Assembly: GCA_029856155.1 (NCBI GenBank)
Contig: JAHQWL010000075.1
Location: 55,561-119,560 of the forward strand
Direction of reading: 5' to 3'
Source of the DNA: Promethearchaeia archaeon
Lineage (GTDB): Archaea > Asgardarchaeota > Lokiarchaeia > Sigyniarchaeales > SOKP01
DNA length: 64,000 nucleotides
Part shown: piece after piece, positions 1 through 64,000 of the stretch
Numbering within the stretch: the stretch's first letter is position 1
Layout of the letters: every line of letters begins with the position of its first letter
The notes under the pieces: model-generated
The model's input: the letters and a program-made list of their open reading frames with translations, nothing else
Database searches by the model: none
Told to the model about the DNA's origin: nothing
Made by a program: the position numbers and the translations under genes

Positions 1-12
1 TCTTAATGAACG

Positions 13-453
13 ATGAGGGAATACAAGTTAACAAAAGCACATATTCAGCAGATTAATGACATTTCTAAAGCTACTCTAAAAATCTCCTTATTAGATATTA
101 AAAATGTAGAGAAATATCCATTTCTTTTAATAGTTCAATCAACAATAGAAAACTCAATAAAATTATCAATTTATCCACTAAAAAAAGAGAAAATTATAAA
201 GGTAACATTTTCAGGATTCGATTTTTCCAATAAAATTTTTGACGAAATCTCAAAAAACCTCCAGAATTTTCAAATTATTCATACATCGGGAGCCTTAATA
301 ATTAAGAAACAACTATTTTATGAATGTTATTTGAATTTAAGTTTAGAAGAAATCAAAGTTATGGATTTAAAAGCTTCTTTAGATGAGATTAAAAATATAT
401 TTAAAGAAATAAAAATAGAAGAAATTGGACTTAAAAAAAGCAAAGAAAATTAA
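13..453 (+). CDS. hypothetical protein (146 aa)
   Basis: Open ORF, 2 nt from the next same-strand gene; no motif recognised. Confidence 0.6.
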   Translation: MREYKLTKAHIQQINDISKATLKISLLDIKNVEKYPFLLIVQSTIENSIKLSIYPLKKEKIIKVTFSGFDFSNKIFDEISKNLQNFQIIHTSGALIIKKQLFYECYLNLSLEEIKVMDLKASLDEIKNIFKEIKIEEIGLKKSKEN

Positions 454-455
454 TT

Positions 456-905
456 ATGGATACTTGGAAAGTTTTTTTAAAATTCTCAGACGGTGAAGAT
501 AAAGAAATCGAATTATTTGATGCAAAAGTATATTTTGGCGGATACCTAAAGATAAAAAGAAGTTATTTTAATGCTCTTTTTAAAACAATCAAGATGACTA
601 AAAGATATTTTACTCAAAAAGCAATAGAAAAAGTAATTGGACCTAATAAAGATAACTGGACCCTTAATCCTTGGATGCTAATAATTGTTAAAGATAATGA
701 AAAAAGAAAACCATTTTGGTTTTTTATTAAAAGAGAAAAAGATCTCTCTGGGGTACTTGTTGCTATAGGACCTAAACCATTTGCAGAATTTAACAATAAA
801 AATTTATCAGAAGCAAAAAGAGAAATTAAGAGTCTGATAAATTATATTGTAGCATATTTAAATAAATTTAAATGTGTTATTATACTCCCAAATTACCTTC
901 CTTGA
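456..905 (+). CDS. hypothetical protein (149 aa)
   Basis: Open ORF, tightly coupled to 13..453; no motif recognised. Confidence 0.65.
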   Translation: MDTWKVFLKFSDGEDKEIELFDAKVYFGGYLKIKRSYFNALFKTIKMTKRYFTQKAIEKVIGPNKDNWTLNPWMLIIVKDNEKRKPFWFFIKREKDLSGVLVAIGPKPFAEFNNKNLSEAKREIKSLINYIVAYLNKFKCVIILPNYLP

Positions 906-920
906 AAGATTACTATCTAA

Positions 921-936
921 ATCAGATTAATCTGAT
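921..936. promoter_or_regulatory. perfect 16-bp palindrome ATCAGATTAATCTGAT (possible operator or terminator hairpin)
   Basis: Seen directly in intergenic DNA, followed by T-rich runs; function unknown. Confidence 0.3.
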
Positions 937-1098
937 AATTGTTTCTTTATTTTTTAATTTTAATTGCACAATTTGATGTTGAAACTTCAGAAAAATACAA
1001 AGAATATGCGAAAAATATTAAATTAAATTTTAATTATCAATTTTAATATCGGTTAATACAGAAAATACAACAATTTAAAATTAAATGGCTTATTAATC

Positions 1099-1893
1099 TT
1101 GAAGAAACTAAGTTTCAGAGTCATAATCTGCATACTAATAGTAAATTTGACTATTATTCCATTCCTTTTTGTATTAAAAGGCTATGGAACAACTGAAGAA
1201 ATAGATTCTAAGTTCGGGGATTCTCCAGAAATTGATGGATATATTGATCTTTTTTCAGGAGAATGGAATAAAGCTACAAAAGTGGAGCTTTTTTTAGATG
1301 ATTTACCTATTAAATTTTGGGTTATGCAAAATGAAGAAAATCTTTATATTTCTGTTCAATTTGATTTAGTATTAGAGTATCATAATGCCACTGAATTTAT
1401 TGGACTTATTATTTCAAATAGTTCTTCTGAGGATAAAGAAGAATTTATCGACGCGAAAATCCTTCAATTTTCTAATATTTCAGTAAATATATTTAACTAT
1501 TTTGACTATTATATTAACAATAGTATTTTTTCTATTGACACTGAAAAAAATGGTGATGGAGCAGCAAATTTGGATGGAACCACTTCCACATATGAGTTTT
1601 CTATTCCTATAAAGAATACTTTTGAAAATGAGGAGGATGTCGTATTAGATTATGGAAATACGTATGCTTTTAATATTACTTATGGAGATGTACCAATTTA
1701 TCCAAATGGAATAAAAAAAAGCACTATAGTTCTCATAAACCTAGGCTCATTACCCTCTTCATTACCAACACTTACTAATATAATTTTATTTGCATTTTGT
1801 ATAGTAATTTTTAGTATTCTGGGAATTCTCTACGTTTTTTATATATATAAAATTTTTAGATTGAAAGCAAATATTAAAAGAGTAAAACGGTAA
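1099..1893 (+). CDS. membrane-anchored extracellular protein, CBM9/DOMON-like beta-sandwich
   Basis: N-terminal signal/TM, P-x-IDG...EW motif (SPEIDGYID..GEW), NLYI and YEFSIP strands, C-terminal TM with basic tail. Confidence 0.6.
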   Translation: MKKLSFRVIICILIVNLTIIPFLFVLKGYGTTEEIDSKFGDSPEIDGYIDLFSGEWNKATKVELFLDDLPIKFWVMQNEENLYISVQFDLVLEYHNATEFIGLIISNSSSEDKEEFIDAKILQFSNISVNIFNYFDYYINNSIFSIDTEKNGDGAANLDGTTSTYEFSIPIKNTFENEEDVVLDYGNTYAFNITYGDVPIYPNGIKKSTIVLINLGSLPSSLPTLTNIILFAFCIVIFSILGILYVFYIYKIFRLKANIKRVKR

Positions 1894-1894
1894 A

Positions 1895-2311
1895 ATGTCA
1901 AAAATTCCTAAACAACAAGAAAAGGACCTAAAATCAAAGGAAAAATATCGATCTAACGAAAAATTTGCGTATAAATCTGTAATAATCTCAGCTATTTTAG
2001 GAGGAATTTTTTATACTATCTCTCTCTTCTTTAATACGGGATTTATAACTATTTTTATGAATAAAGATATATTTTGGAATTTTATTGATATCACCATTAA
2101 ATCAATAGCTATTATGTTGTTTTTTTTGTTTATGATAACGAGTGTTGGAAATTATAAAGAATTAATTGGTAAACCATTAAATTGGAAAGAATTACTTTTA
2201 TTATTCTTGCTTTCTATTGGTCAAACTATCTTAAATATTTGGGTTTTTACTTTTACGCTTTTTGGACTTGCTATCATACTAATCTACCTATATATAGTCC
2301 AAGAGTTCTAA
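1895..2311 (+). CDS. small integral membrane protein (about 4 TM)
   Basis: Hydrophobic segments; operonic with neighbours. Confidence 0.65.
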   Translation: MSKIPKQQEKDLKSKEKYRSNEKFAYKSVIISAILGGIFYTISLFFNTGFITIFMNKDIFWNFIDITIKSIAIMLFFLFMITSVGNYKELIGKPLNWKELLLLFLLSIGQTILNIWVFTFTLFGLAIILIYLYIVQEF

Positions 2312-2324
2312 AACAGAACTTCTT

Positions 2325-3080
2325 ATGAATTTAAAAATGAATTCGGAAATTTTATATATTGGACATAGAGGAACTAGAACTAATTTTGATGAAAATACTA
2401 TAGACGCATTTAAAAAAGCTATAGAATTTGGGGCGGAATATATTGAATTTGATGTCCGGAAAACTAAAGATAAAAAACTCATTATTCTGCATGATTCATC
2501 TTTAAATAGAACCACAAATGGCTCGGGGAAACTAAAAAACTTCAATTATAATGAAATTAAAAAATATAGGACTAAAAATCATAAATGTGCTATTCCACTC
2601 TTATCAGAAGTCTTAGAAGAGTTAAAAGGACTAGTAAAGTTTATAATTGAGTTAAAAGATGATGACTTAACAGACGGAATTCTAGAAATAGTTAATAATT
2701 ACAGCATATTAGAAGAATGTATATTTAGTGGGAGGAATTTAATAGATTTACAAGAAATTAAAAAGATTTATCCAAAAAGCAGAATATGCTATAATATTAC
2801 TAAAGGATTGGGACTCAAAATCAAAGATTTTTTGAGATTAGGGAGATTTAAACAATTAGAATTTAAACTAGATTTAATAAATCTAAGATCGAATCTAATA
2901 TCTTTAGAATTTATTGAAATTTGCCATAATAATAATATTAAATCTTTAGCATGGGACTTTATCTCATATAACAATCCAATATTTCAGATTAAATCTCTAA
3001 TTGATTTAGGTATTGATGGGATTTTATTTGACAATCATAGAAATATTACAAAAATTAAAAGCTGGGTCAGCTTAACTTAA
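2325..3080 (+). CDS. glycerophosphodiester phosphodiesterase family protein
   Basis: GHRG, ENT, EFDV, HD and IELK motifs, C-terminal GIDGI. Confidence 0.9.
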   Translation: MNLKMNSEILYIGHRGTRTNFDENTIDAFKKAIEFGAEYIEFDVRKTKDKKLIILHDSSLNRTTNGSGKLKNFNYNEIKKYRTKNHKCAIPLLSEVLEELKGLVKFIIELKDDDLTDGILEIVNNYSILEECIFSGRNLIDLQEIKKIYPKSRICYNITKGLGLKIKDFLRLGRFKQLEFKLDLINLRSNLISLEFIEICHNNNIKSLAWDFISYNNPIFQIKSLIDLGIDGILFDNHRNITKIKSWVSLT

Positions 3081-5137
3081 TTATCTTTCTTAATCCTTGA
3101 AATCCCGTTGGGCAAATATAAAATAATTTCATCTATGGATAATAATTTAACCCAAATTCTTGAGTCTTTATCAGCGTTTTTAATAAAATAAGATTTTATC
3201 TCTTTAGCTAGTTTTCCTTTGGTGAATCCACTTGATTTTGAGGGTATAATACTTACTACATTTTTGGTTTGCTTTTTTATTGCCGATTCTGGACCAGAAA
3301 TGATTTTTGGGTAAAATATTTTACTAGTATCCGTTAAATCCGCTTCTAAATCAATAATTTTTAATCCTATTGTCAATTCAGTCTTTGCATTTTTGATAAA
3401 ATTCTTTTTTCCAGAAATAATAAAAGACCCTTTTGGTAAAAACTCACCTGAAGGAGGACTTTTTGAAATTTGATTTGGTTGTATATAAAATATATCAACA
3501 ACACCCCAGTTCTCTTTCCATGCCCTTGAATAACTTGCCACAAAATCAGCAGTTTCATGAATAGTATTTAATGGAATTTTTTTATCTTCTGTATTTTTAA
3601 TTACTACTAATGGAGAGCCGGGGAAGTTAGTATGAAATACTAGATCTTTTGCTTCGATATAATTTTTAAAAATAGTTTCATTTGAACTAGCATCTCTCCC
3701 ACCGATAATTAGAAACCCATCAGAAGATATAAACCATCTATACTTCTCATACCATTTTTTCTTTGGCTTTTTAATTAGGAAATCAACTTCGGCTTCAATT
3801 GACTCTTTTTCAAGTTTTAATTTGTCAATTTTCTTTTTAGTTTTTTCAATGGCAATTATAGTTCCTTGAATTTTTTTCTCAGCTTTCTTACCCTTGGAGT
3901 ATATATCATTAGCATTTTGTCCAATACTTTTCTTTAAGTCAACGTAAACATTATGGTCGTTAACTCTTATTAATAGTTGATTAGTTGAAGGAATCACTTT
4001 TTCATAGAATTCTGTTCCATTTAAAGATTCCAATTTTGCTGTCTGCAGTTTATTATTAATTTCTACCCATTGGTAACCTTTTTTTTTTGCTTCCAATATC
4101 ACAGAATATAATTTTTCTAACGAATTTAAATTAGTATATATTAATTCTCCAATTTCGTAATATTTTTTCTTTTTATTCTTAAGCTCTTCAAGATATTCCT
4201 TTTGATTTTGTAAAATTTTTTCTTGAGATTTTATTTGATCATCAATTCTTTGATCTTTTGGACTCTTTAAGGCTTCAGAATCTATTTTAGAAAAAAATTC
4301 ATCAACAGCTTCATTAAATGTAAAAAAATGTTTTTTATCGTAATCTCTAAGAATTTCGATTTCAAAAGGAAGTACAGATATTTGATTCCCTTGTTGATCA
4401 AAAATGATTTGAGCATCAATTTTGCCAAATAATAATTGATTTCTTAAATTTTTAAAAGAATCATATAAATTTTGGTATTCTTCATCAGAAAGGTTTTTTC
4501 CAAGAAGTTTTTTATCAATCTTTCCTCTATGACATATTTCTTCACTATATAAACCAGATAGGTGGATATTTCTTGAAAGATCTCTGACAATTTCGACTTC
4601 AGAGTTTTTAAATAAATCTTTAAAATCTTCTTTATTTAATGTAATAAAATTCTTTCCTTGACTTTTAGGAAAAAAATACTCTTTTTGAGCAAGGAGCGCT
4701 CTCTCTCTAAATATTCTATATTTTTTCGCAATTTTAATAATATTTTTTTCATCTAAGAGGAGAAAATTTCCCTTATTAAATAATTCTATTACAAATTTCC
4801 AAGGTTTGTTTTCCCAATTGCTTAATTCGATTATGATGATTCGATCAAATTGATGTTGGGAAATTTTTAGTATCCTACGATTTCTTAAAAGTTTTCTTAA
4901 AGAACCAATATATTGACTGGGATAATTTGGAATAGGATAATCATAATCTGTTAAATTTATCCGAGAATCTTTTTTAATAATTAAATTTTTCTTTCCAAAA
5001 TTGGTATTGATTTTAATTATCAATAAATCTTCTATTTCATAGATATTTAGTATTGTACCATTGGTCAATATTGAATCTAATTCTTTAACAATAGCAAATA
5101 CGTCAAAATTAGAAAATTCTTGGGTTATTTTAATCAT
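3077..5137 (-). CDS. rqcH: ribosome quality control protein RqcH/Rqc2 (NFACT family)
   Basis: NFACT-N (FDRII, IELF-GN), central coiled coil, NFACT-R (WYEKYRWFISSDG..GGRDA..NE), SPPSGEFLPKGSF. Confidence 0.9.
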   Translation of the reverse strand: MIKITQEFSNFDVFAIVKELDSILTNGTILNIYEIEDLLIIKINTNFGKKNLIIKKDSRINLTDYDYPIPNYPSQYIGSLRKLLRNRRILKISQHQFDRIIIIELSNWENKPWKFVIELFNKGNFLLLDEKNIIKIAKKYRIFRERALLAQKEYFFPKSQGKNFITLNKEDFKDLFKNSEVEIVRDLSRNIHLSGLYSEEICHRGKIDKKLLGKNLSDEEYQNLYDSFKNLRNQLLFGKIDAQIIFDQQGNQISVLPFEIEILRDYDKKHFFTFNEAVDEFFSKIDSEALKSPKDQRIDDQIKSQEKILQNQKEYLEELKNKKKKYYEIGELIYTNLNSLEKLYSVILEAKKKGYQWVEINNKLQTAKLESLNGTEFYEKVIPSTNQLLIRVNDHNVYVDLKKSIGQNANDIYSKGKKAEKKIQGTIIAIEKTKKKIDKLKLEKESIEAEVDFLIKKPKKKWYEKYRWFISSDGFLIIGGRDASSNETIFKNYIEAKDLVFHTNFPGSPLVVIKNTEDKKIPLNTIHETADFVASYSRAWKENWGVVDIFYIQPNQISKSPPSGEFLPKGSFIISGKKNFIKNAKTELTIGLKIIDLEADLTDTSKIFYPKIISGPESAIKKQTKNVVSIIPSKSSGFTKGKLAKEIKSYFIKNADKDSRIWVKLLSIDEIILYLPNGISRIKKDN

Positions 5138-5209
5138 ATTATGTTTAAATCCTTATTTATCAATAATATATAATGATTTTTATAATAAATAATATTTATA
5201 CTATTAATT

Positions 5210-5650
5210 ATGGGAAAGCGCAAGAAGGTAGATATTAAAAAAAGAAGACATAAATTACTAAGAGAGAAGAAGAAAGAACTACAGAAAAAGAAAATTCAAA
5301 CTGAAAAAAAACCATTAACAATTTTGGATCTCCGATTAGAAAAGGAAACAAAGTTATATTGGATTCGCGCACTTACTGGCGCGTTAAGTGCAATCATAGG
5401 AAGACTTCTATTTGGATTAATAGGATGGTTTATGCTTCTATGGATGTTAATTTGGTGGTTTTTATTTCCTTTCGTAGTTAGTTTTATAATTTATAATTAT
5501 GACTATGATAAAGAAGAGTGGAATTGGAAAAATATAATTCTTCCAGGCATAGGTATGTTTTTCTTCTTGTTTATGATTTTCGGTGTTCTTATTCATACAA
5601 TACTTAATTTTATACCGGAATTTTCATCGGTCCTTGAGTTATTTCTATAA
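5210..5650 (+). CDS. EMC6/RAB5IF(OPTI)-like three-TM membrane protein
   Basis: LYWIR at TM1 start, acidic loop DYDKEEW, and G..F.LFM....T in TM3 match the Rab5ip/EMC6 family pattern. Confidence 0.6.
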   Translation: MGKRKKVDIKKRRHKLLREKKKELQKKKIQTEKKPLTILDLRLEKETKLYWIRALTGALSAIIGRLLFGLIGWFMLLWMLIWWFLFPFVVSFIIYNYDYDKEEWNWKNIILPGIGMFFFLFMIFGVLIHTILNFIPEFSSVLELFL

Positions 5651-5667
5651 GAATAAACCTTTCATCT

Positions 5668-6174
5668 TTATAATTGTATTCTTTGTATAATTTTTTTCTC
5701 TTTCTTTTCTTTTGATGTAAAAACAATTGCTTCTAAATTATAAATACGTTCACAATAAACACACTGTATTTTCAAGGGTTTCTCGTCTAAAACTAGAAAT
5801 TCAGTATCAATGGGTTCCTTTTCTGAATTTGAAATGCATGTCTCATTGACACATAATATTAATTTTTTAATAGTTTTTGGAAGTTCCACTTTTTTCTTTT
5901 CAATTACTTTATAATTTTCAATTAAAGAAATTGTAGCATTAGGAGATAGTATAGATATCTGTTGCATTTGTGTTTCATTTAAAAAAACATTCTCAATTTT
6001 TATTATATCTTTTGTTTGATATTTCTTTGATGAAACATTAACTCCAATGGTCATTAAATTTCTAGATTCATCAATTCCAGTAAGATTGAGAATTGTCAAA
6101 GCATACCCCGCATCTATATGATCAATTACAGTACCTTTAGATATTTTATCAATTTTTAATTTTTCTTCTAACAT
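5668..6174 (-). CDS. pyrI: aspartate carbamoyltransferase regulatory subunit
   Basis: GTVIDHI, KDIIKIE, Zn site CxNxxC...CxYC. Confidence 0.95.
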   Translation of the reverse strand: MLEEKLKIDKISKGTVIDHIDAGYALTILNLTGIDESRNLMTIGVNVSSKKYQTKDIIKIENVFLNETQMQQISILSPNATISLIENYKVIEKKKVELPKTIKKLILCVNETCISNSEKEPIDTEFLVLDEKPLKIQCVYCERIYNLEAIVFTSKEKKEKKIIQRIQL

Positions 6175-6239
6175 TTCCTTAAAAAAAAATTACCTTAATT
6201 GAAAAAATTTTTGATAATTGCAAAATAATATTTTTTACT

Positions 6240-7310
6240 TCATAATAATGGAATTGAAATAAAAAATAAAATGGCAGACAAAGAGAAATTATAAGATAAA
6301 TTGTCATCAATCTCTAAATCTAAATAATCCAATAATCCAATTATTAATGCACCCACTAAGGGAATTAAAAAAAACCCTAACAGGCTAAATCTATAAAAAC
6401 TTCTTAGCAAATATAATAAAATCAATCCAGATATGAAGGCAATAATAATACCAGAAATTAATCCTTCATACGTTTTATTTGTTTTTCTAATTCTTCTGTG
6501 TCCTATAGTCCTACCAATTAAATTAGATGTTATATCTCCAAAAATAGACATTACCATTGAAGTACAAATAATTACGGGACCTTTTGGTTGAATTAATCCA
6601 TAAATAATTATTATCGAAAAACATCCAATACTCATTGAAATGTGAGGTCCTAACCTTAAATGTAATTCTTTTTCTCTTAATAATTGATTGACTGGCTTTA
6701 AAGGGTAGATATCAGGTGTTAATATTCTAACTATATCAGCAGTTAATAAACCTAATAAGGATATCCCAACTAAAAAAATTACCAAATTTTGAGTAAAAAC
6801 CATTATATCCCCTCCAATATGAAATAATTCTGAAATGAAATCTGGTATGTATTCTAAAATATATACAAAAAAATTTTGGATTAAAAATCCAAGTGTAAAA
6901 TAAAAGAAAACAATTCCTAAAACCACTAAATGTGTTAATTTTCTATATATATCATACTTAAGAGGGAGTTCTGTAAATGATTGTGGTTCACTCTTATTCT
7001 CTCTATATTTAATATTTTTAACTCTATGTTTCTCTCGAGAAATGAAAAGATAGAAGAGAGGAAGGTAAAATCCAATAGAGCCGATTAGTAAAATATTAAA
7101 TGGAAAAACTAAGAATTCTTTGTTGGAGAGGTTTAAAAATTTTATCAGTATGAGATTAGCTGTAATTGACGTTATTAGAACTAACCCGTTTGATAAATTA
7201 TTGATAAATGCCCCCTTTTCCTTATTTTTTCTTGCTAAATACGTAATATAAAAAATAATAAACCCATAACTATACAGAGTACTAACAATTATTATCGAAA
7301 AAATGTTCAA
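6240..7310 (-). CDS. CTP-dependent lipid kinase (dolichol/phytol/diacylglycerol kinase family)
   Basis: Multi-TM; RKLTH, GD..S.LIG..G, KTYEG and IDDNL motifs. Confidence 0.8.
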   Translation of the reverse strand: MNIFSIIIVSTLYSYGFIIFYITYLARKNKEKGAFINNLSNGLVLITSITANLILIKFLNLSNKEFLVFPFNILLIGSIGFYLPLFYLFISREKHRVKNIKYRENKSEPQSFTELPLKYDIYRKLTHLVVLGIVFFYFTLGFLIQNFFVYILEYIPDFISELFHIGGDIMVFTQNLVIFLVGISLLGLLTADIVRILTPDIYPLKPVNQLLREKELHLRLGPHISMSIGCFSIIIIYGLIQPKGPVIICTSMVMSIFGDITSNLIGRTIGHRRIRKTNKTYEGLISGIIIAFISGLILLYLLRSFYRFSLLGFFLIPLVGALIIGLLDYLDLEIDDNLSYNFSLSAILFFISIPLL

Positions 7311-7530
7311 TAACGACCAAACTCATGAAAGTTTAATATTTAAAGGTTTTATTTTTTTTAATATTTTCTTGATGAAGAAGGAGTTAAAATATAAAAAAAA
7401 ATAATTGACATTCGTTAATTAAAGGCAATTCTTCTGAAATTAAAGTCTTTTGAAATGTTTGAATATTTAAAATCCTTTAATAAAGTTATAGAAAAAGATG
7501 ATTAAAATACAATAAAAAGTATAAAGAAAG

Positions 7531-7935
7531 CTAGCGTCCTTCAAAAATTTTATAGAGATTTTTTGCCGCAATTCTCATTACTTTTACAGTCTTCATTAGT
7601 GTATCAATTATAGTTCCAGCACATACAATCACTAATCTTCCAGCATTAGTAATAACAATATAACCATTTTCTGCTCTTACTATTATCTCACTTAAATCTT
7701 CTTGGAATAAAGTTTGGATTGTTGATCTCCCCGTCATTAACAATGCACTAGCGAGTCCGCAGAATTGGTCCCCATCAACATGATATTGTGGTAAAGCAGA
7801 GAAAGCTATTTGATATCCTTCAAAACTTACAAGTGCGATTGCTTCAATATCTGCATTGGAGGTTATAAATGTAATTTGAGGACTTATTTTTTCGATATCA
7901 TCTTGATTGATTCCTAAATCAGACCCAAATTGAAT
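7531..7935 (-). CDS. roadblock/LC7 (MglB/LAMTOR-like) protein, about 134 aa, probable ATT start
   Basis: Frame stays open from the track's 7743 to a stop at 7948-7950 and encodes IEAIALVSFEGYQIAFSALP; C-terminal half has EIIVRAENGYIVI. AGGTG SD-like motif lies 7 nt before the ATT. Confidence 0.8.
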   Translation of the reverse strand: MQFGSDLGINQDDIEKISPQITFITSNADIEAIALVSFEGYQIAFSALPQYHVDGDQFCGLASALLMTGRSTIQTLFQEDLSEIIVRAENGYIVITNAGRLVIVCAGTIIDTLMKTVKVMRIAAKNLYKIFEGR

Positions 7936-8356
7936 AAGTCTACACCTTTAGTGCTTTTAGGTTTTATAATTATTATTATAAATATAATAATTTTTATCTT
8001 ATTATATTTTTATTTTTAACATTTGAAGTTTATTTTAGGTTGAAATTAAAAAAATTAGATCAAAGATTTAATAATACATTCTAACTAGGATATTGATCCC
8101 TTCTATGATTATTCTTATAAATCACAATTTGTAAAAACTAAAAAAATATCAAATTTATCGATTTATCTAAATTATCTCAACCTACTATAATATTTTTATA
8201 GAAGTACTTTATTTACTATTCAAAAGTAAATTTTAATATTTTATAATCTTAAAAATATTTAACACAACCTTTGAGTTTTTTTAAGGGTTTGTGAATGAAT
8301 TTTTTAGACTAAAAATTAATTGATTAATAATTACGAGATATTAATAAAATCAGATT

Positions 8357-10663
8357 ATGATAACCACACGCGAATCTATAAGTTATCAGTACTCATTGAT
8401 TTTTGGATATTCGTCTCCAAATGATGTTGTTGTTGGAGATGTAATTGGTGTTGGAAGGCTAACGAGAAAAAAAGTGAATGAACTATCGCAAGAAGTTATT
8501 AAATATTTAACAATGTATAATGCGGTTTTAAGGGATTATACCGGGGCTGAATTATTTAGTATTGAGTTTGATTTATACAACTTTGATGAAAAAAGTGCTC
8601 GAATTAATATTTACCCAAAATCAATGATATTTATACCAGGTAAATTTAAGGACTGTGAAAGTCTATTACTTGCTTTAAAACCTGAGACGGGGGTTTTAGA
8701 TATACATAAATCTAGAGAATCATTGAATAATATAAGTAAGCTATTTTTTGAAGTAGAAGAGTTTTCTAATCGCCCAGAATTAAGGAAAGAAAATAAAGAA
8801 CAAGTATATGACAAATTTGCTACTAGGTTTAATAAAAAACTTTATGGAGAACTAATTGAAGATAAATGGAACAAAAAATTGATTGGTTTAAGTAAAACTC
8901 TGCCAACAGAAAAAGAAATGTTGAATACATATGCTAAGGTTATCTCTAACGTTGAGGTTTTGTGGTATAAAAAACCAATAGAGATTAAATTTTTAAATCC
9001 GAAATTTCAAAAATTTAGACCGCCTTTTATTGGGCAACAAGCTATTGAACATCTTAAGTTTTCAATATCTGAACCAAGTGCTAATTTTATTGTAGACAAG
9101 ACCTTAGATCTAGGCACTAATCTTATTAATTTAGCAAATACCGGAACTTTAGATGAATCTCAAGATGAATTAATTATTTTTATGATTAATCATATTAACC
9201 TTAAGATAAAAGAATATATTGAATCTCAAACAGCAGAATGGCTTGTATCCAATGTAAATAAGTTATTAATTGATTTACAAGAATTTTTAAATAAATTTTT
9301 AGAATATTCTAGAACTTTTCTCGGTACTGGTGAAATGGGGAATTTAAATGAATTACTTAGCAAATATGAACATTTTATATTAAATAAAGCGAAATTAGAA
9401 GGCGAAGATTTCGAGAATATCTATAAAATAACAGAAAAATTTATCGAACAATCACTAACCCAAAAAGATAGTTTACGGATAATAGAATTGAGTTCTGTAT
9501 TTAACTATTTTTCAGAAATTACCAATGCAAGTCTTAGTTTAATTAGAAAATCACTTCCAAAATATCTTTCTTATCGTCGATTAAAAACTCTAACTATTGA
9601 ATTGATAGATAATTTAGAGGAAAAATTTAATCAGGAGCGAAAACCAGCAAAAGTTTTAGGACAGAAATTAATAAGGAAATTTAAAGAATTTCTTTTTAAC
9701 CAAATTGAAACACACCCAATTATATTAAGAAAGGATCTTAAATTTAATGAAAAAGAACTGATAAATGAGTTTAATTTATTAGTGAATAAGAATGTTGATA
9801 TTTTCTTTAACAATGTAGCTTTAAAAATAGATGATTTAGTATCTTTTGCAGAAATCCAGATGGAATCCAATATAAATAGTATAAGGAATCACCTAGAAAA
9901 ATTTAAGAAGTTTTCAAGAGAATTAAATTATTTATTAAGCTACGTTCTAAGGTATTCTACGATAAAACGTTATATTAAGGAAGAACCTGATAAGGAAATC
10001 AGTGATCCTGTAACCTTCTCAAATAGATTTCATAGATTTTTAGAAAAGAGAATTGGAGGTATAAATTTAGAATGGAAATTTTATATACTTGAGTGGATTA
10101 AAGATTATTCTAAAAAATATCTTAAGCCAGAAGAACAAAGAACTTGGACATTAACAGAAGTATATGATGATTTTATTGGATATTTTGAAGAGAGAGAATT
10201 AGATGAGCAAAAAATAGAAAATTTCTTAAAATTCTTAGACATTTACATTCCAAAATTAATAAATCCCGAAGAGAGAAAATTGTTACTTGAATTTTATAAA
10301 AATTATGAACTTAGTATTGATATCAATATTGAATTTCCAAAGTATGTCAAAAATAGTATTAAAAATGAGTTAAAAAATCTAAATCCACAATTGGAAAATA
10401 TCATTCCTTTCAATTACTTTTATCTAGATGAGGATGAGACATTTTACAATTATGTTAAAAATTCAGAATTAAAATACTTTTCAAAATTAATACCAAGACC
10501 TTTAACTGTGACTCTAAAACATATTTTAACAAATGAAGAAAAAGAAATATTTAAAGGAGAGCTTTTTCATGTAATAGATTTCAAATTTTGGCATGATAAT
10601 GCTAGATTTGAATTATCAGATAATTTTAAAGAAGTCTATAGAGAATGGGTGAGAGAATTATGA
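8357..10663 (+). CDS. large hypothetical, mostly alpha-helical protein (768 aa)
   Basis: Long ORF; no motif recognised. Confidence 0.8.
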   Translation: MITTRESISYQYSLIFGYSSPNDVVVGDVIGVGRLTRKKVNELSQEVIKYLTMYNAVLRDYTGAELFSIEFDLYNFDEKSARINIYPKSMIFIPGKFKDCESLLLALKPETGVLDIHKSRESLNNISKLFFEVEEFSNRPELRKENKEQVYDKFATRFNKKLYGELIEDKWNKKLIGLSKTLPTEKEMLNTYAKVISNVEVLWYKKPIEIKFLNPKFQKFRPPFIGQQAIEHLKFSISEPSANFIVDKTLDLGTNLINLANTGTLDESQDELIIFMINHINLKIKEYIESQTAEWLVSNVNKLLIDLQEFLNKFLEYSRTFLGTGEMGNLNELLSKYEHFILNKAKLEGEDFENIYKITEKFIEQSLTQKDSLRIIELSSVFNYFSEITNASLSLIRKSLPKYLSYRRLKTLTIELIDNLEEKFNQERKPAKVLGQKLIRKFKEFLFNQIETHPIILRKDLKFNEKELINEFNLLVNKNVDIFFNNVALKIDDLVSFAEIQMESNINSIRNHLEKFKKFSRELNYLLSYVLRYSTIKRYIKEEPDKEISDPVTFSNRFHRFLEKRIGGINLEWKFYILEWIKDYSKKYLKPEEQRTWTLTEVYDDFIGYFEERELDEQKIENFLKFLDIYIPKLINPEERKLLLEFYKNYELSIDINIEFPKYVKNSIKNELKNLNPQLENIIPFNYFYLDEDETFYNYVKNSELKYFSKLIPRPLTVTLKHILTNEEKEIFKGELFHVIDFKFWHDNARFELSDNFKEVYREWVREL

Positions 10664-13047
10664 TTAGTGGAGTAAAAAGAAAAACAACCGCAGTTGAAAG
10701 TACTTATAGATTTTTTCAAACTGTTGATTTAATTATATCTCATTTTAAAAGGGAAGCTGATAAAAATAAAATCTTTGAGCTTATTAGTAGGAAAACTAGT
10801 TTTGATGATTTACTAAAAGCTACAGCGACTATTCATATATATCACAGTTTAGGAATCCGAGTTCAAAAGTTTTTAGATAAAGATAAATTTACTTTCGATT
10901 CCACTAAGAATTTAGAACTTACAGAGAAAAAGGTGATTAATGAGGAAGTTGATTTACTATTAAAAAACTCCTTAAATTTAGAAGTAAACCTCCTCAACAA
11001 GATAATTGATTTAGAAAATAAGATTATTTCTTTTTTAATTGAAGAGAGAAAGGAAACCCTCCAGAATATCGAAAGAGAAAAATTATTAAAGGATATTGAA
11101 GGTCAAATTGAACAAGAATTACAAGAAATCATATTGAACTATCCCCCATTCTACTTTTACGATTTAATTGGTGATTTGATTGGACTTAATAATGAAATTA
11201 AAAAAGAAATTTTAGAGGAATCTGCTGCTTTTAAGGATATTTCTGTCGAATTAGAGAAGAAACTTGAGTTAGAAGAAAAAGAAGATAAATTCATAGAATT
11301 AGCGACATTGGACAGGCTGATAGATAAAATACGTAGAGATTTCGAATTTAAATCATATAAAGAATTACAAATTCAAGCAATGCCCGTAAGAATGATAAAA
11401 AGAAGAGTATTAGAATACAATTTTAACCGGTTTCCTATTTCGATACCCGGTTTGAAGGTATTCATGGAAGCGAATAACCTAAAAAAAGACCTTATATATA
11501 AAATTGAAAATGCTCTTAAAGAAAAAATCGATTATGAACAATTTGAGACAAAAATTCTTAGCTTTTTAAGATTAGCATTAATTAAAAAATTAAAAGAGAA
11601 CCCTAATGATTTTATCTATTTTCTACAAAGTATAAATGAATGTGGTTTTGAAGATATAATTTATATATTACAAAAATATGGAGTTTACAATATTTTACAT
11701 TTTTTAAATGTAGATGAAGATCTACCGGAAAATGTAAAAAAAAATATGGTTAGATATAATATAAAAAAATTAGATATTATATCCTTAAATGATAACAAAC
11801 AAAATTTAATATATTTAGCAAAAAAGGCGATTTCAGAGCAGAATATTCAGAATGTCAGAGAAATTGTTGAAAAATCTGAAAAAATCTCTGAATTTGACCT
11901 ATTAGACTTCATAACCCAAGATATCAATAATTATCCGGATTTAATAAGATTTTTAGAAGAAAAAACCGGAACTAATATTAATGATTTAAGGCAGTACATT
12001 AAAAAAAAGCAAGCAATTGACAGAGTTTTTTTAAATGAACTGAAATTAAAAAATTACTCTCACTTATTATTTATCTTAGAGTTCGAAGAGATTATCAATG
12101 AATTAGCAAAGGATATTTTCTTTTATATCTTATCCAAAATTTTAAGGCAGCTTAGCAGAATAATTGAGGTTTATCTTAAGGTTTCTAACGACAGGTCATT
12201 ATATTTATTAGCATTAAAGAAAATGGGTGGAACAACTGATTCAGAAGAATGGATAAATGTAAAACTCGAAGAGTTGATCATTAAAAGAATAAACAAGAGA
12301 CAAGAAGAATTAGTCATAGTATTTGACGCAAATAATCAACCATTCTTAGTTAATGGATTTATTTTAGCACGATTGATGGAACTATCTTTAAGAGAAGCGG
12401 TTGCTGATTTAAAAAACAATCCAAGTCCAATATATGAAGATATAGCTCAATTAAATTTAAAGTCAGATATAATATCTCCAATTTCATACTGCATTGGATA
12501 TGATATAATTAAAAGAATTGAAAAATTTGAAGAAAGCCGAAAATTAGAAGTAGAACAGATAATTGAATCTAAAGAAAAGAAAAAAGAGGAAAAAGCTAAG
12601 AAAATACGTGAAGTACAAGAATTAAGTACTTTAAATTGGGTTGAACGCAGAATCACAAGTTCACTAATGAGAATTAATAGTCCTGGGATTAACCCAAATC
12701 AGTTATATTGGCAAGAAAAAGACACAAAAATTGCTACTGATAATATAAAACTTCATAGTGAATTGAAAGGTGATCCAATTGAGCTAGTAGGTCAATTTTT
12801 TAATTTTGCCGTAGAGAAAATTAGAAATTTAACTCCAGATTTCAAATTGCCCAATTATGAAAAAATTATGAATATTGTTAACGATATTACTGAAAAATTA
12901 TTAACTAATAGACTTGGTAGAATTCCTACTCCCGAAGAAAAAAAGAATTTACTTGATGGAGAAAGGTATGAAATTGGTAATCAAATTGCTGAAAAAATTG
13001 GACGCTTATTAGATAAAGCATTATATATAAAATTTAAAAGTAGATAG
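10660..13047 (+). CDS. large hypothetical helical/coiled-coil protein (about 795 aa)
   Basis: Long ORF; ATGA overlap with the upstream stop and a GGGTGA SD favour a start at 10660 over 10645. Confidence 0.8.
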   Translation: MISGVKRKTTAVESTYRFFQTVDLIISHFKREADKNKIFELISRKTSFDDLLKATATIHIYHSLGIRVQKFLDKDKFTFDSTKNLELTEKKVINEEVDLLLKNSLNLEVNLLNKIIDLENKIISFLIEERKETLQNIEREKLLKDIEGQIEQELQEIILNYPPFYFYDLIGDLIGLNNEIKKEILEESAAFKDISVELEKKLELEEKEDKFIELATLDRLIDKIRRDFEFKSYKELQIQAMPVRMIKRRVLEYNFNRFPISIPGLKVFMEANNLKKDLIYKIENALKEKIDYEQFETKILSFLRLALIKKLKENPNDFIYFLQSINECGFEDIIYILQKYGVYNILHFLNVDEDLPENVKKNMVRYNIKKLDIISLNDNKQNLIYLAKKAISEQNIQNVREIVEKSEKISEFDLLDFITQDINNYPDLIRFLEEKTGTNINDLRQYIKKKQAIDRVFLNELKLKNYSHLLFILEFEEIINELAKDIFFYILSKILRQLSRIIEVYLKVSNDRSLYLLALKKMGGTTDSEEWINVKLEELIIKRINKRQEELVIVFDANNQPFLVNGFILARLMELSLREAVADLKNNPSPIYEDIAQLNLKSDIISPISYCIGYDIIKRIEKFEESRKLEVEQIIESKEKKKEEKAKKIREVQELSTLNWVERRITSSLMRINSPGINPNQLYWQEKDTKIATDNIKLHSELKGDPIELVGQFFNFAVEKIRNLTPDFKLPNYEKIMNIVNDITEKLLTNRLGRIPTPEEKKNLLDGERYEIGNQIAEKIGRLLDKALYIKFKSR

Positions 13048-13223
13048 AAATCAATTTGAATTTAACAAAATTTTGAGTAAAAATATAATTCTGAAAATCT
13101 TTATCATTTTCTCTTTTTAATAATATAAGTTTTGAACACAACTTCTAAGAAATAATAAAGATATTAAAATATTTATTATTTAATCTATATAAAATTAAAT
13201 TAGTAAAAACGTATTATATTCTT

Positions 13224-13499
13224 ATGGTCTTACTATTTTCATGGATTAAGAAAGAGTTAATCTATATAAAAGATTCTCTCACTGAAATCATTAAAGGGAT
13301 AATTCTTGTAGCTTTAGCATCTTCTGGTCTAGCATTAGCTTTATTACTCCGATATTTAGGATATAATGGGACAATAATCACATTTGTTGGGATTGTTGCA
13401 GAATCTGTTTCTTTATTCATTTGTTACTTCTTATTTCGTAATTATTTGAAATCAGAGGAAAAAATTGAACCCTCTAAACCGAAGGGAAAGAAAATCTAA
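13224..13499 (+). CDS. small 2-TM membrane protein
   Basis: Two hydrophobic helices, basic tail. Confidence 0.6.
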   Translation: MVLLFSWIKKELIYIKDSLTEIIKGIILVALASSGLALALLLRYLGYNGTIITFVGIVAESVSLFICYFLFRNYLKSEEKIEPSKPKGKKI

Positions 13500-13511
13500 T
13501 TAAAGAAAAAA

Positions 13512-14234
13512 TTATATGAAATTTTCCCAAGGTCTTTCATCAATTCGTTGAGAGATTAAATAATCTTTAACGTCAATTTTTAATATATTAGGGTCATATT
13601 CCCAAGCACCTTCTTTATTAAATGAAATACATCTAAGGTCTTTAATATTTAATTTGGATTTAATTAATAAACCATACATTGAGACTTGTGGTAGAGAAAG
13701 TAAAAAATTACCCTCTGGTTTATAGTCAATTACTTTAACAACATCATTTTGAATTTGAATTAAGTCAATATGCCCCGTAATTATATTTTTTTTCTGGTCA
13801 TTCCAAATTGGAACCTCTATAGCTATAGCATCCTTATCTTTTATCAAAATATTCTTCAAAATAGGTTCATGTCCTGGTGTTCCTGGGAAATTATTAGCTT
13901 GATAATTCTCATAAACTTTTTGAGCATACTTTGGTAATTTCGAATTACAATCATGATATTGAATTTTATTAGATCTAATAAGGTTTTTACTAAAACTTCT
14001 AATAAACGCATTTTTAATACCTCTAATTTTAAATTGAGATACTCTTGGAAATTGTTTTGTATTAAATAGATTGTTGGGGATTAATCCCTCTAAAACCTTC
14101 TTAAAATGGTCCTTGAGTCGATTTAATTCTTCTCTGTTAGAGGTTATTTGCAAATATTTTTCTCTATGGTGTGTTTTATTCCAATTAAAGGAATAGGGAA
14201 TATTTTGATGAATAAAAATTTTTTTCTTAAGCAA
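13512..14234 (-). CDS. stand-alone PD-(D/E)xK (RecB-like) nuclease
   Basis: H...E(VP)...GHID...IDYK...QxxxY motifs. Confidence 0.8.
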   Translation of the reverse strand: MLKKKIFIHQNIPYSFNWNKTHHREKYLQITSNREELNRLKDHFKKVLEGLIPNNLFNTKQFPRVSQFKIRGIKNAFIRSFSKNLIRSNKIQYHDCNSKLPKYAQKVYENYQANNFPGTPGHEPILKNILIKDKDAIAIEVPIWNDQKKNIITGHIDLIQIQNDVVKVIDYKPEGNFLLSLPQVSMYGLLIKSKLNIKDLRCISFNKEGAWEYDPNILKIDVKDYLISQRIDERPWENFI

Positions 14235-14702
14235 GATTTATACTCTCTAAAAAATTACCAGTTCTAAAAAATACAATTAATATTAGTCTTAAATTCAATT
14301 TAAGAATTTTAATTATTAAAAAGAATATGTTAACAATTTATTAATTTCTTAAGAATTTTTGGCTTAATTTAGCTTACTTAAATTAAATTAACCCATTTAT
14401 TAAAGGATTCTACTAAATTTAAGGAAATTAAACTTTTTTCTTTACAAGCTATTTTACAAATAGAAAATTTACCATTAATTATATATTAATTTCGATGTAA
14501 ATTAATAGAATTTTTTGATTCTTTAAAGAATCTTTGGTAGAATTCTTAGGGTAAAATTTTAATTAACCATAAGCTTTTTAATGAAAAATTATAATCTTAT
14601 ATTTAGATTTAGTCTATAAAGAAAATTATTGTCTTTTAAGTATTCAAATTAATATAAAATTGAATCTAATTCAAGAAATAAATCATAAGAGATTTTAACT
14701 CT

Positions 14703-15188
14703 ATGGATCATGATAATAAAAAAGATACTCTTAACAAGAAAATTAAAGTCAAGGATAAAGAAGGATTAACAGTATCCTACAAAAAAGAAGAATTCCTTGA
14801 GCATTTCCCATCCCTCATAAAAGAGATATCTGAAAAAAAAAAATCAATAAAAATAAATGCAATTAATGGTCAAAATGAGCAAATTCATAAAGAAAAATCT
14901 GAGATTTCAAAAAATGTTTACCCAAGTGAGCTATATAATCCAGAAGCGATTGATTTTATCAGAAGATGTTCAAACAAAGAGGATGCAATTAATATATTGG
15001 ATTATTTAATGAAAAGAAATGAAATTGATAAAGAAGATTATAAATCTTATAAGAACATTATTTCACAAGAAGGGGGGTTAGAACGGATTATTAACGAGAG
15101 TGGTGGCTTAAAAAAACCTGGATACTATATGAGAAAATTTTATAAAAAGGATATTAAAAATCAAAAATTAAATAGTAATGAGGATTAG
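14703..15188 (+). CDS. DUF2095-like archaeal protein
   Basis: FPSL..E, YNP..IDFIRRC, I.DYL..R.EI and KKPGYY patterns. Confidence 0.7.
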   Translation: MDHDNKKDTLNKKIKVKDKEGLTVSYKKEEFLEHFPSLIKEISEKKKSIKINAINGQNEQIHKEKSEISKNVYPSELYNPEAIDFIRRCSNKEDAINILDYLMKRNEIDKEDYKSYKNIISQEGGLERIINESGGLKKPGYYMRKFYKKDIKNQKLNSNED

Positions 15189-15196
15189 CATCATTT

Positions 15197-15269
15197 GACA
15201 GATGATGAACTTATGACAAAGCTAGCTGCTTGCTCGGTAGCAATGACGTTGTCGCCCCAAACTGATGTC
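15197..15269 (+). ncRNA. box C/D guide sRNA candidate
   Basis: GACA/TGTC terminal stem; C box ATGATGA 15202-15208; D' CTAG 15222-15225; C'-like ATGACG 15243-15248; D box CTGA 15262-15265; two 13-nt guide-length spacers; GC-richer than flanks. Confidence 0.7.
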
Positions 15270-15284
15270 TTAACTTATTATTAA

Positions 15285-15533
15285 CTATTTATCTAATATT
15301 TTTCGAAAAAGAATTCCCTTTTCAGATAAAAAGTATTCATCATTTTTTTTTTTAATAAGACCTAAATCGAATAAAACCGGGATTCTCCCATTTATACATG
15401 ATATTGGCAAACCAGAAAATAATTTAATCGTCTCGTAATTTTTTGCCCCATTATCGATTGCAACCAGTATTTCAATTCCCATATAACCTAAAATATTCTT
15501 TAAATCTTCTGAAGTTTCTTCTTCATTAGGCAT
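15285..15533 (-). CDS. small winged-helix protein
   Basis: HTH-like pattern followed by L.DLGLI.....Y.L..KG wing. Confidence 0.65.
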   Translation of the reverse strand: MPNEEETSEDLKNILGYMGIEILVAIDNGAKNYETIKLFSGLPISCINGRIPVLFDLGLIKKKNDEYFLSEKGILFRKILDK

Positions 15534-15598
15534 TATAAATCGTTTGGTTGTAAATTTTTTTAAGCAACAAATTCAAATTTCTATGTATTGTTTAATTA

Positions 15599-16858
15599 CT
15601 ATTTTATTCGCGTGGTTTTATTTTTTTTAGAATTTTTTTTTCTTGTATTTTTTAAATTAGATTTATTTTCTTCTATTGGAATACTTAGTTTTCCTTCATC
15701 AAATTCCTCTCCTTCTTTAAGTTTGGGGGAATATTTATTTGCAACTACAGGTTCAGATTCCTTTGGTAAAAGTTTTCTCATCCATTCTGGAAAAGCAGTT
15801 GTAATTTGCAAATTGGTTTTTAAAACAATATAAGTCTCACCATTATAATTTAATTCTTCAATCACATCAAATTTCTTTAAAAAATCAATATTTTCCATTA
15901 AGGAATCCAAAGATTTCTTTGAAACTAGTTTAGGTAATTTATCTTTTGAAATTAACCCATTTCTTAATTCTGAGAGGACATTATATTTTTTAGAATCCGC
16001 CATTATTTGAAATAAAGTAAAAGCATCTTCTTTTATTTGTTCCTTAGTTTTCTTTTCATATTCACTATAGTATTCTTGAACTTTGGGAAGGAGTAATTCG
16101 ATCAATTCTGGCTTATCATCAATATACTCAATGACACTATCCGGTGGTATCCTTTCAGCGTTTACTTCTTTTAATAAAAGTACGTATTTCTCTACTAAAC
16201 CTATTTGGTTAATAAAAATAAATTGTTTATCTACTAAAGTATCAATAATCTCATTAAAATCTTTTCCTGGAAACTTCTCAATATACCATTCTCTTAACCA
16301 TTCTAGTGGTATTGGACCTTTAGATAATTTTTCTAATGTCTTGAATATATGCTTATCATTTAATAAAATCGCTATCTTCTCTTCCTCTGTTTTTTCTCTT
16401 GTATCTTCAATAATTGCCCAATATAGATTATTTACCCACGCTTCTATTAAAGATTCATTTTTAACTATATTCTCCTGATCATCTTCATCAAAATTATTTA
16501 TATCATTTATATAAAATGCTGTAAAAATTTCTTCATTTGATTGCAACCGTTCTGAGAATTCAGTGCATAGAAGTGATATTTTCTCTTCAATTTCAAGAGG
16601 AATTTGTTGGTCAAGAATAATTGAAACCATTAACATTTCTTTATTTCCTCGCGCCCAATCTGAATGAATCTCAAAGTAGTAATTCATTGATTTTAGATTT
16701 TCAAAAGAATGAGTAAAAAAACCTTCACTAAATTGCTGATCCATGATGTTGGCTACTTTTCCTGATAGTTCCTTTTCTAATATATTCTTTGGGTAAGAAT
16801 AAAATACTAATGGACCAATTTTACGATGAAAATATGATAAGACGACGATAGTTTTCAA
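15599..16858 (-). CDS. longin (uDENN/FLCN/NPRL2-like) domain protein with probable C-terminal winged-helix repeats
   Basis: N-terminal IVVLSYFHRKIGP and WARG motifs typical of uDENN longins; two helical segments ending in beta-hairpins. Confidence 0.7.
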   Translation of the reverse strand: MKTIVVLSYFHRKIGPLVFYSYPKNILEKELSGKVANIMDQQFSEGFFTHSFENLKSMNYYFEIHSDWARGNKEMLMVSIILDQQIPLEIEEKISLLCTEFSERLQSNEEIFTAFYINDINNFDEDDQENIVKNESLIEAWVNNLYWAIIEDTREKTEEEKIAILLNDKHIFKTLEKLSKGPIPLEWLREWYIEKFPGKDFNEIIDTLVDKQFIFINQIGLVEKYVLLLKEVNAERIPPDSVIEYIDDKPELIELLLPKVQEYYSEYEKKTKEQIKEDAFTLFQIMADSKKYNVLSELRNGLISKDKLPKLVSKKSLDSLMENIDFLKKFDVIEELNYNGETYIVLKTNLQITTAFPEWMRKLLPKESEPVVANKYSPKLKEGEEFDEGKLSIPIEENKSNLKNTRKKNSKKNKTTRIK

Positions 16859-17066
16859 TTAATGAATCTCCATTACGAATTCTATATTAGATAAAAAGAA
16901 CAGCTCTTTTTTTCTGTTTAACCTAAAATAAATTAATATTGAAGATTATATATTATTAAAGATAAATAAATTTATCTTATGTCAACATCTAATATCCTAG
17001 GATAATTAATATAAGCAATCAACTTAAATTATTTTAATGAATTAGTGATAAAATTAAAACCTAATA

Positions 17067-17822
17067 ATGAGCCCCATAAAATTAATTGGATTTGATTTGG
17101 ATGATTGTCTTTTTGACTCAACGGGGTTGTCTGAAAGAGCTAGAATTAAAGGACTTTATGCAATGATTGACTTGGGCTTAAAAATAGATAAAAAGAAAGC
17201 AGCTCTGATATTAGATGAAATAGTGAGAGAGTATGGTTCAAATTCCTCGAAACATTATAATCATTTCCTAAGAAGACTGAATCAGATGGAGGAAAACGTT
17301 GAATTTCTCTCATATAATGATCGATATAAATATATTGCCAGTGCTGTTATGGCATACCATGAAGAAAAAGTAAATTCAATAAAATTATATGATGACGTTG
17401 AGGAAAGCTTAAGTAGGTTAAAAGATTTATCAATAAAAACAGCAATTATAACAGACGGAATCCCAATAAAGCAATATGAAAAGATTTTAAGACTTAAAAT
17501 CGATAAATTAATTGATTTAGTAGTTATTTCAGATGAAATTGGAATTAAAAAACCTAACCCAGAACTATTCAATTATTGTTTAAAAAAATTTGGAGTTAAA
17601 GGGCAAGAAACAATATATGTAGGAGATCGTATTGATAAAGATATAATCCCGGCTAATTTAAACAATATCTATAGTGTATATCTTCATCGAGGAGGAAAGT
17701 ATGATAGTTATAAATTAGATATGAAAAACCAAGATAATTTTAAGCCAGATTACGAGATTTCCAATTTAAACGAATTATTTAATATAATCGATGAAATTAC
17801 CAAAAAAGTAAATATGGGTTAA
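17067..17822 (+). CDS. HAD-superfamily hydrolase, subfamily IA
   Basis: FDLDD, ITDG, KKP and YVGD motifs. Confidence 0.9.
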   Translation: MSPIKLIGFDLDDCLFDSTGLSERARIKGLYAMIDLGLKIDKKKAALILDEIVREYGSNSSKHYNHFLRRLNQMEENVEFLSYNDRYKYIASAVMAYHEEKVNSIKLYDDVEESLSRLKDLSIKTAIITDGIPIKQYEKILRLKIDKLIDLVVISDEIGIKKPNPELFNYCLKKFGVKGQETIYVGDRIDKDIIPANLNNIYSVYLHRGGKYDSYKLDMKNQDNFKPDYEISNLNELFNIIDEITKKVNMG

Positions 17823-17830
17823 TCTATAAA

Positions 17831-18649
17831 ATGAAAGTGGCTTGTATTCAACCAAAAATATTTGAAAGTAGAACTAAGTGTTATAATGAAATTGAACTAA
17901 TTTTAAGGGAATTATTAGAAGAACATAAAATTTGTGATGTAATATGCTTACCAGAAAGATGGGTTCCTTTTTTTAGAGATTTTACTCAAAATTTTCAAGA
18001 ACAAAGAGGCGAAGATTATGCTTTTATTAAAACTTTAGCAAAAGAATACAATATTAAACTTTTATCGGGAGCAATTTGGGAGAAAAGAATTAATTCAAAA
18101 AAACCTAGCATAACTTGTTATTTTTTTGATGAAAACGGTGAAGAAATCGGTAGACAAGATAAAATTCACCTATATGCTTACGAACGCAAACAATTCGAGT
18201 CAGGCAAAGAATTGAAATTATTTAAACTCAACAATTCTTATTATTTTACTATTCTTATCTGCTTTGATATGGCTTTTTTTGAAACACCTCGATTAGCTGT
18301 TGAAAATGGGGCAGATATATTGTTTTCACCAACTCAAATAAGAGATAATGGAATGGAAAATTGGACAATCTATCTAAAAGCCCGTGCTCTTGAAAATAGA
18401 GTACCAATTGTAGCTTGTAACACTTATGGCAAGTTTATGAAAAGAAGATTTCTAGGTAATAGTAAAATTATTTCATTCCGAGAAGGGAATATATCTCCAT
18501 CAAAATTGAAGATTATAGAAGGCCCAAAAGATTCAAGGGGATTTATTTTTGATAAGATCGATTTGGATTTTCCAAGAAAATTAAGAAAGATTCGTTTAAA
18601 AGAACAAATTGATAAAAACGAAATAAAAGTTAAAATAATTAATAAATAA
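17831..18649 (+). CDS. carbon-nitrogen hydrolase (nitrilase superfamily)
   Basis: Glu-Lys-Cys triad: LPE, DKIHL, ICFD; ARALEN. Confidence 0.9.
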   Translation: MKVACIQPKIFESRTKCYNEIELILRELLEEHKICDVICLPERWVPFFRDFTQNFQEQRGEDYAFIKTLAKEYNIKLLSGAIWEKRINSKKPSITCYFFDENGEEIGRQDKIHLYAYERKQFESGKELKLFKLNNSYYFTILICFDMAFFETPRLAVENGADILFSPTQIRDNGMENWTIYLKARALENRVPIVACNTYGKFMKRRFLGNSKIISFREGNISPSKLKIIEGPKDSRGFIFDKIDLDFPRKLRKIRLKEQIDKNEIKVKIINK

Positions 18650-18670
18650 AATATAATTGTGTGATTTGAC

Positions 18671-19627
18671 ATGAATGGTTCAAAAGAATTAAATAAAATT
18701 CTTTTTTGTGGTTTAGAAAGTGGTGGAAAAACTTCAATTTTGCTATTATTAGATAAAAAATTTAGTTTATTACCTACAGTTAAACCGACTATAAAAGCAA
18801 AAAGAACTTTCTATACAAACTCATTATTGGGAACCTCAATTGTCCGTTGGGATTTAGGGGGTCAAAAAGGTTATAGAAAAATATATTTGGGTAATAAGAG
18901 CAAATATTTTACAGAAACGCAATCAATATTCTATGTTATAGATATTCAAGCACCTAAAAAATTTGAAGAATCATTAAGATTTCTTAAAGATATTGTAAGT
19001 GTAACCTCAGAGTCACATCCCGAAAATTTTCAGTTATTAATATTACTCCATAAATACGATCCTGACATTAAAAATAAGAAAGAAATTTTAGATCATATCA
19101 ATTACCTAGAAAATAAAATTTCATCTGCCATTAACAAAGTTAAGTTTTCTATTTTTAAAACTTCAATATATGATGAATCAAGTCTATTGAAGGCTTTTTC
19201 TGATGGTGTGTTTTTTGCAACACATAAGTCTAAAATGTTTGAAACCTTATTGAAAGAATATATGGGTAAAACTTACAATAGTTCTATGCTTCTACTTGAT
19301 CAGAATTGCTTTATAATTGCTAGTAGAACAACAAATGAAAGTTATCAGAAAATTTGTGAAGCTATCGCTCCAAGATTAACTCAAGCATTAGAAAAATTAG
19401 AGGAATGGGATATAAATACAATTGATATTGTAACAAATATAGAATTTCCAGAGAAACAATCAATCTATCAAAAAGAGGGAATAATCTTTCTTAGAAAATT
19501 AGATATAATTAAAACGAGATTTTATTTAATCGCACTTTGTCTAAATAAGAAAGTGAAAATTAAATCATATGAATATTTACCATTGTTAGCAGATAATTTA
19601 AAAAATTTACTAGAGAGTTTTGATTAA
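18671..19627 (+). CDS. Rag/Gtr-like small GTPase with C-terminal roadblock-like domain
   Basis: G1 GLESGGKTS, G2 PT, G3 WDLGGQ, Rag-type G4 HKYD and G5 TSIYD; about 130-aa C-terminal domain. Confidence 0.85.
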   Translation: MNGSKELNKILFCGLESGGKTSILLLLDKKFSLLPTVKPTIKAKRTFYTNSLLGTSIVRWDLGGQKGYRKIYLGNKSKYFTETQSIFYVIDIQAPKKFEESLRFLKDIVSVTSESHPENFQLLILLHKYDPDIKNKKEILDHINYLENKISSAINKVKFSIFKTSIYDESSLLKAFSDGVFFATHKSKMFETLLKEYMGKTYNSSMLLLDQNCFIIASRTTNESYQKICEAIAPRLTQALEKLEEWDINTIDIVTNIEFPEKQSIYQKEGIIFLRKLDIIKTRFYLIALCLNKKVKIKSYEYLPLLADNLKNLLESFD

Positions 19628-19812
19628 TTTTCAATTATCATTTAAAATTATAATTTTGTCATTTGTCTTTTATCATAATTTTAATCCTAATTGGTAATTA
19701 AATCCTCATTTTTTTTAAAAAAAGATATAGTTTAATTTTACTTTTAGTCATCTCTCTGGGGGTGGGGTTTAAATACTTGTGATTAAAATCAATTTAAATA
19801 AAGGTTTAAAAT

Positions 19813-21006
19813 ATGATAGCACCATCCAATGTAAATAAATATTATGTAGGACCTAAAGCTTTATTTGACCCAGACTACATCCCCCCCCACCTATTATATA
19901 GAAAAAAAGAAGAAGATTCCCTCTTTTCTATTTTAAATGATTCAATTTCTGATGAGTTTAATCTCAACATACTCTATCAAGGAATTAATGGTATTGGAAA
20001 GAAAGTAATAGTTAATAAAGTATTAAACGATCTTTTAAACCAAAATAAAGAATTCGTTAAAATTAATAAAATTTGTGTAGATTGTAAAGAAAAGAATCCT
20101 GAAGAATTAATTTTTTTATTGTTAAGTGAAATTAACGGATTGTCAAATCTAAATTTCGATGTCCGACCACTATTAAATTCAGAAATACATCAATTATGGA
20201 ATACGTTTAAGTTCATTTGTAATAGATTTGATTCTCATTTATTTTTTATCTTTAATAACATCGAATATTTAGAACCCGAAATTTTTAATAAATTCTTACA
20301 ATTTGGCAAAGAGTCAAATATAACTCTAATATCTACTGTAAATAAAATTATACAACCTGGAACAATGGAATTATTCTCTGAATTTGATTTGAAAAAAAGA
20401 TTAAATTTTTATAATTATCAAGAGCTTTATTCTATTCTTAAACAAAGAGTATTATTAAGTTTTTCACAGGAAATAGATAGAAACCTAATTAGATACATAA
20501 CAGATTTAATCTGTGAGCAATATGTACCAGTTCCGGGTAAAGGAATTGAAATCCTTCGAGATTTATATCCATTATTAAAAAACAAAAATATTTTAGGCAA
20601 TTTTGATTTATTAGACATTTGTCAAAATAAATTTGACTCTTTTCAAATTTCTGATGAATTTAGTATGATTAACTATCTTTCTGAAGAAGATATATTGACA
20701 GTAATATTTTTAGATAATTTTTCAAATTATTTTATTAGTAAAAATAAATATTATATTTCTATAAAAGATTTACACGAATTATATGAAATTTCTTGTGAAA
20801 CTTTAGAATATGAAAAAAGTATTATTGAATTTCGTAAAATAACCGAAGAATTATTGAATATTGGAATTGTAAAACCATCAAAAAGAACATTTCATAAAAA
20901 AAGTACTCATGAAAATATTAATGGTTTAAATAATGATTCTTTCTTTATATTAATGAATCCTAAACAAATTAAGGTAATTATTGATGCAATTTTTAACCAG
21001 TGTTAA
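19813..21006 (+). CDS. divergent Orc1/Cdc6-family protein with degenerate ATPase motifs
   Basis: LFDPDYIP..L.YR N-terminus, Y...L..IL..R box, C-terminal wHTH; Walker A GINGIGKK and Walker B FNNIE are degenerate. Confidence 0.75.
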   Translation: MIAPSNVNKYYVGPKALFDPDYIPPHLLYRKKEEDSLFSILNDSISDEFNLNILYQGINGIGKKVIVNKVLNDLLNQNKEFVKINKICVDCKEKNPEELIFLLLSEINGLSNLNFDVRPLLNSEIHQLWNTFKFICNRFDSHLFFIFNNIEYLEPEIFNKFLQFGKESNITLISTVNKIIQPGTMELFSEFDLKKRLNFYNYQELYSILKQRVLLSFSQEIDRNLIRYITDLICEQYVPVPGKGIEILRDLYPLLKNKNILGNFDLLDICQNKFDSFQISDEFSMINYLSEEDILTVIFLDNFSNYFISKNKYYISIKDLHELYEISCETLEYEKSIIEFRKITEELLNIGIVKPSKRTFHKKSTHENINGLNNDSFFILMNPKQIKVIIDAIFNQC

Positions 21007-21176
21007 ACATTTCTAAAATCTAAACATGTCTTTTTAAATTTAAGAAAAAAATTCCTTTCAAAGCGATTCCAAAAATCGGAAAATGTAAAACAGATTTTTT
21101 TAATAAGATATCTTATATATTTATAGGTATAATCACACTATTTTTTTATTAATATAGGTAAAAATGGAGATAAATT

Positions 21177-24100
21177 TTGACTCATATTAAAAAAATTTCT
21201 ATGAGTGGTTTCAAATCTTTTGGAGATCGAACAGTAACTATCAAGCTCTCTAGTGGATTCACATGCATCGTAGGACCAAATGGGGCGGGTAAATCTAATA
21301 TAATAGATGCTCTATGCTTCTCGTTAGGCAGATTAAGCAAAAAAACTATGAGAGCAAAAAGCTTAGAGGATCTAATCTTTGCTGGCTCACGAGGTAAAAA
21401 TCCCTCCCAGAGAGCTTCTGTTACATTATATTTTGACAATTCTGATAATGTTTTTCCAGGAGTGACTGGTGATTTTGAGATTACTCGCATTATTAAAAGG
21501 GGTGGTGGGGGAGGATATAAAATGAACGGAAAAAAAGTCACCCGTCAGCAAATACTTAACGCTTTAGCCGCGGCAAATATTGATCCTGATGGTAGTAATC
21601 AATTCGTATTACAAGGAAAGATTGTTGAATTAACACATATGAATCCTGAAGATCGCAGAAAATTTATTGAGGAATTAATAGGGCTTCAAAAATACGACGA
21701 AATGAAGGATGTTACTCTAAAGGAATTAGAAAAAGCAGAAAGAGATTTAGGACAGTTTGAAGCAATCTTCAAAGAAGTATCATCCCAACTGAAAAAAGTT
21801 GAAAAAGAAAAAAATGATGCTTTAGCTTGGAAAGAATTGGATGAGCAAATAAATTTCTTAAATTCACAGTTAATTGCCTTGAAAATTTCAAAATTAAGAG
21901 AAGAAGAAGATGAATTAGAAAAAAAAATTGACGTTTCTTCAAAAATCGTTGAAGAATTGCAAGAAAAAATAAACCGGCAAGAAGATGTATTAAAACAAGA
22001 ATCTCTTGTTATGGATAATATCCAAAAAACTATTACCGACAAAGAAAAGGAAAGAGAGCAAATAACCGAAAATATAACTCAAATAAAAACTCAAATATCT
22101 TCAAGTCAAACAACTTTAAATTTAGATATAAAATCTATTGATAAACTAACTAAAGAAATTGAATCCTTAGAAAGTCAGCAAATGAAACTTGAGGAGGGAC
22201 AGACTTTTGATTCATTAATAGAAAGTGTCTCAAATGAAATTTCAGAAAACGAAGATCATATTGAAGAAGCTAAAAAAGAAATTGAAAAAAGGCAACAAAG
22301 CCAAGCTGAACTAGACTTTAAAATAAAAAATAATGAAGATGAAAAATCCCTTTTTAAAGCAGAAATTTCTAAAATACAACAAAGTGTATCATCTAATAAC
22401 GCTCAAATTAAGGTTTTAAGAGGAAACATCAGAAAAAATGAAGAAAAGAAAGAAAAATTAGAAAACGAATTACAAAGGTTAAAAAAAGATGCTGAAAGCA
22501 TCGATGAGGCTATTGAAGTCACCAAAAAAGCAGAATCAGAAATTAGAAATAGAATAAACCAATTGAATATTAAAATTTCTAAAGAAAATCAAAATCAAAA
22601 AGATTTAGAAAATAACATTAACTCCATCCAAGCAGAAAAGAATCAGCTAAATTCTAAATTGGCAAACTTTCAAGCTACATTGTCCTCTATAAGTACAGAA
22701 ATTAAAATGAATCGTGAGAGCATACAAGAATTAAATGAAAAGAAAACTTCTATAGAGCAAAAGATTACGGATTTAAGTAAAGGTAAAGATGCTGAAAAAG
22801 CAGTAAAGGAATTACTGAGTGAAAATGATATTATTAATAAAGATTTAAGCGACTTAAAAGCAAAATTAAAACAAGAAAATTCAGTCTATAGGAAAAGTGA
22901 ACAAGATCTAGAATTATTGAAAATGAAGAAATATTCTTGTGAATCAGAAATCAGTGATAATAATGCAAAGATTGATAATATTAATACAGAACTAAAAATT
23001 CTTACAAAAGAATTAACATCCATGGATAGAGAGAAAAATAATTTAGAGTTGCAAGTAGATGCTCAAAATAACACTCTTACAGATATTACAAGTTCTACTG
23101 AAAAATTTATTATTAAAAAGGATAATGTACAAAGACGTTTAGAGGATCTTTCACAAGAAAAAGAAAATTTAACAAAAAAAATTGAGTCTTCAGAGGAAGA
23201 ATACGAGAAAAATACAAAAGATATTACAGGAATTCTCCAAATTTTAAATATGCTCACACAGAATATTAATATCTCAGTTGAATCTATTAAGGGTAATATA
23301 CAACAATCAAACGCAGAGGCAATTGAATCTTCAGCAGAAGATTTTAAAAAGTATATATTAGATATCATTGATATTATGAGAACAGTTGAGGATATTGGTG
23401 AAGACAGGGATAAATCTACTGAAATGACAGAAATGCTAGGTTCTATAATGCAAACTTTAAAAATGTTTACTGATAATGCTGATGACACAATTAGTCAATT
23501 AATCGATAAAGTAAAAGAATCAGCTGATATTGAAGTACAAAGTTCAACCTCTACATTTGATAGTTTTATTCAAGATCTAATGGAAATTCTTGAAAATGTA
23601 TATCTCTCTTTAAGAAAACTAACTATGTCTAAAAGTCAAGAACTATACAAACAATTGGAAGAAATTTCAGATACTATTAAATCGCAAACTGATGATTTTA
23701 ATAAAATTGAGAAAAAATTAACTGAAAGTAATATCCAAGAAAAACACCTATCTGAAAATCTTTCAACCTATAATAAAAGACTAAATGAAATAGATAAAAG
23801 AAATACTGAATTAACTGAAAGAATTAAAAAAGGAGAAGAAGCGATTAGTGAAAGAGAGGAAGTAATTAAGACCAGACAATCGGAAGCTAACACATTGGAT
23901 AATGATATAGAGAAATTAAAGAAATTAAAGGATACATATTGGGATAACCTTTCTACAATTCAAGATGATATTGATAAAAAACAAAAAGAATTAGAGAATC
24001 TGAGAGAAAAATTACAAGAATTGCATGGAATCCAGAATTTATTTGATAATATTACTGAAATTGATGATAACATAGAAAAATTGAATAACCTTATTGCAGA

Positions 24101-25628
24101 AAAGAAAAATTTAATAATAAACACAGAAGAAAATATTAAAAATATTCAAGAAGAACAAAACTCATATCAAAAAAAGATTGATGAACTAGTTCTAAAAAAG
24201 CAGAATTTCTGGGAAATAACAGAGAACTTGCGAAAACAAATCGATGATGAAAATAAAGTGCTTGAAGATACAATGGATCGTTTAAGAGCACTTGAAAATG
24301 TAATGAGGATTATCAACTCTATTGAAGATATTAAAAAAGAAAATAATGATGCTAAAAATAGCGTTGAAACTTGCTTAAAGGATATTGAAGGATTAAATTC
24401 TCAGGTTGAAGAGATCCAAAAAAATGTTGATCAAAAACAAGAAGTGTTAGATTCTTTAAGAAATGAAAAAACAGAAGAGTTAGAATCACAGAAAGCAGCC
24501 CAAAAGAAATTAAATAAATTGAATAAAGATTTGCAGAAATCTCAAGGGAAATTGAATGAGTTAAATAAAAATAAAGAAAGAGAACAGAAGATTATTGGGT
24601 TGCATCAAGATATAAAAGATACTGAAGAACAAATTGAATCAATAACAAAAGAATTAGGCAATTTTAAAGAGAATTTGGATAGTGAAAATGAAAAGAAAAC
24701 CGAGAAACAAAAGGAGATTGATAAATTTATACAAGAAAAAGATGAATCATGGAAAAAACAAAAACAATATCAGAAAAATATAACTGACTTAAAATCAGAT
24801 CTCTCTATGGAGAATTCTAAAATCAACAATTTTGAATCAAAAAAGATAATGTGCACTGATCAAATTGAAACTTTATTCCAGCGTTCTAAAGAATATGGGT
24901 CATTACCTCCTGTAACTGACGGACTTTCAGAAGCAGAATTACAATCAGATATTGTAGAAAAAACACAGAACAAAAAAACTCTTGAACCTGTGAATTTAAA
25001 AGCAATTGAACAATATGACACTGTAAAGGAAAGATTTGATGAGATAGATATGAGACGACAAACAATACAGAGAGAAAGGAAATCAATTCTAGATGCTATT
25101 GATAAAATTGAACTAGAAAAGACAAGAACATTCATGAAGGCTTATCACGAGATAAATAGAGAATTTAGTAGGATTTTTCAAAAGCTCAGTCCTGGTGGTT
25201 CAGCAAAAATGATTTTGGATAGACCAGATAAGCCATTTGAAGGAGGTATTAGCATAGAAGCAAGACCAAGGGGTAAAAAAATCAGCTCATTAGAAATATT
25301 AAGTGGTGGTGAAAAAACATTAGTAGCGTTATCTTTTATATTTGCTGTTCAAGAATTTTATCCCGCTCCATTTTATGTAATGGATGAGATCGATGCGGCT
25401 TTGGACGGTCCAAACGTCCACAGAGTCTCTACAGTCATAAAGGAATTTGCTTCACAAGCTCAATTCATGGTAATAAGTCATAGAGAAGAGAATATTGTAA
25501 ATGCAGATAGGATATACGGTGTATCCATGCAACAATCAGGTATTACAGACATATTTAGTGTTGATTTAGAGGAAGAGGCAAAACGTATTTTAGAACTTGA
25601 GGATATTGAGCCAACTATTACAGATTAA
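21177..25628 (+). CDS. smc: chromosome segregation ATPase SMC (atypical: 1483 aa, no recognisable hinge)
   Basis: GFKSF, Walker A GPNGAGKSN, Q-loop LQG, PVN..AIE, signature LSGGEK, Walker B/D-loop MDEIDAALD, ISH; followed by scpA and scpB. Confidence 0.93.
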   Translation: MTHIKKISMSGFKSFGDRTVTIKLSSGFTCIVGPNGAGKSNIIDALCFSLGRLSKKTMRAKSLEDLIFAGSRGKNPSQRASVTLYFDNSDNVFPGVTGDFEITRIIKRGGGGGYKMNGKKVTRQQILNALAAANIDPDGSNQFVLQGKIVELTHMNPEDRRKFIEELIGLQKYDEMKDVTLKELEKAERDLGQFEAIFKEVSSQLKKVEKEKNDALAWKELDEQINFLNSQLIALKISKLREEEDELEKKIDVSSKIVEELQEKINRQEDVLKQESLVMDNIQKTITDKEKEREQITENITQIKTQISSSQTTLNLDIKSIDKLTKEIESLESQQMKLEEGQTFDSLIESVSNEISENEDHIEEAKKEIEKRQQSQAELDFKIKNNEDEKSLFKAEISKIQQSVSSNNAQIKVLRGNIRKNEEKKEKLENELQRLKKDAESIDEAIEVTKKAESEIRNRINQLNIKISKENQNQKDLENNINSIQAEKNQLNSKLANFQATLSSISTEIKMNRESIQELNEKKTSIEQKITDLSKGKDAEKAVKELLSENDIINKDLSDLKAKLKQENSVYRKSEQDLELLKMKKYSCESEISDNNAKIDNINTELKILTKELTSMDREKNNLELQVDAQNNTLTDITSSTEKFIIKKDNVQRRLEDLSQEKENLTKKIESSEEEYEKNTKDITGILQILNMLTQNINISVESIKGNIQQSNAEAIESSAEDFKKYILDIIDIMRTVEDIGEDRDKSTEMTEMLGSIMQTLKMFTDNADDTISQLIDKVKESADIEVQSSTSTFDSFIQDLMEILENVYLSLRKLTMSKSQELYKQLEEISDTIKSQTDDFNKIEKKLTESNIQEKHLSENLSTYNKRLNEIDKRNTELTERIKKGEEAISEREEVIKTRQSEANTLDNDIEKLKKLKDTYWDNLSTIQDDIDKKQKELENLREKLQELHGIQNLFDNITEIDDNIEKLNNLIAEKKNLIINTEENIKNIQEEQNSYQKKIDELVLKKQNFWEITENLRKQIDDENKVLEDTMDRLRALENVMRIINSIEDIKKENNDAKNSVETCLKDIEGLNSQVEEIQKNVDQKQEVLDSLRNEKTEELESQKAAQKKLNKLNKDLQKSQGKLNELNKNKEREQKIIGLHQDIKDTEEQIESITKELGNFKENLDSENEKKTEKQKEIDKFIQEKDESWKKQKQYQKNITDLKSDLSMENSKINNFESKKIMCTDQIETLFQRSKEYGSLPPVTDGLSEAELQSDIVEKTQNKKTLEPVNLKAIEQYDTVKERFDEIDMRRQTIQRERKSILDAIDKIELEKTRTFMKAYHEINREFSRIFQKLSPGGSAKMILDRPDKPFEGGISIEARPRGKKISSLEILSGGEKTLVALSFIFAVQEFYPAPFYVMDEIDAALDGPNVHRVSTVIKEFASQAQFMVISHREENIVNADRIYGVSMQQSGITDIFSVDLEEEAKRILELEDIEPTITD

Positions 25629-25656
25629 TGAAAATATTTCATAGAGGTAGGTAATA

Positions 25657-26664
25657 ATTTCAAAAAATGAACAAAATTCAGTTGAAAAACATAATTTTAA
25701 TGAATGGACTATAAAAGATTTAAGGGAATTTGCATCGAAAAACAACATTAAAATTCCTTCTAAATCTAAAAAAAAGGATATTGTTGAATTACTACAAAAT
25801 ATAACATCTAATCCCGATTTCGTTGATCGATCCCTAGAAGAAGAAATGGAAGAACCTGAAATAGAATTAGTTGCTGAGTTTGATGATGATGAGGATCTTG
25901 CATTATTGAGAAAAGAGAAAGCTGAATTAAAATTTTGGCAAAAACCACCCTTTTCAAGTCTTTTAGATACAGAATTAGCAAAAGAATCCGACATTGCATT
26001 TTATGATTTATCAAAATTAGTAGATACTTTTTTTGATAATATGCTACATGAAGAATTGATTAATTATAAGATTTCTGGAATTGCGCTTAAAACGTCGGCA
26101 TCTTTACATCATTACAAAATCTCAAGTATAATAAAAGAAGAAGAACAAATTCAGAAAAGAGAAGAACTAGAAAAATTCAGACAAAGTCATTCTAGAACAA
26201 TCCCAAAAGCATTACCTCAGCCAATTTCCCCTAAAATGCAAATTGCTACCAAAGATGAACTATTTGATGCTATGCGATCAGCTATTATTGAAGTTATGCA
26301 GAATAAAGAAAAGTTAAAAAGAAGAAGAATGCGAAGAGAAGAGCTTAAAGATCAGAAGATCCAAATGAAGTCTAAAGCACAATTACCCAAAGAACTCTTA
26401 AAACATATTAGTGGAAAGGAGCAAACAGTTGAAGAATTGCATGAATCATGGTACAATCGAATAAAAGCTACCATCAATTTAAACAATAAAGAGACTAATA
26501 TTTATGATTTAATGAATATTATTAAAAATGAAGAAAAAAGTAGTATAGGGCGGAAATTTTCATTAGTACGTATGTTTTTAGCTTTAATGTTTTTATCTAC
26601 TGGAAGTAAGTTATACTTATCTCAAGAGGAAGATTTCCAAAATATTTCAGTAGATATTGGTTAA
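25657..26664 (+). CDS. scpA: kleisin ScpA with N-terminal helix-extension-helix (SAP/Rho-N-like) domain; probable ATT/ATA start
   Basis: Kleisin N-domain (DL..LV..F...SG..L..SA.L...K) and C-terminal wHTH (FLALMFL...L.QEEDF..I). The frame is open upstream of the track's ATG 25846 to a TAG at 25648-25650. Confidence 0.8.
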   Translation: MSKNEQNSVEKHNFNEWTIKDLREFASKNNIKIPSKSKKKDIVELLQNITSNPDFVDRSLEEEMEEPEIELVAEFDDDEDLALLRKEKAELKFWQKPPFSSLLDTELAKESDIAFYDLSKLVDTFFDNMLHEELINYKISGIALKTSASLHHYKISSIIKEEEQIQKREELEKFRQSHSRTIPKALPQPISPKMQIATKDELFDAMRSAIIEVMQNKEKLKRRRMRREELKDQKIQMKSKAQLPKELLKHISGKEQTVEELHESWYNRIKATINLNNKETNIYDLMNIIKNEEKSSIGRKFSLVRMFLALMFLSTGSKLYLSQEEDFQNISVDIG

Positions 26665-26704
26665 AAATAACTATATTAAAAATTATTACCAGAAGTGATG
26701 TGAA

Positions 26705-27658
26705 TTGGAAGAAGAACAGAATGGAGAACCAAATGAGGAAATAGAAAATAATCATGCTAACACTTTTGATGAAGAAAATATAGAAGAATTTGAAGAAGAA
26801 ATTACAGATTTAGAAAATGTGTCTGAAGAAGAGTCTATACAAAGAGATTCAAATGATTCAATAGAAGAAATTGGAGATAATGTCATTGAAGAACAAGAAA
26901 TAGAATCAGAAGATATTGAGAAAACAGAATTAACTGAAGAATATGATAACGAACCAGAAAATCTTCTAATAGAAGAATCTATGGATACGCAAATTGTTGA
27001 AGATGGAAAAATTATAGAAGATGATATGTCAGAAAGTACCATAGTTGATGAAAAAGCATTAGAACTTGATGAAAAAGCTCTTCGTCGAAATTTCATTGAG
27101 GCCGCTTTTTTTGCCGCTGGAGGTCCTTTAACAATAGAAGAGTTATCAAATAAATTAGAATTTTCAAAAAAGGAAGTAGAAAATTTAGTAAATGAATTAG
27201 CCTTTGATTATTTAGAGCGTACTACGTCACTAATAATAGCACAAATTGGAGATAGATATCAAATGCAAATTAGACCAGAATACACAGAAAAGGTATCCAA
27301 ATTTGCAAAAGGGGGGGCAATAGCAGAGAGGTATTTAAGAACTTTGACGATTGTTGCTCTAAAGCAACCAATCTTAAAATCAATGGTGATAAAATTAAGG
27401 GGTAGCGGAGCATATGAGCATGTGAAATACCTTTTAGACAACGACTTCATAAAAGCCGTAAAAAAAGGAAGATCTCACGAACTATCAACTACTGATAAGT
27501 ATGCTGAAATGTTCGGATTGCCAAAAGATATAAGATTGCTGAAACAAGCTATGATTACTCAATTAGGACTTGAAGAAGGAGGAAAAAGTGAGCCTTCAGG
27601 TGAAATTGAGAACGCGGATCAAGGTGAACCTTTGAGTGAAAGTGAAGAAGAAGAATAA
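26705..27658 (+). CDS. scpB: SMC-Scp complex subunit ScpB with acidic N-terminal extension
   Basis: IEAAFFA..P, LRTL..VA.KQPI, RG..AY.HV..L, TT..Y..MFGL. Confidence 0.92.
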   Translation: MEEEQNGEPNEEIENNHANTFDEENIEEFEEEITDLENVSEEESIQRDSNDSIEEIGDNVIEEQEIESEDIEKTELTEEYDNEPENLLIEESMDTQIVEDGKIIEDDMSESTIVDEKALELDEKALRRNFIEAAFFAAGGPLTIEELSNKLEFSKKEVENLVNELAFDYLERTTSLIIAQIGDRYQMQIRPEYTEKVSKFAKGGAIAERYLRTLTIVALKQPILKSMVIKLRGSGAYEHVKYLLDNDFIKAVKKGRSHELSTTDKYAEMFGLPKDIRLLKQAMITQLGLEEGGKSEPSGEIENADQGEPLSESEEEE

Positions 27659-27673
27659 ATTTAGAAAATCTTT

Positions 27674-30274
27674 TTATTTAAAGTAATAAACTGTAATATT
27701 CAGATCTTCAACATATTCTATTAAATCTGGCTTCTTTTTAATTGATTCTTCTAATGATTTCCCAATTACCTCTAAATTGTTTATTCTGATAGTATTTTTT
27801 ATATCTTCTTTTAGGATCTCAATATTTTTATGTTGATCTGTTTCTGTTATTAAAATTATTTTCTCAACACTCTCATTCAAAGGTATTTGAAGTTTTGATT
27901 TTAACATCCTTAGAAATTTTATGATTTCAATACCTAATTTACCTTGTTCAGCTAATGCTTCAGATATATGATCATAAGGTTCTGGCCAATTTTCTAAGTT
28001 TATGGACTCTAAGTCCTTAAATTGTTTATATAGAATAAAATATATTTCTTCTGAAATGAAAGGCATTATAACTGAAGAAATAGTTAATAATTTGTAAAAA
28101 AGGTTTAAAGCATTCTTTAATGAGGTTTCTCTTGTTCTTTGATCTTCAACATAAAACTTATACTTTATAGCTTCAATATAATTATCGCAGATGTCATTCC
28201 AAAAGAATGTACGAAGAATCATCATAGCTCCATGCCAATTATACCCATCAAAAAGATTTGTGATTAGATTTAAATTCTTATTAAATTCTGAAAAGAAAAA
28301 GCTATCTATACTCGATAAAGCCTTAGGATCTATTTTAATATCACTTAATTTTATCTTAGTTAAATTCAAATATAAAAATCTATATGCATTCCAAATTTTA
28401 GTTAAAAATCTCGAAGCTCCAATTAATTGTTCAAACCTCCTGCGATATTTTTTGTTAAATTTATCTTCTGGAAGTTTTTCCCTTTCCTTCAGAATAATTT
28501 CATTTGATACGGGCTGTTTGTTTTGTAGATTTATCCAAGTGAATTCAAAGGGATAATCATCTCCAAGTGTTCCCATTGCAGTCCAGTATCTTATTGAATC
28601 AGCACCAAATTCGGGCATAACTTCCTCTGGTGCAATATAGTTTCCCAGACTCTTTGACATGTGCCTTCCATCTGGACCAGCAACCATCCCGTTAATCATT
28701 GCTTCATAAAAAGGAGCTTTTCCAGTTAAAATCTTACATCGAAATAAGGTGTAAAATAACCAAGTTCGGATAATTTCATAACCCTGTGGACGATGAACTT
28801 TTGCATTCATATAAGCTCTTCTAAAGAATTCAGCATCTTCAGTCCATTTTGATATTTCTAAAGGTGTAAGACTTGAATCAATCCAACAATCACAGACATC
28901 TTTTTCGCCTATAATATTCTTACTTTTGCATTTTGGACACTGTTTAATTGGTGGTGAAATTTTCACAGGATTTAATGGTAAATCGTCTCTTTTAGGTGGT
29001 ATTATCTCACCACAATCGCTGCAGTACCAAAACGGGATAGGTGTACCAAAAAAACGCTGACGTGAGATCACCCAATTCCAATCTAAACCTTTTGCCCAAT
29101 CTATTAATCTTTGTTTTTGTTTTTCTGGATACCATTTCATTATTTCTCCAGATTCAATAATTTCACTAGTGAATTCCTTTACATTAATAAACCACTGATA
29201 TACGGGTAAATATTCTATAGGTTTCCGACAAGATGATCGTTCTGAATGGACAATGATACTATGTTCATAATCTTCAATTTTTTCGATTAATCCCAATTTA
29301 TCAAGATCTTTAACAATTTGTTCTCTTGCACCCATAATTGTTAAACCTTGATATTTAGAATTTTCATTCATATGACCATCTTCAGTAAAAATTTGGATCT
29401 CATCCAGATTATATTCAAGCTTCCACTTAATATCCATTTCATCACCATAAGTACAAACATAAACAACACCAGTACCAAAATTCATATCAACGGTGTTATC
29501 CATATAAACTCGAACAGCACGGTTTGTAAATGGAATTTCTATTTCAGAAGCAGAAATATCATAATAACGATCATCATTTGGATGAACCATAACAGCGACA
29601 CAAGCTTCCATGTATTCAGGTCGCGTAGTAGCTATCGTAATAAATTCATTTTCTCTCCCAATAATTGGCAATTTTATGTACCATAATTTTCCTAACTCAT
29701 CTTGATAACCTACTTCTGCTTTTGCCACAGAAGTTTCACAATTCACACAGAAATGAGTTGGAAATTTATCTCTATAAAGCATACCTTTTTCATAAAAATC
29801 TAAAAGTGAAATTTGGACTTTGCGTTTATAATCGTCATTCATAGTCCGATATGTATAATCCCAATCTGTAGAATATCCTAACTCATCCAATTGTTTTGTC
29901 ATATTTTTAATATTGTTTTCTACCCATTCTCTACATTTTTCTAAAAAGTTTGCTCGATCATCTTTAGTTACACCATAATTTTTAGTTACTGCTAACTCGA
30001 CAGGTAATCCATGACAATCCCATCCTTGAGGAAAAAATACATTTTCTCCTTTCATTCGATGATACCTTGCTACAAAATCTATCCAAGCATAATTTAGATA
30101 TTGTCCTATGTGTAGAACTCCACTAACAAATGGAGGTGGTGTATCAATAGTAAAAATTTCATCCATTCGATTCTCATCAAAAGCATATATCTTCTTGTTT
30201 TCCCAATATTTTATCCATTTCTCTTGAACTCTTTTAAAATTAAACCTTTTTGGATATGTTGTTTCTTGTGCCAT
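27674..30274 (-). CDS. valS: valyl-tRNA synthetase
   Basis: DTPPP, HIGH-like HIGQ, GWDCHGLP, ATTRPE, W.ISRQR..G.PIP, HMSKS.GN. Confidence 0.93.
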   Translation of the reverse strand: MAQETTYPKRFNFKRVQEKWIKYWENKKIYAFDENRMDEIFTIDTPPPFVSGVLHIGQYLNYAWIDFVARYHRMKGENVFFPQGWDCHGLPVELAVTKNYGVTKDDRANFLEKCREWVENNIKNMTKQLDELGYSTDWDYTYRTMNDDYKRKVQISLLDFYEKGMLYRDKFPTHFCVNCETSVAKAEVGYQDELGKLWYIKLPIIGRENEFITIATTRPEYMEACVAVMVHPNDDRYYDISASEIEIPFTNRAVRVYMDNTVDMNFGTGVVYVCTYGDEMDIKWKLEYNLDEIQIFTEDGHMNENSKYQGLTIMGAREQIVKDLDKLGLIEKIEDYEHSIIVHSERSSCRKPIEYLPVYQWFINVKEFTSEIIESGEIMKWYPEKQKQRLIDWAKGLDWNWVISRQRFFGTPIPFWYCSDCGEIIPPKRDDLPLNPVKISPPIKQCPKCKSKNIIGEKDVCDCWIDSSLTPLEISKWTEDAEFFRRAYMNAKVHRPQGYEIIRTWLFYTLFRCKILTGKAPFYEAMINGMVAGPDGRHMSKSLGNYIAPEEVMPEFGADSIRYWTAMGTLGDDYPFEFTWINLQNKQPVSNEIILKEREKLPEDKFNKKYRRRFEQLIGASRFLTKIWNAYRFLYLNLTKIKLSDIKIDPKALSSIDSFFFSEFNKNLNLITNLFDGYNWHGAMMILRTFFWNDICDNYIEAIKYKFYVEDQRTRETSLKNALNLFYKLLTISSVIMPFISEEIYFILYKQFKDLESINLENWPEPYDHISEALAEQGKLGIEIIKFLRMLKSKLQIPLNESVEKIILITETDQHKNIEILKEDIKNTIRINNLEVIGKSLEESIKKKPDLIEYVEDLNITVYYFK

Positions 30275-30394
30275 TTTGAACTCTAATTAGAAGGTTAATT
30301 AATATAAAAATGTATAATACTTGATAACTTTATAAGATTTGTTCAATTCATGGTATTCAATGTAGCTTTCTTTATGGTATAATTTAAAAATTTT

Positions 30395-30414
30395 AATGGA
30401 CCTGATGGGAATCG
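30395..30414 (-). repeat. degenerate copy of the tRNA-Ala 3' end (att-like direct repeat)
   Basis: aatggacctgatgggaatcg vs aatggacctgacgggaattg at 31219-31238: 18/20 identical. Confidence 0.75.
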
Positions 30415-30456
30415 TCTAAAAGTGATATCGCGAAATTATATTTTTTCCATTAAATT

Positions 30457-31068
30457 TTAACTTTTAATCCTTCGACCAATATATCTAAATACTTTTCTTT
30501 TATATTCAATATAATCCTTTCCAAAGCATTGTTCTAATTCTTTTTCTTCTAACCTAATTCTATAATGAAAATTAATAATGAATATAATAATAGATAGGAA
30601 TGTTATCCATGTTGGAATTATTAAACTGAATCCTATTGTTAAAATGTGCAATCCAAGATAAATAGGGTTTCTTGATATTGCATATATTCCTCTTGTTTTT
30701 AATGCAGATGAGTTAGATTTATCTGCTGAACCTATTATTGAATTTAGATTAAAATATGCGATTAGAAATATAATGGTTCCAATTAAAACAAAAATATCTC
30801 CTATATATTTTAAAAGGTCTATATTTAGCATTTCTATTGGTAAAAAAAGATTAAATGCTAAAATAGGATTGAAAATATAAATTAATGTTAAAAAGCATAT
30901 ATAAATATATCCTAAAATACAAATTACTATTAATGGATAAATCCATTGAGGAATCTCAGGAAAATTAACTGCTCTTTCAATCTTATGTGATAATTTTCTA
31001 TAAATTATATGGAATAAAACGATAATTATTATTATCCAAAAAATAATCAATGATATTTTAGTCAACAT
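30457..31068 (-). CDS. isoprenylcysteine carboxyl methyltransferase/PEMT-family membrane methyltransferase
   Basis: L.T.GIY..SRNPIY.G and EE..L...FG..Y..Y...V motifs; multi-TM. Confidence 0.85.
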   Translation of the reverse strand: MLTKISLIIFWIIIIIVLFHIIYRKLSHKIERAVNFPEIPQWIYPLIVICILGYIYICFLTLIYIFNPILAFNLFLPIEMLNIDLLKYIGDIFVLIGTIIFLIAYFNLNSIIGSADKSNSSALKTRGIYAISRNPIYLGLHILTIGFSLIIPTWITFLSIIIFIINFHYRIRLEEKELEQCFGKDYIEYKRKVFRYIGRRIKS

Positions 31069-31220
31069 ATTAAAAAACAGAATTTGTTTTAACTAAATTT
31101 TATTTTTAGTATGTTTTTAATTTTACTAGAATGATTAATTTTAACTAAATTGCTAATAAATTTATTACTAACTGGATGCATGTGTTATTTAAAATCCTTT
31201 TAAGATGTTTAATAGTAGAA

Positions 31221-31321
31221 TGGACCTGACGGGAATTGAACCCGTGACCTCTTGAATGCGAATCTTGTAATTAAGCCTTTCACTTAATTTATCAAGCGAT
31301 CTTCCACTGATCTACAGGCCC
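31221..31321 (-). tRNA. tRNA-Ala(CGC) with 29-nt intron at position 32/33 (intron 31262-31290)
   Basis: Cloverleaf: acceptor GGGCCTG/CAGGTCC with G3:U70, discriminator A, D arm GATC/GATC, T arm ACGGG-TTCAATT-CCCGT. Anticodon arm CTTGA-TTCGCAT-TCAAG forms only after intron removal. Confidence 0.93.
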
Positions 31322-31408
31322 AACTATAATGATTATATAATTATATTGCAAAAATCAGAATGACTAAAATTTTTTATTATTTTTCTTAGATTTTTAAAAA
31401 AAATAAGA

Positions 31409-33787
31409 TTAATACTCAGTTCTGGCAATAATTTCATCTTGAGCGTTTTTTGATAATTCTGTAAAATATACAGAATATCCAGCGACTCTTACAACTAACC
31501 CTCTATAATTATCAGGATTTAGTTGAGCATCACATAGAGCTTCCTTTCCCACAACATTGAATTGTACTTGATAACCCCCTTCGGGTTGAAAAAAAGTTCT
31601 AAGAAGCGGATTTAAGATTTCTGTATTTAATGTATTTGGATGAAAAGCTAAAATTAATGAATTACCATTGGTCATTAACTCATTATTGAGTTTTTTAATT
31701 GAATTGAGAATGGCTGTTGGACCCTTTTTATCCATACCACTTGTTGGACTTAGACCATTTGAAAGAGGTTCTGTTTTTCTTCTACCATCCGCTGATGCTC
31801 CTGTGAAAACGCCAAATGCTAAATGAAATGTTGTGGAATAAATTCCGGGATTAAATATTCCGCCTCTATAATTTGAATGTTTTGAAATTTCTTCGCAATA
31901 AAATTTTGCGACCTCTACCGCAATCTGATCAACATAATCGTCATCATTTCCGAATTTCGGTACCTTATTAACGAAAAATTCTCGCCATTCCGTTCCTTTT
32001 TTTCCTTGATAAATACCTCTAAAATTCTTTGCAAGCATTTGAACTAAATCTTCAAATGATATGATTTTATCTTCAAAAACGGTTTTCTTAATTACAGCAA
32101 GACTGTCTGCAACTGTGGCTAAACCAATTAATTGTGGTCCTGTAAAATTATAAATCGCACCACCTTTAGTTATATCAAGACCACGCTCTAAACAATCATC
32201 TATTGTTGTAGATAAAAATGGTTGCGGCGTAAGTTCAGCAATTGCTTTATCAAGAAAATACATGGTTTTTACCATGTAATCAATGAAAAATTTCACTTGA
32301 TTCTTAAAAATATTCCAAAGATCTTCATATGAATTAATCTCTCTATTATTTTTAAATCCATAATCTTTCCTAGTCAACATATCGACTCCATTATTCAATG
32401 CTAACTCTAAACATTTCACTACATTAAATTGGTTAGCATTTGTTGATCCAAATGATTTATATGGATGTTGAGGCTCAACACATCCGATTGGTGCATATTC
32501 TCGAGCATCTTCTAGAGTAAAACCTCGATTAATAAGACCGGGGATCATTACTTGGTCATTGAATAAAGCAATACTGGTACCACTTTTTATAGATTCCCCA
32601 ACTCTCAATATAAAATCATCTGAGGTTTCTTTATGAATTCTAACACAAAATGTTGGCTGGACAGTTTTTATATGAGTATATGCATCCAAAATCATCAAAG
32701 ATAATTCATTTGTAGCATCTTTTCCTTCACGATCTAATCCCCCAATTACTAAATTTTCAGCAATAGGAGGGCCTTCAACAGCTACTACCCCTTTTGAAAT
32801 AACATAGTTCCATAAGGTAGAAATTTTAATGAAAAAGCATTCAATTAGAAATTGAGCTTTTTCTCGTGTAATATTTCCCTCTTTTATATCTTTTAAATAA
32901 TAGGGATATAGGTACTGATCTAAGCGACCTATTGAAATGGCAAAACCACCATCTTCTAAACCACATATTAGATGAGTAAAATAAATTAATTGTATCGCTT
33001 CTTCAAAATTATTAGGTCTATTTTGAGAGATATTATTACAAATTTTAGATATATTGTAGAGTTCTTCTTGACGTTCAGGATTCTGTTCATTCTTAGCCAT
33101 TTCTCTTGCTAAGACTGAAAATCTCTGCATAAATTTCTTAGCTGCATCTAATAAAATGATTACTGATTCAAAAAAAGTCTTTTTATTGTTATCATTAGAA
33201 AATTTTTTTAAATTCTTCCTAGTTTTATGAATTAAACCATTTATACCATTTTTTAAAACATTTTCATGACCTGGAAAAAAATGACCAATTCCACTCGAGA
33301 GTTCTACATCTACAGCAAAAACGAGTTTTTCCATAATATCTCTTAAATCTGAGTCTAGATATGATTGAAACCGCTCCTGCACAGTAATTTCCTCATCTTT
33401 CCAATAAGGAATTATTACTTCTTTTATATTTTGTCTCTCTTCATTTGTTAAGTAAAGTTTCTGGACAGGACGAGTATCATAATTATCAATATCCTGATTT
33501 ATTGTATCTATTCGAGCTTCGGGATACAATGGAGTTCCTACAAATTTAGTACATCTATTACCAATTATATATTCCTCATTCCATATTTTTAATGTCATAT
33601 TTATCAAATAATAGTCCATGGCTTTCGCGAATCTAATAATCGGGTTTTCTCCTTTTGTTTTTTTATAAGATTCTGTAAATAATTTAGCTCGTTCGACACA
33701 AATTTCATGTGGTGCCTTTACAAGTTTGTTTTTCATTCTTAACGTACGTTCATTATAGCTTGAAATGGTAATATGTTCCAATTGCAT
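31409..33787 (-). CDS. glycyl radical enzyme (PFL2/dehydratase-like)
   Basis: Cys loop IGCVEP, Gly loop VRVAGYS, GRLDQYLYPYY, PKFGNDD. Confidence 0.92.
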   Translation of the reverse strand: MQLEHITISSYNERTLRMKNKLVKAPHEICVERAKLFTESYKKTKGENPIIRFAKAMDYYLINMTLKIWNEEYIIGNRCTKFVGTPLYPEARIDTINQDIDNYDTRPVQKLYLTNEERQNIKEVIIPYWKDEEITVQERFQSYLDSDLRDIMEKLVFAVDVELSSGIGHFFPGHENVLKNGINGLIHKTRKNLKKFSNDNNKKTFFESVIILLDAAKKFMQRFSVLAREMAKNEQNPERQEELYNISKICNNISQNRPNNFEEAIQLIYFTHLICGLEDGGFAISIGRLDQYLYPYYLKDIKEGNITREKAQFLIECFFIKISTLWNYVISKGVVAVEGPPIAENLVIGGLDREGKDATNELSLMILDAYTHIKTVQPTFCVRIHKETSDDFILRVGESIKSGTSIALFNDQVMIPGLINRGFTLEDAREYAPIGCVEPQHPYKSFGSTNANQFNVVKCLELALNNGVDMLTRKDYGFKNNREINSYEDLWNIFKNQVKFFIDYMVKTMYFLDKAIAELTPQPFLSTTIDDCLERGLDITKGGAIYNFTGPQLIGLATVADSLAVIKKTVFEDKIISFEDLVQMLAKNFRGIYQGKKGTEWREFFVNKVPKFGNDDDYVDQIAVEVAKFYCEEISKHSNYRGGIFNPGIYSTTFHLAFGVFTGASADGRRKTEPLSNGLSPTSGMDKKGPTAILNSIKKLNNELMTNGNSLILAFHPNTLNTEILNPLLRTFFQPEGGYQVQFNVVGKEALCDAQLNPDNYRGLVVRVAGYSVYFTELSKNAQDEIIARTEY

Positions 33788-33897
33788 TTGTATCCCAAAA
33801 TATTATGAATCATTCATTTTAATTAAAAATATAATTGCTATGTTTAATAAACGTTTTTATTATATTTTTTTAAAAGATTCTGGGGAATTTCTAAGAT

Positions 33898-34734
33898 TTA
33901 AATAAATTTCATCAAATGATTCTTAGTTTCGGGAGAAAACAATAAACCCGCTTTCTTTTTGTTATTAAATCTTTTGATAGCTACATCTAAATATTCTTTC
34001 TTTAAGTCAATTCCAATGAAATTTCGGTTTAAAATACTACATACAATTCCAGTAGTTCCAGACCCCATAAATGGATCTAATACCCAATCACCCTCATTTG
34101 AAGAAGATGAAATTATTCTATTTAATAATTCCAGTGGTTTTTGAGTTGGGTGTTTACCGAATTCTTTTTCATCCTTTGATATTAAAGGAATTGACCAAAC
34201 ACTTCTCATTTGTTTATCTTTATTCTTCAATTTATCTTTAGGATTATTCCATGCCTTCATTTTTTCATAATTAAATGTATGGTTTGAATTTTTAGATTTG
34301 CGAGCCCATAATACTATTTCATGGCTATGTGTAAAGTATTTACATGATAAATTAGGTGGAGCATTTGGTTTATACATAACAACATCATTAATAATATCAT
34401 AACCATTGTTCTCTAATAGATAACCCACTTTATAGATAATATGTAACGTTCCAGAAACCCATAAACTACCATTATTTTTTAAAAGTCTTCTACAAGCTTT
34501 TAACCAAGAATCTATAAAATTAATATCCTCGTCGAAACCTTTTGATTTATCCCATTCTCCTTTATTAACCGATACCATCCTGCCCGATTTACACGTAATC
34601 CCATCATTTGATAAGAAATAAGGTGGATCAGCAAAAATTAAATCAAAACTTCTATCTTCAAATTGATTTAGTATATCTAAAGTGTCTCCATGGTACAAAA
34701 TGAAATTATTCTCTTCAAAATAAGGTTTTATCAT
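33898..34734 (-). CDS. beta-class N6-adenine DNA methyltransferase, DpnA-like
   Basis: FADPPYFLSN.GI....G.MVSVNKG.WD, HPTQKP, DPFMGSGTT. Confidence 0.88.
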   Translation of the reverse strand: MIKPYFEENNFILYHGDTLDILNQFEDRSFDLIFADPPYFLSNDGITCKSGRMVSVNKGEWDKSKGFDEDINFIDSWLKACRRLLKNNGSLWVSGTLHIIYKVGYLLENNGYDIINDVVMYKPNAPPNLSCKYFTHSHEIVLWARKSKNSNHTFNYEKMKAWNNPKDKLKNKDKQMRSVWSIPLISKDEKEFGKHPTQKPLELLNRIISSSSNEGDWVLDPFMGSGTTGIVCSILNRNFIGIDLKKEYLDVAIKRFNNKKKAGLLFSPETKNHLMKFI

Positions 34735-34895
34735 ATTTGGGTAAATTCATCTTAGAAGTTATGAAAAATTCAATAAAATAGGTTAAGAGAATATAATATC
34801 TTTTAATTATTAACTTTAAAGTTTAATATTAACAAACAATTAATATTCATGTAAGAAAATCGTTAATTTATTCAAAATGCATTCGAGTTTTAAAC

Positions 34896-35837
34896 ATGAT
34901 AAATAAACAAAGATTTGAGGAGTTATTTAACGAACATGTTATTAAAGACATTTCTGAAGAACAAATTGATATAGTTCTTTCAGGGCAATATGGTAAAGCA
35001 TTAGAATTATTAAGAGATGCAGAGTCAACTGGATTGTTTCCTGCTTTAGTCGGTCCTCCTGGAGTTGGCAAAACCATTTTATGTCGATATTTTGCTAGTT
35101 TAAGGGCGAAAGAGAAGAAAAATAAGAGTTTTTACTGGTTAACTATGGATGAGAGTATAAAACCTTCTCATTTTGTTGGCTCTTTTGATCCCGCAATTAC
35201 GTTAAAAAAAGGATTTGTATTGGAGTCTTTTAACCCAGGCCCATTATTAAACGCTATGCTAGAAGGGGGTACTTTCTTAGCTAATGAAATTAATAGAGCT
35301 ACAGAATATTCTCAAAACACGCTATTAGAGCCCCTAGAGGAAGCATCTATTGGTATTCCCCATTTAGGGAGAATAAAAGCAGATAACAATTTTTTCTTTA
35401 TATGTGCAATGAACCCTGAAGAATTATCAGGAACTCATCGCTTATCTGAAGCTTTAAAAGATAGAATAAAGGTCTGGATCAAATTGACTTATCCAGATAA
35501 ATCGACTGAACTAGATATTATAAGAATTAATCTACCGGAACATTTTATTATTGAAGAATCTGAATTAGAATTAATATATTCAATTATTAAAGAAACTAGA
35601 CAAAATAAAATAGATATTGAAATTCCCGCTTCTATAAGAGCTGGAATTGCTATTGCTAAATTATTAGCAAGAAAAAGACTATTAGAGAAAGAAAACAAAG
35701 TGAAAGAAAAAGAATCAGCGTACCTTTATCTCTCAGAAATTGCCCGTCATGTTTTATTGGGCAGTTTAAAACCTAAACCTGGAGTAAAAGTTGAAAATAT
35801 TATAGAAAATATTATTCATAAGACGTTAGGAGGGTAA
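34896..35837 (+). CDS. MoxR-family AAA+ ATPase
   Basis: Walker A GPPGVGKT, F.PGPL, NEINR, AMNP....GT..LSEALKDR. Confidence 0.88.
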   Translation: MINKQRFEELFNEHVIKDISEEQIDIVLSGQYGKALELLRDAESTGLFPALVGPPGVGKTILCRYFASLRAKEKKNKSFYWLTMDESIKPSHFVGSFDPAITLKKGFVLESFNPGPLLNAMLEGGTFLANEINRATEYSQNTLLEPLEEASIGIPHLGRIKADNNFFFICAMNPEELSGTHRLSEALKDRIKVWIKLTYPDKSTELDIIRINLPEHFIIEESELELIYSIIKETRQNKIDIEIPASIRAGIAIAKLLARKRLLEKENKVKEKESAYLYLSEIARHVLLGSLKPKPGVKVENIIENIIHKTLGG

Positions 35838-35842
35838 ATTTA

Positions 35843-38332
35843 TTGGGAGTTTTTCCTGAAAACCCTTGTGAATTTGCTGTGGAGTTTATTAGAAGGATGA
35901 GAAATCATCCAGATATAATCCAAATGCCATCTCCAAGGCAGGTTTTATCAATACCAAATTTAATCATATCAAGATATTATCGTAAAGGATCTATTACTCC
36001 AAATGATTTTATTGAAATTGGTACTGTCACCTCATTTCCAGATAACCAAAATTTAGCGAAAGATATAGCATTTGAGATTTTATTTCCAAATTACAAGAAA
36101 GACTTAATAAAATCATTCTTTGTTGAGAATGAGATTAATGATTTTGAGAATGAATTGAAAAACTCTGGGATCAAATCGGAATTAGACCAATTACAAGATA
36201 TCATAGATGAGATTGAATTTTCAAAATCCTTTGACACAGATATGATTCAACAATTAGAAGAGTTTATGGAACAATTAAATCAAAAAAGGCATGAAGAACC
36301 ATATACATCAGCCCTTAATTTCTTTAACGATGATTCTGAGTTATATAAGGAAGAAATAACTTCATTTGAGAAATTACTTGAAGAGGCAAAGAACCGAATG
36401 CTTCAAAAAATAAATTCTTTAGATCCTAAGGATCTTAAAGCTGGCACTAACCTAGGATTAAATGAATTAGTACAACAACAATCTTTAAGAGAATGGGAAA
36501 AAATTACAAGTAAAGCTTTAAATAATCGAAATATTGAGAACGATTTAAATAAATTGATAAAATCAGGAAGTTTAGAAGATTTCCTTCAATCTATGAAATT
36601 TTTAAATGATACTAATGCCATTTCTAAAGAACAATTAGAAAATCTAAAAAAAGAACTTCAAAATAAGATTGGTAATTTAGATCAATTATTTCAATCGGCA
36701 AAACACTTAGGAGAAACACCCAATTTTGACATTAATAAAATAATGAACAATAGTCTAAACCAATCTTCATTTGAACATAATTTCAATTTAGCAAATTCAC
36801 TTGATCAATTTTTTGGCACTAATCTAAGACCTTCATTATTAGATACCTTTGATCAACAGAATAAAAGTTCCCAAATGAATCTTTCACTTGAAACTTTAAC
36901 AAAAACTGCATTTACAAACAAATCGTGGAATTCACTATTTAATCAAGCTTTAAAAAATGCAATAACAGAAGCGGACGCTCAAAATAAGAAATATGAAGCT
37001 TTTAAATCACTTACACATGAATTGCAGCAGCTTATGAATAGTTGTCAAAATATGCACTGTAGTCAAAAAATGGCTCAAAACATTCCAGATCTTATGTCCT
37101 TAACTTTGGAATCTTGTGAGACTCCTTCCCAGCTTAGAGATGCAACCGAATTTTTAAGAAAAATCGGATTAATCCCAAAATCAGAAGTCATTGAAAAAAT
37201 TGGAAAGAAACTTCAAATGCCTGAAGATGAAATTTTTGAATTAATTGAACCCACTTATCAATTACTAAAAAAATTAGTGGAAAGTAAAAAAGCAGATTTT
37301 CAAAGATTGAGTAATTTATTAAATCAAATTAAGGATCAATTAAATTATGAGAGGATAAAAGAATTAACTGCCAGTGCTTTAGCTTCTGATAACAGAGATG
37401 CTTTAGGAGCACTTGGAAATTTTAATTTAAGTGAAGCGTTAAAAAGTGCTCAGCAAATAGGAGGTCAAGAAGGTGAGAATAAGATGATTTCTTGTTTATC
37501 TGCTGGTAGTGGAGAAAATCTACTTACACAATGGTTTATTCATCGTAAAAACTTACCAGAACCAACTAAACAAAAAGTTAAAGAATTAGCAAAAAAAATG
37601 TTAATTGAATTAGGTATATATTATTCAAGAGCACGTTTAGGCACTTCCACAACAGGGCCAATCCCAATTAATATAGTAAGACCTTATTCAATAGGAGACG
37701 ATTTTGAAAATATTGACCTTGAAGAAACACTCTATAATATATTAGAAAAAGGTAAAAAATTAGATCATATTAATTATGACGATTTTTTTGTTTATGAAAC
37801 TGCTAAAGGGCTCCGAACTGCTTGTTTTGAGCTTGATATTTCAGGTAGTATGACGGGAGATAAACTTGCTTATATGAGTATCTGTGTAACGATGTTATGT
37901 TATGGGATGCGAAAAGACGAGCTTGGAATAGCCTTTTTTGAATCAAATACTCATGTTCTGAAAGGTTTGGATGAAAAAATAGATTTAGAAAAATTAGCAG
38001 ATGAGCTACTTTCTGTCACTGCCCGAGGGGGAACAAGAATACAAAGTGCTGTTGAATGGGCAAATAAACAATTTAAGGAACATTCTAATTCACGTGAAAA
38101 ATTGAATATATTGTTTACTGATGGTGAAATTTTCGATATTAAAGAAGCTCTGGTAGAATTTAGGAAAATGCGTTCATTAGGTATTGATTTCATATTAGTG
38201 TGTCCTGAAGATTCATATAACTTTAAAGAAGCTAAAAAAATGGTAAAAGTTGCTGGAGGGCAATTACTTACGATAAAAGATTGGAATGAATTTCCCAAAT
38301 TAATTTCAGAAATAATTAAGTCAAGATTTTAA
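35843..38332 (+). CDS. VWA-domain protein (MoxR partner)
   Basis: C-terminal MIDAS DISGSM...RGGT...FTDG; long helical N-terminal part. Confidence 0.88.
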   Translation: MGVFPENPCEFAVEFIRRMRNHPDIIQMPSPRQVLSIPNLIISRYYRKGSITPNDFIEIGTVTSFPDNQNLAKDIAFEILFPNYKKDLIKSFFVENEINDFENELKNSGIKSELDQLQDIIDEIEFSKSFDTDMIQQLEEFMEQLNQKRHEEPYTSALNFFNDDSELYKEEITSFEKLLEEAKNRMLQKINSLDPKDLKAGTNLGLNELVQQQSLREWEKITSKALNNRNIENDLNKLIKSGSLEDFLQSMKFLNDTNAISKEQLENLKKELQNKIGNLDQLFQSAKHLGETPNFDINKIMNNSLNQSSFEHNFNLANSLDQFFGTNLRPSLLDTFDQQNKSSQMNLSLETLTKTAFTNKSWNSLFNQALKNAITEADAQNKKYEAFKSLTHELQQLMNSCQNMHCSQKMAQNIPDLMSLTLESCETPSQLRDATEFLRKIGLIPKSEVIEKIGKKLQMPEDEIFELIEPTYQLLKKLVESKKADFQRLSNLLNQIKDQLNYERIKELTASALASDNRDALGALGNFNLSEALKSAQQIGGQEGENKMISCLSAGSGENLLTQWFIHRKNLPEPTKQKVKELAKKMLIELGIYYSRARLGTSTTGPIPINIVRPYSIGDDFENIDLEETLYNILEKGKKLDHINYDDFFVYETAKGLRTACFELDISGSMTGDKLAYMSICVTMLCYGMRKDELGIAFFESNTHVLKGLDEKIDLEKLADELLSVTARGGTRIQSAVEWANKQFKEHSNSREKLNILFTDGEIFDIKEALVEFRKMRSLGIDFILVCPEDSYNFKEAKKMVKVAGGQLLTIKDWNEFPKLISEIIKSRF

Positions 38333-38337
38333 AAAAA

Positions 38338-40692
38338 ATGGTAAAAAAATCAATATCAAGTCTTATAATTGAGAAATTTGGTTTAAATTTATATCAAAAA
38401 TCACTTAAATTTCTTACAAGTAAAGTTAATATTATTGATATTAAAGAAGATCCAATACTAATTAGAAGTCTAATTTTAGATTATGAGCGTGAATTTCATC
38501 TTATAATTGATAATAGGAATAATGAAATATTTCATGATTGTCCCGCTTTTCTTATTCATTCAGAAAGAGAAAAAAAAATTTGCATTCACTTAATAAAATT
38601 GTTATTAGTTATTAGAGATTCTCTTGCTCAAAAAATCTTAGAAGATTTCAACAAGTATACTTTGACTTCAGAAGATTTAGGATCAAAAAAGAAAAGTAAG
38701 AACTTTAAGTTATTAGCAAATCGTTGTTTTGAAAAAAACAATTGCGTAGAAGCATTAAGCTATTTGAATAAAGCAATTATCAATCAATTAGATAGTGAAA
38801 AAATTATAGAATCATTCTTGGATACAGCAATTAATAATAATTTATTTATTGAATTTTTTGAATTTTTAGAGAATGGGTATGAAAATGAATTAGAAAATTA
38901 CTTTTTAAAATTTAATGATTATATCGAAAGAGGGTTTAAAAGATTTTTAAGTACAATACCTAGCTACTCATTTTTCAACATTCTTAAAATTATTGAATCT
39001 ATCGATAAAATATCAGAATATAAAGATATTTCTTTTATTGCTTCATCTTTCAATAAGTTAAAGGAGATCGTAAATAGTTCGGATTTAAGCACTAAATATT
39101 TTTCAATTTATCTTATAAAAAAGAATTATGAAAAATTAATTATGAAAAATCAAGCATTTAAGGATTTAATATCTGAAGCTCAACTAAATGCTATAAGAAC
39201 CGACCTATTAAAATACTTTTTTTCTGAGATTGATAATTTCTGCGTAATCGAGAAATTAAAGTTATTGAAAAAACAATTTAAAGTAATAAATATCCCAAAA
39301 GAAAAATTCTATAGTGAATATAAGAATTATAAAATAGAAATTCAAGAGTTGGAAAGAAAAGTATATCTCAAAAAATTTGCATTTTTAAAGGTATTGATTG
39401 AAAAATATAACATAAAAAAAGCAAAAGGAGAATTTAGAAAAAAAAGAAATACTTATATTGTAAAACACGATGAAAATAATTTAAAAAATCCTGTTTATAA
39501 TTTTATTATCTCTCGCATTGGTTTTTTTGGATTAAATGATCAGATAATAAAATCTTCTGAAATTGGGATCAATTATTTCATAATGAAAGAATTATTTTTA
39601 GATGATTTAAGTAGTTTTCAAGATGTGTTCTATTATAGACAACAGTTCTGGGGTGAATTGGATAATTATGAAATAAAATCAATTAAAGGGTTAGCATTAT
39701 CAAGTGAAAGTATAGAATACAGTTATGACGTTGAAAACGAATTTTCTGATGATGTAATGGTTATAGAATGGAATTTGGCAAATAAACCTATTCAAGGAAG
39801 CATTGTCAATGCATATAGTTCTCAAATCATAATTCCTGATTATAATAACCCACTTTTTCATGATTTAAAACCATTTGATTTGTGTTATTGTAAAAAAACT
39901 CCTGTAAAAATTGAGAGTAATATAATTAAAACTGTAAATGTAATTAGAAAATGTTCATTTAAAGAAGCGATTGAGAGTATATCAAAAGGAATGGAATTCA
40001 TAGAGGGATATTTCAGATTATCATTAGTTAAAGCAGTGTTAAATAAAGAAATTGATCCATTTTATGCTAATGAGCTAGTAACTAATAACCAAAATAGAGT
40101 TTTTATCCCTAAATATAATGCTTTCATAAAAGCTTTTAATGAATTTTTATTTAATTTTATTTTTAAAGAAAGAGATTATATCTTTGAAGGATTAAAAACC
40201 AGTCTTGAACATAATACTAATCAAATTTTAACTTTATTAAATTTGAATAATGAATTAGCGGGGTTAGACCTACCCTACAATGAAATATTAAAAGATTGTA
40301 TTCATCCAAATATTAAATTAAAAGAGTTTAAATCAAGATTTTTAAATAAAATCCATTCCATTATAAAAGATATCTTAAAAGAACGCGAACTTGGTAGCAC
40401 AACCTTGTTTGACTTGAAAAAATTACAGCATACTCCATTCTTTAAATATTCTAATGAAATTCTTGAAATTAGAAAAGAAGAATTTGAATCTATAGAAATT
40501 CACAGATTTATTGATAAGAATGAGGTGTTTTATGAGATATCTGAAATTTATAAGACATATTATGGTAAAAAATTCATAAATATTCTTCAAATAAAGGATC
40601 TACTAATTTTAAAACCCGAAAAATTTAAAAAGTTCCATGATATAAGTTCAAAATTACATCTAAACGTTAAGATTGTAAATTTAGGAAATTAA
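38338..40692 (+). CDS. SWIM zinc-finger-like protein with helical repeats
   Basis: HDC-x13-CIH near the N-terminus, followed by TPR-like helices. Confidence 0.65.
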   Translation: MVKKSISSLIIEKFGLNLYQKSLKFLTSKVNIIDIKEDPILIRSLILDYEREFHLIIDNRNNEIFHDCPAFLIHSEREKKICIHLIKLLLVIRDSLAQKILEDFNKYTLTSEDLGSKKKSKNFKLLANRCFEKNNCVEALSYLNKAIINQLDSEKIIESFLDTAINNNLFIEFFEFLENGYENELENYFLKFNDYIERGFKRFLSTIPSYSFFNILKIIESIDKISEYKDISFIASSFNKLKEIVNSSDLSTKYFSIYLIKKNYEKLIMKNQAFKDLISEAQLNAIRTDLLKYFFSEIDNFCVIEKLKLLKKQFKVINIPKEKFYSEYKNYKIEIQELERKVYLKKFAFLKVLIEKYNIKKAKGEFRKKRNTYIVKHDENNLKNPVYNFIISRIGFFGLNDQIIKSSEIGINYFIMKELFLDDLSSFQDVFYYRQQFWGELDNYEIKSIKGLALSSESIEYSYDVENEFSDDVMVIEWNLANKPIQGSIVNAYSSQIIIPDYNNPLFHDLKPFDLCYCKKTPVKIESNIIKTVNVIRKCSFKEAIESISKGMEFIEGYFRLSLVKAVLNKEIDPFYANELVTNNQNRVFIPKYNAFIKAFNEFLFNFIFKERDYIFEGLKTSLEHNTNQILTLLNLNNELAGLDLPYNEILKDCIHPNIKLKEFKSRFLNKIHSIIKDILKERELGSTTLFDLKKLQHTPFFKYSNEILEIRKEEFESIEIHRFIDKNEVFYEISEIYKTYYGKKFINILQIKDLLILKPEKFKKFHDISSKLHLNVKIVNLGN

Positions 40693-40700
40693 TTCTTGAT

Positions 40701-41891
40701 TTAATCTTCAAACTGTAATTTTCCATAAACAGCATCATGACCGGGTATAAACCAGAATTTTCCTTTCCTTATTTTACAAATAGCTTCCTTTAGATCTTCA
40801 GGAATTCCATTAAAGTTACTTTTTCCTTCCCATATTGCATATTCGCTGCCATTTTGTGAAATTAATTTTTGATATATTGATATATTCGCTCTATCATATT
40901 CAGATCCTCCTAAAACAATTGAAATTAAGTGCAGTAAGGGTATAATATACTGAAAATTTAATTTGAAAGGATTTTTTTGATCACTTAATTCTTGAACTCG
41001 AGCTAATACACCTTTAGTAAGTTTTTTTCGACAGAAAGGACAAATGTCGATGTTAAGTTTAGGACTGCAAAAATAATCTTTTTTGTCAATGTGTCGTTCT
41101 GCTCTATGGCCATCATAATAATATTTGCCCTGCGATGGTTTAAACTCATACGTCTTAATAATTTTATTTTTTCTAATCGAATCGATTAAATTTAGGTAAT
41201 TTAGTTTATTCAAATCGAACATTGTTGCCTCTCTTCCTAATCTATGAAAATTAGTAGAATGACTGTCAGAATTAGATATAATTGAAACTTTATTAAACTC
41301 TGAAATACCTCTGATCATTAATGGATCTGCACTTAATCCCGTTTCAATAGAATTTATATAATTTATTCCAGTTCCCAAAGCATCTTCCATCGTATTAAAG
41401 TGAGACATATCTCCAAATAACCCAAAATATGGTGTAAATATGTGAGCAGGTATTATCTCAATATCCATATCTATTGATTTTAAACTAAAAATAAGCTTTT
41501 CTGGAGAATTATAAATTTTTGGTCTCCCTTCTTTAGCTAGGTTGCCAAATTGTGATAATAATTCAATCGATTCTTCTACTTTTTCAAAATTTGGAAAAAG
41601 AATAATGAAATGAACTTTTCTGATTTTGGAATTGTTTTTCCAAATAGCTTCAACTTCAGTTTGTAATATAAAATTAACATCTGGTACTTTTGGAGTATAG
41701 AAAATTCCGCTTGAAGTTTCTATTAAATTACATTTTAATTCATTTAACCACAATGGGTGAATACAATCACCCGTTCCCACTAATTGAATCCCTTTGATAT
41801 TACAATTATAGGCAATTTTAAAAATGTCAATGTTTTTACTTGCTCCTCCTGAGAATTTACTATGAATATGTAAATCACAAATCTTATACAT
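40701..41891 (-). CDS. endonuclease Q family (PHP-domain) protein
   Basis: DLHIHSKFS, GTGD, PAHIFTP, ETGLSAD, NSDSHS, GKY..DGHR, PGHD..YG. Confidence 0.88.
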   Translation of the reverse strand: MYKICDLHIHSKFSGGASKNIDIFKIAYNCNIKGIQLVGTGDCIHPLWLNELKCNLIETSSGIFYTPKVPDVNFILQTEVEAIWKNNSKIRKVHFIILFPNFEKVEESIELLSQFGNLAKEGRPKIYNSPEKLIFSLKSIDMDIEIIPAHIFTPYFGLFGDMSHFNTMEDALGTGINYINSIETGLSADPLMIRGISEFNKVSIISNSDSHSTNFHRLGREATMFDLNKLNYLNLIDSIRKNKIIKTYEFKPSQGKYYYDGHRAERHIDKKDYFCSPKLNIDICPFCRKKLTKGVLARVQELSDQKNPFKLNFQYIIPLLHLISIVLGGSEYDRANISIYQKLISQNGSEYAIWEGKSNFNGIPEDLKEAICKIRKGKFWFIPGHDAVYGKLQFED

Positions 41892-42127
41892 CTTTCTTGA
41901 GTTGATTTTATTGAAACTTGTTATACTTTTTCAATCAATTTATTTAAATTCATAAATAAAATTAGATTCAAAAATAAATACAGGTTAAGTTAGCATTAAT
42001 GATATTTCCTATTTACTAATAAAGTTAGAATTTATTTTTCTAACAGTATTTTTAATATTTAGCATAAATTTTATTTACGTAGAATCTGAAAGTTTAATTG
42101 ATAACAATTAAACAAAATTATAAAAAT

Positions 42128-43408
42128 ATGAAAAAAAATAATTTCCAACACCCATCAAAAGATATTAATGAAAGTAAAGGCACTATTCTTAGAGGAAAAA
42201 CAATTTGTATGTGCTTAACAGGTTCGGTAGCAGTAATATCTTCTCCAATTGTAGCTCGAGAACTTATGAGAATGGGAGCTGATGTATTATGTGTTATGTC
42301 TAAAGCTGCAACAGAATTAATAAATCCATCTTTAATGGAATGGGCAACAGGAAATAAAGTTATTACTAAATTAACTGGAGCTGTTGAACATATTTATCTC
42401 GCGGGGGATAGACCTAGAAGTGTAGGGAAAGCTGATTTAATCTTAATCTGTCCCGCCACCGCAAATACTATTTCAAAAATTGCCCATGGAATTGATGATA
42501 CACCAGTTACAACTGTAGTATCAACAGCATTTGGATCTTCTATTCCAATTGTAATTGTCCCTGCTATGCACGAAAGTATGTACAAACATCCCATATTAGA
42601 ACAGAATGAGATGAAATTACGGAATTGTGGTGTTGATATCCTAGGTCCTAGGATTTCCGAAGGAAAAGCTAAAATCGCTAGGATTGATGATATAATTGAT
42701 AGAGTAATTGATTTATTAATATCTAAGAAAGATTTAGAAGGAAAGAAAATACTTATAACAGCAGGGCCAACTAGAGAAGCAATAGATGCAGTTCGTTTTG
42801 TTTCAAACAAATCATCAGGAAAAATGGGAATCGAACTAGCTAAAGAAGCTTCTGCTAGAGGGGCTGAAGTATTATTAATTGCGGGGGAATGCTCGGCAAA
42901 ACTTCCAGATTATATAAACATTAAACACGTTGTTTCTATTGACGATTTTATAAAAACTATTAAAGAGGAAGTCTCATATAATAATTATGATTTTTTCATT
43001 TCATCAGCAGCTATAAGTGATTATAAACCAGTTGAATGCATCGAAGGAAAAATATCATCTGATAATGTAGAAGAATTGCATGTTAATATGACTTTAACTC
43101 CGAAAATAATTGATGTTGCAAGGAAAAAAGATTATAATTTATTTATTGTTGCATTTAAAGCGGAAATAAATGTTTCTAAAAGTGAATTAATTGAACGTGC
43201 GTATAAAAGACTCGTTAAATCTGAAGTTGATTTAATTGTGGCAAATGATATCGGTCGAGATGATATAGGTTTTCGCAGTAAATACAATGAGGTCTTTATT
43301 ATTGATAAGAAAAAACATATTACTCATGTAGAGAGAAATACTAAAAGGTATATAGCATCTAAAATAATTGATGTAGCTATAGAAACTTATCAAACGAGAA
43401 ATTCTTAA
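42128..43408 (+). CDS. coaBC: bifunctional phosphopantothenoylcysteine decarboxylase/phosphopantothenate-cysteine ligase
   Basis: TGSVA, PATANTISK.A.GI.D, PAMH, TAGPTRE.ID.VRFVSN.SSGKMG, IVAND. Confidence 0.95.
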   Translation: MKKNNFQHPSKDINESKGTILRGKTICMCLTGSVAVISSPIVARELMRMGADVLCVMSKAATELINPSLMEWATGNKVITKLTGAVEHIYLAGDRPRSVGKADLILICPATANTISKIAHGIDDTPVTTVVSTAFGSSIPIVIVPAMHESMYKHPILEQNEMKLRNCGVDILGPRISEGKAKIARIDDIIDRVIDLLISKKDLEGKKILITAGPTREAIDAVRFVSNKSSGKMGIELAKEASARGAEVLLIAGECSAKLPDYINIKHVVSIDDFIKTIKEEVSYNNYDFFISSAAISDYKPVECIEGKISSDNVEELHVNMTLTPKIIDVARKKDYNLFIVAFKAEINVSKSELIERAYKRLVKSEVDLIVANDIGRDDIGFRSKYNEVFIIDKKKHITHVERNTKRYIASKIIDVAIETYQTRNS

Positions 43409-43668
43409 ATTTATAGCATAGAATCTATTTTAATAACCTTCTTTGAAGAATAATCAACTTCTTTTATAAATCATAATCTAATGATAATATTTAAATATTA
43501 AATTATTTACTGTAAGAAATGAAGAAAAAATTAAAATTTAAGCAGTTAATAAATACCAAGAAATTAGTTCTAATGTTAAAGATCGTACTATTTTATTAAG
43601 TTAATTTAGTAATAAATGTATATATATTAATAATTTGTTTTAATAAAGATTGATTAAGAAATTACTTT

Positions 43669-46600
43669 TTGAGTGCGTTTAAAATTACATCGGAAGAAGA
43701 AGGAAAAATCAAACAAGGAACCATCGCAGAATATATGCGTAAGAGGACACAATTAGTTGGTTTTGAATTTGGGTACTGGAAGCATGTGCAATATTGTAGT
43801 GAGTTTCTGGACAATGCATTAGATGCCATTGAAAGTTTTCAATGGAAACAATTAAAAAAAAAAGATTCCAAAATCAAATTTTCTTTGGATCAAGAATTAT
43901 TTTTAGAGAAATTCTCCATTCTTGAGGCTGCAAAGGAAGAAAAAAGATCTCAGCACTTAGATAACGAAGCAAAACATACTTTAATGCAAGAATTCGGTAT
44001 TGAATCCACGGAATCCGATACTGCTATTGCTCAAGAACTAGAAATTAGAGAAGAAGAATCTGGAGAAATAATTGATAAAGAAGAGTTAGAAGTTGAAGAG
44101 GAGGTCAAGAGAATAATTGATGACATGCAGGAGATCATTAAGCCTGTTGAATACATCATTGATGTAGAACCTATAGTAATTCTTCGTCTCAAGGAATATG
44201 AAGCAGCTTCGTTTTTAACTTCTGAAATTAGCCAGAAAAATATCATGAGTTTCACTTTTGAAATTTTTGATAATGGCACGGGAATGTCAAAAATTGATTT
44301 AAAAAAATTTGGACGATATCTTGCCTCCTCAAAATCTATTGAATTAAAACAAACTAGAGGAAGTCAAGGATTTGGTGCACCAAGTGCTTTCAGTGATGCT
44401 CAAAACACAACTGGGAAACCAGTTATTACAGTTTCAAAATCAAGTGAACAAGTCTATGCTATGTGTTCAGAATTTTTCACTACTTCTAAAAATGAAAAAA
44501 AATATTTAATTCATCCAACTGAAATTGACAGTCCCTTTTTACATGGTACTTACATTAAATTAAATTATCTAAATGTAAGATATGTTAGGGGATATGTTGA
44601 AAAATACATTGAAGAAACAGCATTTATGAATCCTCATGTTACGCTTATTTATATTGATCCTTTTGGAAAGGAAAAAATTTATCGAAGATTAGCTACTTCT
44701 TTCCCACCTGAACCTAAATATGCCAAACCTCATCCTTCGTCTACTAATATAGGAGATCTACAAGATCTGATTACAAAATCCGAAAATAAATCCATGTCGG
44801 CGTTCTTACAAGATAATTTCGTTAGAATGAGTTCAAAAATAGCTAAAGTAATTGTAGATATTGCCGAAAGAGATTTACAAGATAAGTTAAATTTACTAAT
44901 ATTGAAAGATGGTTTTGTCAATTTAGTTAAGAAAAAGACAGATCCAATTTATTTAATGCGAGATGAAAAAAGGATATACGGGCGTTCTACTAAACCACGA
45001 GACAAATTAATAATTTATCAAGTTGAATCAGAAGAACTTAAAGGAAAATATTGGGATTTTATATCAAATTATAATAAATATATTAGAGATTATGAAAAAA
45101 TTAATAAAGAGATAAAGAAACTAAATAACCAAATTGAAAAAACTGGAACTAAAAAAGAAATTACTGCTATCGAGAAAGAAATTAAAAAGTTTTTAAAAAA
45201 AATTGAGGACAACAGAAAAGAAAAAGATATAATTAAGGGAAATTTAAATAATCTATTTAAAGATGTTAATGATGGATTGATTGAGCAAAAAAAAGTTAGG
45301 AATAGAACAGATTTTGAAGTTTTAGTTAATGAAGTCCAAATATCTAAAGTAAAACCTGTTGATTCAACAAAAGAGCAATTTAATTCTCTATTCCTTGCTT
45401 TCAAATCAATGAAGTATATGGCTCCTCCAACAGACACAGCAATTCCCGTAGGAGAATCTATATTAGAGAATACACTAATTAAAGAAATTGGGTTACGAAT
45501 TTCAGATAATATCGATGATTTTGATATACCTATCGACACAATTAGGCAAACAACTGAATTATTACATGAAGAAAAAAAGAGGATATTATTAAAAGAAGAA
45601 AAAAAGATTCATGACGATGAAATTACTAATATTAAAATAGATTCAGAAGAGCTTATCAACTTAAATTCTGAAATATTGGGGACTATTGATATTCTCGATG
45701 ATACTTTTGATTATCAACAAGTAAAACCAACAATTGAAGATATTCTTAGCTTTTCTGATATTACCTCTGTAGAAAGCTATGGCGATTTATTTGACTATTT
45801 CCTTGAAACCTTTACAAAAGATGACGATTTTGTTGCAGCAGAAACAAGACCACCTACAAGCGGAAAAGGCTTAGCATATGTAGTTGAAGCGGTAATGGCC
45901 TATTCTAGAAGTATTGAAGTTCCTAAACGCTCAAGAGACGTTTTATCGAGGTTTGTGAATAGAACACCGAAATTAAGAGATAGTGCTGATTGTGCTATAA
46001 CAAAAGCAGTTCAATCAGTAAATTGGAAGAATTATAATCTTGAAACATATGATAATGGCTTGCCAAGAGGGCCAATAAAACTATTAGTTAATGTTTCTGG
46101 ACCATTTGTGCATTTAATGTTTAAATCACAATCAAAAAATGCCCTAGCTGATGATGAAGATTTAATTAAAGAAATGAAATATTGTCTTGAAGCAATAGGA
46201 AGAAGATTACGAGTATATATCAATAGAAGAGCTAGTATACATAAAAGTGAAAAAAGAGCTAGTTTAATAGAGAAGTATATCCCAACATTCGTTAAAAGTG
46301 TATATAATATCGCATCTCGGGGGGAGAGTAAATATAAAGCAAAATTGGATATTAAAGAAATTGAAGATTTAATGAAGGGAGCAATAGGCAAAAAAAAAGC
46401 TCCAGTCATTGTTAAAGATTTAAAATCCGAAAAACCTGAAATTAAAGAAGGAGAAATTAAAAAAGAAGAACCAAAGGAAGTTGAGACCCTTAAAGAAGAG
46501 ATTGATATTAAAAAAGAAATTTCTATCGAAAAACCGAAACCAAAAAAAGAATTAATTTCTAAAAAAACCCTACTTAATTGGACTATTAAAGAACTCAAAG

Positions 46601-47037
46601 ATTATTGTAAAGAACATGATATAATAATACAATCAAAAGAAAGAAAAAATGACATTATTGATAAGATTTTAGATTCATTTACTGCTGAGAAAGTTTCAGA
46701 GAAACCAGAAAAAATTGAACCTTTAGTTCCAGAAATCATCACAGAAAAACCAATACCTTTAATAGTATCTCCTATGAAAAAACCTATACCAACTACCACT
46801 CAAAAAGCACCTTCAAAACCAAAATCAACTCAAACAACACTTCCCATTATTACTACTGATAGAATTTTTTCTGTATTGTCAAAGGAGTGGCAAACTATAA
46901 AACATCTTATCTTTAAATTAAAAATTAAAGACATGATGGATGCTCGTTACCTTCAATTGAAGTTAAAAGAATTAGAACGTAAAGGGCAAGTATTGGTTGA
47001 GGTTAAAATGGGTAGAAAACATTGGAAATTGAAATGA
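43669..47037 (+). CDS. top6B: DNA topoisomerase VI subunit B, greatly expanded (1122 aa)
   Basis: GHKL motifs EFLDNALDA, DNGTGM, QTRGSQGFG; KPHP; transducer RFVNR.P and NWKNY; adjacent to top6A. Confidence 0.92.
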   Translation: MSAFKITSEEEGKIKQGTIAEYMRKRTQLVGFEFGYWKHVQYCSEFLDNALDAIESFQWKQLKKKDSKIKFSLDQELFLEKFSILEAAKEEKRSQHLDNEAKHTLMQEFGIESTESDTAIAQELEIREEESGEIIDKEELEVEEEVKRIIDDMQEIIKPVEYIIDVEPIVILRLKEYEAASFLTSEISQKNIMSFTFEIFDNGTGMSKIDLKKFGRYLASSKSIELKQTRGSQGFGAPSAFSDAQNTTGKPVITVSKSSEQVYAMCSEFFTTSKNEKKYLIHPTEIDSPFLHGTYIKLNYLNVRYVRGYVEKYIEETAFMNPHVTLIYIDPFGKEKIYRRLATSFPPEPKYAKPHPSSTNIGDLQDLITKSENKSMSAFLQDNFVRMSSKIAKVIVDIAERDLQDKLNLLILKDGFVNLVKKKTDPIYLMRDEKRIYGRSTKPRDKLIIYQVESEELKGKYWDFISNYNKYIRDYEKINKEIKKLNNQIEKTGTKKEITAIEKEIKKFLKKIEDNRKEKDIIKGNLNNLFKDVNDGLIEQKKVRNRTDFEVLVNEVQISKVKPVDSTKEQFNSLFLAFKSMKYMAPPTDTAIPVGESILENTLIKEIGLRISDNIDDFDIPIDTIRQTTELLHEEKKRILLKEEKKIHDDEITNIKIDSEELINLNSEILGTIDILDDTFDYQQVKPTIEDILSFSDITSVESYGDLFDYFLETFTKDDDFVAAETRPPTSGKGLAYVVEAVMAYSRSIEVPKRSRDVLSRFVNRTPKLRDSADCAITKAVQSVNWKNYNLETYDNGLPRGPIKLLVNVSGPFVHLMFKSQSKNALADDEDLIKEMKYCLEAIGRRLRVYINRRASIHKSEKRASLIEKYIPTFVKSVYNIASRGESKYKAKLDIKEIEDLMKGAIGKKKAPVIVKDLKSEKPEIKEGEIKKEEPKEVETLKEEIDIKKEISIEKPKPKKELISKKTLLNWTIKELKDYCKEHDIIIQSKERKNDIIDKILDSFTAEKVSEKPEKIEPLVPEIITEKPIPLIVSPMKKPIPTTTQKAPSKPKSTQTTLPIITTDRIFSVLSKEWQTIKHLIFKLKIKDMMDARYLQLKLKELERKGQVLVEVKMGRKHWKLK

Positions 47038-47046
47038 GGAATAAAA

Positions 47047-48234
47047 ATGGCGAAAAAGCAAAATAATAATGTTTATGATTTGCGAGCAGCAAAAGATTTA
47101 TACTTTGAATATTTAGAAAGAGGAAAAGAGAAAAAGGAAATTGATCTTCCACCAGATACCGTAAAAATTGATGATCTTAATAAAAAAGAAATGCTTGATC
47201 GGTTATATAGATTGGTCGATAGAGTTCTTGAAAAAATTTATACAACTGGAAGACCTTCGATTGAGTTACCCTCTAGATCAGGTACAAATATCATTTGGGA
47301 TGAAGAAAACGATCTATTATTACTCGGTAAACAAATTATGGAAAAACATTTTCATTCACTTACTAGTGTAGCAGATATCACTAGACTAATGAGAGTCTTA
47401 GAGGTTGTCTATGAACTTCTTAACGAAGATATACATGCAACAAAAAGGGAAGTGTTCTATACTGATGTTAATCTATTTCAAGAACAAAAAAATAGTGATA
47501 AAAGTATTGAAGATGCTGCAACCATGTTATATACAACTAGAAATTCAACTCATATTGTAGCAGCTCCAAAAGGTACATGTGTAGGACGGTTAAGAATTCG
47601 CGATAGAAATGATATTATTGATTTAGAAGGATTAGGGAGTGGTGGGTGGACAATTTCACCGATGCTTGATAACATTGAAATAATTGAGTCCGACGCTGAA
47701 TTTATTCTTGTTATAGAGAAAGATGCTGCAATGATGCGCTTGGCAGAAGCTAGATTTTGGAGAAAATATCCTTGCATCCTATTAACAGCTCAAGGCGTTG
47801 GAAATGTTGCAGTAAGAATGTTTTTGAAGAGATTAAGTAAAGAATTAAATCTTCCAGTATTTAGTTTAGTTGATAGTGATCCTTATGGTCATTATATTCA
47901 CTCAGTATATTTAAGAGGCTCTAAAAGGTTAAGTTATGAATCACCTTTTCTTGCTACACCAAATATAAAACTTCTAGGAGTATTGACGAGAGATTTGGAT
48001 AAATATAAAATACCTCAAGAAGTCCGGATAAAGATGAATAAGCAAGATGAAAAACGTACCAAAGATCTACTAAACGAAGATTTTCTAAAAAAAAATAAAG
48101 CTTGGGAAGCGGATCTTAAGTTAGCTCTTAAACTCAAAATAAAAGCAGAAATACAAGCATTTGCCTCTCATGGTTTTAAATTTTTAACAGATAAATACTT
48201 ACCTGAAAAACTCACAACAGGTGATTGGATATGA
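47047..48234 (+). CDS. top6A: DNA topoisomerase VI subunit A (Spo11 family)
   Basis: TKREVFY (catalytic Tyr), IEKDA, TOPRIM DSDPYG, KAEIQA. Confidence 0.95.
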   Translation: MAKKQNNNVYDLRAAKDLYFEYLERGKEKKEIDLPPDTVKIDDLNKKEMLDRLYRLVDRVLEKIYTTGRPSIELPSRSGTNIIWDEENDLLLLGKQIMEKHFHSLTSVADITRLMRVLEVVYELLNEDIHATKREVFYTDVNLFQEQKNSDKSIEDAATMLYTTRNSTHIVAAPKGTCVGRLRIRDRNDIIDLEGLGSGGWTISPMLDNIEIIESDAEFILVIEKDAAMMRLAEARFWRKYPCILLTAQGVGNVAVRMFLKRLSKELNLPVFSLVDSDPYGHYIHSVYLRGSKRLSYESPFLATPNIKLLGVLTRDLDKYKIPQEVRIKMNKQDEKRTKDLLNEDFLKKNKAWEADLKLALKLKIKAEIQAFASHGFKFLTDKYLPEKLTTGDWI

Positions 48235-48743
48235 GAATTTTTAAAAAGAAAGATGGCGGAGTCGTACAATTAATCGATAAAGAAGAAATGAATGAATGGC
48301 CGATTGAATTACCTTTAATTTTCATTGAATATATCAGAACTAAGCAATTAGATAATTATGGGAGTGCTAAAAAAGATGTTGAGGCGTATCTCGATGAAAT
48401 TATGACAGAGGTAGCAATCCCCAGATTAGTAAGTGTTTTAGAAGGAGATGATAGTGAAAATATTATACTGGCTCTAACTCGCATTGAAGAAATTTCAAAA
48501 AAAGATATTGAAATGGCGAAACCAATAAGAAAATATCTGAATTATCTTCTAGAGAAAAATGATAAAGAGATTGTGAAATTAGCTCAAGCAATTACAAAAA
48601 ATTTTGCTAGTGCTGAAAGAAAGAAAGAATTAGCACAAAAGAGGAAAGCCATGCATGAAAAAGAAAATTTATTCCTAGAAGGCAAAATTAGCGGAGAAGA
48701 ATACGCTAAAACCAGAAAGGAATATTTAACTTTAAAAGAGTAA
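48231..48743 (+). CDS. hypothetical protein with HEAT-like helices
   Basis: ATGA overlap with top6A stop; AIP.LV..L helical repeat; C-terminal GKIS.EEY (SHOCT-like). Confidence 0.65.
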   Translation: MRIFKKKDGGVVQLIDKEEMNEWPIELPLIFIEYIRTKQLDNYGSAKKDVEAYLDEIMTEVAIPRLVSVLEGDDSENIILALTRIEEISKKDIEMAKPIRKYLNYLLEKNDKEIVKLAQAITKNFASAERKKELAQKRKAMHEKENLFLEGKISGEEYAKTRKEYLTLKE

Positions 48744-48753
48744 TATCTATCTT

Positions 48754-49428
48754 ATGAATTGGGAAAATGAAAAAGGTAATTTCCATAATTTCATATTAAA
48801 CAATAAAATTATTGGATTTTTTAGAGAACCTATAAGATTAAAATCAGGTAGGCTATCTTACTGGTATGTAAATTGGAGGAATATAGCTTCCGATGTTTTT
48901 TTACTCGATCAATTAACTGATTATATTCTTTTATTTGTTGATAATTTAGGTTTAAATCCGGTATGTTTTTATGGTGTTCCAGAAGGAGCTACAAAATTAG
49001 GCGTTATTACACAATATAAATGGGCAAGAAGACAGAAAAATTATAATCCTGGAATTTACCCTTTATCTATGGGCAGAGGTAAACAAAAAGAACATGGAGA
49101 TCCGAAAGACGCATTTTTTGTAGGAATACCTAAAGGAGAAACTATTATTCTTGAAGATGTAACAACAACTGGAGAATCTCTAATTGCGACAATTAAAAAA
49201 TTGCGAGATCTAAATGTTAAAATAATTGCTACTATTGGATTAACAAATAGAAACGAATTAACAGATGACGGAAAGAGTGTTGAAGAGATAGTAAAAGAAC
49301 AAAATGTCCAGTATTATGCAATGAGCAATGCAATTGATTTATTGCCTAAAATAAAAATGAATAAAGATATTAAAAAACACATTGAAGAATACTTCAAAAA
49401 TTATGGGACTAAACAAATTAATCTCTAA
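48754..49428 (+). CDS. pyrE: orotate phosphoribosyltransferase
   Basis: LKSGR.S..Y, K.HG, PRPP motif ILEDVTTTGES. Confidence 0.88.
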   Translation: MNWENEKGNFHNFILNNKIIGFFREPIRLKSGRLSYWYVNWRNIASDVFLLDQLTDYILLFVDNLGLNPVCFYGVPEGATKLGVITQYKWARRQKNYNPGIYPLSMGRGKQKEHGDPKDAFFVGIPKGETIILEDVTTTGESLIATIKKLRDLNVKIIATIGLTNRNELTDDGKSVEEIVKEQNVQYYAMSNAIDLLPKIKMNKDIKKHIEEYFKNYGTKQINL

Positions 49429-49464
49429 TATTTCTAATATATGTAAATTAAAATTATTTAAAGC

Positions 49465-50025
49465 TTAATAAAAATCTCTCCATATTTTAATAAGATTGTA
49501 TAAATAAGTGTAAAGTAATTTTTCAGAATTTGTTAATCTTCTCTCATCCTCTAAAGATAATTCAGCCATAGATAACTTTAATAGTTTTAATAACCGACTA
49601 TCAATTATATTGGAAGTATATGAATTATATCTATCCAAATCTATTTTGGGTTTATTTTTTTTTACTACTTCATTTTCCATGAACCTTTTGAATTCTTTTA
49701 TCTTATTTAAAAAAGAATTATCATTTCTTTTGATTAATTTAAAATCATCTCTCTCACCTATAGCATAACGTTGAACATCAATGTTATCACATTTTCCTGT
49801 CGGAGCAACTTTTAAAATATCTTTTTCTATGAAGGGTATTGCAGAGAATAACTTTAATCGATATTTTTTACCTTTCTCAAAGGGACCGAACGATTCTCCT
49901 AATAGAGAAAAACCTTCAAAATCATTTATACATTCCGTAATAATAATTTCATTTTTAAAGACAAAGTTTAACCTACTCAAAGAACATGCAAATCGTTCTT
50001 CAATTACTTCCAATAATAATTTCAC
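49465..50025 (-). CDS. GINS complex subunit (Gins23-like)
   Basis: N-terminal beta domain GPF.KG...L..A; C-terminal RL.KLL.L....LT.SE..LY; near mcm. Confidence 0.7.
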   Translation of the reverse strand: MKLLLEVIEERFACSLSRLNFVFKNEIIITECINDFEGFSLLGESFGPFEKGKKYRLKLFSAIPFIEKDILKVAPTGKCDNIDVQRYAIGERDDFKLIKRNDNSFLNKIKEFKRFMENEVVKKNKPKIDLDRYNSYTSNIIDSRLLKLLKLSMAELSLEDERRLTNSEKLLYTYLYNLIKIWRDFY

Positions 50026-50119
50026 CAGATTTAATAAATTAATAAGTCTTTATATACTATACAATAGTAATTCAAGAGAAATAAACATATTATTATTTTT
50101 TTAATAAATTAAAAACCTC

Positions 50120-53100
50120 GTGAAAATTTTGGTTATAGAAATAATACTGCTTATTGTCTTTATCATCTTCTTTTTAATTGGATTTTATATAATATATAAA
50201 CAAGTTGCATTAGTTAAAAAAGGAGAATTGAGTAATAAAGATCGATTCCAGTGTTTATTCTACGGAATGATCTTTAGCTTCTCTATTATGGTTGTTTTTA
50301 CAGTTGCTGTAATTTTTACTGTAAGAACACCTGAACTTTGGGACCCTGAAACTACACCCCCAGATGTCCATCCTCTAGCATTATTAATTCCTTTTATTTG
50401 TTGCTTAATTTATTTAACAATTTATCCAATTATAGATTTCCTTTTTATTGCTTTAAGTAAAGAAAAAGATGAAGGATTGACCCCCTTTCATAAATTTATA
50501 AGAAACAAGATTATTTATCTCTCAAGTAATAAATTTACAAATGTATTAATTGCTTTAGTCTTTTTTATCTTAGTCTTTGTTCTCCCTCCTATTATATTGT
50601 CAATAATAGGGTTACCTTTTATAGTGATTTGGATAACATGGAGTCTTGTTTACCCCCTAATGATATTAACTTTTTATGGGTCTAAAGGATATATTGCTGG
50701 ACTTTCAGATGCTTATTATCATATTCCTGACGTAAGAAGATCAATTTTTCTTAATTTTGAGAATACTAAAAGAGGACTAAACCAATTCAAATCTGAACCA
50801 GGATACTACATTATCTTAGGTTTAATGATTTTTGTATTTATATGGGCTTGGATTTCATTATTCCAGACTATAGGTTTCTTTTTTACAAAAACATTGGCAA
50901 TATCAACCATGTCTTCTGTTTTTGTATTTGTAACTTTATTTTTTGGTATTATAGGATATTTTACACGTTTTTGGGGAAGAAAAATAAAATACCGAGGCAT
51001 TGATATATACTTTGCTGCTTACTTAATGGCATCTATAGGGATCAACGTTTTAGTTAATTTCTTAATAGTAAATCCTAAAAAATTGTTGTTTACTTTTAAG
51101 CTATGGACCCTCACTAATCAAATCGTTCCAAATTTTGTTATGTTTGCTTGGGCTGCTGTTATTGAAGAAATAGTATTAGTCATTTTTACTTCATACTTTT
51201 TTTTAGCAAGAAATAATGAATTTATTACTAATATTAAATATTCTAAAATTACTAAATCTGGTCAAACTTTTGATCCAATTCCACTATTTAATTTAATTAA
51301 ACATCGTAATAAGAAAATAAGCAAACATGCGGAACAAACCTTGGTATTGATGTTTGAAAGAATTCCCTTAAAAAATGAAATAGATCTTAATAAATGGAAA
51401 TTTAAAAATTCCTTGTTAGATGGAATATGTGAAGATAATCCAAATTCAAGAGAAATTTGTAAAAAAATATTAATTCAATTAGAAAAGGACATTCCAGAGA
51501 AAATATTACCTTGGATAATAGAAGCATTAGAATCTCCTAATTATGATAAATCGATCCCTATTACAAGATCACTCCTAAAAACAGATATAGATTTCATTGA
51601 AAAAATCCCTAATAATTTGATTATTAACTTAATTGAAGATTCAGAATGGAGAATAAAATTATTAGGAGTTAAAATTTTAAAAAGACTCCTAAAGAAAAAT
51701 AATGATTTGATTCATAAAGTAGATATTAAAAACCTAATAAATAACCCAAATAGTAGGATTCAAGTCGAGATTCTAAATATTTTAGCAGAATCTTCTTATG
51801 TACTTCCTATTGATACTATAATTCAAAAAATATTTCATATTAATAATGAAATTAGCGCAGCAGCAATTAAAAATCTAAAAAATCTTGACTATAAAGATAT
51901 TGACAAAAAAATGATTTCTAAAATTATTCCTCTGATGAAGGATCCATCTAGTTCTGTAAGAGCTTCAATTTTTGATGTGATTACAAAAATTGGTAATTTT
52001 AGAAAAAATAATATTCCAATTTTGCCCCTCTTTGAGGGTTTAACTGATTCAAATGAAAGAACTCGAGAAGCAGCTATAAATGTACTGGAAAAATATTTTG
52101 AAGAGGAACCCGGGTTGTTAGATATTGACAATATAATTAATAAAATCGATCCAAATAATTTTGAAGTACTAAATAGCTTTGTTTCACTTCTCGGAAGATT
52201 ATGGAAATATAACCCTGATAAAATATTAACTATTTTTTTAGCATATATAAAATTCGAAAATAAACAATTAAGAGAAAATATTTCAAATATTTTAATAGAA
52301 AAATATACTAAAAACCCTGATTTAATAGTTCAGAACTTAATTAAGATCCCAGATGTTACGAAATATATAACCAAAGGCATCATATCACAGACATTTATCA
52401 ATATTGGTAAAAGAGATCCAAAAAATATAATTCTAAGCTTAATAAATTATCTTAATGATGAAAATGATGATGTAAGATTAAATGCTCTAAATGCAATTGA
52501 TGGATTGATTGAAGAATTTGTTGATTATAGTGATTTGAAACCAATCCTATTACTATTACGGAAAGACAAAAACAAACAAGAAAAGAAAACAACCTCAAGT
52601 ATTATTTCAAAAATAGCTCAAAAAGATTCTTCTCTGATAAAACCATATATGTCTGAATTCTTACAGATATTAACTAAACAAGAGATATCTGTAAGAATTG
52701 TACTTACTAAATCTCTTTTAGATATTGCTAAAGATTCTCCAGATATCATTCCCGTCCAGGAAATTCTAAATTTTCTTAACGATCAAGATTCATTTATCCG
52801 TGAAACTAGTGCGAAAATTCTAGGGTATATTGGATATAAACTTCCGATATCAGTTACAGATGCATTAATTAACAGAGCATCAAATGATGATGAATGGATT
52901 GTCAGAGAGGCAGCTGTTACAAGTTTAGGAGAAATAATTAAACATACTGATAAAAAGGAAAAAATCATTGAAAAACTGGTTTCTTTACTTAATGATGAAG
53001 AAAATTGGGTTCGGAGGTCGGTTTTGAATATTTTATCAACTATTAAAGAGGTAAATAATTCTCACATTTCTTTTAATGATTTAAGAAATAATTTAACAAG

Positions 53101-53473
53101 CACTGATCCAAAAGTTAGAGAAGCTTCAGTTGGTTTAATTCGAATTTACAGTAATCAAATCGAAGAGATTTTTAATAAGATCGTGATATTATTAGAAGAT
53201 GAATCAAAAGAAGTAAGAGCTAGAGCTATTAATAGTTTTGTTGAAATAATACAAGAAGTAGGACTTAACCAGATTTTATCAAAATTATTAAAAAATCTAA
53301 GTGATGAAGGATCTATAGAAACTCAGCGTTCAATTGCATTAATTTTAGGACGAACTGTTAAATATGAGGATAAAGAGATTAAAAAACGAGTCATTTCTCT
53401 GTTAAAAATAAGATGTGAAATGAGCCAGGATCCTACTATTTGTGGGATCTTGCAACAATTAAAAGAGAGTTAA
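50120..53473 (+). CDS. polytopic membrane protein with long C-terminal HEAT-repeat solenoid
   Basis: About 8-9 hydrophobic helices in the first 360 aa; repeated L.D....VR..A...L units thereafter. Confidence 0.85.
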   Translation: MKILVIEIILLIVFIIFFLIGFYIIYKQVALVKKGELSNKDRFQCLFYGMIFSFSIMVVFTVAVIFTVRTPELWDPETTPPDVHPLALLIPFICCLIYLTIYPIIDFLFIALSKEKDEGLTPFHKFIRNKIIYLSSNKFTNVLIALVFFILVFVLPPIILSIIGLPFIVIWITWSLVYPLMILTFYGSKGYIAGLSDAYYHIPDVRRSIFLNFENTKRGLNQFKSEPGYYIILGLMIFVFIWAWISLFQTIGFFFTKTLAISTMSSVFVFVTLFFGIIGYFTRFWGRKIKYRGIDIYFAAYLMASIGINVLVNFLIVNPKKLLFTFKLWTLTNQIVPNFVMFAWAAVIEEIVLVIFTSYFFLARNNEFITNIKYSKITKSGQTFDPIPLFNLIKHRNKKISKHAEQTLVLMFERIPLKNEIDLNKWKFKNSLLDGICEDNPNSREICKKILIQLEKDIPEKILPWIIEALESPNYDKSIPITRSLLKTDIDFIEKIPNNLIINLIEDSEWRIKLLGVKILKRLLKKNNDLIHKVDIKNLINNPNSRIQVEILNILAESSYVLPIDTIIQKIFHINNEISAAAIKNLKNLDYKDIDKKMISKIIPLMKDPSSSVRASIFDVITKIGNFRKNNIPILPLFEGLTDSNERTREAAINVLEKYFEEEPGLLDIDNIINKIDPNNFEVLNSFVSLLGRLWKYNPDKILTIFLAYIKFENKQLRENISNILIEKYTKNPDLIVQNLIKIPDVTKYITKGIISQTFINIGKRDPKNIILSLINYLNDENDDVRLNALNAIDGLIEEFVDYSDLKPILLLLRKDKNKQEKKTTSSIISKIAQKDSSLIKPYMSEFLQILTKQEISVRIVLTKSLLDIAKDSPDIIPVQEILNFLNDQDSFIRETSAKILGYIGYKLPISVTDALINRASNDDEWIVREAAVTSLGEIIKHTDKKEKIIEKLVSLLNDEENWVRRSVLNILSTIKEVNNSHISFNDLRNNLTSTDPKVREASVGLIRIYSNQIEEIFNKIVILLEDESKEVRARAINSFVEIIQEVGLNQILSKLLKNLSDEGSIETQRSIALILGRTVKYEDKEIKKRVISLLKIRCEMSQDPTICGILQQLKES

Positions 53474-53643
53474 AGTATTACAATTTTCAAAATAAATTTA
53501 ATTGTAATTCAGTAAATCTAGCGACATATTGCTCTTTTAATAGTTATTTATTTACCTAAAAATAAAAGTCAGTTCGTTAATAAGATAGATTAAAAATCAA
53601 CAATAACATTTAGGCATATTAAAAAAATTTAAGGTAATTTGTC

Positions 53644-55770
53644 ATGACAACCCCTTTATCAAGCCCTACTCAACCAATTAATAAAGTACAACGCTTTGAG
53701 GATTTTTATCGTTTATTTCAAGAAAAACCAGGCGTGTATAAGTATCAAGATCAAATTAATGATATTTACGCAAAAGGAGGAAATACTCTAATTATTCTTT
53801 ATGAAGATTTATTGGCAAGTGAACCAGATATAGCTGAATTGCTAAAACAAGATCCTGAAGCTTTATTTGAAGATGCTGTAGAAGCATTTAAGAATCTATT
53901 AAAATTTCAAGGGTCAAAACTTACTCATCAAAATTATTTTGTTAGAATAACCACTAAAGATAAAGTAAGTACTTTATTTATCCCTCTAAGAGGATTAAGG
54001 GCAAAACATATTAGTACCCTAGTCTGGTCTAATGGTATCTTAGTTAGATGTTCTACAATACGACCTAAGATAATAAAAGCCTCATTTGAATGTAATTTAT
54101 GTGGAGCTCAATTTGATATTATTCAGTTAACTTCGAGAATAAGGTGGCCTAAGTTTTGTGTAAACAAGAGATGTAAAGCAAGAGCACAAACAGATTTTAG
54201 ACTTATATCAAAAAGTTCAGAATTTATTGATTGGCAAAGCGTCATGATTCAAGAGATACCAGAAGATTTACCACCTGGAAGAATTCCTAGATCAGTTCAG
54301 GTAATTCTAACACACGATTTAGTTGATACAGTAAAACCAGGGGATAGAGTTAAATTAATGGGAGTTTTTAAATCGGTTTTAGCCCAATCGACTAAAAGTA
54401 ATAATTCTACATTATTCAAGACTTTTTTCGATATTAATTTTATAGATCCTGAAGATAAGTCAGAAGATACTATTGATCTCTCCAAAGAAGATATGAAGAA
54501 AATTGAAGATCTATCGAAAGAACCATTTATACAAAAAAAAATCGCAAGATCAATCGCTCCGGATATATATGGGAGAGAAGATCTTAAAATTGCATCAGCA
54601 TTAAGCTTATTTGCAGGGACAAGGAAGAAAAAACCCGGAGGAGGTTATAAAAGAGGTGATATTCATGTATTATTTGTTGGAGATCCAGGAACTGGAAAAT
54701 CAGAGATCCTGAAAAGTGCCATAGAGGTATCTCCACGAGGATTATACACTTCTGGGAAAGGTTCCACTGCCGTAGGTTTAACCGCGGCAGTAATAAAAGA
54801 TAACGAAACGGGTCAAATGAACCTTGAGGCCGGAGTTGTTGTATTAGCAAATGGAGGTGCAGCTGCAATTGATGAATTTGATAAAATGGATACTGCAGAT
54901 AGATCCGCACTCCATGAAGCAATGGAACAACAAACCGTAAGTATTGCTAAAGCTGGAATTGTTGCTACATTGAAAGCTCAAACAGCGATCATCGCGGCAG
55001 CTAATCCATATTCTGGAAGATATGATAGATATAAAACTCCTACTCAAAATATTAGATTACCACCTTCTCTCTTATCTCGTTTTGATTTAATTTTTATAGT
55101 TGTTGATAAACCCAATCCGGCAGATGATGCTCAAATGGCTGAGTTTATACTAAAAAATTCCATGATGAACTCAGAAGAAACGCTTGAAGAAAATGATACT
55201 TCTGTAGCACCCATCTCAAGAGATCTACTGAAAAAATATATTAAACATGCTAGAAGGACATGTAATCCCGTCTTATCTGATGAAGCTAAAGAAAGAATAA
55301 AAGAATTTTACCTTGATTTAAGAGGGCAATATGACAGTGATGATGCTATTATATCGATTTTAGCAAGAAATTTAGATGCTTTAGTTAGGCTTAGTGAAGC
55401 TTATGCTAAAATGGCGTTAAGAGATAATGTACTTAAAGAAGACGTAGAAGAAATAATTAAATTATTCAAGAGATATCTTAAAGATACAGGTTATGACGAA
55501 ACAACAGGTAAAATTGATATGGACAGAATATTTGTTGGTCAATCTAGAACTAATCTAAATAAATTAGAAACGATTATGAATAGATTAAAAGAGATCTTTG
55601 AAGAAAATAATTGGAAAGCACTTGAAAAATCTAATATTATTCAGATTTTAGAGCTAGAAGAGAATTTAGATAAAAAATTTATAGAGAATGCTTTAGATGA
55701 ATTGATAAAAGAGGGAACCCTATACGAACCTAAAAGTAACCAAATTAAATTTACAAATAAAATAGAATAA
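53644..55770 (+). CDS. mcm: replicative helicase MCM
   Basis: Zn finger, GDPGTGKS, AVGLTAAV, IDEFDKM, AAANP, SRFD; no intein. Confidence 0.97.
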   Translation: MTTPLSSPTQPINKVQRFEDFYRLFQEKPGVYKYQDQINDIYAKGGNTLIILYEDLLASEPDIAELLKQDPEALFEDAVEAFKNLLKFQGSKLTHQNYFVRITTKDKVSTLFIPLRGLRAKHISTLVWSNGILVRCSTIRPKIIKASFECNLCGAQFDIIQLTSRIRWPKFCVNKRCKARAQTDFRLISKSSEFIDWQSVMIQEIPEDLPPGRIPRSVQVILTHDLVDTVKPGDRVKLMGVFKSVLAQSTKSNNSTLFKTFFDINFIDPEDKSEDTIDLSKEDMKKIEDLSKEPFIQKKIARSIAPDIYGREDLKIASALSLFAGTRKKKPGGGYKRGDIHVLFVGDPGTGKSEILKSAIEVSPRGLYTSGKGSTAVGLTAAVIKDNETGQMNLEAGVVVLANGGAAAIDEFDKMDTADRSALHEAMEQQTVSIAKAGIVATLKAQTAIIAAANPYSGRYDRYKTPTQNIRLPPSLLSRFDLIFIVVDKPNPADDAQMAEFILKNSMMNSEETLEENDTSVAPISRDLLKKYIKHARRTCNPVLSDEAKERIKEFYLDLRGQYDSDDAIISILARNLDALVRLSEAYAKMALRDNVLKEDVEEIIKLFKRYLKDTGYDETTGKIDMDRIFVGQSRTNLNKLETIMNRLKEIFEENNWKALEKSNIIQILELEENLDKKFIENALDELIKEGTLYEPKSNQIKFTNKIE

Positions 55771-55808
55771 TTTAATTCTTTTAAATTATAGTTAAGATAG
55801 GTTTTTTT

Positions 55809-56333
55809 TTAATAGAACACTTTTACTGCTTCTTCCGAGATAAGCTTAAATGCTAATTCCACATTTTCTCCGGTTTTTGCAGATGTCCTAATAATTGATA
55901 TTGCATTAATTCTCTTTTCTAAAGAAAAAATCTCTTTTTCACTTAATTCTGTTCCTAAATCATTCTTATTTGCAAGTAAAATAATTGGAGCCCTTGAGCA
56001 GTATTGTTTTACATCAGGAATCCAGAATTTTTCAATTTGATCGAATGTGTTTCTACGTGATAAATCCCCTACAAGAATAATCCCCTTGCCCCCAGAATAA
56101 TAAGAAGGTCTCATACTTATCCAACGCTCTTGTCCAGCGATATCCCAAAGCTGAATTTTTATATCAATATTCCTTTCTAATTTTAGTTCCTTTGTAAAAA
56201 TGTTTGTTCCTATACTTGAACGATAATCTTTAGTAAATTGTCCCGTGATGAATTTTTTAACTAAGCTTGTTTTTCCAACAGCGGGATCTCCAATTACAAT
56301 GATTTTCAGTGTATACTTAACGGTTTTGCTCAT
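55809..56333 (-). CDS. Rab-like small GTPase
   Basis: GDPAVGKTS, WDIAGQER, NKND, SAK; no C-terminal prenylation cysteines. Confidence 0.92.
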   Translation of the reverse strand: MSKTVKYTLKIIVIGDPAVGKTSLVKKFITGQFTKDYRSSIGTNIFTKELKLERNIDIKIQLWDIAGQERWISMRPSYYSGGKGIILVGDLSRRNTFDQIEKFWIPDVKQYCSRAPIILLANKNDLGTELSEKEIFSLEKRINAISIIRTSAKTGENVELAFKLISEEAVKVFY

Positions 56334-56434
56334 ATTTAATTAATCCTATGAAGAAACTTTTTTAAGGTTATATGTAAATATTAAAATAATTAAGTCCTAA
56401 AATATGAAAAATGTAAAAATAGAGAGATAGTATT

Positions 56435-57535
56435 ATGACAACGGGTATTATATATGATGATATTTACTTAGAGCATAATATTGGAACTCAATTACAACAT
56501 GTAGAGAGCCATGAAAGATTGATTTCTATAATGAATTTTTTAAAAGAAAAACTTTTACTTGAAGATCCAAACTTTAAAGTCATTAAACCAAGAAAAGCAA
56601 CTTTAGAGCAAATCAGGTATGTTCACAGAGAAAGATTAATTAAAGAAATTCAAGAAATATGTGAGTTAAGTGCTAAAACCCACCGTCTTCAATCTATTGA
56701 TATGGATACAATAGCATCCCCTAAGACCTATGAAGCATCATTATTCTCAGTCGGTGGAAATTTGCAAGCTATAGATGAGATATTAACTAATAATATAAAA
56801 AACGCCTTCGCATTGGTAAGACCTCCTGGACACCATTCTAATTCACATCGATTTGCTGGATTTTGCATATTCAATAATATTGCTATCGCAGCAGAATATC
56901 TTTTTAGGGAAAAAGGAATAAAGAAAATAGCTATTATAGATTGGGATTGCCATCATGGTAATGGTACTCAAGATATCTTCTATGAAGGTTCTAAATCAGA
57001 CTCTGGAGAAATAGTAGTGTTTAATTCTCATCAATACGGTTATTTTTATCCAGGTACAGGAAATTATGATGAAATTGGTATGGGGAAAGGAGCAGGAAAA
57101 ATTATTAATTATCCAATGCCTGCTGGTTCAGCTGATGATGTCATACCTCTTTTTTTCGATGAAATAATCGCTCCTGTATGTGAAGAGTTTAAACCAGAAT
57201 TTATTTTAATTTCTGCGGGTTTTGATACCCATTGGACAGATCAATTAACAAATATGAATTGGACATACCAAGCACCTGCAAACTATCTAAAAAAAATTAA
57301 AACTATCGCACAAAAATATGCTAACGATAAAATTCTTATAACTTTAGAAGGAGGTTATGAATTAGATAAACAAGCTCGTGGTGTTTATAATTGTTTAAAA
57401 GTTCTTAATAATGAGGATGACAGTCTATTACTAGAAGAATCAAGATCCTCTAGGCCAGAATTGCTAGAATATTTCAATAATAAATTAATTCCCGCATTAA
57501 AGAATAAATTAAAACAATATTGGGAATGTTTTTAA
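56435..57535 (+). CDS. histone deacetylase-family (zinc-dependent) deacetylase
   Basis: RPPGHH, GFCIFNN, DWDCHHGNGTQ, SAGFD, LEGGY. Confidence 0.93.
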   Translation: MTTGIIYDDIYLEHNIGTQLQHVESHERLISIMNFLKEKLLLEDPNFKVIKPRKATLEQIRYVHRERLIKEIQEICELSAKTHRLQSIDMDTIASPKTYEASLFSVGGNLQAIDEILTNNIKNAFALVRPPGHHSNSHRFAGFCIFNNIAIAAEYLFREKGIKKIAIIDWDCHHGNGTQDIFYEGSKSDSGEIVVFNSHQYGYFYPGTGNYDEIGMGKGAGKIINYPMPAGSADDVIPLFFDEIIAPVCEEFKPEFILISAGFDTHWTDQLTNMNWTYQAPANYLKKIKTIAQKYANDKILITLEGGYELDKQARGVYNCLKVLNNEDDSLLLEESRSSRPELLEYFNNKLIPALKNKLKQYWECF

Positions 57536-57642
57536 GAAGTTATTTACAAAACACTTTTATATTTACATTTATGCTATTATTATAATTACACTAGTTATTG
57601 TATAATAAATTTTAATTTAGTAAAAATTATATAGAGATTATT

Positions 57643-58593
57643 ATGTCCGACGAATATGAGAGAAATGATAATAATAAGGAAAAGGAAAAAAAACCATTTT
57701 TAATACCATCGATGCCACCGCCTTCAGTAACCCCCCTTACACCTCCTCCTTCAATGCCACCTCCTACAGCTACGCCCCCTACCACCCCCCTACCTCTAAC
57801 AACCCCCCCCGCACCTCCAATTCCACAATCACCTTCTCCACCTGCACTTGAACCAACTCCCCCTCCTATCAGAGAGTCTATGGTTTCTCCTATTATTGAT
57901 TCCGCACCTTCAATTTCTATAGGTCCTTCACAAGAGGAATATGATTCAGCTAGAATACAACTCCAAGAAAAAGATTCCAAGATAAATCAATTACAATCTC
58001 AAATTAATGATTTAAATGCCCAAAATGCAAAATTTAATGCTCTGATTCGAGAAAAAGAAAGTCAAGTGAATCGAGTAGCAAACCAATTACAATCTCTTCA
58101 GAGTTCAACAGAAGCTTATCAACAACAAGTTAAACACTTGACTGATGAAAATGCTCAATTACAAGCTCATATTCCTGGATTACAACAACAAGTTCAAGAA
58201 CTTCAACAACATAATTCTATGTTGCAACAACAAATTGGGCCATTACAAGCACAAATTACTAAATTGCAAGAAGAGGTTGCATATAAAGAAAAACGTATCC
58301 AGGAATTGAAAGAACCAAAAGCAGTAATGCCTTCTAGCTTAGCACAGGGTATAACAGATCAAACATCTAGCTATAGTACCAGCCCATCTTTGACACCTAC
58401 AATAACACCTACAATAACACCTACACCAAGCCCCTCTGTTCAAATGGGAGCCGGGAGAAGAATTTGCCCAAACTGTGGTGCAAGTGGTTTTGCTGTAAAG
58501 GAAGTTGAAGATAAAACGCGAATTATCAGTTACATTCCAAAACCAATTTATGCAAAAAAGCTGGTATGTACTAAATGTGGTTTTGAATTTTAA
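57643..58593 (+). CDS. proline-rich, coiled-coil, C-terminal zinc-ribbon protein
   Basis: PPP-rich N-terminus, Gln-rich heptads, CPNC...CTKC. Confidence 0.8.
   Translation: MSDEYERNDNNKEKEKKPFLIPSMPPPSVTPLTPPPSMPPPTATPPTTPLPLTTPPAPPIPQSPSPPALEPTPPPIRESMVSPIIDSAPSISIGPSQEEYDSARIQLQEKDSKINQLQSQINDLNAQNAKFNALIREKESQVNRVANQLQSLQSSTEAYQQQVKHLTDENAQLQAHIPGLQQQVQELQQHNSMLQQQIGPLQAQITKLQEEVAYKEKRIQELKEPKAVMPSSLAQGITDQTSSYSTSPSLTPTITPTITPTPSPSVQMGAGRRICPNCGASGFAVKEVEDKTRIISYIPKPIYAKKLVCTKCGFEF
58393..58425 (+). repeat. 12-bp coding tandem repeat (acacctacaata) x2.75 encoding TPTI
   Basis: Seen directly. Confidence 0.8.
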
Positions 58594-58842
58594 AATAATT
58601 AATCTTTTCTTTTAAACTATTAATAAACCTTTTAGCCTTCATTTCAAATAGTTTTATTAGTGGATATTCCTACTAAGTTATAATTAGTGCCTTTTCATAA
58701 CTAAGTACAATCAAGTTATTCATAAAATTATTTTTAAAGAACCTAACAAATTAAAATAGGATGTGGAAAATTATATATATAATAATTTTAATTAATATTC
58801 TAAACTCTTTTTGGTGAAAAAAAAGGTTTATTTTGGTCTAAT

Positions 58843-61800
58843 ATGTCTGAATTAAGAGAGGAAATATTAGGAGGAGGTATTAATAAAAAGCGAATTATTG
58901 GTACAGTATTAATAGCAATGCTTTTAATTGGTATTTTTGCCTTCTCAATGACTTTCTATAGTTTTCTCTTTGGTTCTCAAAGACCAACTCCAAGTGAACA
59001 AAAAAAAAATACGCCAGAGGAGGACGCTTTATTAATAAAACCACCTTTTCCCTTTGATGAAGATTTTTGGAAAGATTTATTAGATGACTTTTTAGATAAC
59101 TTTAATCTTAGTCTTTTAGAAGATTTAAACATAGACAATGAAACTCTTATGGATATGTTATCTGATCTGCTTGATGGAGACCTAAGTGATCTAGATTTGG
59201 GAAATTTTTCTATAGGCCAACTTCTCCCCTTACTAGCCTTACTTGGTTTAGCAGGTGGTGGAGATATAGAAATATTTAGAGTATTTAACTACAATTCCTT
59301 AGATAACATGACAGATGTATTATGGAAATTTGAATGTTTTGACGAATATACTGGTGATGGATGGCATTCTACAGCAAGTTCAGGTACATATGATTTTTAC
59401 AATTTACTTGATTATTATTCCAAATATGATCAAGGTATAGATCTTTTAAAAATAAAAAAGCCCGTTCCTTCTCCTGAAATTGGAATAAATACTATGGTTA
59501 TACCAACACTTTTCCCTTCGCCATTTGTAATAGATGGAAGCGTGTATGCTCCTAACTTAAATTTAGGATCTACCACTCTTCATAAAAATGATTATAATTG
59601 CACTACACTAGATCTCTACTTTGATTCAACTGAAGGTGTAAATATGACATACGAAATGTTTGGTCTACACTTACCTACAGATCAAGAAATAAATAGTAGT
59701 GCTGTTGAAGCTACTTATACGCCATCATATATAAAAACCAAATATTTACAATTACCTCCAACAATAACGGTTTATAAAACCAATAATCCAAATTTCAATA
59801 CTCATTATAATACATTAAACACTATAATAAATGCCAATGAAAATGCTTTTGTAGTTGCTAATAAGATCAAGGATTATCTTAATACATACTTTAACCTTCC
59901 AATGACTTTTGAGGAAGTTAATAATTATGAAGCGGCTCCAGAAGGAACGGATATTGTTGAATGGTTTTGCCAAACCCAAACAGGATTATTTTCTGATTTT
60001 GCATCAGCTTTTTGTGCTTTTTCAAGAGCTTTTGGAGTAGCAAGCAGATTTGTTGACGGTTTCAATAGTTTTGGGATTGAAGAATTTACTGATTATGATG
60101 AAGGGCAAAACTGTTTTGCCATAAAATATGAAAACCTCTATAGTTGGGCAGAAATTTATGTCCCAACAGATATTTCTGGAAATGGTAAATGGGTTCAATT
60201 TGATATTAAACCATTAAATGTATTGGGAGGGAATTATAGTATAGAAGTTACTACAGACAAACTGAACTATACAAGACCAGATATTGTTTATATAAACGCT
60301 AATTTAACTTCTGGGAGTAATCCAGTTGAAAATGAACTTATTACTTTTACAGATTTAACAAGTAATGAAGTTATTGGCCAAAATTTTACAAATTCTTTTG
60401 GTATAGCTTCAATAGAATATAATTTAAATAATTCGCATGTTGTTGGTGCTCATGTAATTGAAGCAAAATATGATGATGTTACTTTTGATCAAACTAAAAT
60501 TGGTGTATTAGGGAATATTTCAATTATTTTATTAAATATTAATCCGAATATAGTAAATATCTCTGATACTCAACCAGATGTAGTCAATGTTCAAGGATAT
60601 CTTTATGATCCATTAAATGGTAAAGGAGTTAAAAATGCTCTTGTTGAAATTGTTTTGCTAGAAAAGGGGACAAGTACAGAAATATTTGGAGCTTTTAATA
60701 TTCCTTGGTTAGTTACCGATTCTAATGGCTATTTTGATGATTCTCTGAATCTAACTGTTAGTAATGCTGGACAATACGAAGTGAGGGCTGATTTTGATGG
60801 AACTTGGGTTATTAATTTGCCTTCAGAATTTTCATGGACAATTTCTAGTATCATAAATTCAAGCAATAGATTAGAATTAAATATTACTAAAGATCTAACA
60901 CCATGGTTCTATATTGATGGTATCCCGACTAGCATTCCAAATATTCCTCGTGTTTCTCGATACCAAAATCTAAATCTCACTGTAAAAGTGGTTTCAGCAA
61001 GTTTTGGACCAGTACCAAATAAATTAGTATCTTTTTATGATTATTCTAGAGGGGGGACTTTTATTGGATCTGATATTTCAGATGCAAATGGACTTGCCTC
61101 AATAAATTATTTTGTAGGGGATTATTGTGTCGCAGGACCCAATTTATTATATACTAGAATCGGTTTTCAAGAAAATTATTCTTATTTTGTTCTGAATGAA
61201 GAACCTACAATAAATATTATTTCTGGACCATCACCTCAAGTTATCAATCGTACTGGTGGTGGAACCACCCAATTTAATATTATAGGAGAAATTTATGATA
61301 GTACTAACAACTCTTTACCAATAAGTTATTCTGAAATTACTTTATTATTATTAAAAGGTGGAGCAGATTATTCTTCCTATTTAGTTCCAGGTGAAAGTTA
61401 TCCGTATCAAACCGATTCAACTGGTTCTTTTGATCTCACTTTTGGAGTTACTCCAACCACCCCACCAGGAAATTATACATTAAGATTAGATTTTAATGGA
61501 ACAATTAATTTATTCTTCAATCCTTATCCTTTTCCATTCAATTTACCATTTATTAATACTTCTACGGTTTTTAGTAATGATTTGCAAATCAAGGTCCCAG
61601 CTACATTAGGATTCAGCTTTTTGATTAATGGAACTACGTCTGATAATGTTTACATCCCAATTATTAATCGTTATGACGATCTCGATCTCACAGCTTATAT
61701 ACAATATGACGGGATTCCTATTGATGATGGAGAATGGGTTTACTTCTATGATGTGACTCAAGACAACCTTTTAATTGGTTCTGATCAAACGATTAATGGA

Positions 61801-63330
61801 ACTGCTCAAGTTACCTATTCTACAGGAAATAGTACTACAGCAGGTCCACATTTAATCTATGCCACATGGAACAATAATTATAATTATTCATATTTCATAT
61901 TAGATGCTCCTATTAATATTAATCTCGATGTCTGTCCTGAACCTATGAATATCAATCGTAGCGGCTTGATTGGTAGAAATTTCTTAATTCATGGATATCT
62001 AAACGATTCTTTTAATGAAAATCCTATAAAATATGGAGAGATTAATGTACTTTTGTATGACGGACCAACTGAAGTATCATTCTATTTAAATTTGGAATCA
62101 GGTTCTTTACAGCTTGGAGCTTCTGGAGAAATTGATCTCACATATTCTGTTTCAAGTTCAACGCCAGCTAAGAACTATATACTACGAATTGATTATAATG
62201 GTACATTTATTTATATAAATCCTAATTATCCTCAATATTTCGACCTATCTTATATAACAAATTTTTCTGATAGTGCATTAGGATTATATGATTTAAGAGT
62301 TCTTGATCCTGATGACTTAGATATATATTTCTTTATTGATGGAACTCCAACACAAACATTTTATTCGGATGGGAATCTTCCTCAAAGATATTCTGGAATT
62401 GAATTTATTAATTTTTCAGTCTTCGTTAATCAAAGTGATGATATAGTTACTTCAGGATTTGTTACATTCACTGATATTTATACTAGTACAATCTTAGGAA
62501 CTCCATCTATAAGTAATGGATTTGCTTCAATTTCAGTGGATACTTCTAGTTGGCACGGAGGACTCCATCGAATAGAAGTTCAGTGGTCAGGCTCTGCTGC
62601 CATAAATAGTACGTATGTAATTATTAATAAAACAGCGAGTATATTTGCTAGTATAAATCAATATACTTTAATTAGAAATATTAATAATATTATAGTTGAT
62701 GGCACACTTCAAGAAAATGGAGAATTGTTAAGAGGTTTAGAGGTTAATATTAGATTACTAGATGACACTTTAACTGATGTCACTTTATTGTACCTAAGTG
62801 GCTCCACATCAACAATTATTGACGATCTGGGCTATTATGAATTTGACAACCCTATTACACTAAATTGTCCTCAAGGGAATTATTCCATAAGAATTGACTT
62901 TAATGGAACTATTAATGCACCAGGCATATCTTTATCAAATTATTTGATTCATAATAGTAGTTTACGTATTCCAATAAATATATTAGCAGATACCTATATT
63001 ATAGGGAATTATGAAACCAATGTCGTTAAAGATGATTGGTATTATAGCGATGCATGCTATGTTTATGGATACCTTTATTGGGATAATGGAACTGCAATAG
63101 CAGGAATGGAGATTAATGTAACCATTAAGGACGGAACCGGAGCCATATTAGCTACTCAAACAGGTTTTACTGATGGCACTGGATTTTTTAATTTAACTTT
63201 TATTGTTGGAGATTGGCCAGATAATACTGAAGTGTGGGTAAACTTCTACCCTGAAGATTCAAATAATTTTGGTATTCCTGATGGATTATATATAATATCG
63301 ACGGAACAAGAGGTAAATAGGCAAACTTAA
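58843..63330 (+). CDS. large surface protein: transglutaminase-like domain plus multiple Ig-like repeats
   Basis: N-terminal TM; FASAF...SRAFG..SRFV.GF, SWAEIY, WVQFD; repeated TD..G.F and GPH.I beta modules; many N-x-S/T sequons. Confidence 0.85.
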   Translation: MSELREEILGGGINKKRIIGTVLIAMLLIGIFAFSMTFYSFLFGSQRPTPSEQKKNTPEEDALLIKPPFPFDEDFWKDLLDDFLDNFNLSLLEDLNIDNETLMDMLSDLLDGDLSDLDLGNFSIGQLLPLLALLGLAGGGDIEIFRVFNYNSLDNMTDVLWKFECFDEYTGDGWHSTASSGTYDFYNLLDYYSKYDQGIDLLKIKKPVPSPEIGINTMVIPTLFPSPFVIDGSVYAPNLNLGSTTLHKNDYNCTTLDLYFDSTEGVNMTYEMFGLHLPTDQEINSSAVEATYTPSYIKTKYLQLPPTITVYKTNNPNFNTHYNTLNTIINANENAFVVANKIKDYLNTYFNLPMTFEEVNNYEAAPEGTDIVEWFCQTQTGLFSDFASAFCAFSRAFGVASRFVDGFNSFGIEEFTDYDEGQNCFAIKYENLYSWAEIYVPTDISGNGKWVQFDIKPLNVLGGNYSIEVTTDKLNYTRPDIVYINANLTSGSNPVENELITFTDLTSNEVIGQNFTNSFGIASIEYNLNNSHVVGAHVIEAKYDDVTFDQTKIGVLGNISIILLNINPNIVNISDTQPDVVNVQGYLYDPLNGKGVKNALVEIVLLEKGTSTEIFGAFNIPWLVTDSNGYFDDSLNLTVSNAGQYEVRADFDGTWVINLPSEFSWTISSIINSSNRLELNITKDLTPWFYIDGIPTSIPNIPRVSRYQNLNLTVKVVSASFGPVPNKLVSFYDYSRGGTFIGSDISDANGLASINYFVGDYCVAGPNLLYTRIGFQENYSYFVLNEEPTINIISGPSPQVINRTGGGTTQFNIIGEIYDSTNNSLPISYSEITLLLLKGGADYSSYLVPGESYPYQTDSTGSFDLTFGVTPTTPPGNYTLRLDFNGTINLFFNPYPFPFNLPFINTSTVFSNDLQIKVPATLGFSFLINGTTSDNVYIPIINRYDDLDLTAYIQYDGIPIDDGEWVYFYDVTQDNLLIGSDQTINGTAQVTYSTGNSTTAGPHLIYATWNNNYNYSYFILDAPININLDVCPEPMNINRSGLIGRNFLIHGYLNDSFNENPIKYGEINVLLYDGPTEVSFYLNLESGSLQLGASGEIDLTYSVSSSTPAKNYILRIDYNGTFIYINPNYPQYFDLSYITNFSDSALGLYDLRVLDPDDLDIYFFIDGTPTQTFYSDGNLPQRYSGIEFINFSVFVNQSDDIVTSGFVTFTDIYTSTILGTPSISNGFASISVDTSSWHGGLHRIEVQWSGSAAINSTYVIINKTASIFASINQYTLIRNINNIIVDGTLQENGELLRGLEVNIRLLDDTLTDVTLLYLSGSTSTIIDDLGYYEFDNPITLNCPQGNYSIRIDFNGTINAPGISLSNYLIHNSSLRIPINILADTYIIGNYETNVVKDDWYYSDACYVYGYLYWDNGTAIAGMEINVTIKDGTGAILATQTGFTDGTGFFNLTFIVGDWPDNTEVWVNFYPEDSNNFGIPDGLYIISTEQEVNRQT

Positions 63331-63354
63331 AAAAAAAGGGTGAAATTAAGTTAA

Positions 63355-64000
63355 ATGAATAAACATAAGATTCCTCAATATTTTAACAAAAAGTTGAAAA
63401 TTTTTGGAATTTTAATTATATTTTTAATTATTTTAGTTAATTTTGCCTCATTTACTAATTTTAATTTTAAAGCAAGTTACTCTAATACAAAAAATAATCC
63501 AAAAATGTCTTGGCTTTGGGCAACACTAGAGCTCACAAACCCAAGTGAGGTACACAATAAGAGATTCTATCACTATTCATCAGTTTCTATAGAAGGTCGC
63601 CTTTACAATAAAATTGATGGAAGTAATAAATCGGGAGTAAATGTGGCTATAGAACTCAATGATGCTTTAGATATGGGTTATACGGATATTACCGATTCTT
63701 GGGGAAGATTTAATATAAATTATATAATTGATCCTTTACTCGACATTTATTCAAGTCATAAAATAGAAGTAATCGTGACCGATTCAGAACCTGGAGGTTC
63801 TGGGAGTGAAATTGAATATCTCAATTTCTATACTATCGAAGTAAATGCTTCATCTTATTTTAATATAGTTTCTCATGATGATATCTCAATCCCTAAATTA
63901 AGTGAAGAAGATTTCAATATAAATGGGTTTTTATATTATGATAATGGAAATGGAATCTCATCTGTGAGTGTTAATTATTATTGGTTAGCTGGATCTTCAA
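63355..64000 (+). CDS. secreted/surface Ig-like repeat protein (truncated by window end; not in ORF track)
   Basis: GGGTGA SD at 63338; ATG 63355 opens MNKHKIPQYFNKKLKIFGILIIFLIILVNF...; IEGRLY and TDSWGRF modules resemble the upstream gene; no stop before 64000. Confidence 0.8.
   Translation, partial: MNKHKIPQYFNKKLKIFGILIIFLIILVNFASFTNFNFKASYSNTKNNPKMSWLWATLELTNPSEVHNKRFYHYSSVSIEGRLYNKIDGSNKSGVNVAIELNDALDMGYTDITDSWGRFNINYIIDPLLDIYSSHKIEVIVTDSEPGGSGSEIEYLNFYTIEVNASSYFNIVSHDDISIPKLSEEDFNINGFLYYDNGNGISSVSVNYYWLAGSS

Follow-up and report, generated by a model that had tools for sequence, protein, structure and literature searches.

A condensin-type Smc of Lokiarchaeia with a helical apex in place of the hinge

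The window, a 64,000-nucleotide stretch of contig JAHQWL010000075.1 from a Promethearchaeia archaeon, encodes a natural kleisin- and kite-associated Smc. Profile comparison and structure prediction show that an all-helical apex has taken the place of the alpha/beta hinge, to which it is not homologous. The best explanation, which we regard as probable, is a complete and independent Smc-ScpAB whose hinge gave way to an unrelated helical dimerisation tip, the two tips being packed side by side. The genes and the segments of the Smc chain are as follows.

19813..21006, + strand: AAA gene upstream of smc and co-oriented with it (AAA_22 at E 0.014 only)
21177..25628, + strand: smc, TTG start, 1483 aa, condensin-type heads, no hinge
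21177..21671, + strand: N-terminal head lobe, with Walker A (aa 33-40), R59 and Q-loop Q146; PF02463; invariant in 27 orthologues
21684..23204, + strand: N-terminal arm helix, ~505 aa, heptad period 3.5, ~97-aa modules
23205..23399, + strand: apex helix A (aa 677-741), carrying copy 1 of a duplicated 71-aa unit; period 3.64, with a hydrophobic fraction of 0.38
23400..23417, + strand: tip loop (aa 742-747); both its length and its sequence vary
23418..23630, + strand: apex helix B (aa 748-818), second copy of the 71-aa unit, kinked at N767
23631..24986, + strand: C-terminal arm helix, 90-aa modules
24987..25628, + strand: C-terminal head lobe, with signature (aa 1375-1379), Walker B and D-loop (aa 1401-1410) and H-loop H1435
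25654..26664, + strand: scpA, encoding the kleisin; probable non-ATG start giving 336 aa; HeH/SAP-like domain near the N-terminus (aa 15-50)
26705..27658, + strand: scpB, kite, with acidic tails; sole PF04079 match in the genome

The SMC heads, which the first-pass annotation had described as intact, carried all elements of a split ABC ATPase head (Walker A, Q-loop, signature, Walker B, D- and H-loops), and SMC_N was matched at E 1e-33 in a Pfam scan. Signature, H-loop and Q-loop were kept in 148/148 full-length homologues, Walker A in 146/148 and the strict Walker B pattern in 134/148; head identity among orthologues of the genus was 0.92-0.99. The C-terminal head was most similar to Pyrococcus Smc (E 2e-61), followed by B. 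subtilis Smc (1e-43), SMC1/3 (1e-31) and Smc5 (1e-6). Head sequence comparison and a tree both grouped the protein with canonical archaeal Smc, apart from SMC5/6 and Rad50; it is not the SMC5/6-related protein of this genome, which belongs to an Nse4/Nse1-3-type complex encoded separately on contig C26. Its length is similar to that of the Muk-type proteins (MukB/MksB/JetC), which have Muk-type heads, a reduced hinge and MukEF/MksEF partners; Pfam gave no MukB family match, and its own partners are ScpA and ScpB. Colinear full-length orthologues were found in many independent assemblies, single-contig genomes included, which excludes a misassembly of smc.

Both partner genes of the annotated smc-scpA-scpB operon follow smc, but the start of scpA had to be corrected. 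Its open frame comprises 337 aa, and the ATA/ATT codons at 25654/25657 are preceded by a GAGGT Shine-Dalgarno site, so that translation probably starts ~190 nt upstream of the first ATG (25846). ScpB matched PF04079 at E 5e-33. The Pfam match of ScpA was weak; it scored E 4e-68 against an Asgard ScpA profile that includes this ScpA, and independent phmmer matches to other Asgard ScpA reached 1e-14. Its N-terminal domain matched Ish1 at E 2.2e-6 (over the cut-off), and Rho_N and HeH weakly. A cognate kleisin and kite are present, and in the loci read scpA-scpB always came next after the hinge-less smc. Genomes with both Smc types contained two ScpA (8/8 tested), and the present genome contained one. 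The upstream AAA gene resembles a degenerate Cdc6 by its sequence; the Cdc6-like gene does not adjoin smc in MK-D1 or Harpocratesius. A promoter/terminator scan gave signal at chance level.

The Pfam scan for SMC_hinge (PF06470) proposed in the first-pass annotation gave no match in the 1483-aa Smc even at E<=1, while the identical scan detected the hinge in canonical Loki Smc at E 1e-28 to 1e-32. No hinge was found with a home-built hinge HMM in the 148 full-length homologues, among them the Smc of P. syntrophicum MK-D1 and of L. ossiferum, and Pfam scans were likewise negative. The centre had been described as lacking hinge motifs and the protein as lacking CxxC; both descriptions also held for the 27 aligned orthologues (Gx6Gx3GG and CxxC in 0/27), and CxxC was found in 0/148 full-length homologues, so that a Rad50-type zinc hook is likewise missing. 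A distant relationship between apex and hinge was considered and rejected: hhalign gave a prob of 0.3% against the canonical hinge profile and 0.2% against a profile of eroded hinges, and in the control eroded and canonical hinges aligned at 99.6%. It is therefore highly improbable that the centre is a strongly diverged hinge. Hinge decay does occur nearby: the clade beside the hinge-less one in the head tree bears eroded hinges, but these still align to the canonical hinge as the apex does not, and the model of the centre contains no strand. A misassembled gene, the other form of this explanation, is at odds with 148 independent full-length homologues, and both forms are refuted within the limits of what sequence and model can show.

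AlphaFold2 predicted helix throughout aa 630-854, without any strand or alpha/beta hinge fold (mean pLDDT 81), as expected from the reported helical midpoint with almost no Gly and no Pro; aa 683-818 contain 4 Gly, 0 Pro and 0 Cys. In the model, the chain is shown to fold back into one long antiparallel coiled coil of ~520-570 residues from head to tip, ending in a 6-residue turn, with a predicted Smc length of ~80 nm versus ~50 nm for canonical Smc. The arms have a period of 3.5, and the model matched the Smc arm fragments 5nnv and 5xg2. Arm length differs by one 97/90-aa module per arm: aa 491-587 of the N-terminal arm and 90 aa between aa 854 and 951 of the C-terminal arm are missing from the 1299-aa Sigynarchaeum form. 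These modules are close in size to the functional period reported for Smc arms, 91 aa (PMC5344682).

The centre itself is predicted to be a plain helical hairpin built of the 71-aa duplicated unit, and its halves aligned to each other with an hhalign prob of 98.3% (E 1.8e-14, 61 ungapped columns). N767, at the kink of helix B, was invariant in 27 orthologues. In the last ~65 residues of both helices the residue pattern changes from a heptad to an 11/3-like period with extra hydrophobic residues: the hydrophobic fraction was 0.37-0.38 in the apex versus 0.24-0.26 in the arms, the period 3.64 versus 3.5, and the K+R content 0.06-0.09 versus 0.18-0.19. Conservation of the apex within the genus (0.80-0.89) exceeded that of the flanking arm (0.64-0.65). 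The single hairpin gave no Foldseek match at E<=0.001, and the VIA fold search yielded generic hairpins only (Z<=11.9, rmsd 7-8), the chemoreceptor hairpin 3g67 (Z 11.9, rmsd 7.4) being among the top matches; no hinge-type fold covering the apex was matched in these searches. ESM Atlas searches gave no match at >=0.9, and their structural rows were weak.

Relatives encode headless proteins with one or two apex modules, DSAG12_01461 and WKT22_04228 being examples. No second apex-bearing protein was found in the present genome, and the apex profile gave a single match in nearly all genomes of its family. In 6/6 two-module members measured, the modules lay 250-253 aa apart (HMM offset). The AlphaFold model of such a headless protein (pLDDT 86.7, pTM 0.57) placed the tips at 112 and 364, each 126 residues from the base turn at 238, and packed the two modules tip-to-tip into a four-helix bundle, a geometry deduced from secondary structure and fold-search ranges. 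Its best fold matches were 4uos (Z 13.7, rmsd 3.3, 188/188 aligned, model 64-420), which we take to be an 11-residue-repeat bundle, and 9n0i (Z 13.1, rmsd 2.9, model 86-395); both are single-chain four-helix bundles, and the aligned ranges span both hairpins. A Z of ~13 among helical bundles may reflect no more than a common arrangement, and the headless protein differs from Smc in that its two modules are ~20-25% alike and covalently tied.

Either a different dimerisation apex or one that is monomeric had been suggested. The former is favoured on indirect evidence: the extra hydrophobic face, the conservation of the apex and, as the best of it, the bundle predicted for the tandem headless paralogue. 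Two hairpins would pack side by side, tips together, into a ~10 nm four-helix bundle that would close the Smc2-ScpA ring in place of the hinge. ATP-driven head engagement would then drive DNA loading and translocation in the manner of other Smc-ScpAB. DNA would presumably enter and leave at the head/kleisin side, a long bundle being unlikely to part as a hinge does. DNA binding by the acidic apex is improbable; the HeH domain of ScpA in the family of the present genome, or a Lys-rich tail in that of MK-D1, may supply the lost DNA contact.

Tail-to-tail packing of the apices, by antiparallel overlap of the hairpins as in RecN, or assembly into higher-order oligomers or filaments, would give an extended bridge of ~150 nm and no condensin-like ring. 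RecN, a short bacterial repair protein without a kleisin, dimerises in this geometry by its helical tips and has neither hinge nor hook, and the chemoreceptor hairpins among the top fold matches belong to proteins that form higher-order arrays. The 71-aa duplication makes the hairpin pseudo-two-fold symmetric; an antiparallel bundle would be geometrically equal, and parallel and tail-to-tail packing would therefore use similar surfaces. Such an arrangement nevertheless appears unlikely, as the tandem paralogue keeps its two modules in exact parallel register, the conserved kleisin and kite require two heads of one complex to meet, and arm length is quantised as in ring-forming Smc. Rather unlikely, too, is an apex without self-association, the chains being joined by arms, heads and kleisin only while the hydrophobic apex docks another protein, such as a headless apex protein or a membrane or cytoskeletal anchor. 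Headless proteins of relatives could pair with Smc tips, and the amphipathic 11-mer pattern recalls apolipoprotein-type helices (PF01442 at E 8e-4, far below the cut-off). However, with a single apex match in nearly all genomes of the family, the present one included, an apex-type partner is not generally available, and the viable hinge swap in B. subtilis still possessed a dimeriser (PMC5344682).

A further alternative concerns function and is partly compatible with the structure of the preferred side-by-side dimer: the intact complex may no longer organise the chromosome, having a specialised job such as plasmid or virus restriction or repair, with the SMC5/6-related complex doing the housekeeping. 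A hinged SMC5/6-like complex is indeed present in nearly all genomes of the order, and deep-branching genera also retain canonical hinged Smc-ScpAB. This, too, we consider unlikely, since the hinge-less Smc is near-universal, single-copy and tracks host taxonomy, its heads are very conserved, and no nuclease gene adjoined smc in any locus read. More probably, the hinge-less complex is what chiefly organises the chromosome in these cells, because most genera lack the canonical hinged complex, losses that are themselves inferred from incomplete MAGs. A bolder version, for which the chances fall somewhat short of even, is that a fully functional, loop-extruding condensin, its ring shut by a four-helix bundle unable to open as a hinge does, displaced the hinged complex as main organiser across most of the order. 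Its tip would be a portable dimerisation module shared with headless proteins of DNA-binding-like character, which would imitate Smc tips or tether them.

The helical apex was found in 131/154 genomes of one Lokiarchaeia order, including both cultured species, and canonical hinged Smc in 26 of the 154; two whole genera showed no canonical hinged complex (0/53 and 0/42). In most genomes of the order the hinge-less complex was the only condensin-type machine found. A second, hinged smc, for which a check had been advised, does exist in the present genome, but it is the SMC5/6-like paralogue on contig C26, its sole hinged SMC, and not a canonical one. MK-D1 has three SMC complexes side by side (hinge-less, canonical and SMC5/6-like), and L. 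ossiferum at least the hinge-less and canonical complexes plus a second hinge match. The closeness to eukaryotes that had been mentioned holds at the level of the phylum; the trait, however, came to light in this one order alone, which makes the helical apex look like a derived feature rather than an ancestral state of eukaryotes.

In the head tree, which contained no eukaryotic sequences, the hinge-less clade branched beside the Helarchaeota/f26 Smc, whose hinges are eroded (UFBoot 100 with LG+F+G4; 96/95 with C20, from which 28/68 rows, near-duplicates and long branches, were dropped). An origin by erosion and then replacement is a lead from the tree and not a result, as a quick C20 search left this placement unsettled and an AU test did not reject sisterhood with hinged Loki Smc (p 0.24). 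Searched against 1.8 billion representatives, the apex profile gave no confident non-Loki SMC among the matches examined. Weak matches outside Loki (P0218, P0226; four genomes, E 1e-5 to 8e-4) have the appearance of generic 11-mer repeats, and two strong ones (G224, G236) are probably misbinned, because they lie on short contigs and closely resemble Loki proteins.

With prokaryotic condensin Smc-ScpAB (Pyrococcus, B. subtilis; PDB 5xei, 3zgx, 5xg3) the Loki form shares head sequence, all ATPase motifs, the smc-scpA-scpB operon and long antiparallel arms whose length varies in steps of about 91-97 aa. It differs in having an unrelated helical apex and no alpha/beta hinge, arms ~1.6x longer, and an extra N-terminal HeH or Lys-rich segment on the kleisin. 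Hinge-less SMCs have been reported once, in marine Actinomycetes (PMC12153180). These also have SMC heads and neither hinge nor CxxC, but are bacterial and known from metagenomic genes, with no replacement domain and no tandem with a regular SMC described; the lack of a confident non-Loki SMC among the apex-profile matches examined makes an independent origin of the two hinge losses likely. Rad50/SbcC and the archaeal ASRPs (ClsN, Sph; PMC9389158) are likewise SMC-superfamily ATPases without a hinge, but dimerise via a CxxC zinc hook, whereas the Loki Smc combines condensin-type heads with kleisin and kite. In B. subtilis the hinge fold is dispensable if a Rad50 zinc hook dimerises Smc instead (PMC5344682); this engineered Smc(Zh) also bears a non-hinge tip on Smc-ScpAB, whereas the Loki apex is natural, fixed across the order and without a metal site.

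The 'condensin/cohesin-related' complex of P. syntrophicum (genes NZ_CP042905.1_810-808) of van Hooff et al. (10.1101/2024.01.07.573240) is very probably the operon of the hinge-less Smc DSAG12_00820: no other smc-kleisin-kite run of this type was found in MK-D1, and a 315-gene gap to the SMC5/6 operon agrees with a chromosomal distance of ~319 kb. That paper and its supplements do not mention a missing hinge ('hinge' occurs 0 times in the supplements), and a literature search outside subscription journals yielded no description of the Loki hinge-less clade. The MK-D1 operon has thus probably served as Asgard condensin exemplar with its hinge loss unremarked, and this 'condensin-related' exemplar in work on SMC evolution is to be reread.

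The Loki Smc provides a natural instance of arms lengthening by entire modules of ~97/90 aa. It also bears on a long-running question about what the SMC hinge does: dimerise and nothing more, or serve in addition as a DNA gate and DNA-binding element that loading and loop extrusion require. Prior evidence for a hinge swap was one engineered B. subtilis chimera, of which the Loki apex would be evolution's version. Because the apex complex is often the sole condensin-type machine found, it provides a natural test of the need for a hinge, and since MK-D1 and L. ossiferum carry several SMC complexes, a direct comparison is possible in cultured species.

The smc gene and other features of the window are as follows.

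18671-19627: small GTPase of the Rag/Gtr1 type, extended at its C terminus (PF04670, E 1e-23); one of the eukaryote-signature proteins commonly seen in Asgard archaea
19813-21006, immediately upstream of smc: AAA gene resembling Cdc6, in which the Walker A motif is altered; weak Pfam matches only
21177-25628, plus strand: smc, an ORF of 1483 aa, followed directly downstream by scpA (kleisin) and then scpB (kite)
43669-47037: long ORF (1122 aa)
50120-53473: long ORF (1117 aa)
58843-63330: long ORF (1495 aa)

Pfam searches, including the SMC_hinge scan proposed in the first-pass annotation, identified an SMC head in the window Smc and no SMC_hinge even at E<=1, while canonical Loki Smc hinges were detected at 1e-28 to 1e-32 by the same scan as a control. 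Residues 683-818 contain four Gly, no Pro and no Cys. In an alignment of 27 orthologues all head motifs were invariant, and neither CxxC nor Gx6Gx3GG was present. The first-pass description of intact heads in an smc-scpA-scpB order, and of a centre nearly devoid of Gly, without Pro and lacking hinge motifs and CxxC, agrees with these data, and the observation of a hinge-less Smc stands.

Misassembly across the centre or another artefact, the former raised at the outset, was ruled out by colinear full-length orthologues of 1470-1500 aa, present throughout the genus as well as in further families. The region aa 600-900 was matched by 171 proteins, with PF06470 in none of the 120 among the matches listed. 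No hinge or CxxC was found in the 148 full-length homologues collected, which fall into two length groups of about 1290 and 1480 aa. Hinge-less homologues are encoded by P. syntrophicum MK-D1 (DSAG12_00820, WP_147661926), Ca. Harpocratesius repetitus, Ca. Sigynarchaeum springense and L. ossiferum (P0180). In three assemblies (L020 in G006, G022:C180 and G026:C133) the hinge-less smc is interrupted by a single stop or frame break, probably owing to sequencing errors.

AlphaFold2 modelling of the apex with 80 sequences (pLDDT 81) gave helices at 631-741, 748-766 and 768-853, separated by a loop at 742-747 and a break at N767, and no strand. A 71-aa unit is duplicated in the apex, one copy forming each side (hhalign 98.3%, E 1.8e-14, 61 ungapped columns). 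Neither the canonical hinge (hhalign 0.3%) nor the eroded hinge of other Asgard Smc (0.2%) could be aligned with the apex, whereas eroded against canonical hinge gave 99.6%. On these values and the strandless model a diverged hinge was rejected, and this reading, or that of an artefact, is hardly credible; the proposal of an all-helical apex in place of the alpha/beta hinge held. The hydrophobic share is 37-38% in the apex versus 24-26% in the arms, the period 3.64 versus 3.5, and Lys and Arg are scarce in the apex. By coiled-coil rules, such a pattern of hydrophobicity and period is expected of a helical bundle and not of a two-stranded coiled coil. Within the genus, conservation is higher in the apex than in the arm next to it. 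The arms consist of modules of about 97 aa (N arm) and 90 aa (C arm), and the Sigynarchaeum form has exactly one of each fewer; this step is close to the 91-aa period that functional arm lengths follow in B. subtilis Smc (PMC5344682).

Genomes of the MK-D1 family also encode a protein of 920-1290 aa without ATPase heads (loci L088-L094; e.g. MK-D1 DSAG12_01461, L092:4984-7746, and L. ossiferum WKT22_04228), comprising two apex modules flanked by coiled coil, a domain of beta-rich appearance that Pfam does not match, and a Lys-rich tail resembling H1. Proteins with a single module occur as well (P0207; L223:5001-6710), and no headless protein was found in G000, the genome carrying the window, which its homologues' names place in Lokiarchaeia/Promethearchaeota. 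In the six members for which it was measured, module spacing is 250-253 aa. In the model the hairpin tips fall at residues 112 and 364 and the turn at the base at 238, so that the two hairpins are in exact register. The top-ranking fold matches of the model are four-helix bundles formed by a single chain, with alignments that span both hairpins (4uos: Z 13.7, rmsd 3.3, 188/188 aligned). As modelled, the headless protein would be a natural single-chain stand-in for the apex dimer, and this paralogue model, read without coordinates, suggests side-by-side packing with the tips together.

The scpA frame of the window is open for 337 codons, and a HeH/SAP-like domain is encoded upstream of its first ATG. 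A GAGGT Shine-Dalgarno site precedes ATA and ATT codons, one of which is probably the start (window 25640-25660), so that gene callers clip the HeH domain. ScpA of the MK-D1 family carries a Lys-rich tail in this position instead, whereas the majority of the remaining Asgard ScpA, at about 220-250 aa, have neither. These HeH or Lys-rich segments may bind DNA in lieu of the hinge.

We consider it fairly probable that the protein acts as an Smc-ScpAB with an apex bundle. Heads, partners, hairpin and an extra hydrophobic face are seen in sequence or model; two apices would join as a four-helix bundle, ScpA would close the ring, and ATP would drive the loading of DNA and its translocation, the gate being on the head side. 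That a non-hinge tip can work follows from the normal growth of B. subtilis with the hinge swapped for a zinc hook (PMC5344682). Of the 'different dimerisation apex' first suggested, the all-helical replacement stood, while the apex-apex contact is a prediction. Tail-to-tail packing or oligomers, set against the side-by-side arrangement of the paralogue model, are unlikely. A specialised, non-housekeeping role is similarly doubtful, although partly compatible with the same structure, and an apex serving as docking site and not as dimeriser is a little less likely still. The apex-bundle complex would work like Smc-ScpAB but lacks its hinge; it differs from Rad50/ASRP (PMC9389158) in having no hook and is not of the SMC5/6 type.

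Of the order's 154 genomes, 131 were matched by the apex profile, in a few cases via the headless protein only; among 246 other Asgard genomes the profile gave strong matches in only 2, both probably misbinned; in these counts related genomes are not independent and most are MAGs. Against 1.8 billion representatives, 31 proteins were obtained at E<=1e-10, and those examined were Loki-type Smc, fragments or headless proteins. A strong canonical hinge was present in 26/154 genomes of the order and in none of the 53 and 42 genomes of the two largest genera. In two of the 26, both of one genus, it sits in ORFs of 233-245 aa (L128:3524-4258, L129:3719-4417), which are either hinged-smc remnants or free hinge proteins. 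The search for a second, hinged smc in G000 yielded a single hinge, that of a 1155-aa SMC on contig C26. This SMC, encoded beside a small kleisin-like gene and a kite-like gene, clusters with the SMC5/6-related clade in the head tree. In the loci read, scpA-scpB always lay downstream of the hinge-less smc, and two ScpA were found in each of the 8 genomes with both Smc types and one in G000, indicating, from gene content, a complete and independent hinge-less complex. The hinged complex appears to have been lost as a whole unit.

Other SMC variants were also observed. A 1260-aa hinge-less Smc with condensin-type heads (L155:1345-5127, Helarchaeota MAG Meg19_1012_Bin_504, G389 contig C109) carries a CxxC halfway along the chain, at about aa 622-626, and is possibly a natural zinc-hook Smc; Rad50_zn_hook gave no Pfam match in it, its middle was found in only 1/400 Asgard genomes, and the contig also carries an ScpA at a distance of 15 kb. 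In an Smc of an Odin-like family (L108:435-4592, G074), the N-terminal head is interrupted by an intein directly following Walker A (PF14890, E 3e-24). A hinge-less SMC clade without described replacement domain is known from marine Actinomycete metagenomes (PMC12153180). Surveys of archaeal SMC do not mention hinge loss, and the MK-D1 operon cited in one as a condensin/cohesin-related example is very probably the hinge-less operon.

Asgard Smc paralogues with eroded hinges (L166, L189, L120, L216, L221, L111, L144), in which the hinge is shortened, PF06470 is weak or missing and the Gly motifs are partly lost, occur in Helarchaeota, family f26 and, as second Smc, Jordarchaeales. In the head tree, the hinge-less proteins formed one clade (100/100) whose internal branching tracks host families. 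This clade was sister to the eroded-hinge Smc of Helarchaeota/f26, with the hinged Loki Smc separate. Grouping it with the latter was not rejected by the AU test (p 0.24). The first-pass annotation had spoken of a lineage close to eukaryotes; confined to one order, the hinge-less trait is best read as derived rather than as a eukaryotic precursor.

Follow-up and report, generated by a model that had tools for sequence, protein, structure and literature searches.

The smc-scpA-scpB locus and the start of scpA

Within the window, the whole 64,000-nucleotide stretch of Promethearchaeia archaeon DNA that was analyzed, a degenerate cdc6-like gene is followed by smc (21177-25628), scpA and scpB (26705-27658), all on the forward strand. 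The Cdc6/Orc1-like gene (19813-21006) scored far under the family cut-offs and was found directly 5' of smc in relatives too. Gene callers begin scpA at the ATG at 25846, 217 nt from the smc stop codon, giving a product of 272 aa. The first-pass annotation had described this gap as open in the scpA frame, with a GAGGT motif followed by ATA and ATT and with no ATG, GTG or TTG. All of these elements were located as claimed, and positions 25651 to 25845 were stop-free and in continuous frame with scpA. The probability of an open frame arising here by chance was ~0.0014 at the local composition; with thousands of gaps to choose from, the open frame taken alone was weak evidence of coding.

Conservation of the gap was examined in orthologues. 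Among 21 same-genus orthologues, dN/dS was 0.095 at residues 16 to 50 of the frame read from 25651, compared to 0.045 to 0.105 in the kleisin body, while the first 12 residues had a value of 0.59. The encoded helix-extension-helix (HeH) module and the kleisin core shared one stop-free frame in 80/80 fetched orthologous loci, which were the 80 closest and hence mostly from one family. The extension was thus kept by orthologues, and some (5/75) carried an ATG at the upstream site. Many ScpA relatives are annotated at 330 to 335 aa, wherever an ATG, GTG or TTG lies close by; others, such as P0024, are shortened calls cut at varied points. Since Pfam cut-offs were passed (see below), dN/dS was low and the frame was kept in every locus, the upstream stretch was not due to chance. 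These results indicated that scpA starts ~63 codons before the called ATG, that its product bears a conserved HeH at the N terminus, attached by an acidic linker, and that the full gene (25657-26664, forward strand) encodes 335 aa. It is scarcely credible that the stretch upstream of 25846 is untranslated and that ScpA begins at that ATG: the lack of a standard start codon further upstream in this genome would fit such a reading, but Met was present at 25846 in only 2/21 same-genus orthologues, several orthologues had an upstream ATG and the HeH was under purifying selection. Assembled contigs of one RNA run with a small share left 25651-25845 uncovered, which is uninformative.

A Shine-Dalgarno (SD)-like site is present at 25644-25650 (forward strand; GAGGT core at 25644-25648), where orthologues mostly have GGTGA, and the most likely start codon is the ATT at 25657-25659, 6 nt after the core. 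Start codons were tallied in 75 orthologues by taking the in-frame codon ~6 nt behind the SD core, whatever its identity. This codon was ATT in 38, ATA in 18, ATC in 5, ATG in 5, GTT in 5 and another codon in 4, so that ATT, ATA and ATC together accounted for 61/75. The following codon was almost always Ser or Pro, while the preceding codon varied freely and was a TAA stop in 4 orthologues. Thus, an initiator-type codon holds its spacing from the SD and interchanges with ATG. The proposal of a non-canonical start behind an SD-like motif was borne out in favor of ATT 25657, whereas the other candidate, ATA 25654, was rejected as its position is free among orthologues and at times a stop. The pattern strongly suggests that ribosomes start scpA at ATT 25657, as they would for several per cent of the genes of this lineage.

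The potential for similar starts elsewhere was examined in long open reading frames whose first standard start codon lies at least 25 codons in. An SD with ATT, ATA or ATC (rarely CTG) near the 5' end was detected in 33/118 of these frames, compared to 134/2475 (5.4%) in gene interiors, which served as the control; a plain count of codons following SD motifs had too much noise to show how common such starts are. As judged from the genome sequences, ATT, ATA and ATC starts are a lineage-wide and genome-wide habit and are ordinary for this lineage. A special regulatory role for the odd start of scpA was unsupported in view of these frequencies. As the habit is genome-wide and the codons interchange, the scpA start need not be regulatory; it explains how the domain escaped notice, and is shared by other genes. 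Apparent ATT, ATA or ATC starts behind an SD were seen in dozens of genes, among them an actin-like gene on contig C26 and ketopantoate-reductase-like, ThiF-like and gamma-carbonic-anhydrase-like genes (named by sequence appearance). Initiation at AUU occurs in Escherichia coli infC and pcnB, and ATT, ATC and ATA are initiators in NCBI table 11. Like these two genes, scpA would initiate at an Ile codon behind an SD; it differs in that ATT, ATA, ATC and ATG are swapped among orthologues and the habit extends over the genome. One consequence is that gene callers trim the HeH off ScpA and domain surveys of Asgard proteomes miss it.

Domain structure of ScpA and exchange of its N-terminal module

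The HeH module (25696-25800, forward strand) corresponds to residues 16 to 50 of the frame read from 25651. AlphaFold2 predicted helices at residues 21 to 30 and 41 to 52, in the same numbering, around an extended loop (~35 residues; pLDDT ~84). Residues 16 to 52 exceeded the Pfam cut-offs for Rho_N (25.1 to 26.3 bits versus 24.9) and Ish1 (26.9 to 28.3 bits versus 26.6), while HeH (21.7 versus 28.9) and SAP (13.3 versus 23.9) remained under threshold. The HeH/LEM family matched all 22 aligned copies of the module, each under its cut-off. Positions K38 and K41 were invariant and position 40 was always K or R, but the net charge of the module on this ScpA was only +3 and the best 35-residue window of one orthologue had a net charge of -1. 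A PDB sequence search with the HeH profile yielded no significant match (the Tho1 SAP domain was found at E 0.3), structure searches with the ScpA model were filled by matches to the winged helix, and an Atlas search with the HeH gave only leads below 0.9, with Rho_N/SAP clusters at 0.77. Overall, by profile and predicted fold, residues 16 to 50 are an HeH-type domain of the Rho-N/Ish1/SAP clan. The first-pass annotation was therefore correct in placing such a domain on ScpA, where ordinary ScpA has none; of the families it had named for a profile search, Rho_N was matched above its cut-off and SAP and HeH were not. The module shares with HeH, LEM, SAP, Rho-N and Ish1 domains two predicted helices with an extended loop, a T-V-x-x-L start and a conserved Lys before helix 2, but no one subfamily could be assigned because the SAP and HeH/LEM models were under cut-off.

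An acidic, low-confidence linker (25801-25929, forward strand; pLDDT <50 at residues 66 to 83) joins the HeH to the kleisin core. The N-terminal helical domain of the core (25930-26190, forward strand) was conserved and predicted to be helical at residues 94 to 180, a putative binder of the Smc neck, and similarity to all other Asgard ScpA proteins begins here. Structure alignments to condensin and cohesin kleisins were long, starting from residue 92 to 97, but of high rmsd. The C-terminal winged helix (26425-26661, forward strand) was detected by VIA-align and Foldseek, and its top match was the ScpA cWHD 4i99_C (VIA-align Z 11.5; rmsd 1.8 Å over 70 residues), followed by Scc1. The AlphaFold2 model combined the HeH helices, a disordered acidic linker, a helical kleisin core and the winged helix. 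Pfam SMC_ScpA was the best kleisin-family match at 15.9 bits (21.8 in a genome search; cut-off, 24.6), and the gene is encoded together with smc and scpB. The kite protein encoded by scpB (26705-27658) has an acidic N-terminal tail of ~125 residues, which could interact with or shield basic kleisin tails.

The N-terminal slot of ScpA was then compared between lineages. In the sister family f2, the tails were rich in Lys, Ser and Thr, with a 35-residue net charge of up to +20. Genus g13 and one f2 genome had a CPxCG...HxC zinc finger in the slot, and two genomes of genus g22 had a helix-hairpin-helix (HhH; HHH_5 at 50 to 52 bits versus a cut-off of 27). Some ScpA proteins with ATG starts carried two HeH copies (P0105, P0106 and P0110), and a few tails within the hingeless-SMC clade described below were short or of mixed charge (L217 and L218). 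In g13 and g22 the HeH was exchanged for another module, not simply lost. ScpA proteins clustered with hinge-bearing Smc in other orders started ~20 residues before the kleisin core; frames from hinge-bearing orders or other Asgard classes were 225 to 297 aa, without such a tail, and similarity to those of the other classes was confined to the kleisin core onwards. These comparisons, which rest on sequence matches, indicate that four module types occupy the same slot: HeH, HhH, zinc finger and Lys-rich tail.

The HeH profile was detected in 37/41 genomes of the host family, in 0/4 g13 genomes and, weakly, in 2/19 genomes of other families. Three clear copies were present in the genome under study. 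Besides that on ScpA, one lies near the C terminus of topoisomerase VI subunit B (Top6B; HeH at 46543-46683, forward strand) and one on a gelsolin-like protein. The Top6B gene (43654-47037) is unusually long (~1120 aa), with large insertions, and the gelsolin-like protein with a C-terminal HeH is encoded elsewhere in the genome (L032, 1444-2580, reverse strand; G000:C71). At about the HeH site, f2 Top6B orthologues had a Lys-rich tract, and g13 and f2 gelsolin-like orthologues had Lys/Thr-rich repeats where the HeH sits. Genus g22 retained the HeH on Top6B and the gelsolin-like protein though its ScpA has an HhH, so the ScpA slot had changed on its own. Several f1 genomes had extra gelsolin-like paralogues with one or two HeH copies, and relatives added an IFT52/GIFT-domain protein, a probable membrane protein and others as hosts. 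Copies numbered one to five per genome and fell on a small recurring set of hosts, and a wide search with the profile yielded 890 matching sequence clusters, in which the hosts were unrelated and tandem copies were frequent. The zinc finger of the ScpA slot also occurred on aIF2-gamma. By their sequence distribution, both HeH and zinc finger are promiscuous modules in this lineage. The g13 aIF2-gamma proteins (L223 and L224) had an N-terminal CPxCG zinc finger and a Lys-rich extension, with no ATG at the front, and small Lys-rich proteins with the same finger were also observed (L225 and L226).

The SMC partner and its apex

The smc gene (21177-25628, forward strand) encodes a protein of 1483 aa with intact ATPase heads, which passed the TIGR02168 cut-off. 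The claim that this SMC lacks a canonical hinge was confirmed. The hinge model PF06470 gave no match in this protein but matched 10 controls and the paralogues, the Gly-rich motif GX6GX3GG was not found in it, and the apex was predicted to be wholly helical. Residues 501 to 1033 were predicted as unbroken helix apart from a single turn around residue 745 (nucleotides 23400-23417). In 15 hingeless SMCs, the 400 residues at the center contained no CxxC of the Rad50 zinc-hook type. Fold searches with the apex retrieved generic long helical hairpins (chemoreceptors, PrgA and SMC arms) and were uninformative, an Atlas search gave only leads below 0.9, and complex prediction with two apex copies gave a score of 0.02, from which no verdict could be drawn. 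The helical apex is arguably more surprising than the HeH.

The hingeless form of ~1480 aa was present in three families of the host order and was conserved across that order. It was not found in seven genomes of other orders, whose best matches were Smc proteins of ~1190 aa; hinge motifs were present in the three of these proteins that were examined. In a quick tree without genus g22, which did not resolve the sister hinge-bearing paralogue, the hingeless SMCs formed one clade (SH-aLRT, 92), with genus g13 sister to the rest of the host family. As the hingeless SMC is order-wide and the HeH occurs in no more than most of a single family, the HeH is younger than the loss of the hinge.

Other SMC systems were observed in these genomes. 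A second system in the host genome comprises an SMC5/6-like protein of 1161 aa, in which the hinge is weak (L168, 4758-9433, reverse strand; G000:C26), followed by genes for 217-aa and 172-aa proteins resembling its kleisin and kite. A hinge-bearing Smc paralogue was kept in some genera (L152-L156, L160, L161, L163-L165 and L169), mostly beside an scpB and with no ScpA detected within 13 kb. This paralogue was not found in the host genus, and one genome that has it carries a second, unlinked ScpA-like gene (L173). In another order, a 1262-aa SMC-like protein (L162, 4230-8015) had a Gly-poor middle with a CxxC, a possible hook-type apex on SMC-type heads.

Potential function of the kleisin tail

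HeH, HhH, zinc finger and Lys-rich tail all belong to classes with established nucleic-acid binding. The replacement of the HeH by unrelated modules of this type at one slot provides independent support for a DNA anchor, and with four module types alternating in a protein that is itself under purifying selection, a tethered DNA grip is the most economical role for all of them. We consider it fairly probable that the HeH acts as a kleisin-borne, sequence-nonspecific DNA tether. The flexibly attached module would bind DNA irrespective of sequence and give the Smc-ScpA-ScpB ring an extra grip beside the Smc neck, which could serve loading or keep hold of one segment of DNA as loops are extruded. 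The slot may have arisen as a long, mostly basic tail in the order whose SMC lost its hinge and may later have been filled by an HeH in most of the host family, an HhH in one genus and a zinc finger in another. The neck is where the N-terminal domain of the kleisin attaches to Smc (Jeon et al. 2020; PMC7055376). The conserved basic residues at positions 38, 40 and 41 and the lack of such a tail on ScpA clustered with hinge-bearing Smc also favor a tether. Ku offers a precedent for a Lys-rich tail and a SAP domain as alternatives: the Lys-rich tail of a bacterial Ku confers DNA binding on GFP and was put forward as equivalent to the SAP domain of Ku70 (McGovern et al. 2016; PMC4889933). Several findings count against a DNA tether, namely, the modest charge of the HeH, its presence on gelsolin-like, GIFT-domain and probable membrane proteins with no evident DNA role, the zinc finger on aIF2-gamma and the few short or mixed-charge tails in the hingeless clade.

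The modest charge of the HeH would also fit a LEM-like docking tag for a chromatin or scaffold protein, by which ScpA, Top6B, the gelsolin-like protein and others would be co-located. Such a tag could explain the recurrence of the module on the same few hosts, its placement at sites occupied by Lys-rich tracts in relatives, for each of the three main hosts, and the below-cut-off HeH/LEM matches of all 22 copies. However, four unrelated folds, all able to bind nucleic acid, are unlikely to share one protein partner, and the HhH on g22 ScpA alone weakened the idea that the three hosts swap tags together; we regard a docking tag as unlikely. Binding to RNA or polyanions in general, as for the Rho N-terminal domain, with the module serving as a localization or solubility tag, appears less likely again. 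Rho_N was one of the two families matched above cut-off and aIF2-gamma carries the zinc-finger/Lys-rich alternative, but the host here is a kleisin in an smc-scpA-scpB operon, topoisomerase VI is another frequent host and the HhH is a DNA-binding type of domain. A translated but dispensable passenger from a mobile domain family, as the 890 clusters on unrelated hosts and the exchangeable slot might suggest, is improbable given a dN/dS equal to that of the kleisin body, retention of the HeH in all 80 close orthologues, its duplication in some proteins and its replacement rather than loss.

The first-pass annotation had further suggested that the tether might compensate for the missing hinge. 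This was not upheld for the HeH itself, which is restricted to most of one family while the hingeless SMC is order-wide and which also sits on Top6B, gelsolin-like and GIFT-domain proteins. It is the long basic tail in general that tracks the hingeless SMC, and as this association amounts to a single evolutionary event, it cannot show compensation. That the ScpA tail compensates for the hinge, the two changes sharing a node in the sequence comparisons, is a tentative suggestion. We would be equally cautious in proposing that one Lokiarchaeia order has a remodelled Smc-ScpAB in which the hinge has become a helical hairpin and an obligatory, interchangeable N-terminal grip on the kleisin makes up for the DNA contact that was lost. 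If true, this complex would be a natural experiment on the DNA contacts that loop extrusion needs, in the lineage closest to eukaryotes, the Asgard archaea. There is continuing debate over the way in which an SMC ring keeps hold of one stretch of DNA as it reels in a second, and we know of no dedicated anchor for Smc-ScpAB. The four-module slot and the hingeless SMC provide a ready deletion and swap series for the roles of anchor and hinge.

Comparisons were made with known systems. The complex resembles prokaryotic Smc-ScpA-ScpB of Bacillus subtilis and Pyrococcus/Thermococcus (Jeon et al. 2020; PMC7055376) in gene order, ATPase heads, a kleisin with a predicted N-terminal helical domain and a C-terminal winged helix, and a ScpB kite. 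It differs in having an HeH and linker ahead of the helical domain, an SMC that is ~290 aa longer and whose apex is predicted to be helical throughout where the others have the alpha/beta hinge, and a long acidic tail on ScpB. With Ku (PMC4889933) it shares a ring-shaped DNA machine bearing a flexible terminal appendage, which takes the form of a SAP-like fold or of a low-complexity basic tail; the appendage of Ku is C-terminal and belongs to another machine, whereas here it is N-terminal on the kleisin and four module types alternate. Kleisins elsewhere also add domains or DNA contacts beyond ring closure. Examples are the N-terminal winged helix of MukF/MksF/JetA, which in MukF dimerizes the kleisin, and the Brn1-Ycg1 safety belt of condensin, which needs a HEAT subunit. 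These folds are unrelated to the HeH, and neither a kleisin dimerization domain nor a HEAT subunit was seen here.

Literature searches, which covered few subscription papers, found no Lokiarchaeia ScpA or hinge variant, no kleisin with a SAP domain or other HeH-type fusion and no alternative starts in Lokiarchaeia. Main-text passages of van Hooff et al. (10.1101/2024.01.07.573240), Yoshinaga and Inagaki (PMC8665677) and Jeon et al. (PMC7055376) made no mention of an HeH-kleisin or a hingeless SMC. The complex of the host is a new variant of Smc-ScpAB, of which no description was found in the literature searched. New in this analysis are the exchange among four modules, the relative dating that puts hinge loss before the HeH, and the placement of the start at ATT 25657. 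A contig labelled Nanopelagicaceae bacterium (L113) was also observed to carry this Lokiarchaeia operon, at 69% identity, and its label is probably a binning or labelling error.
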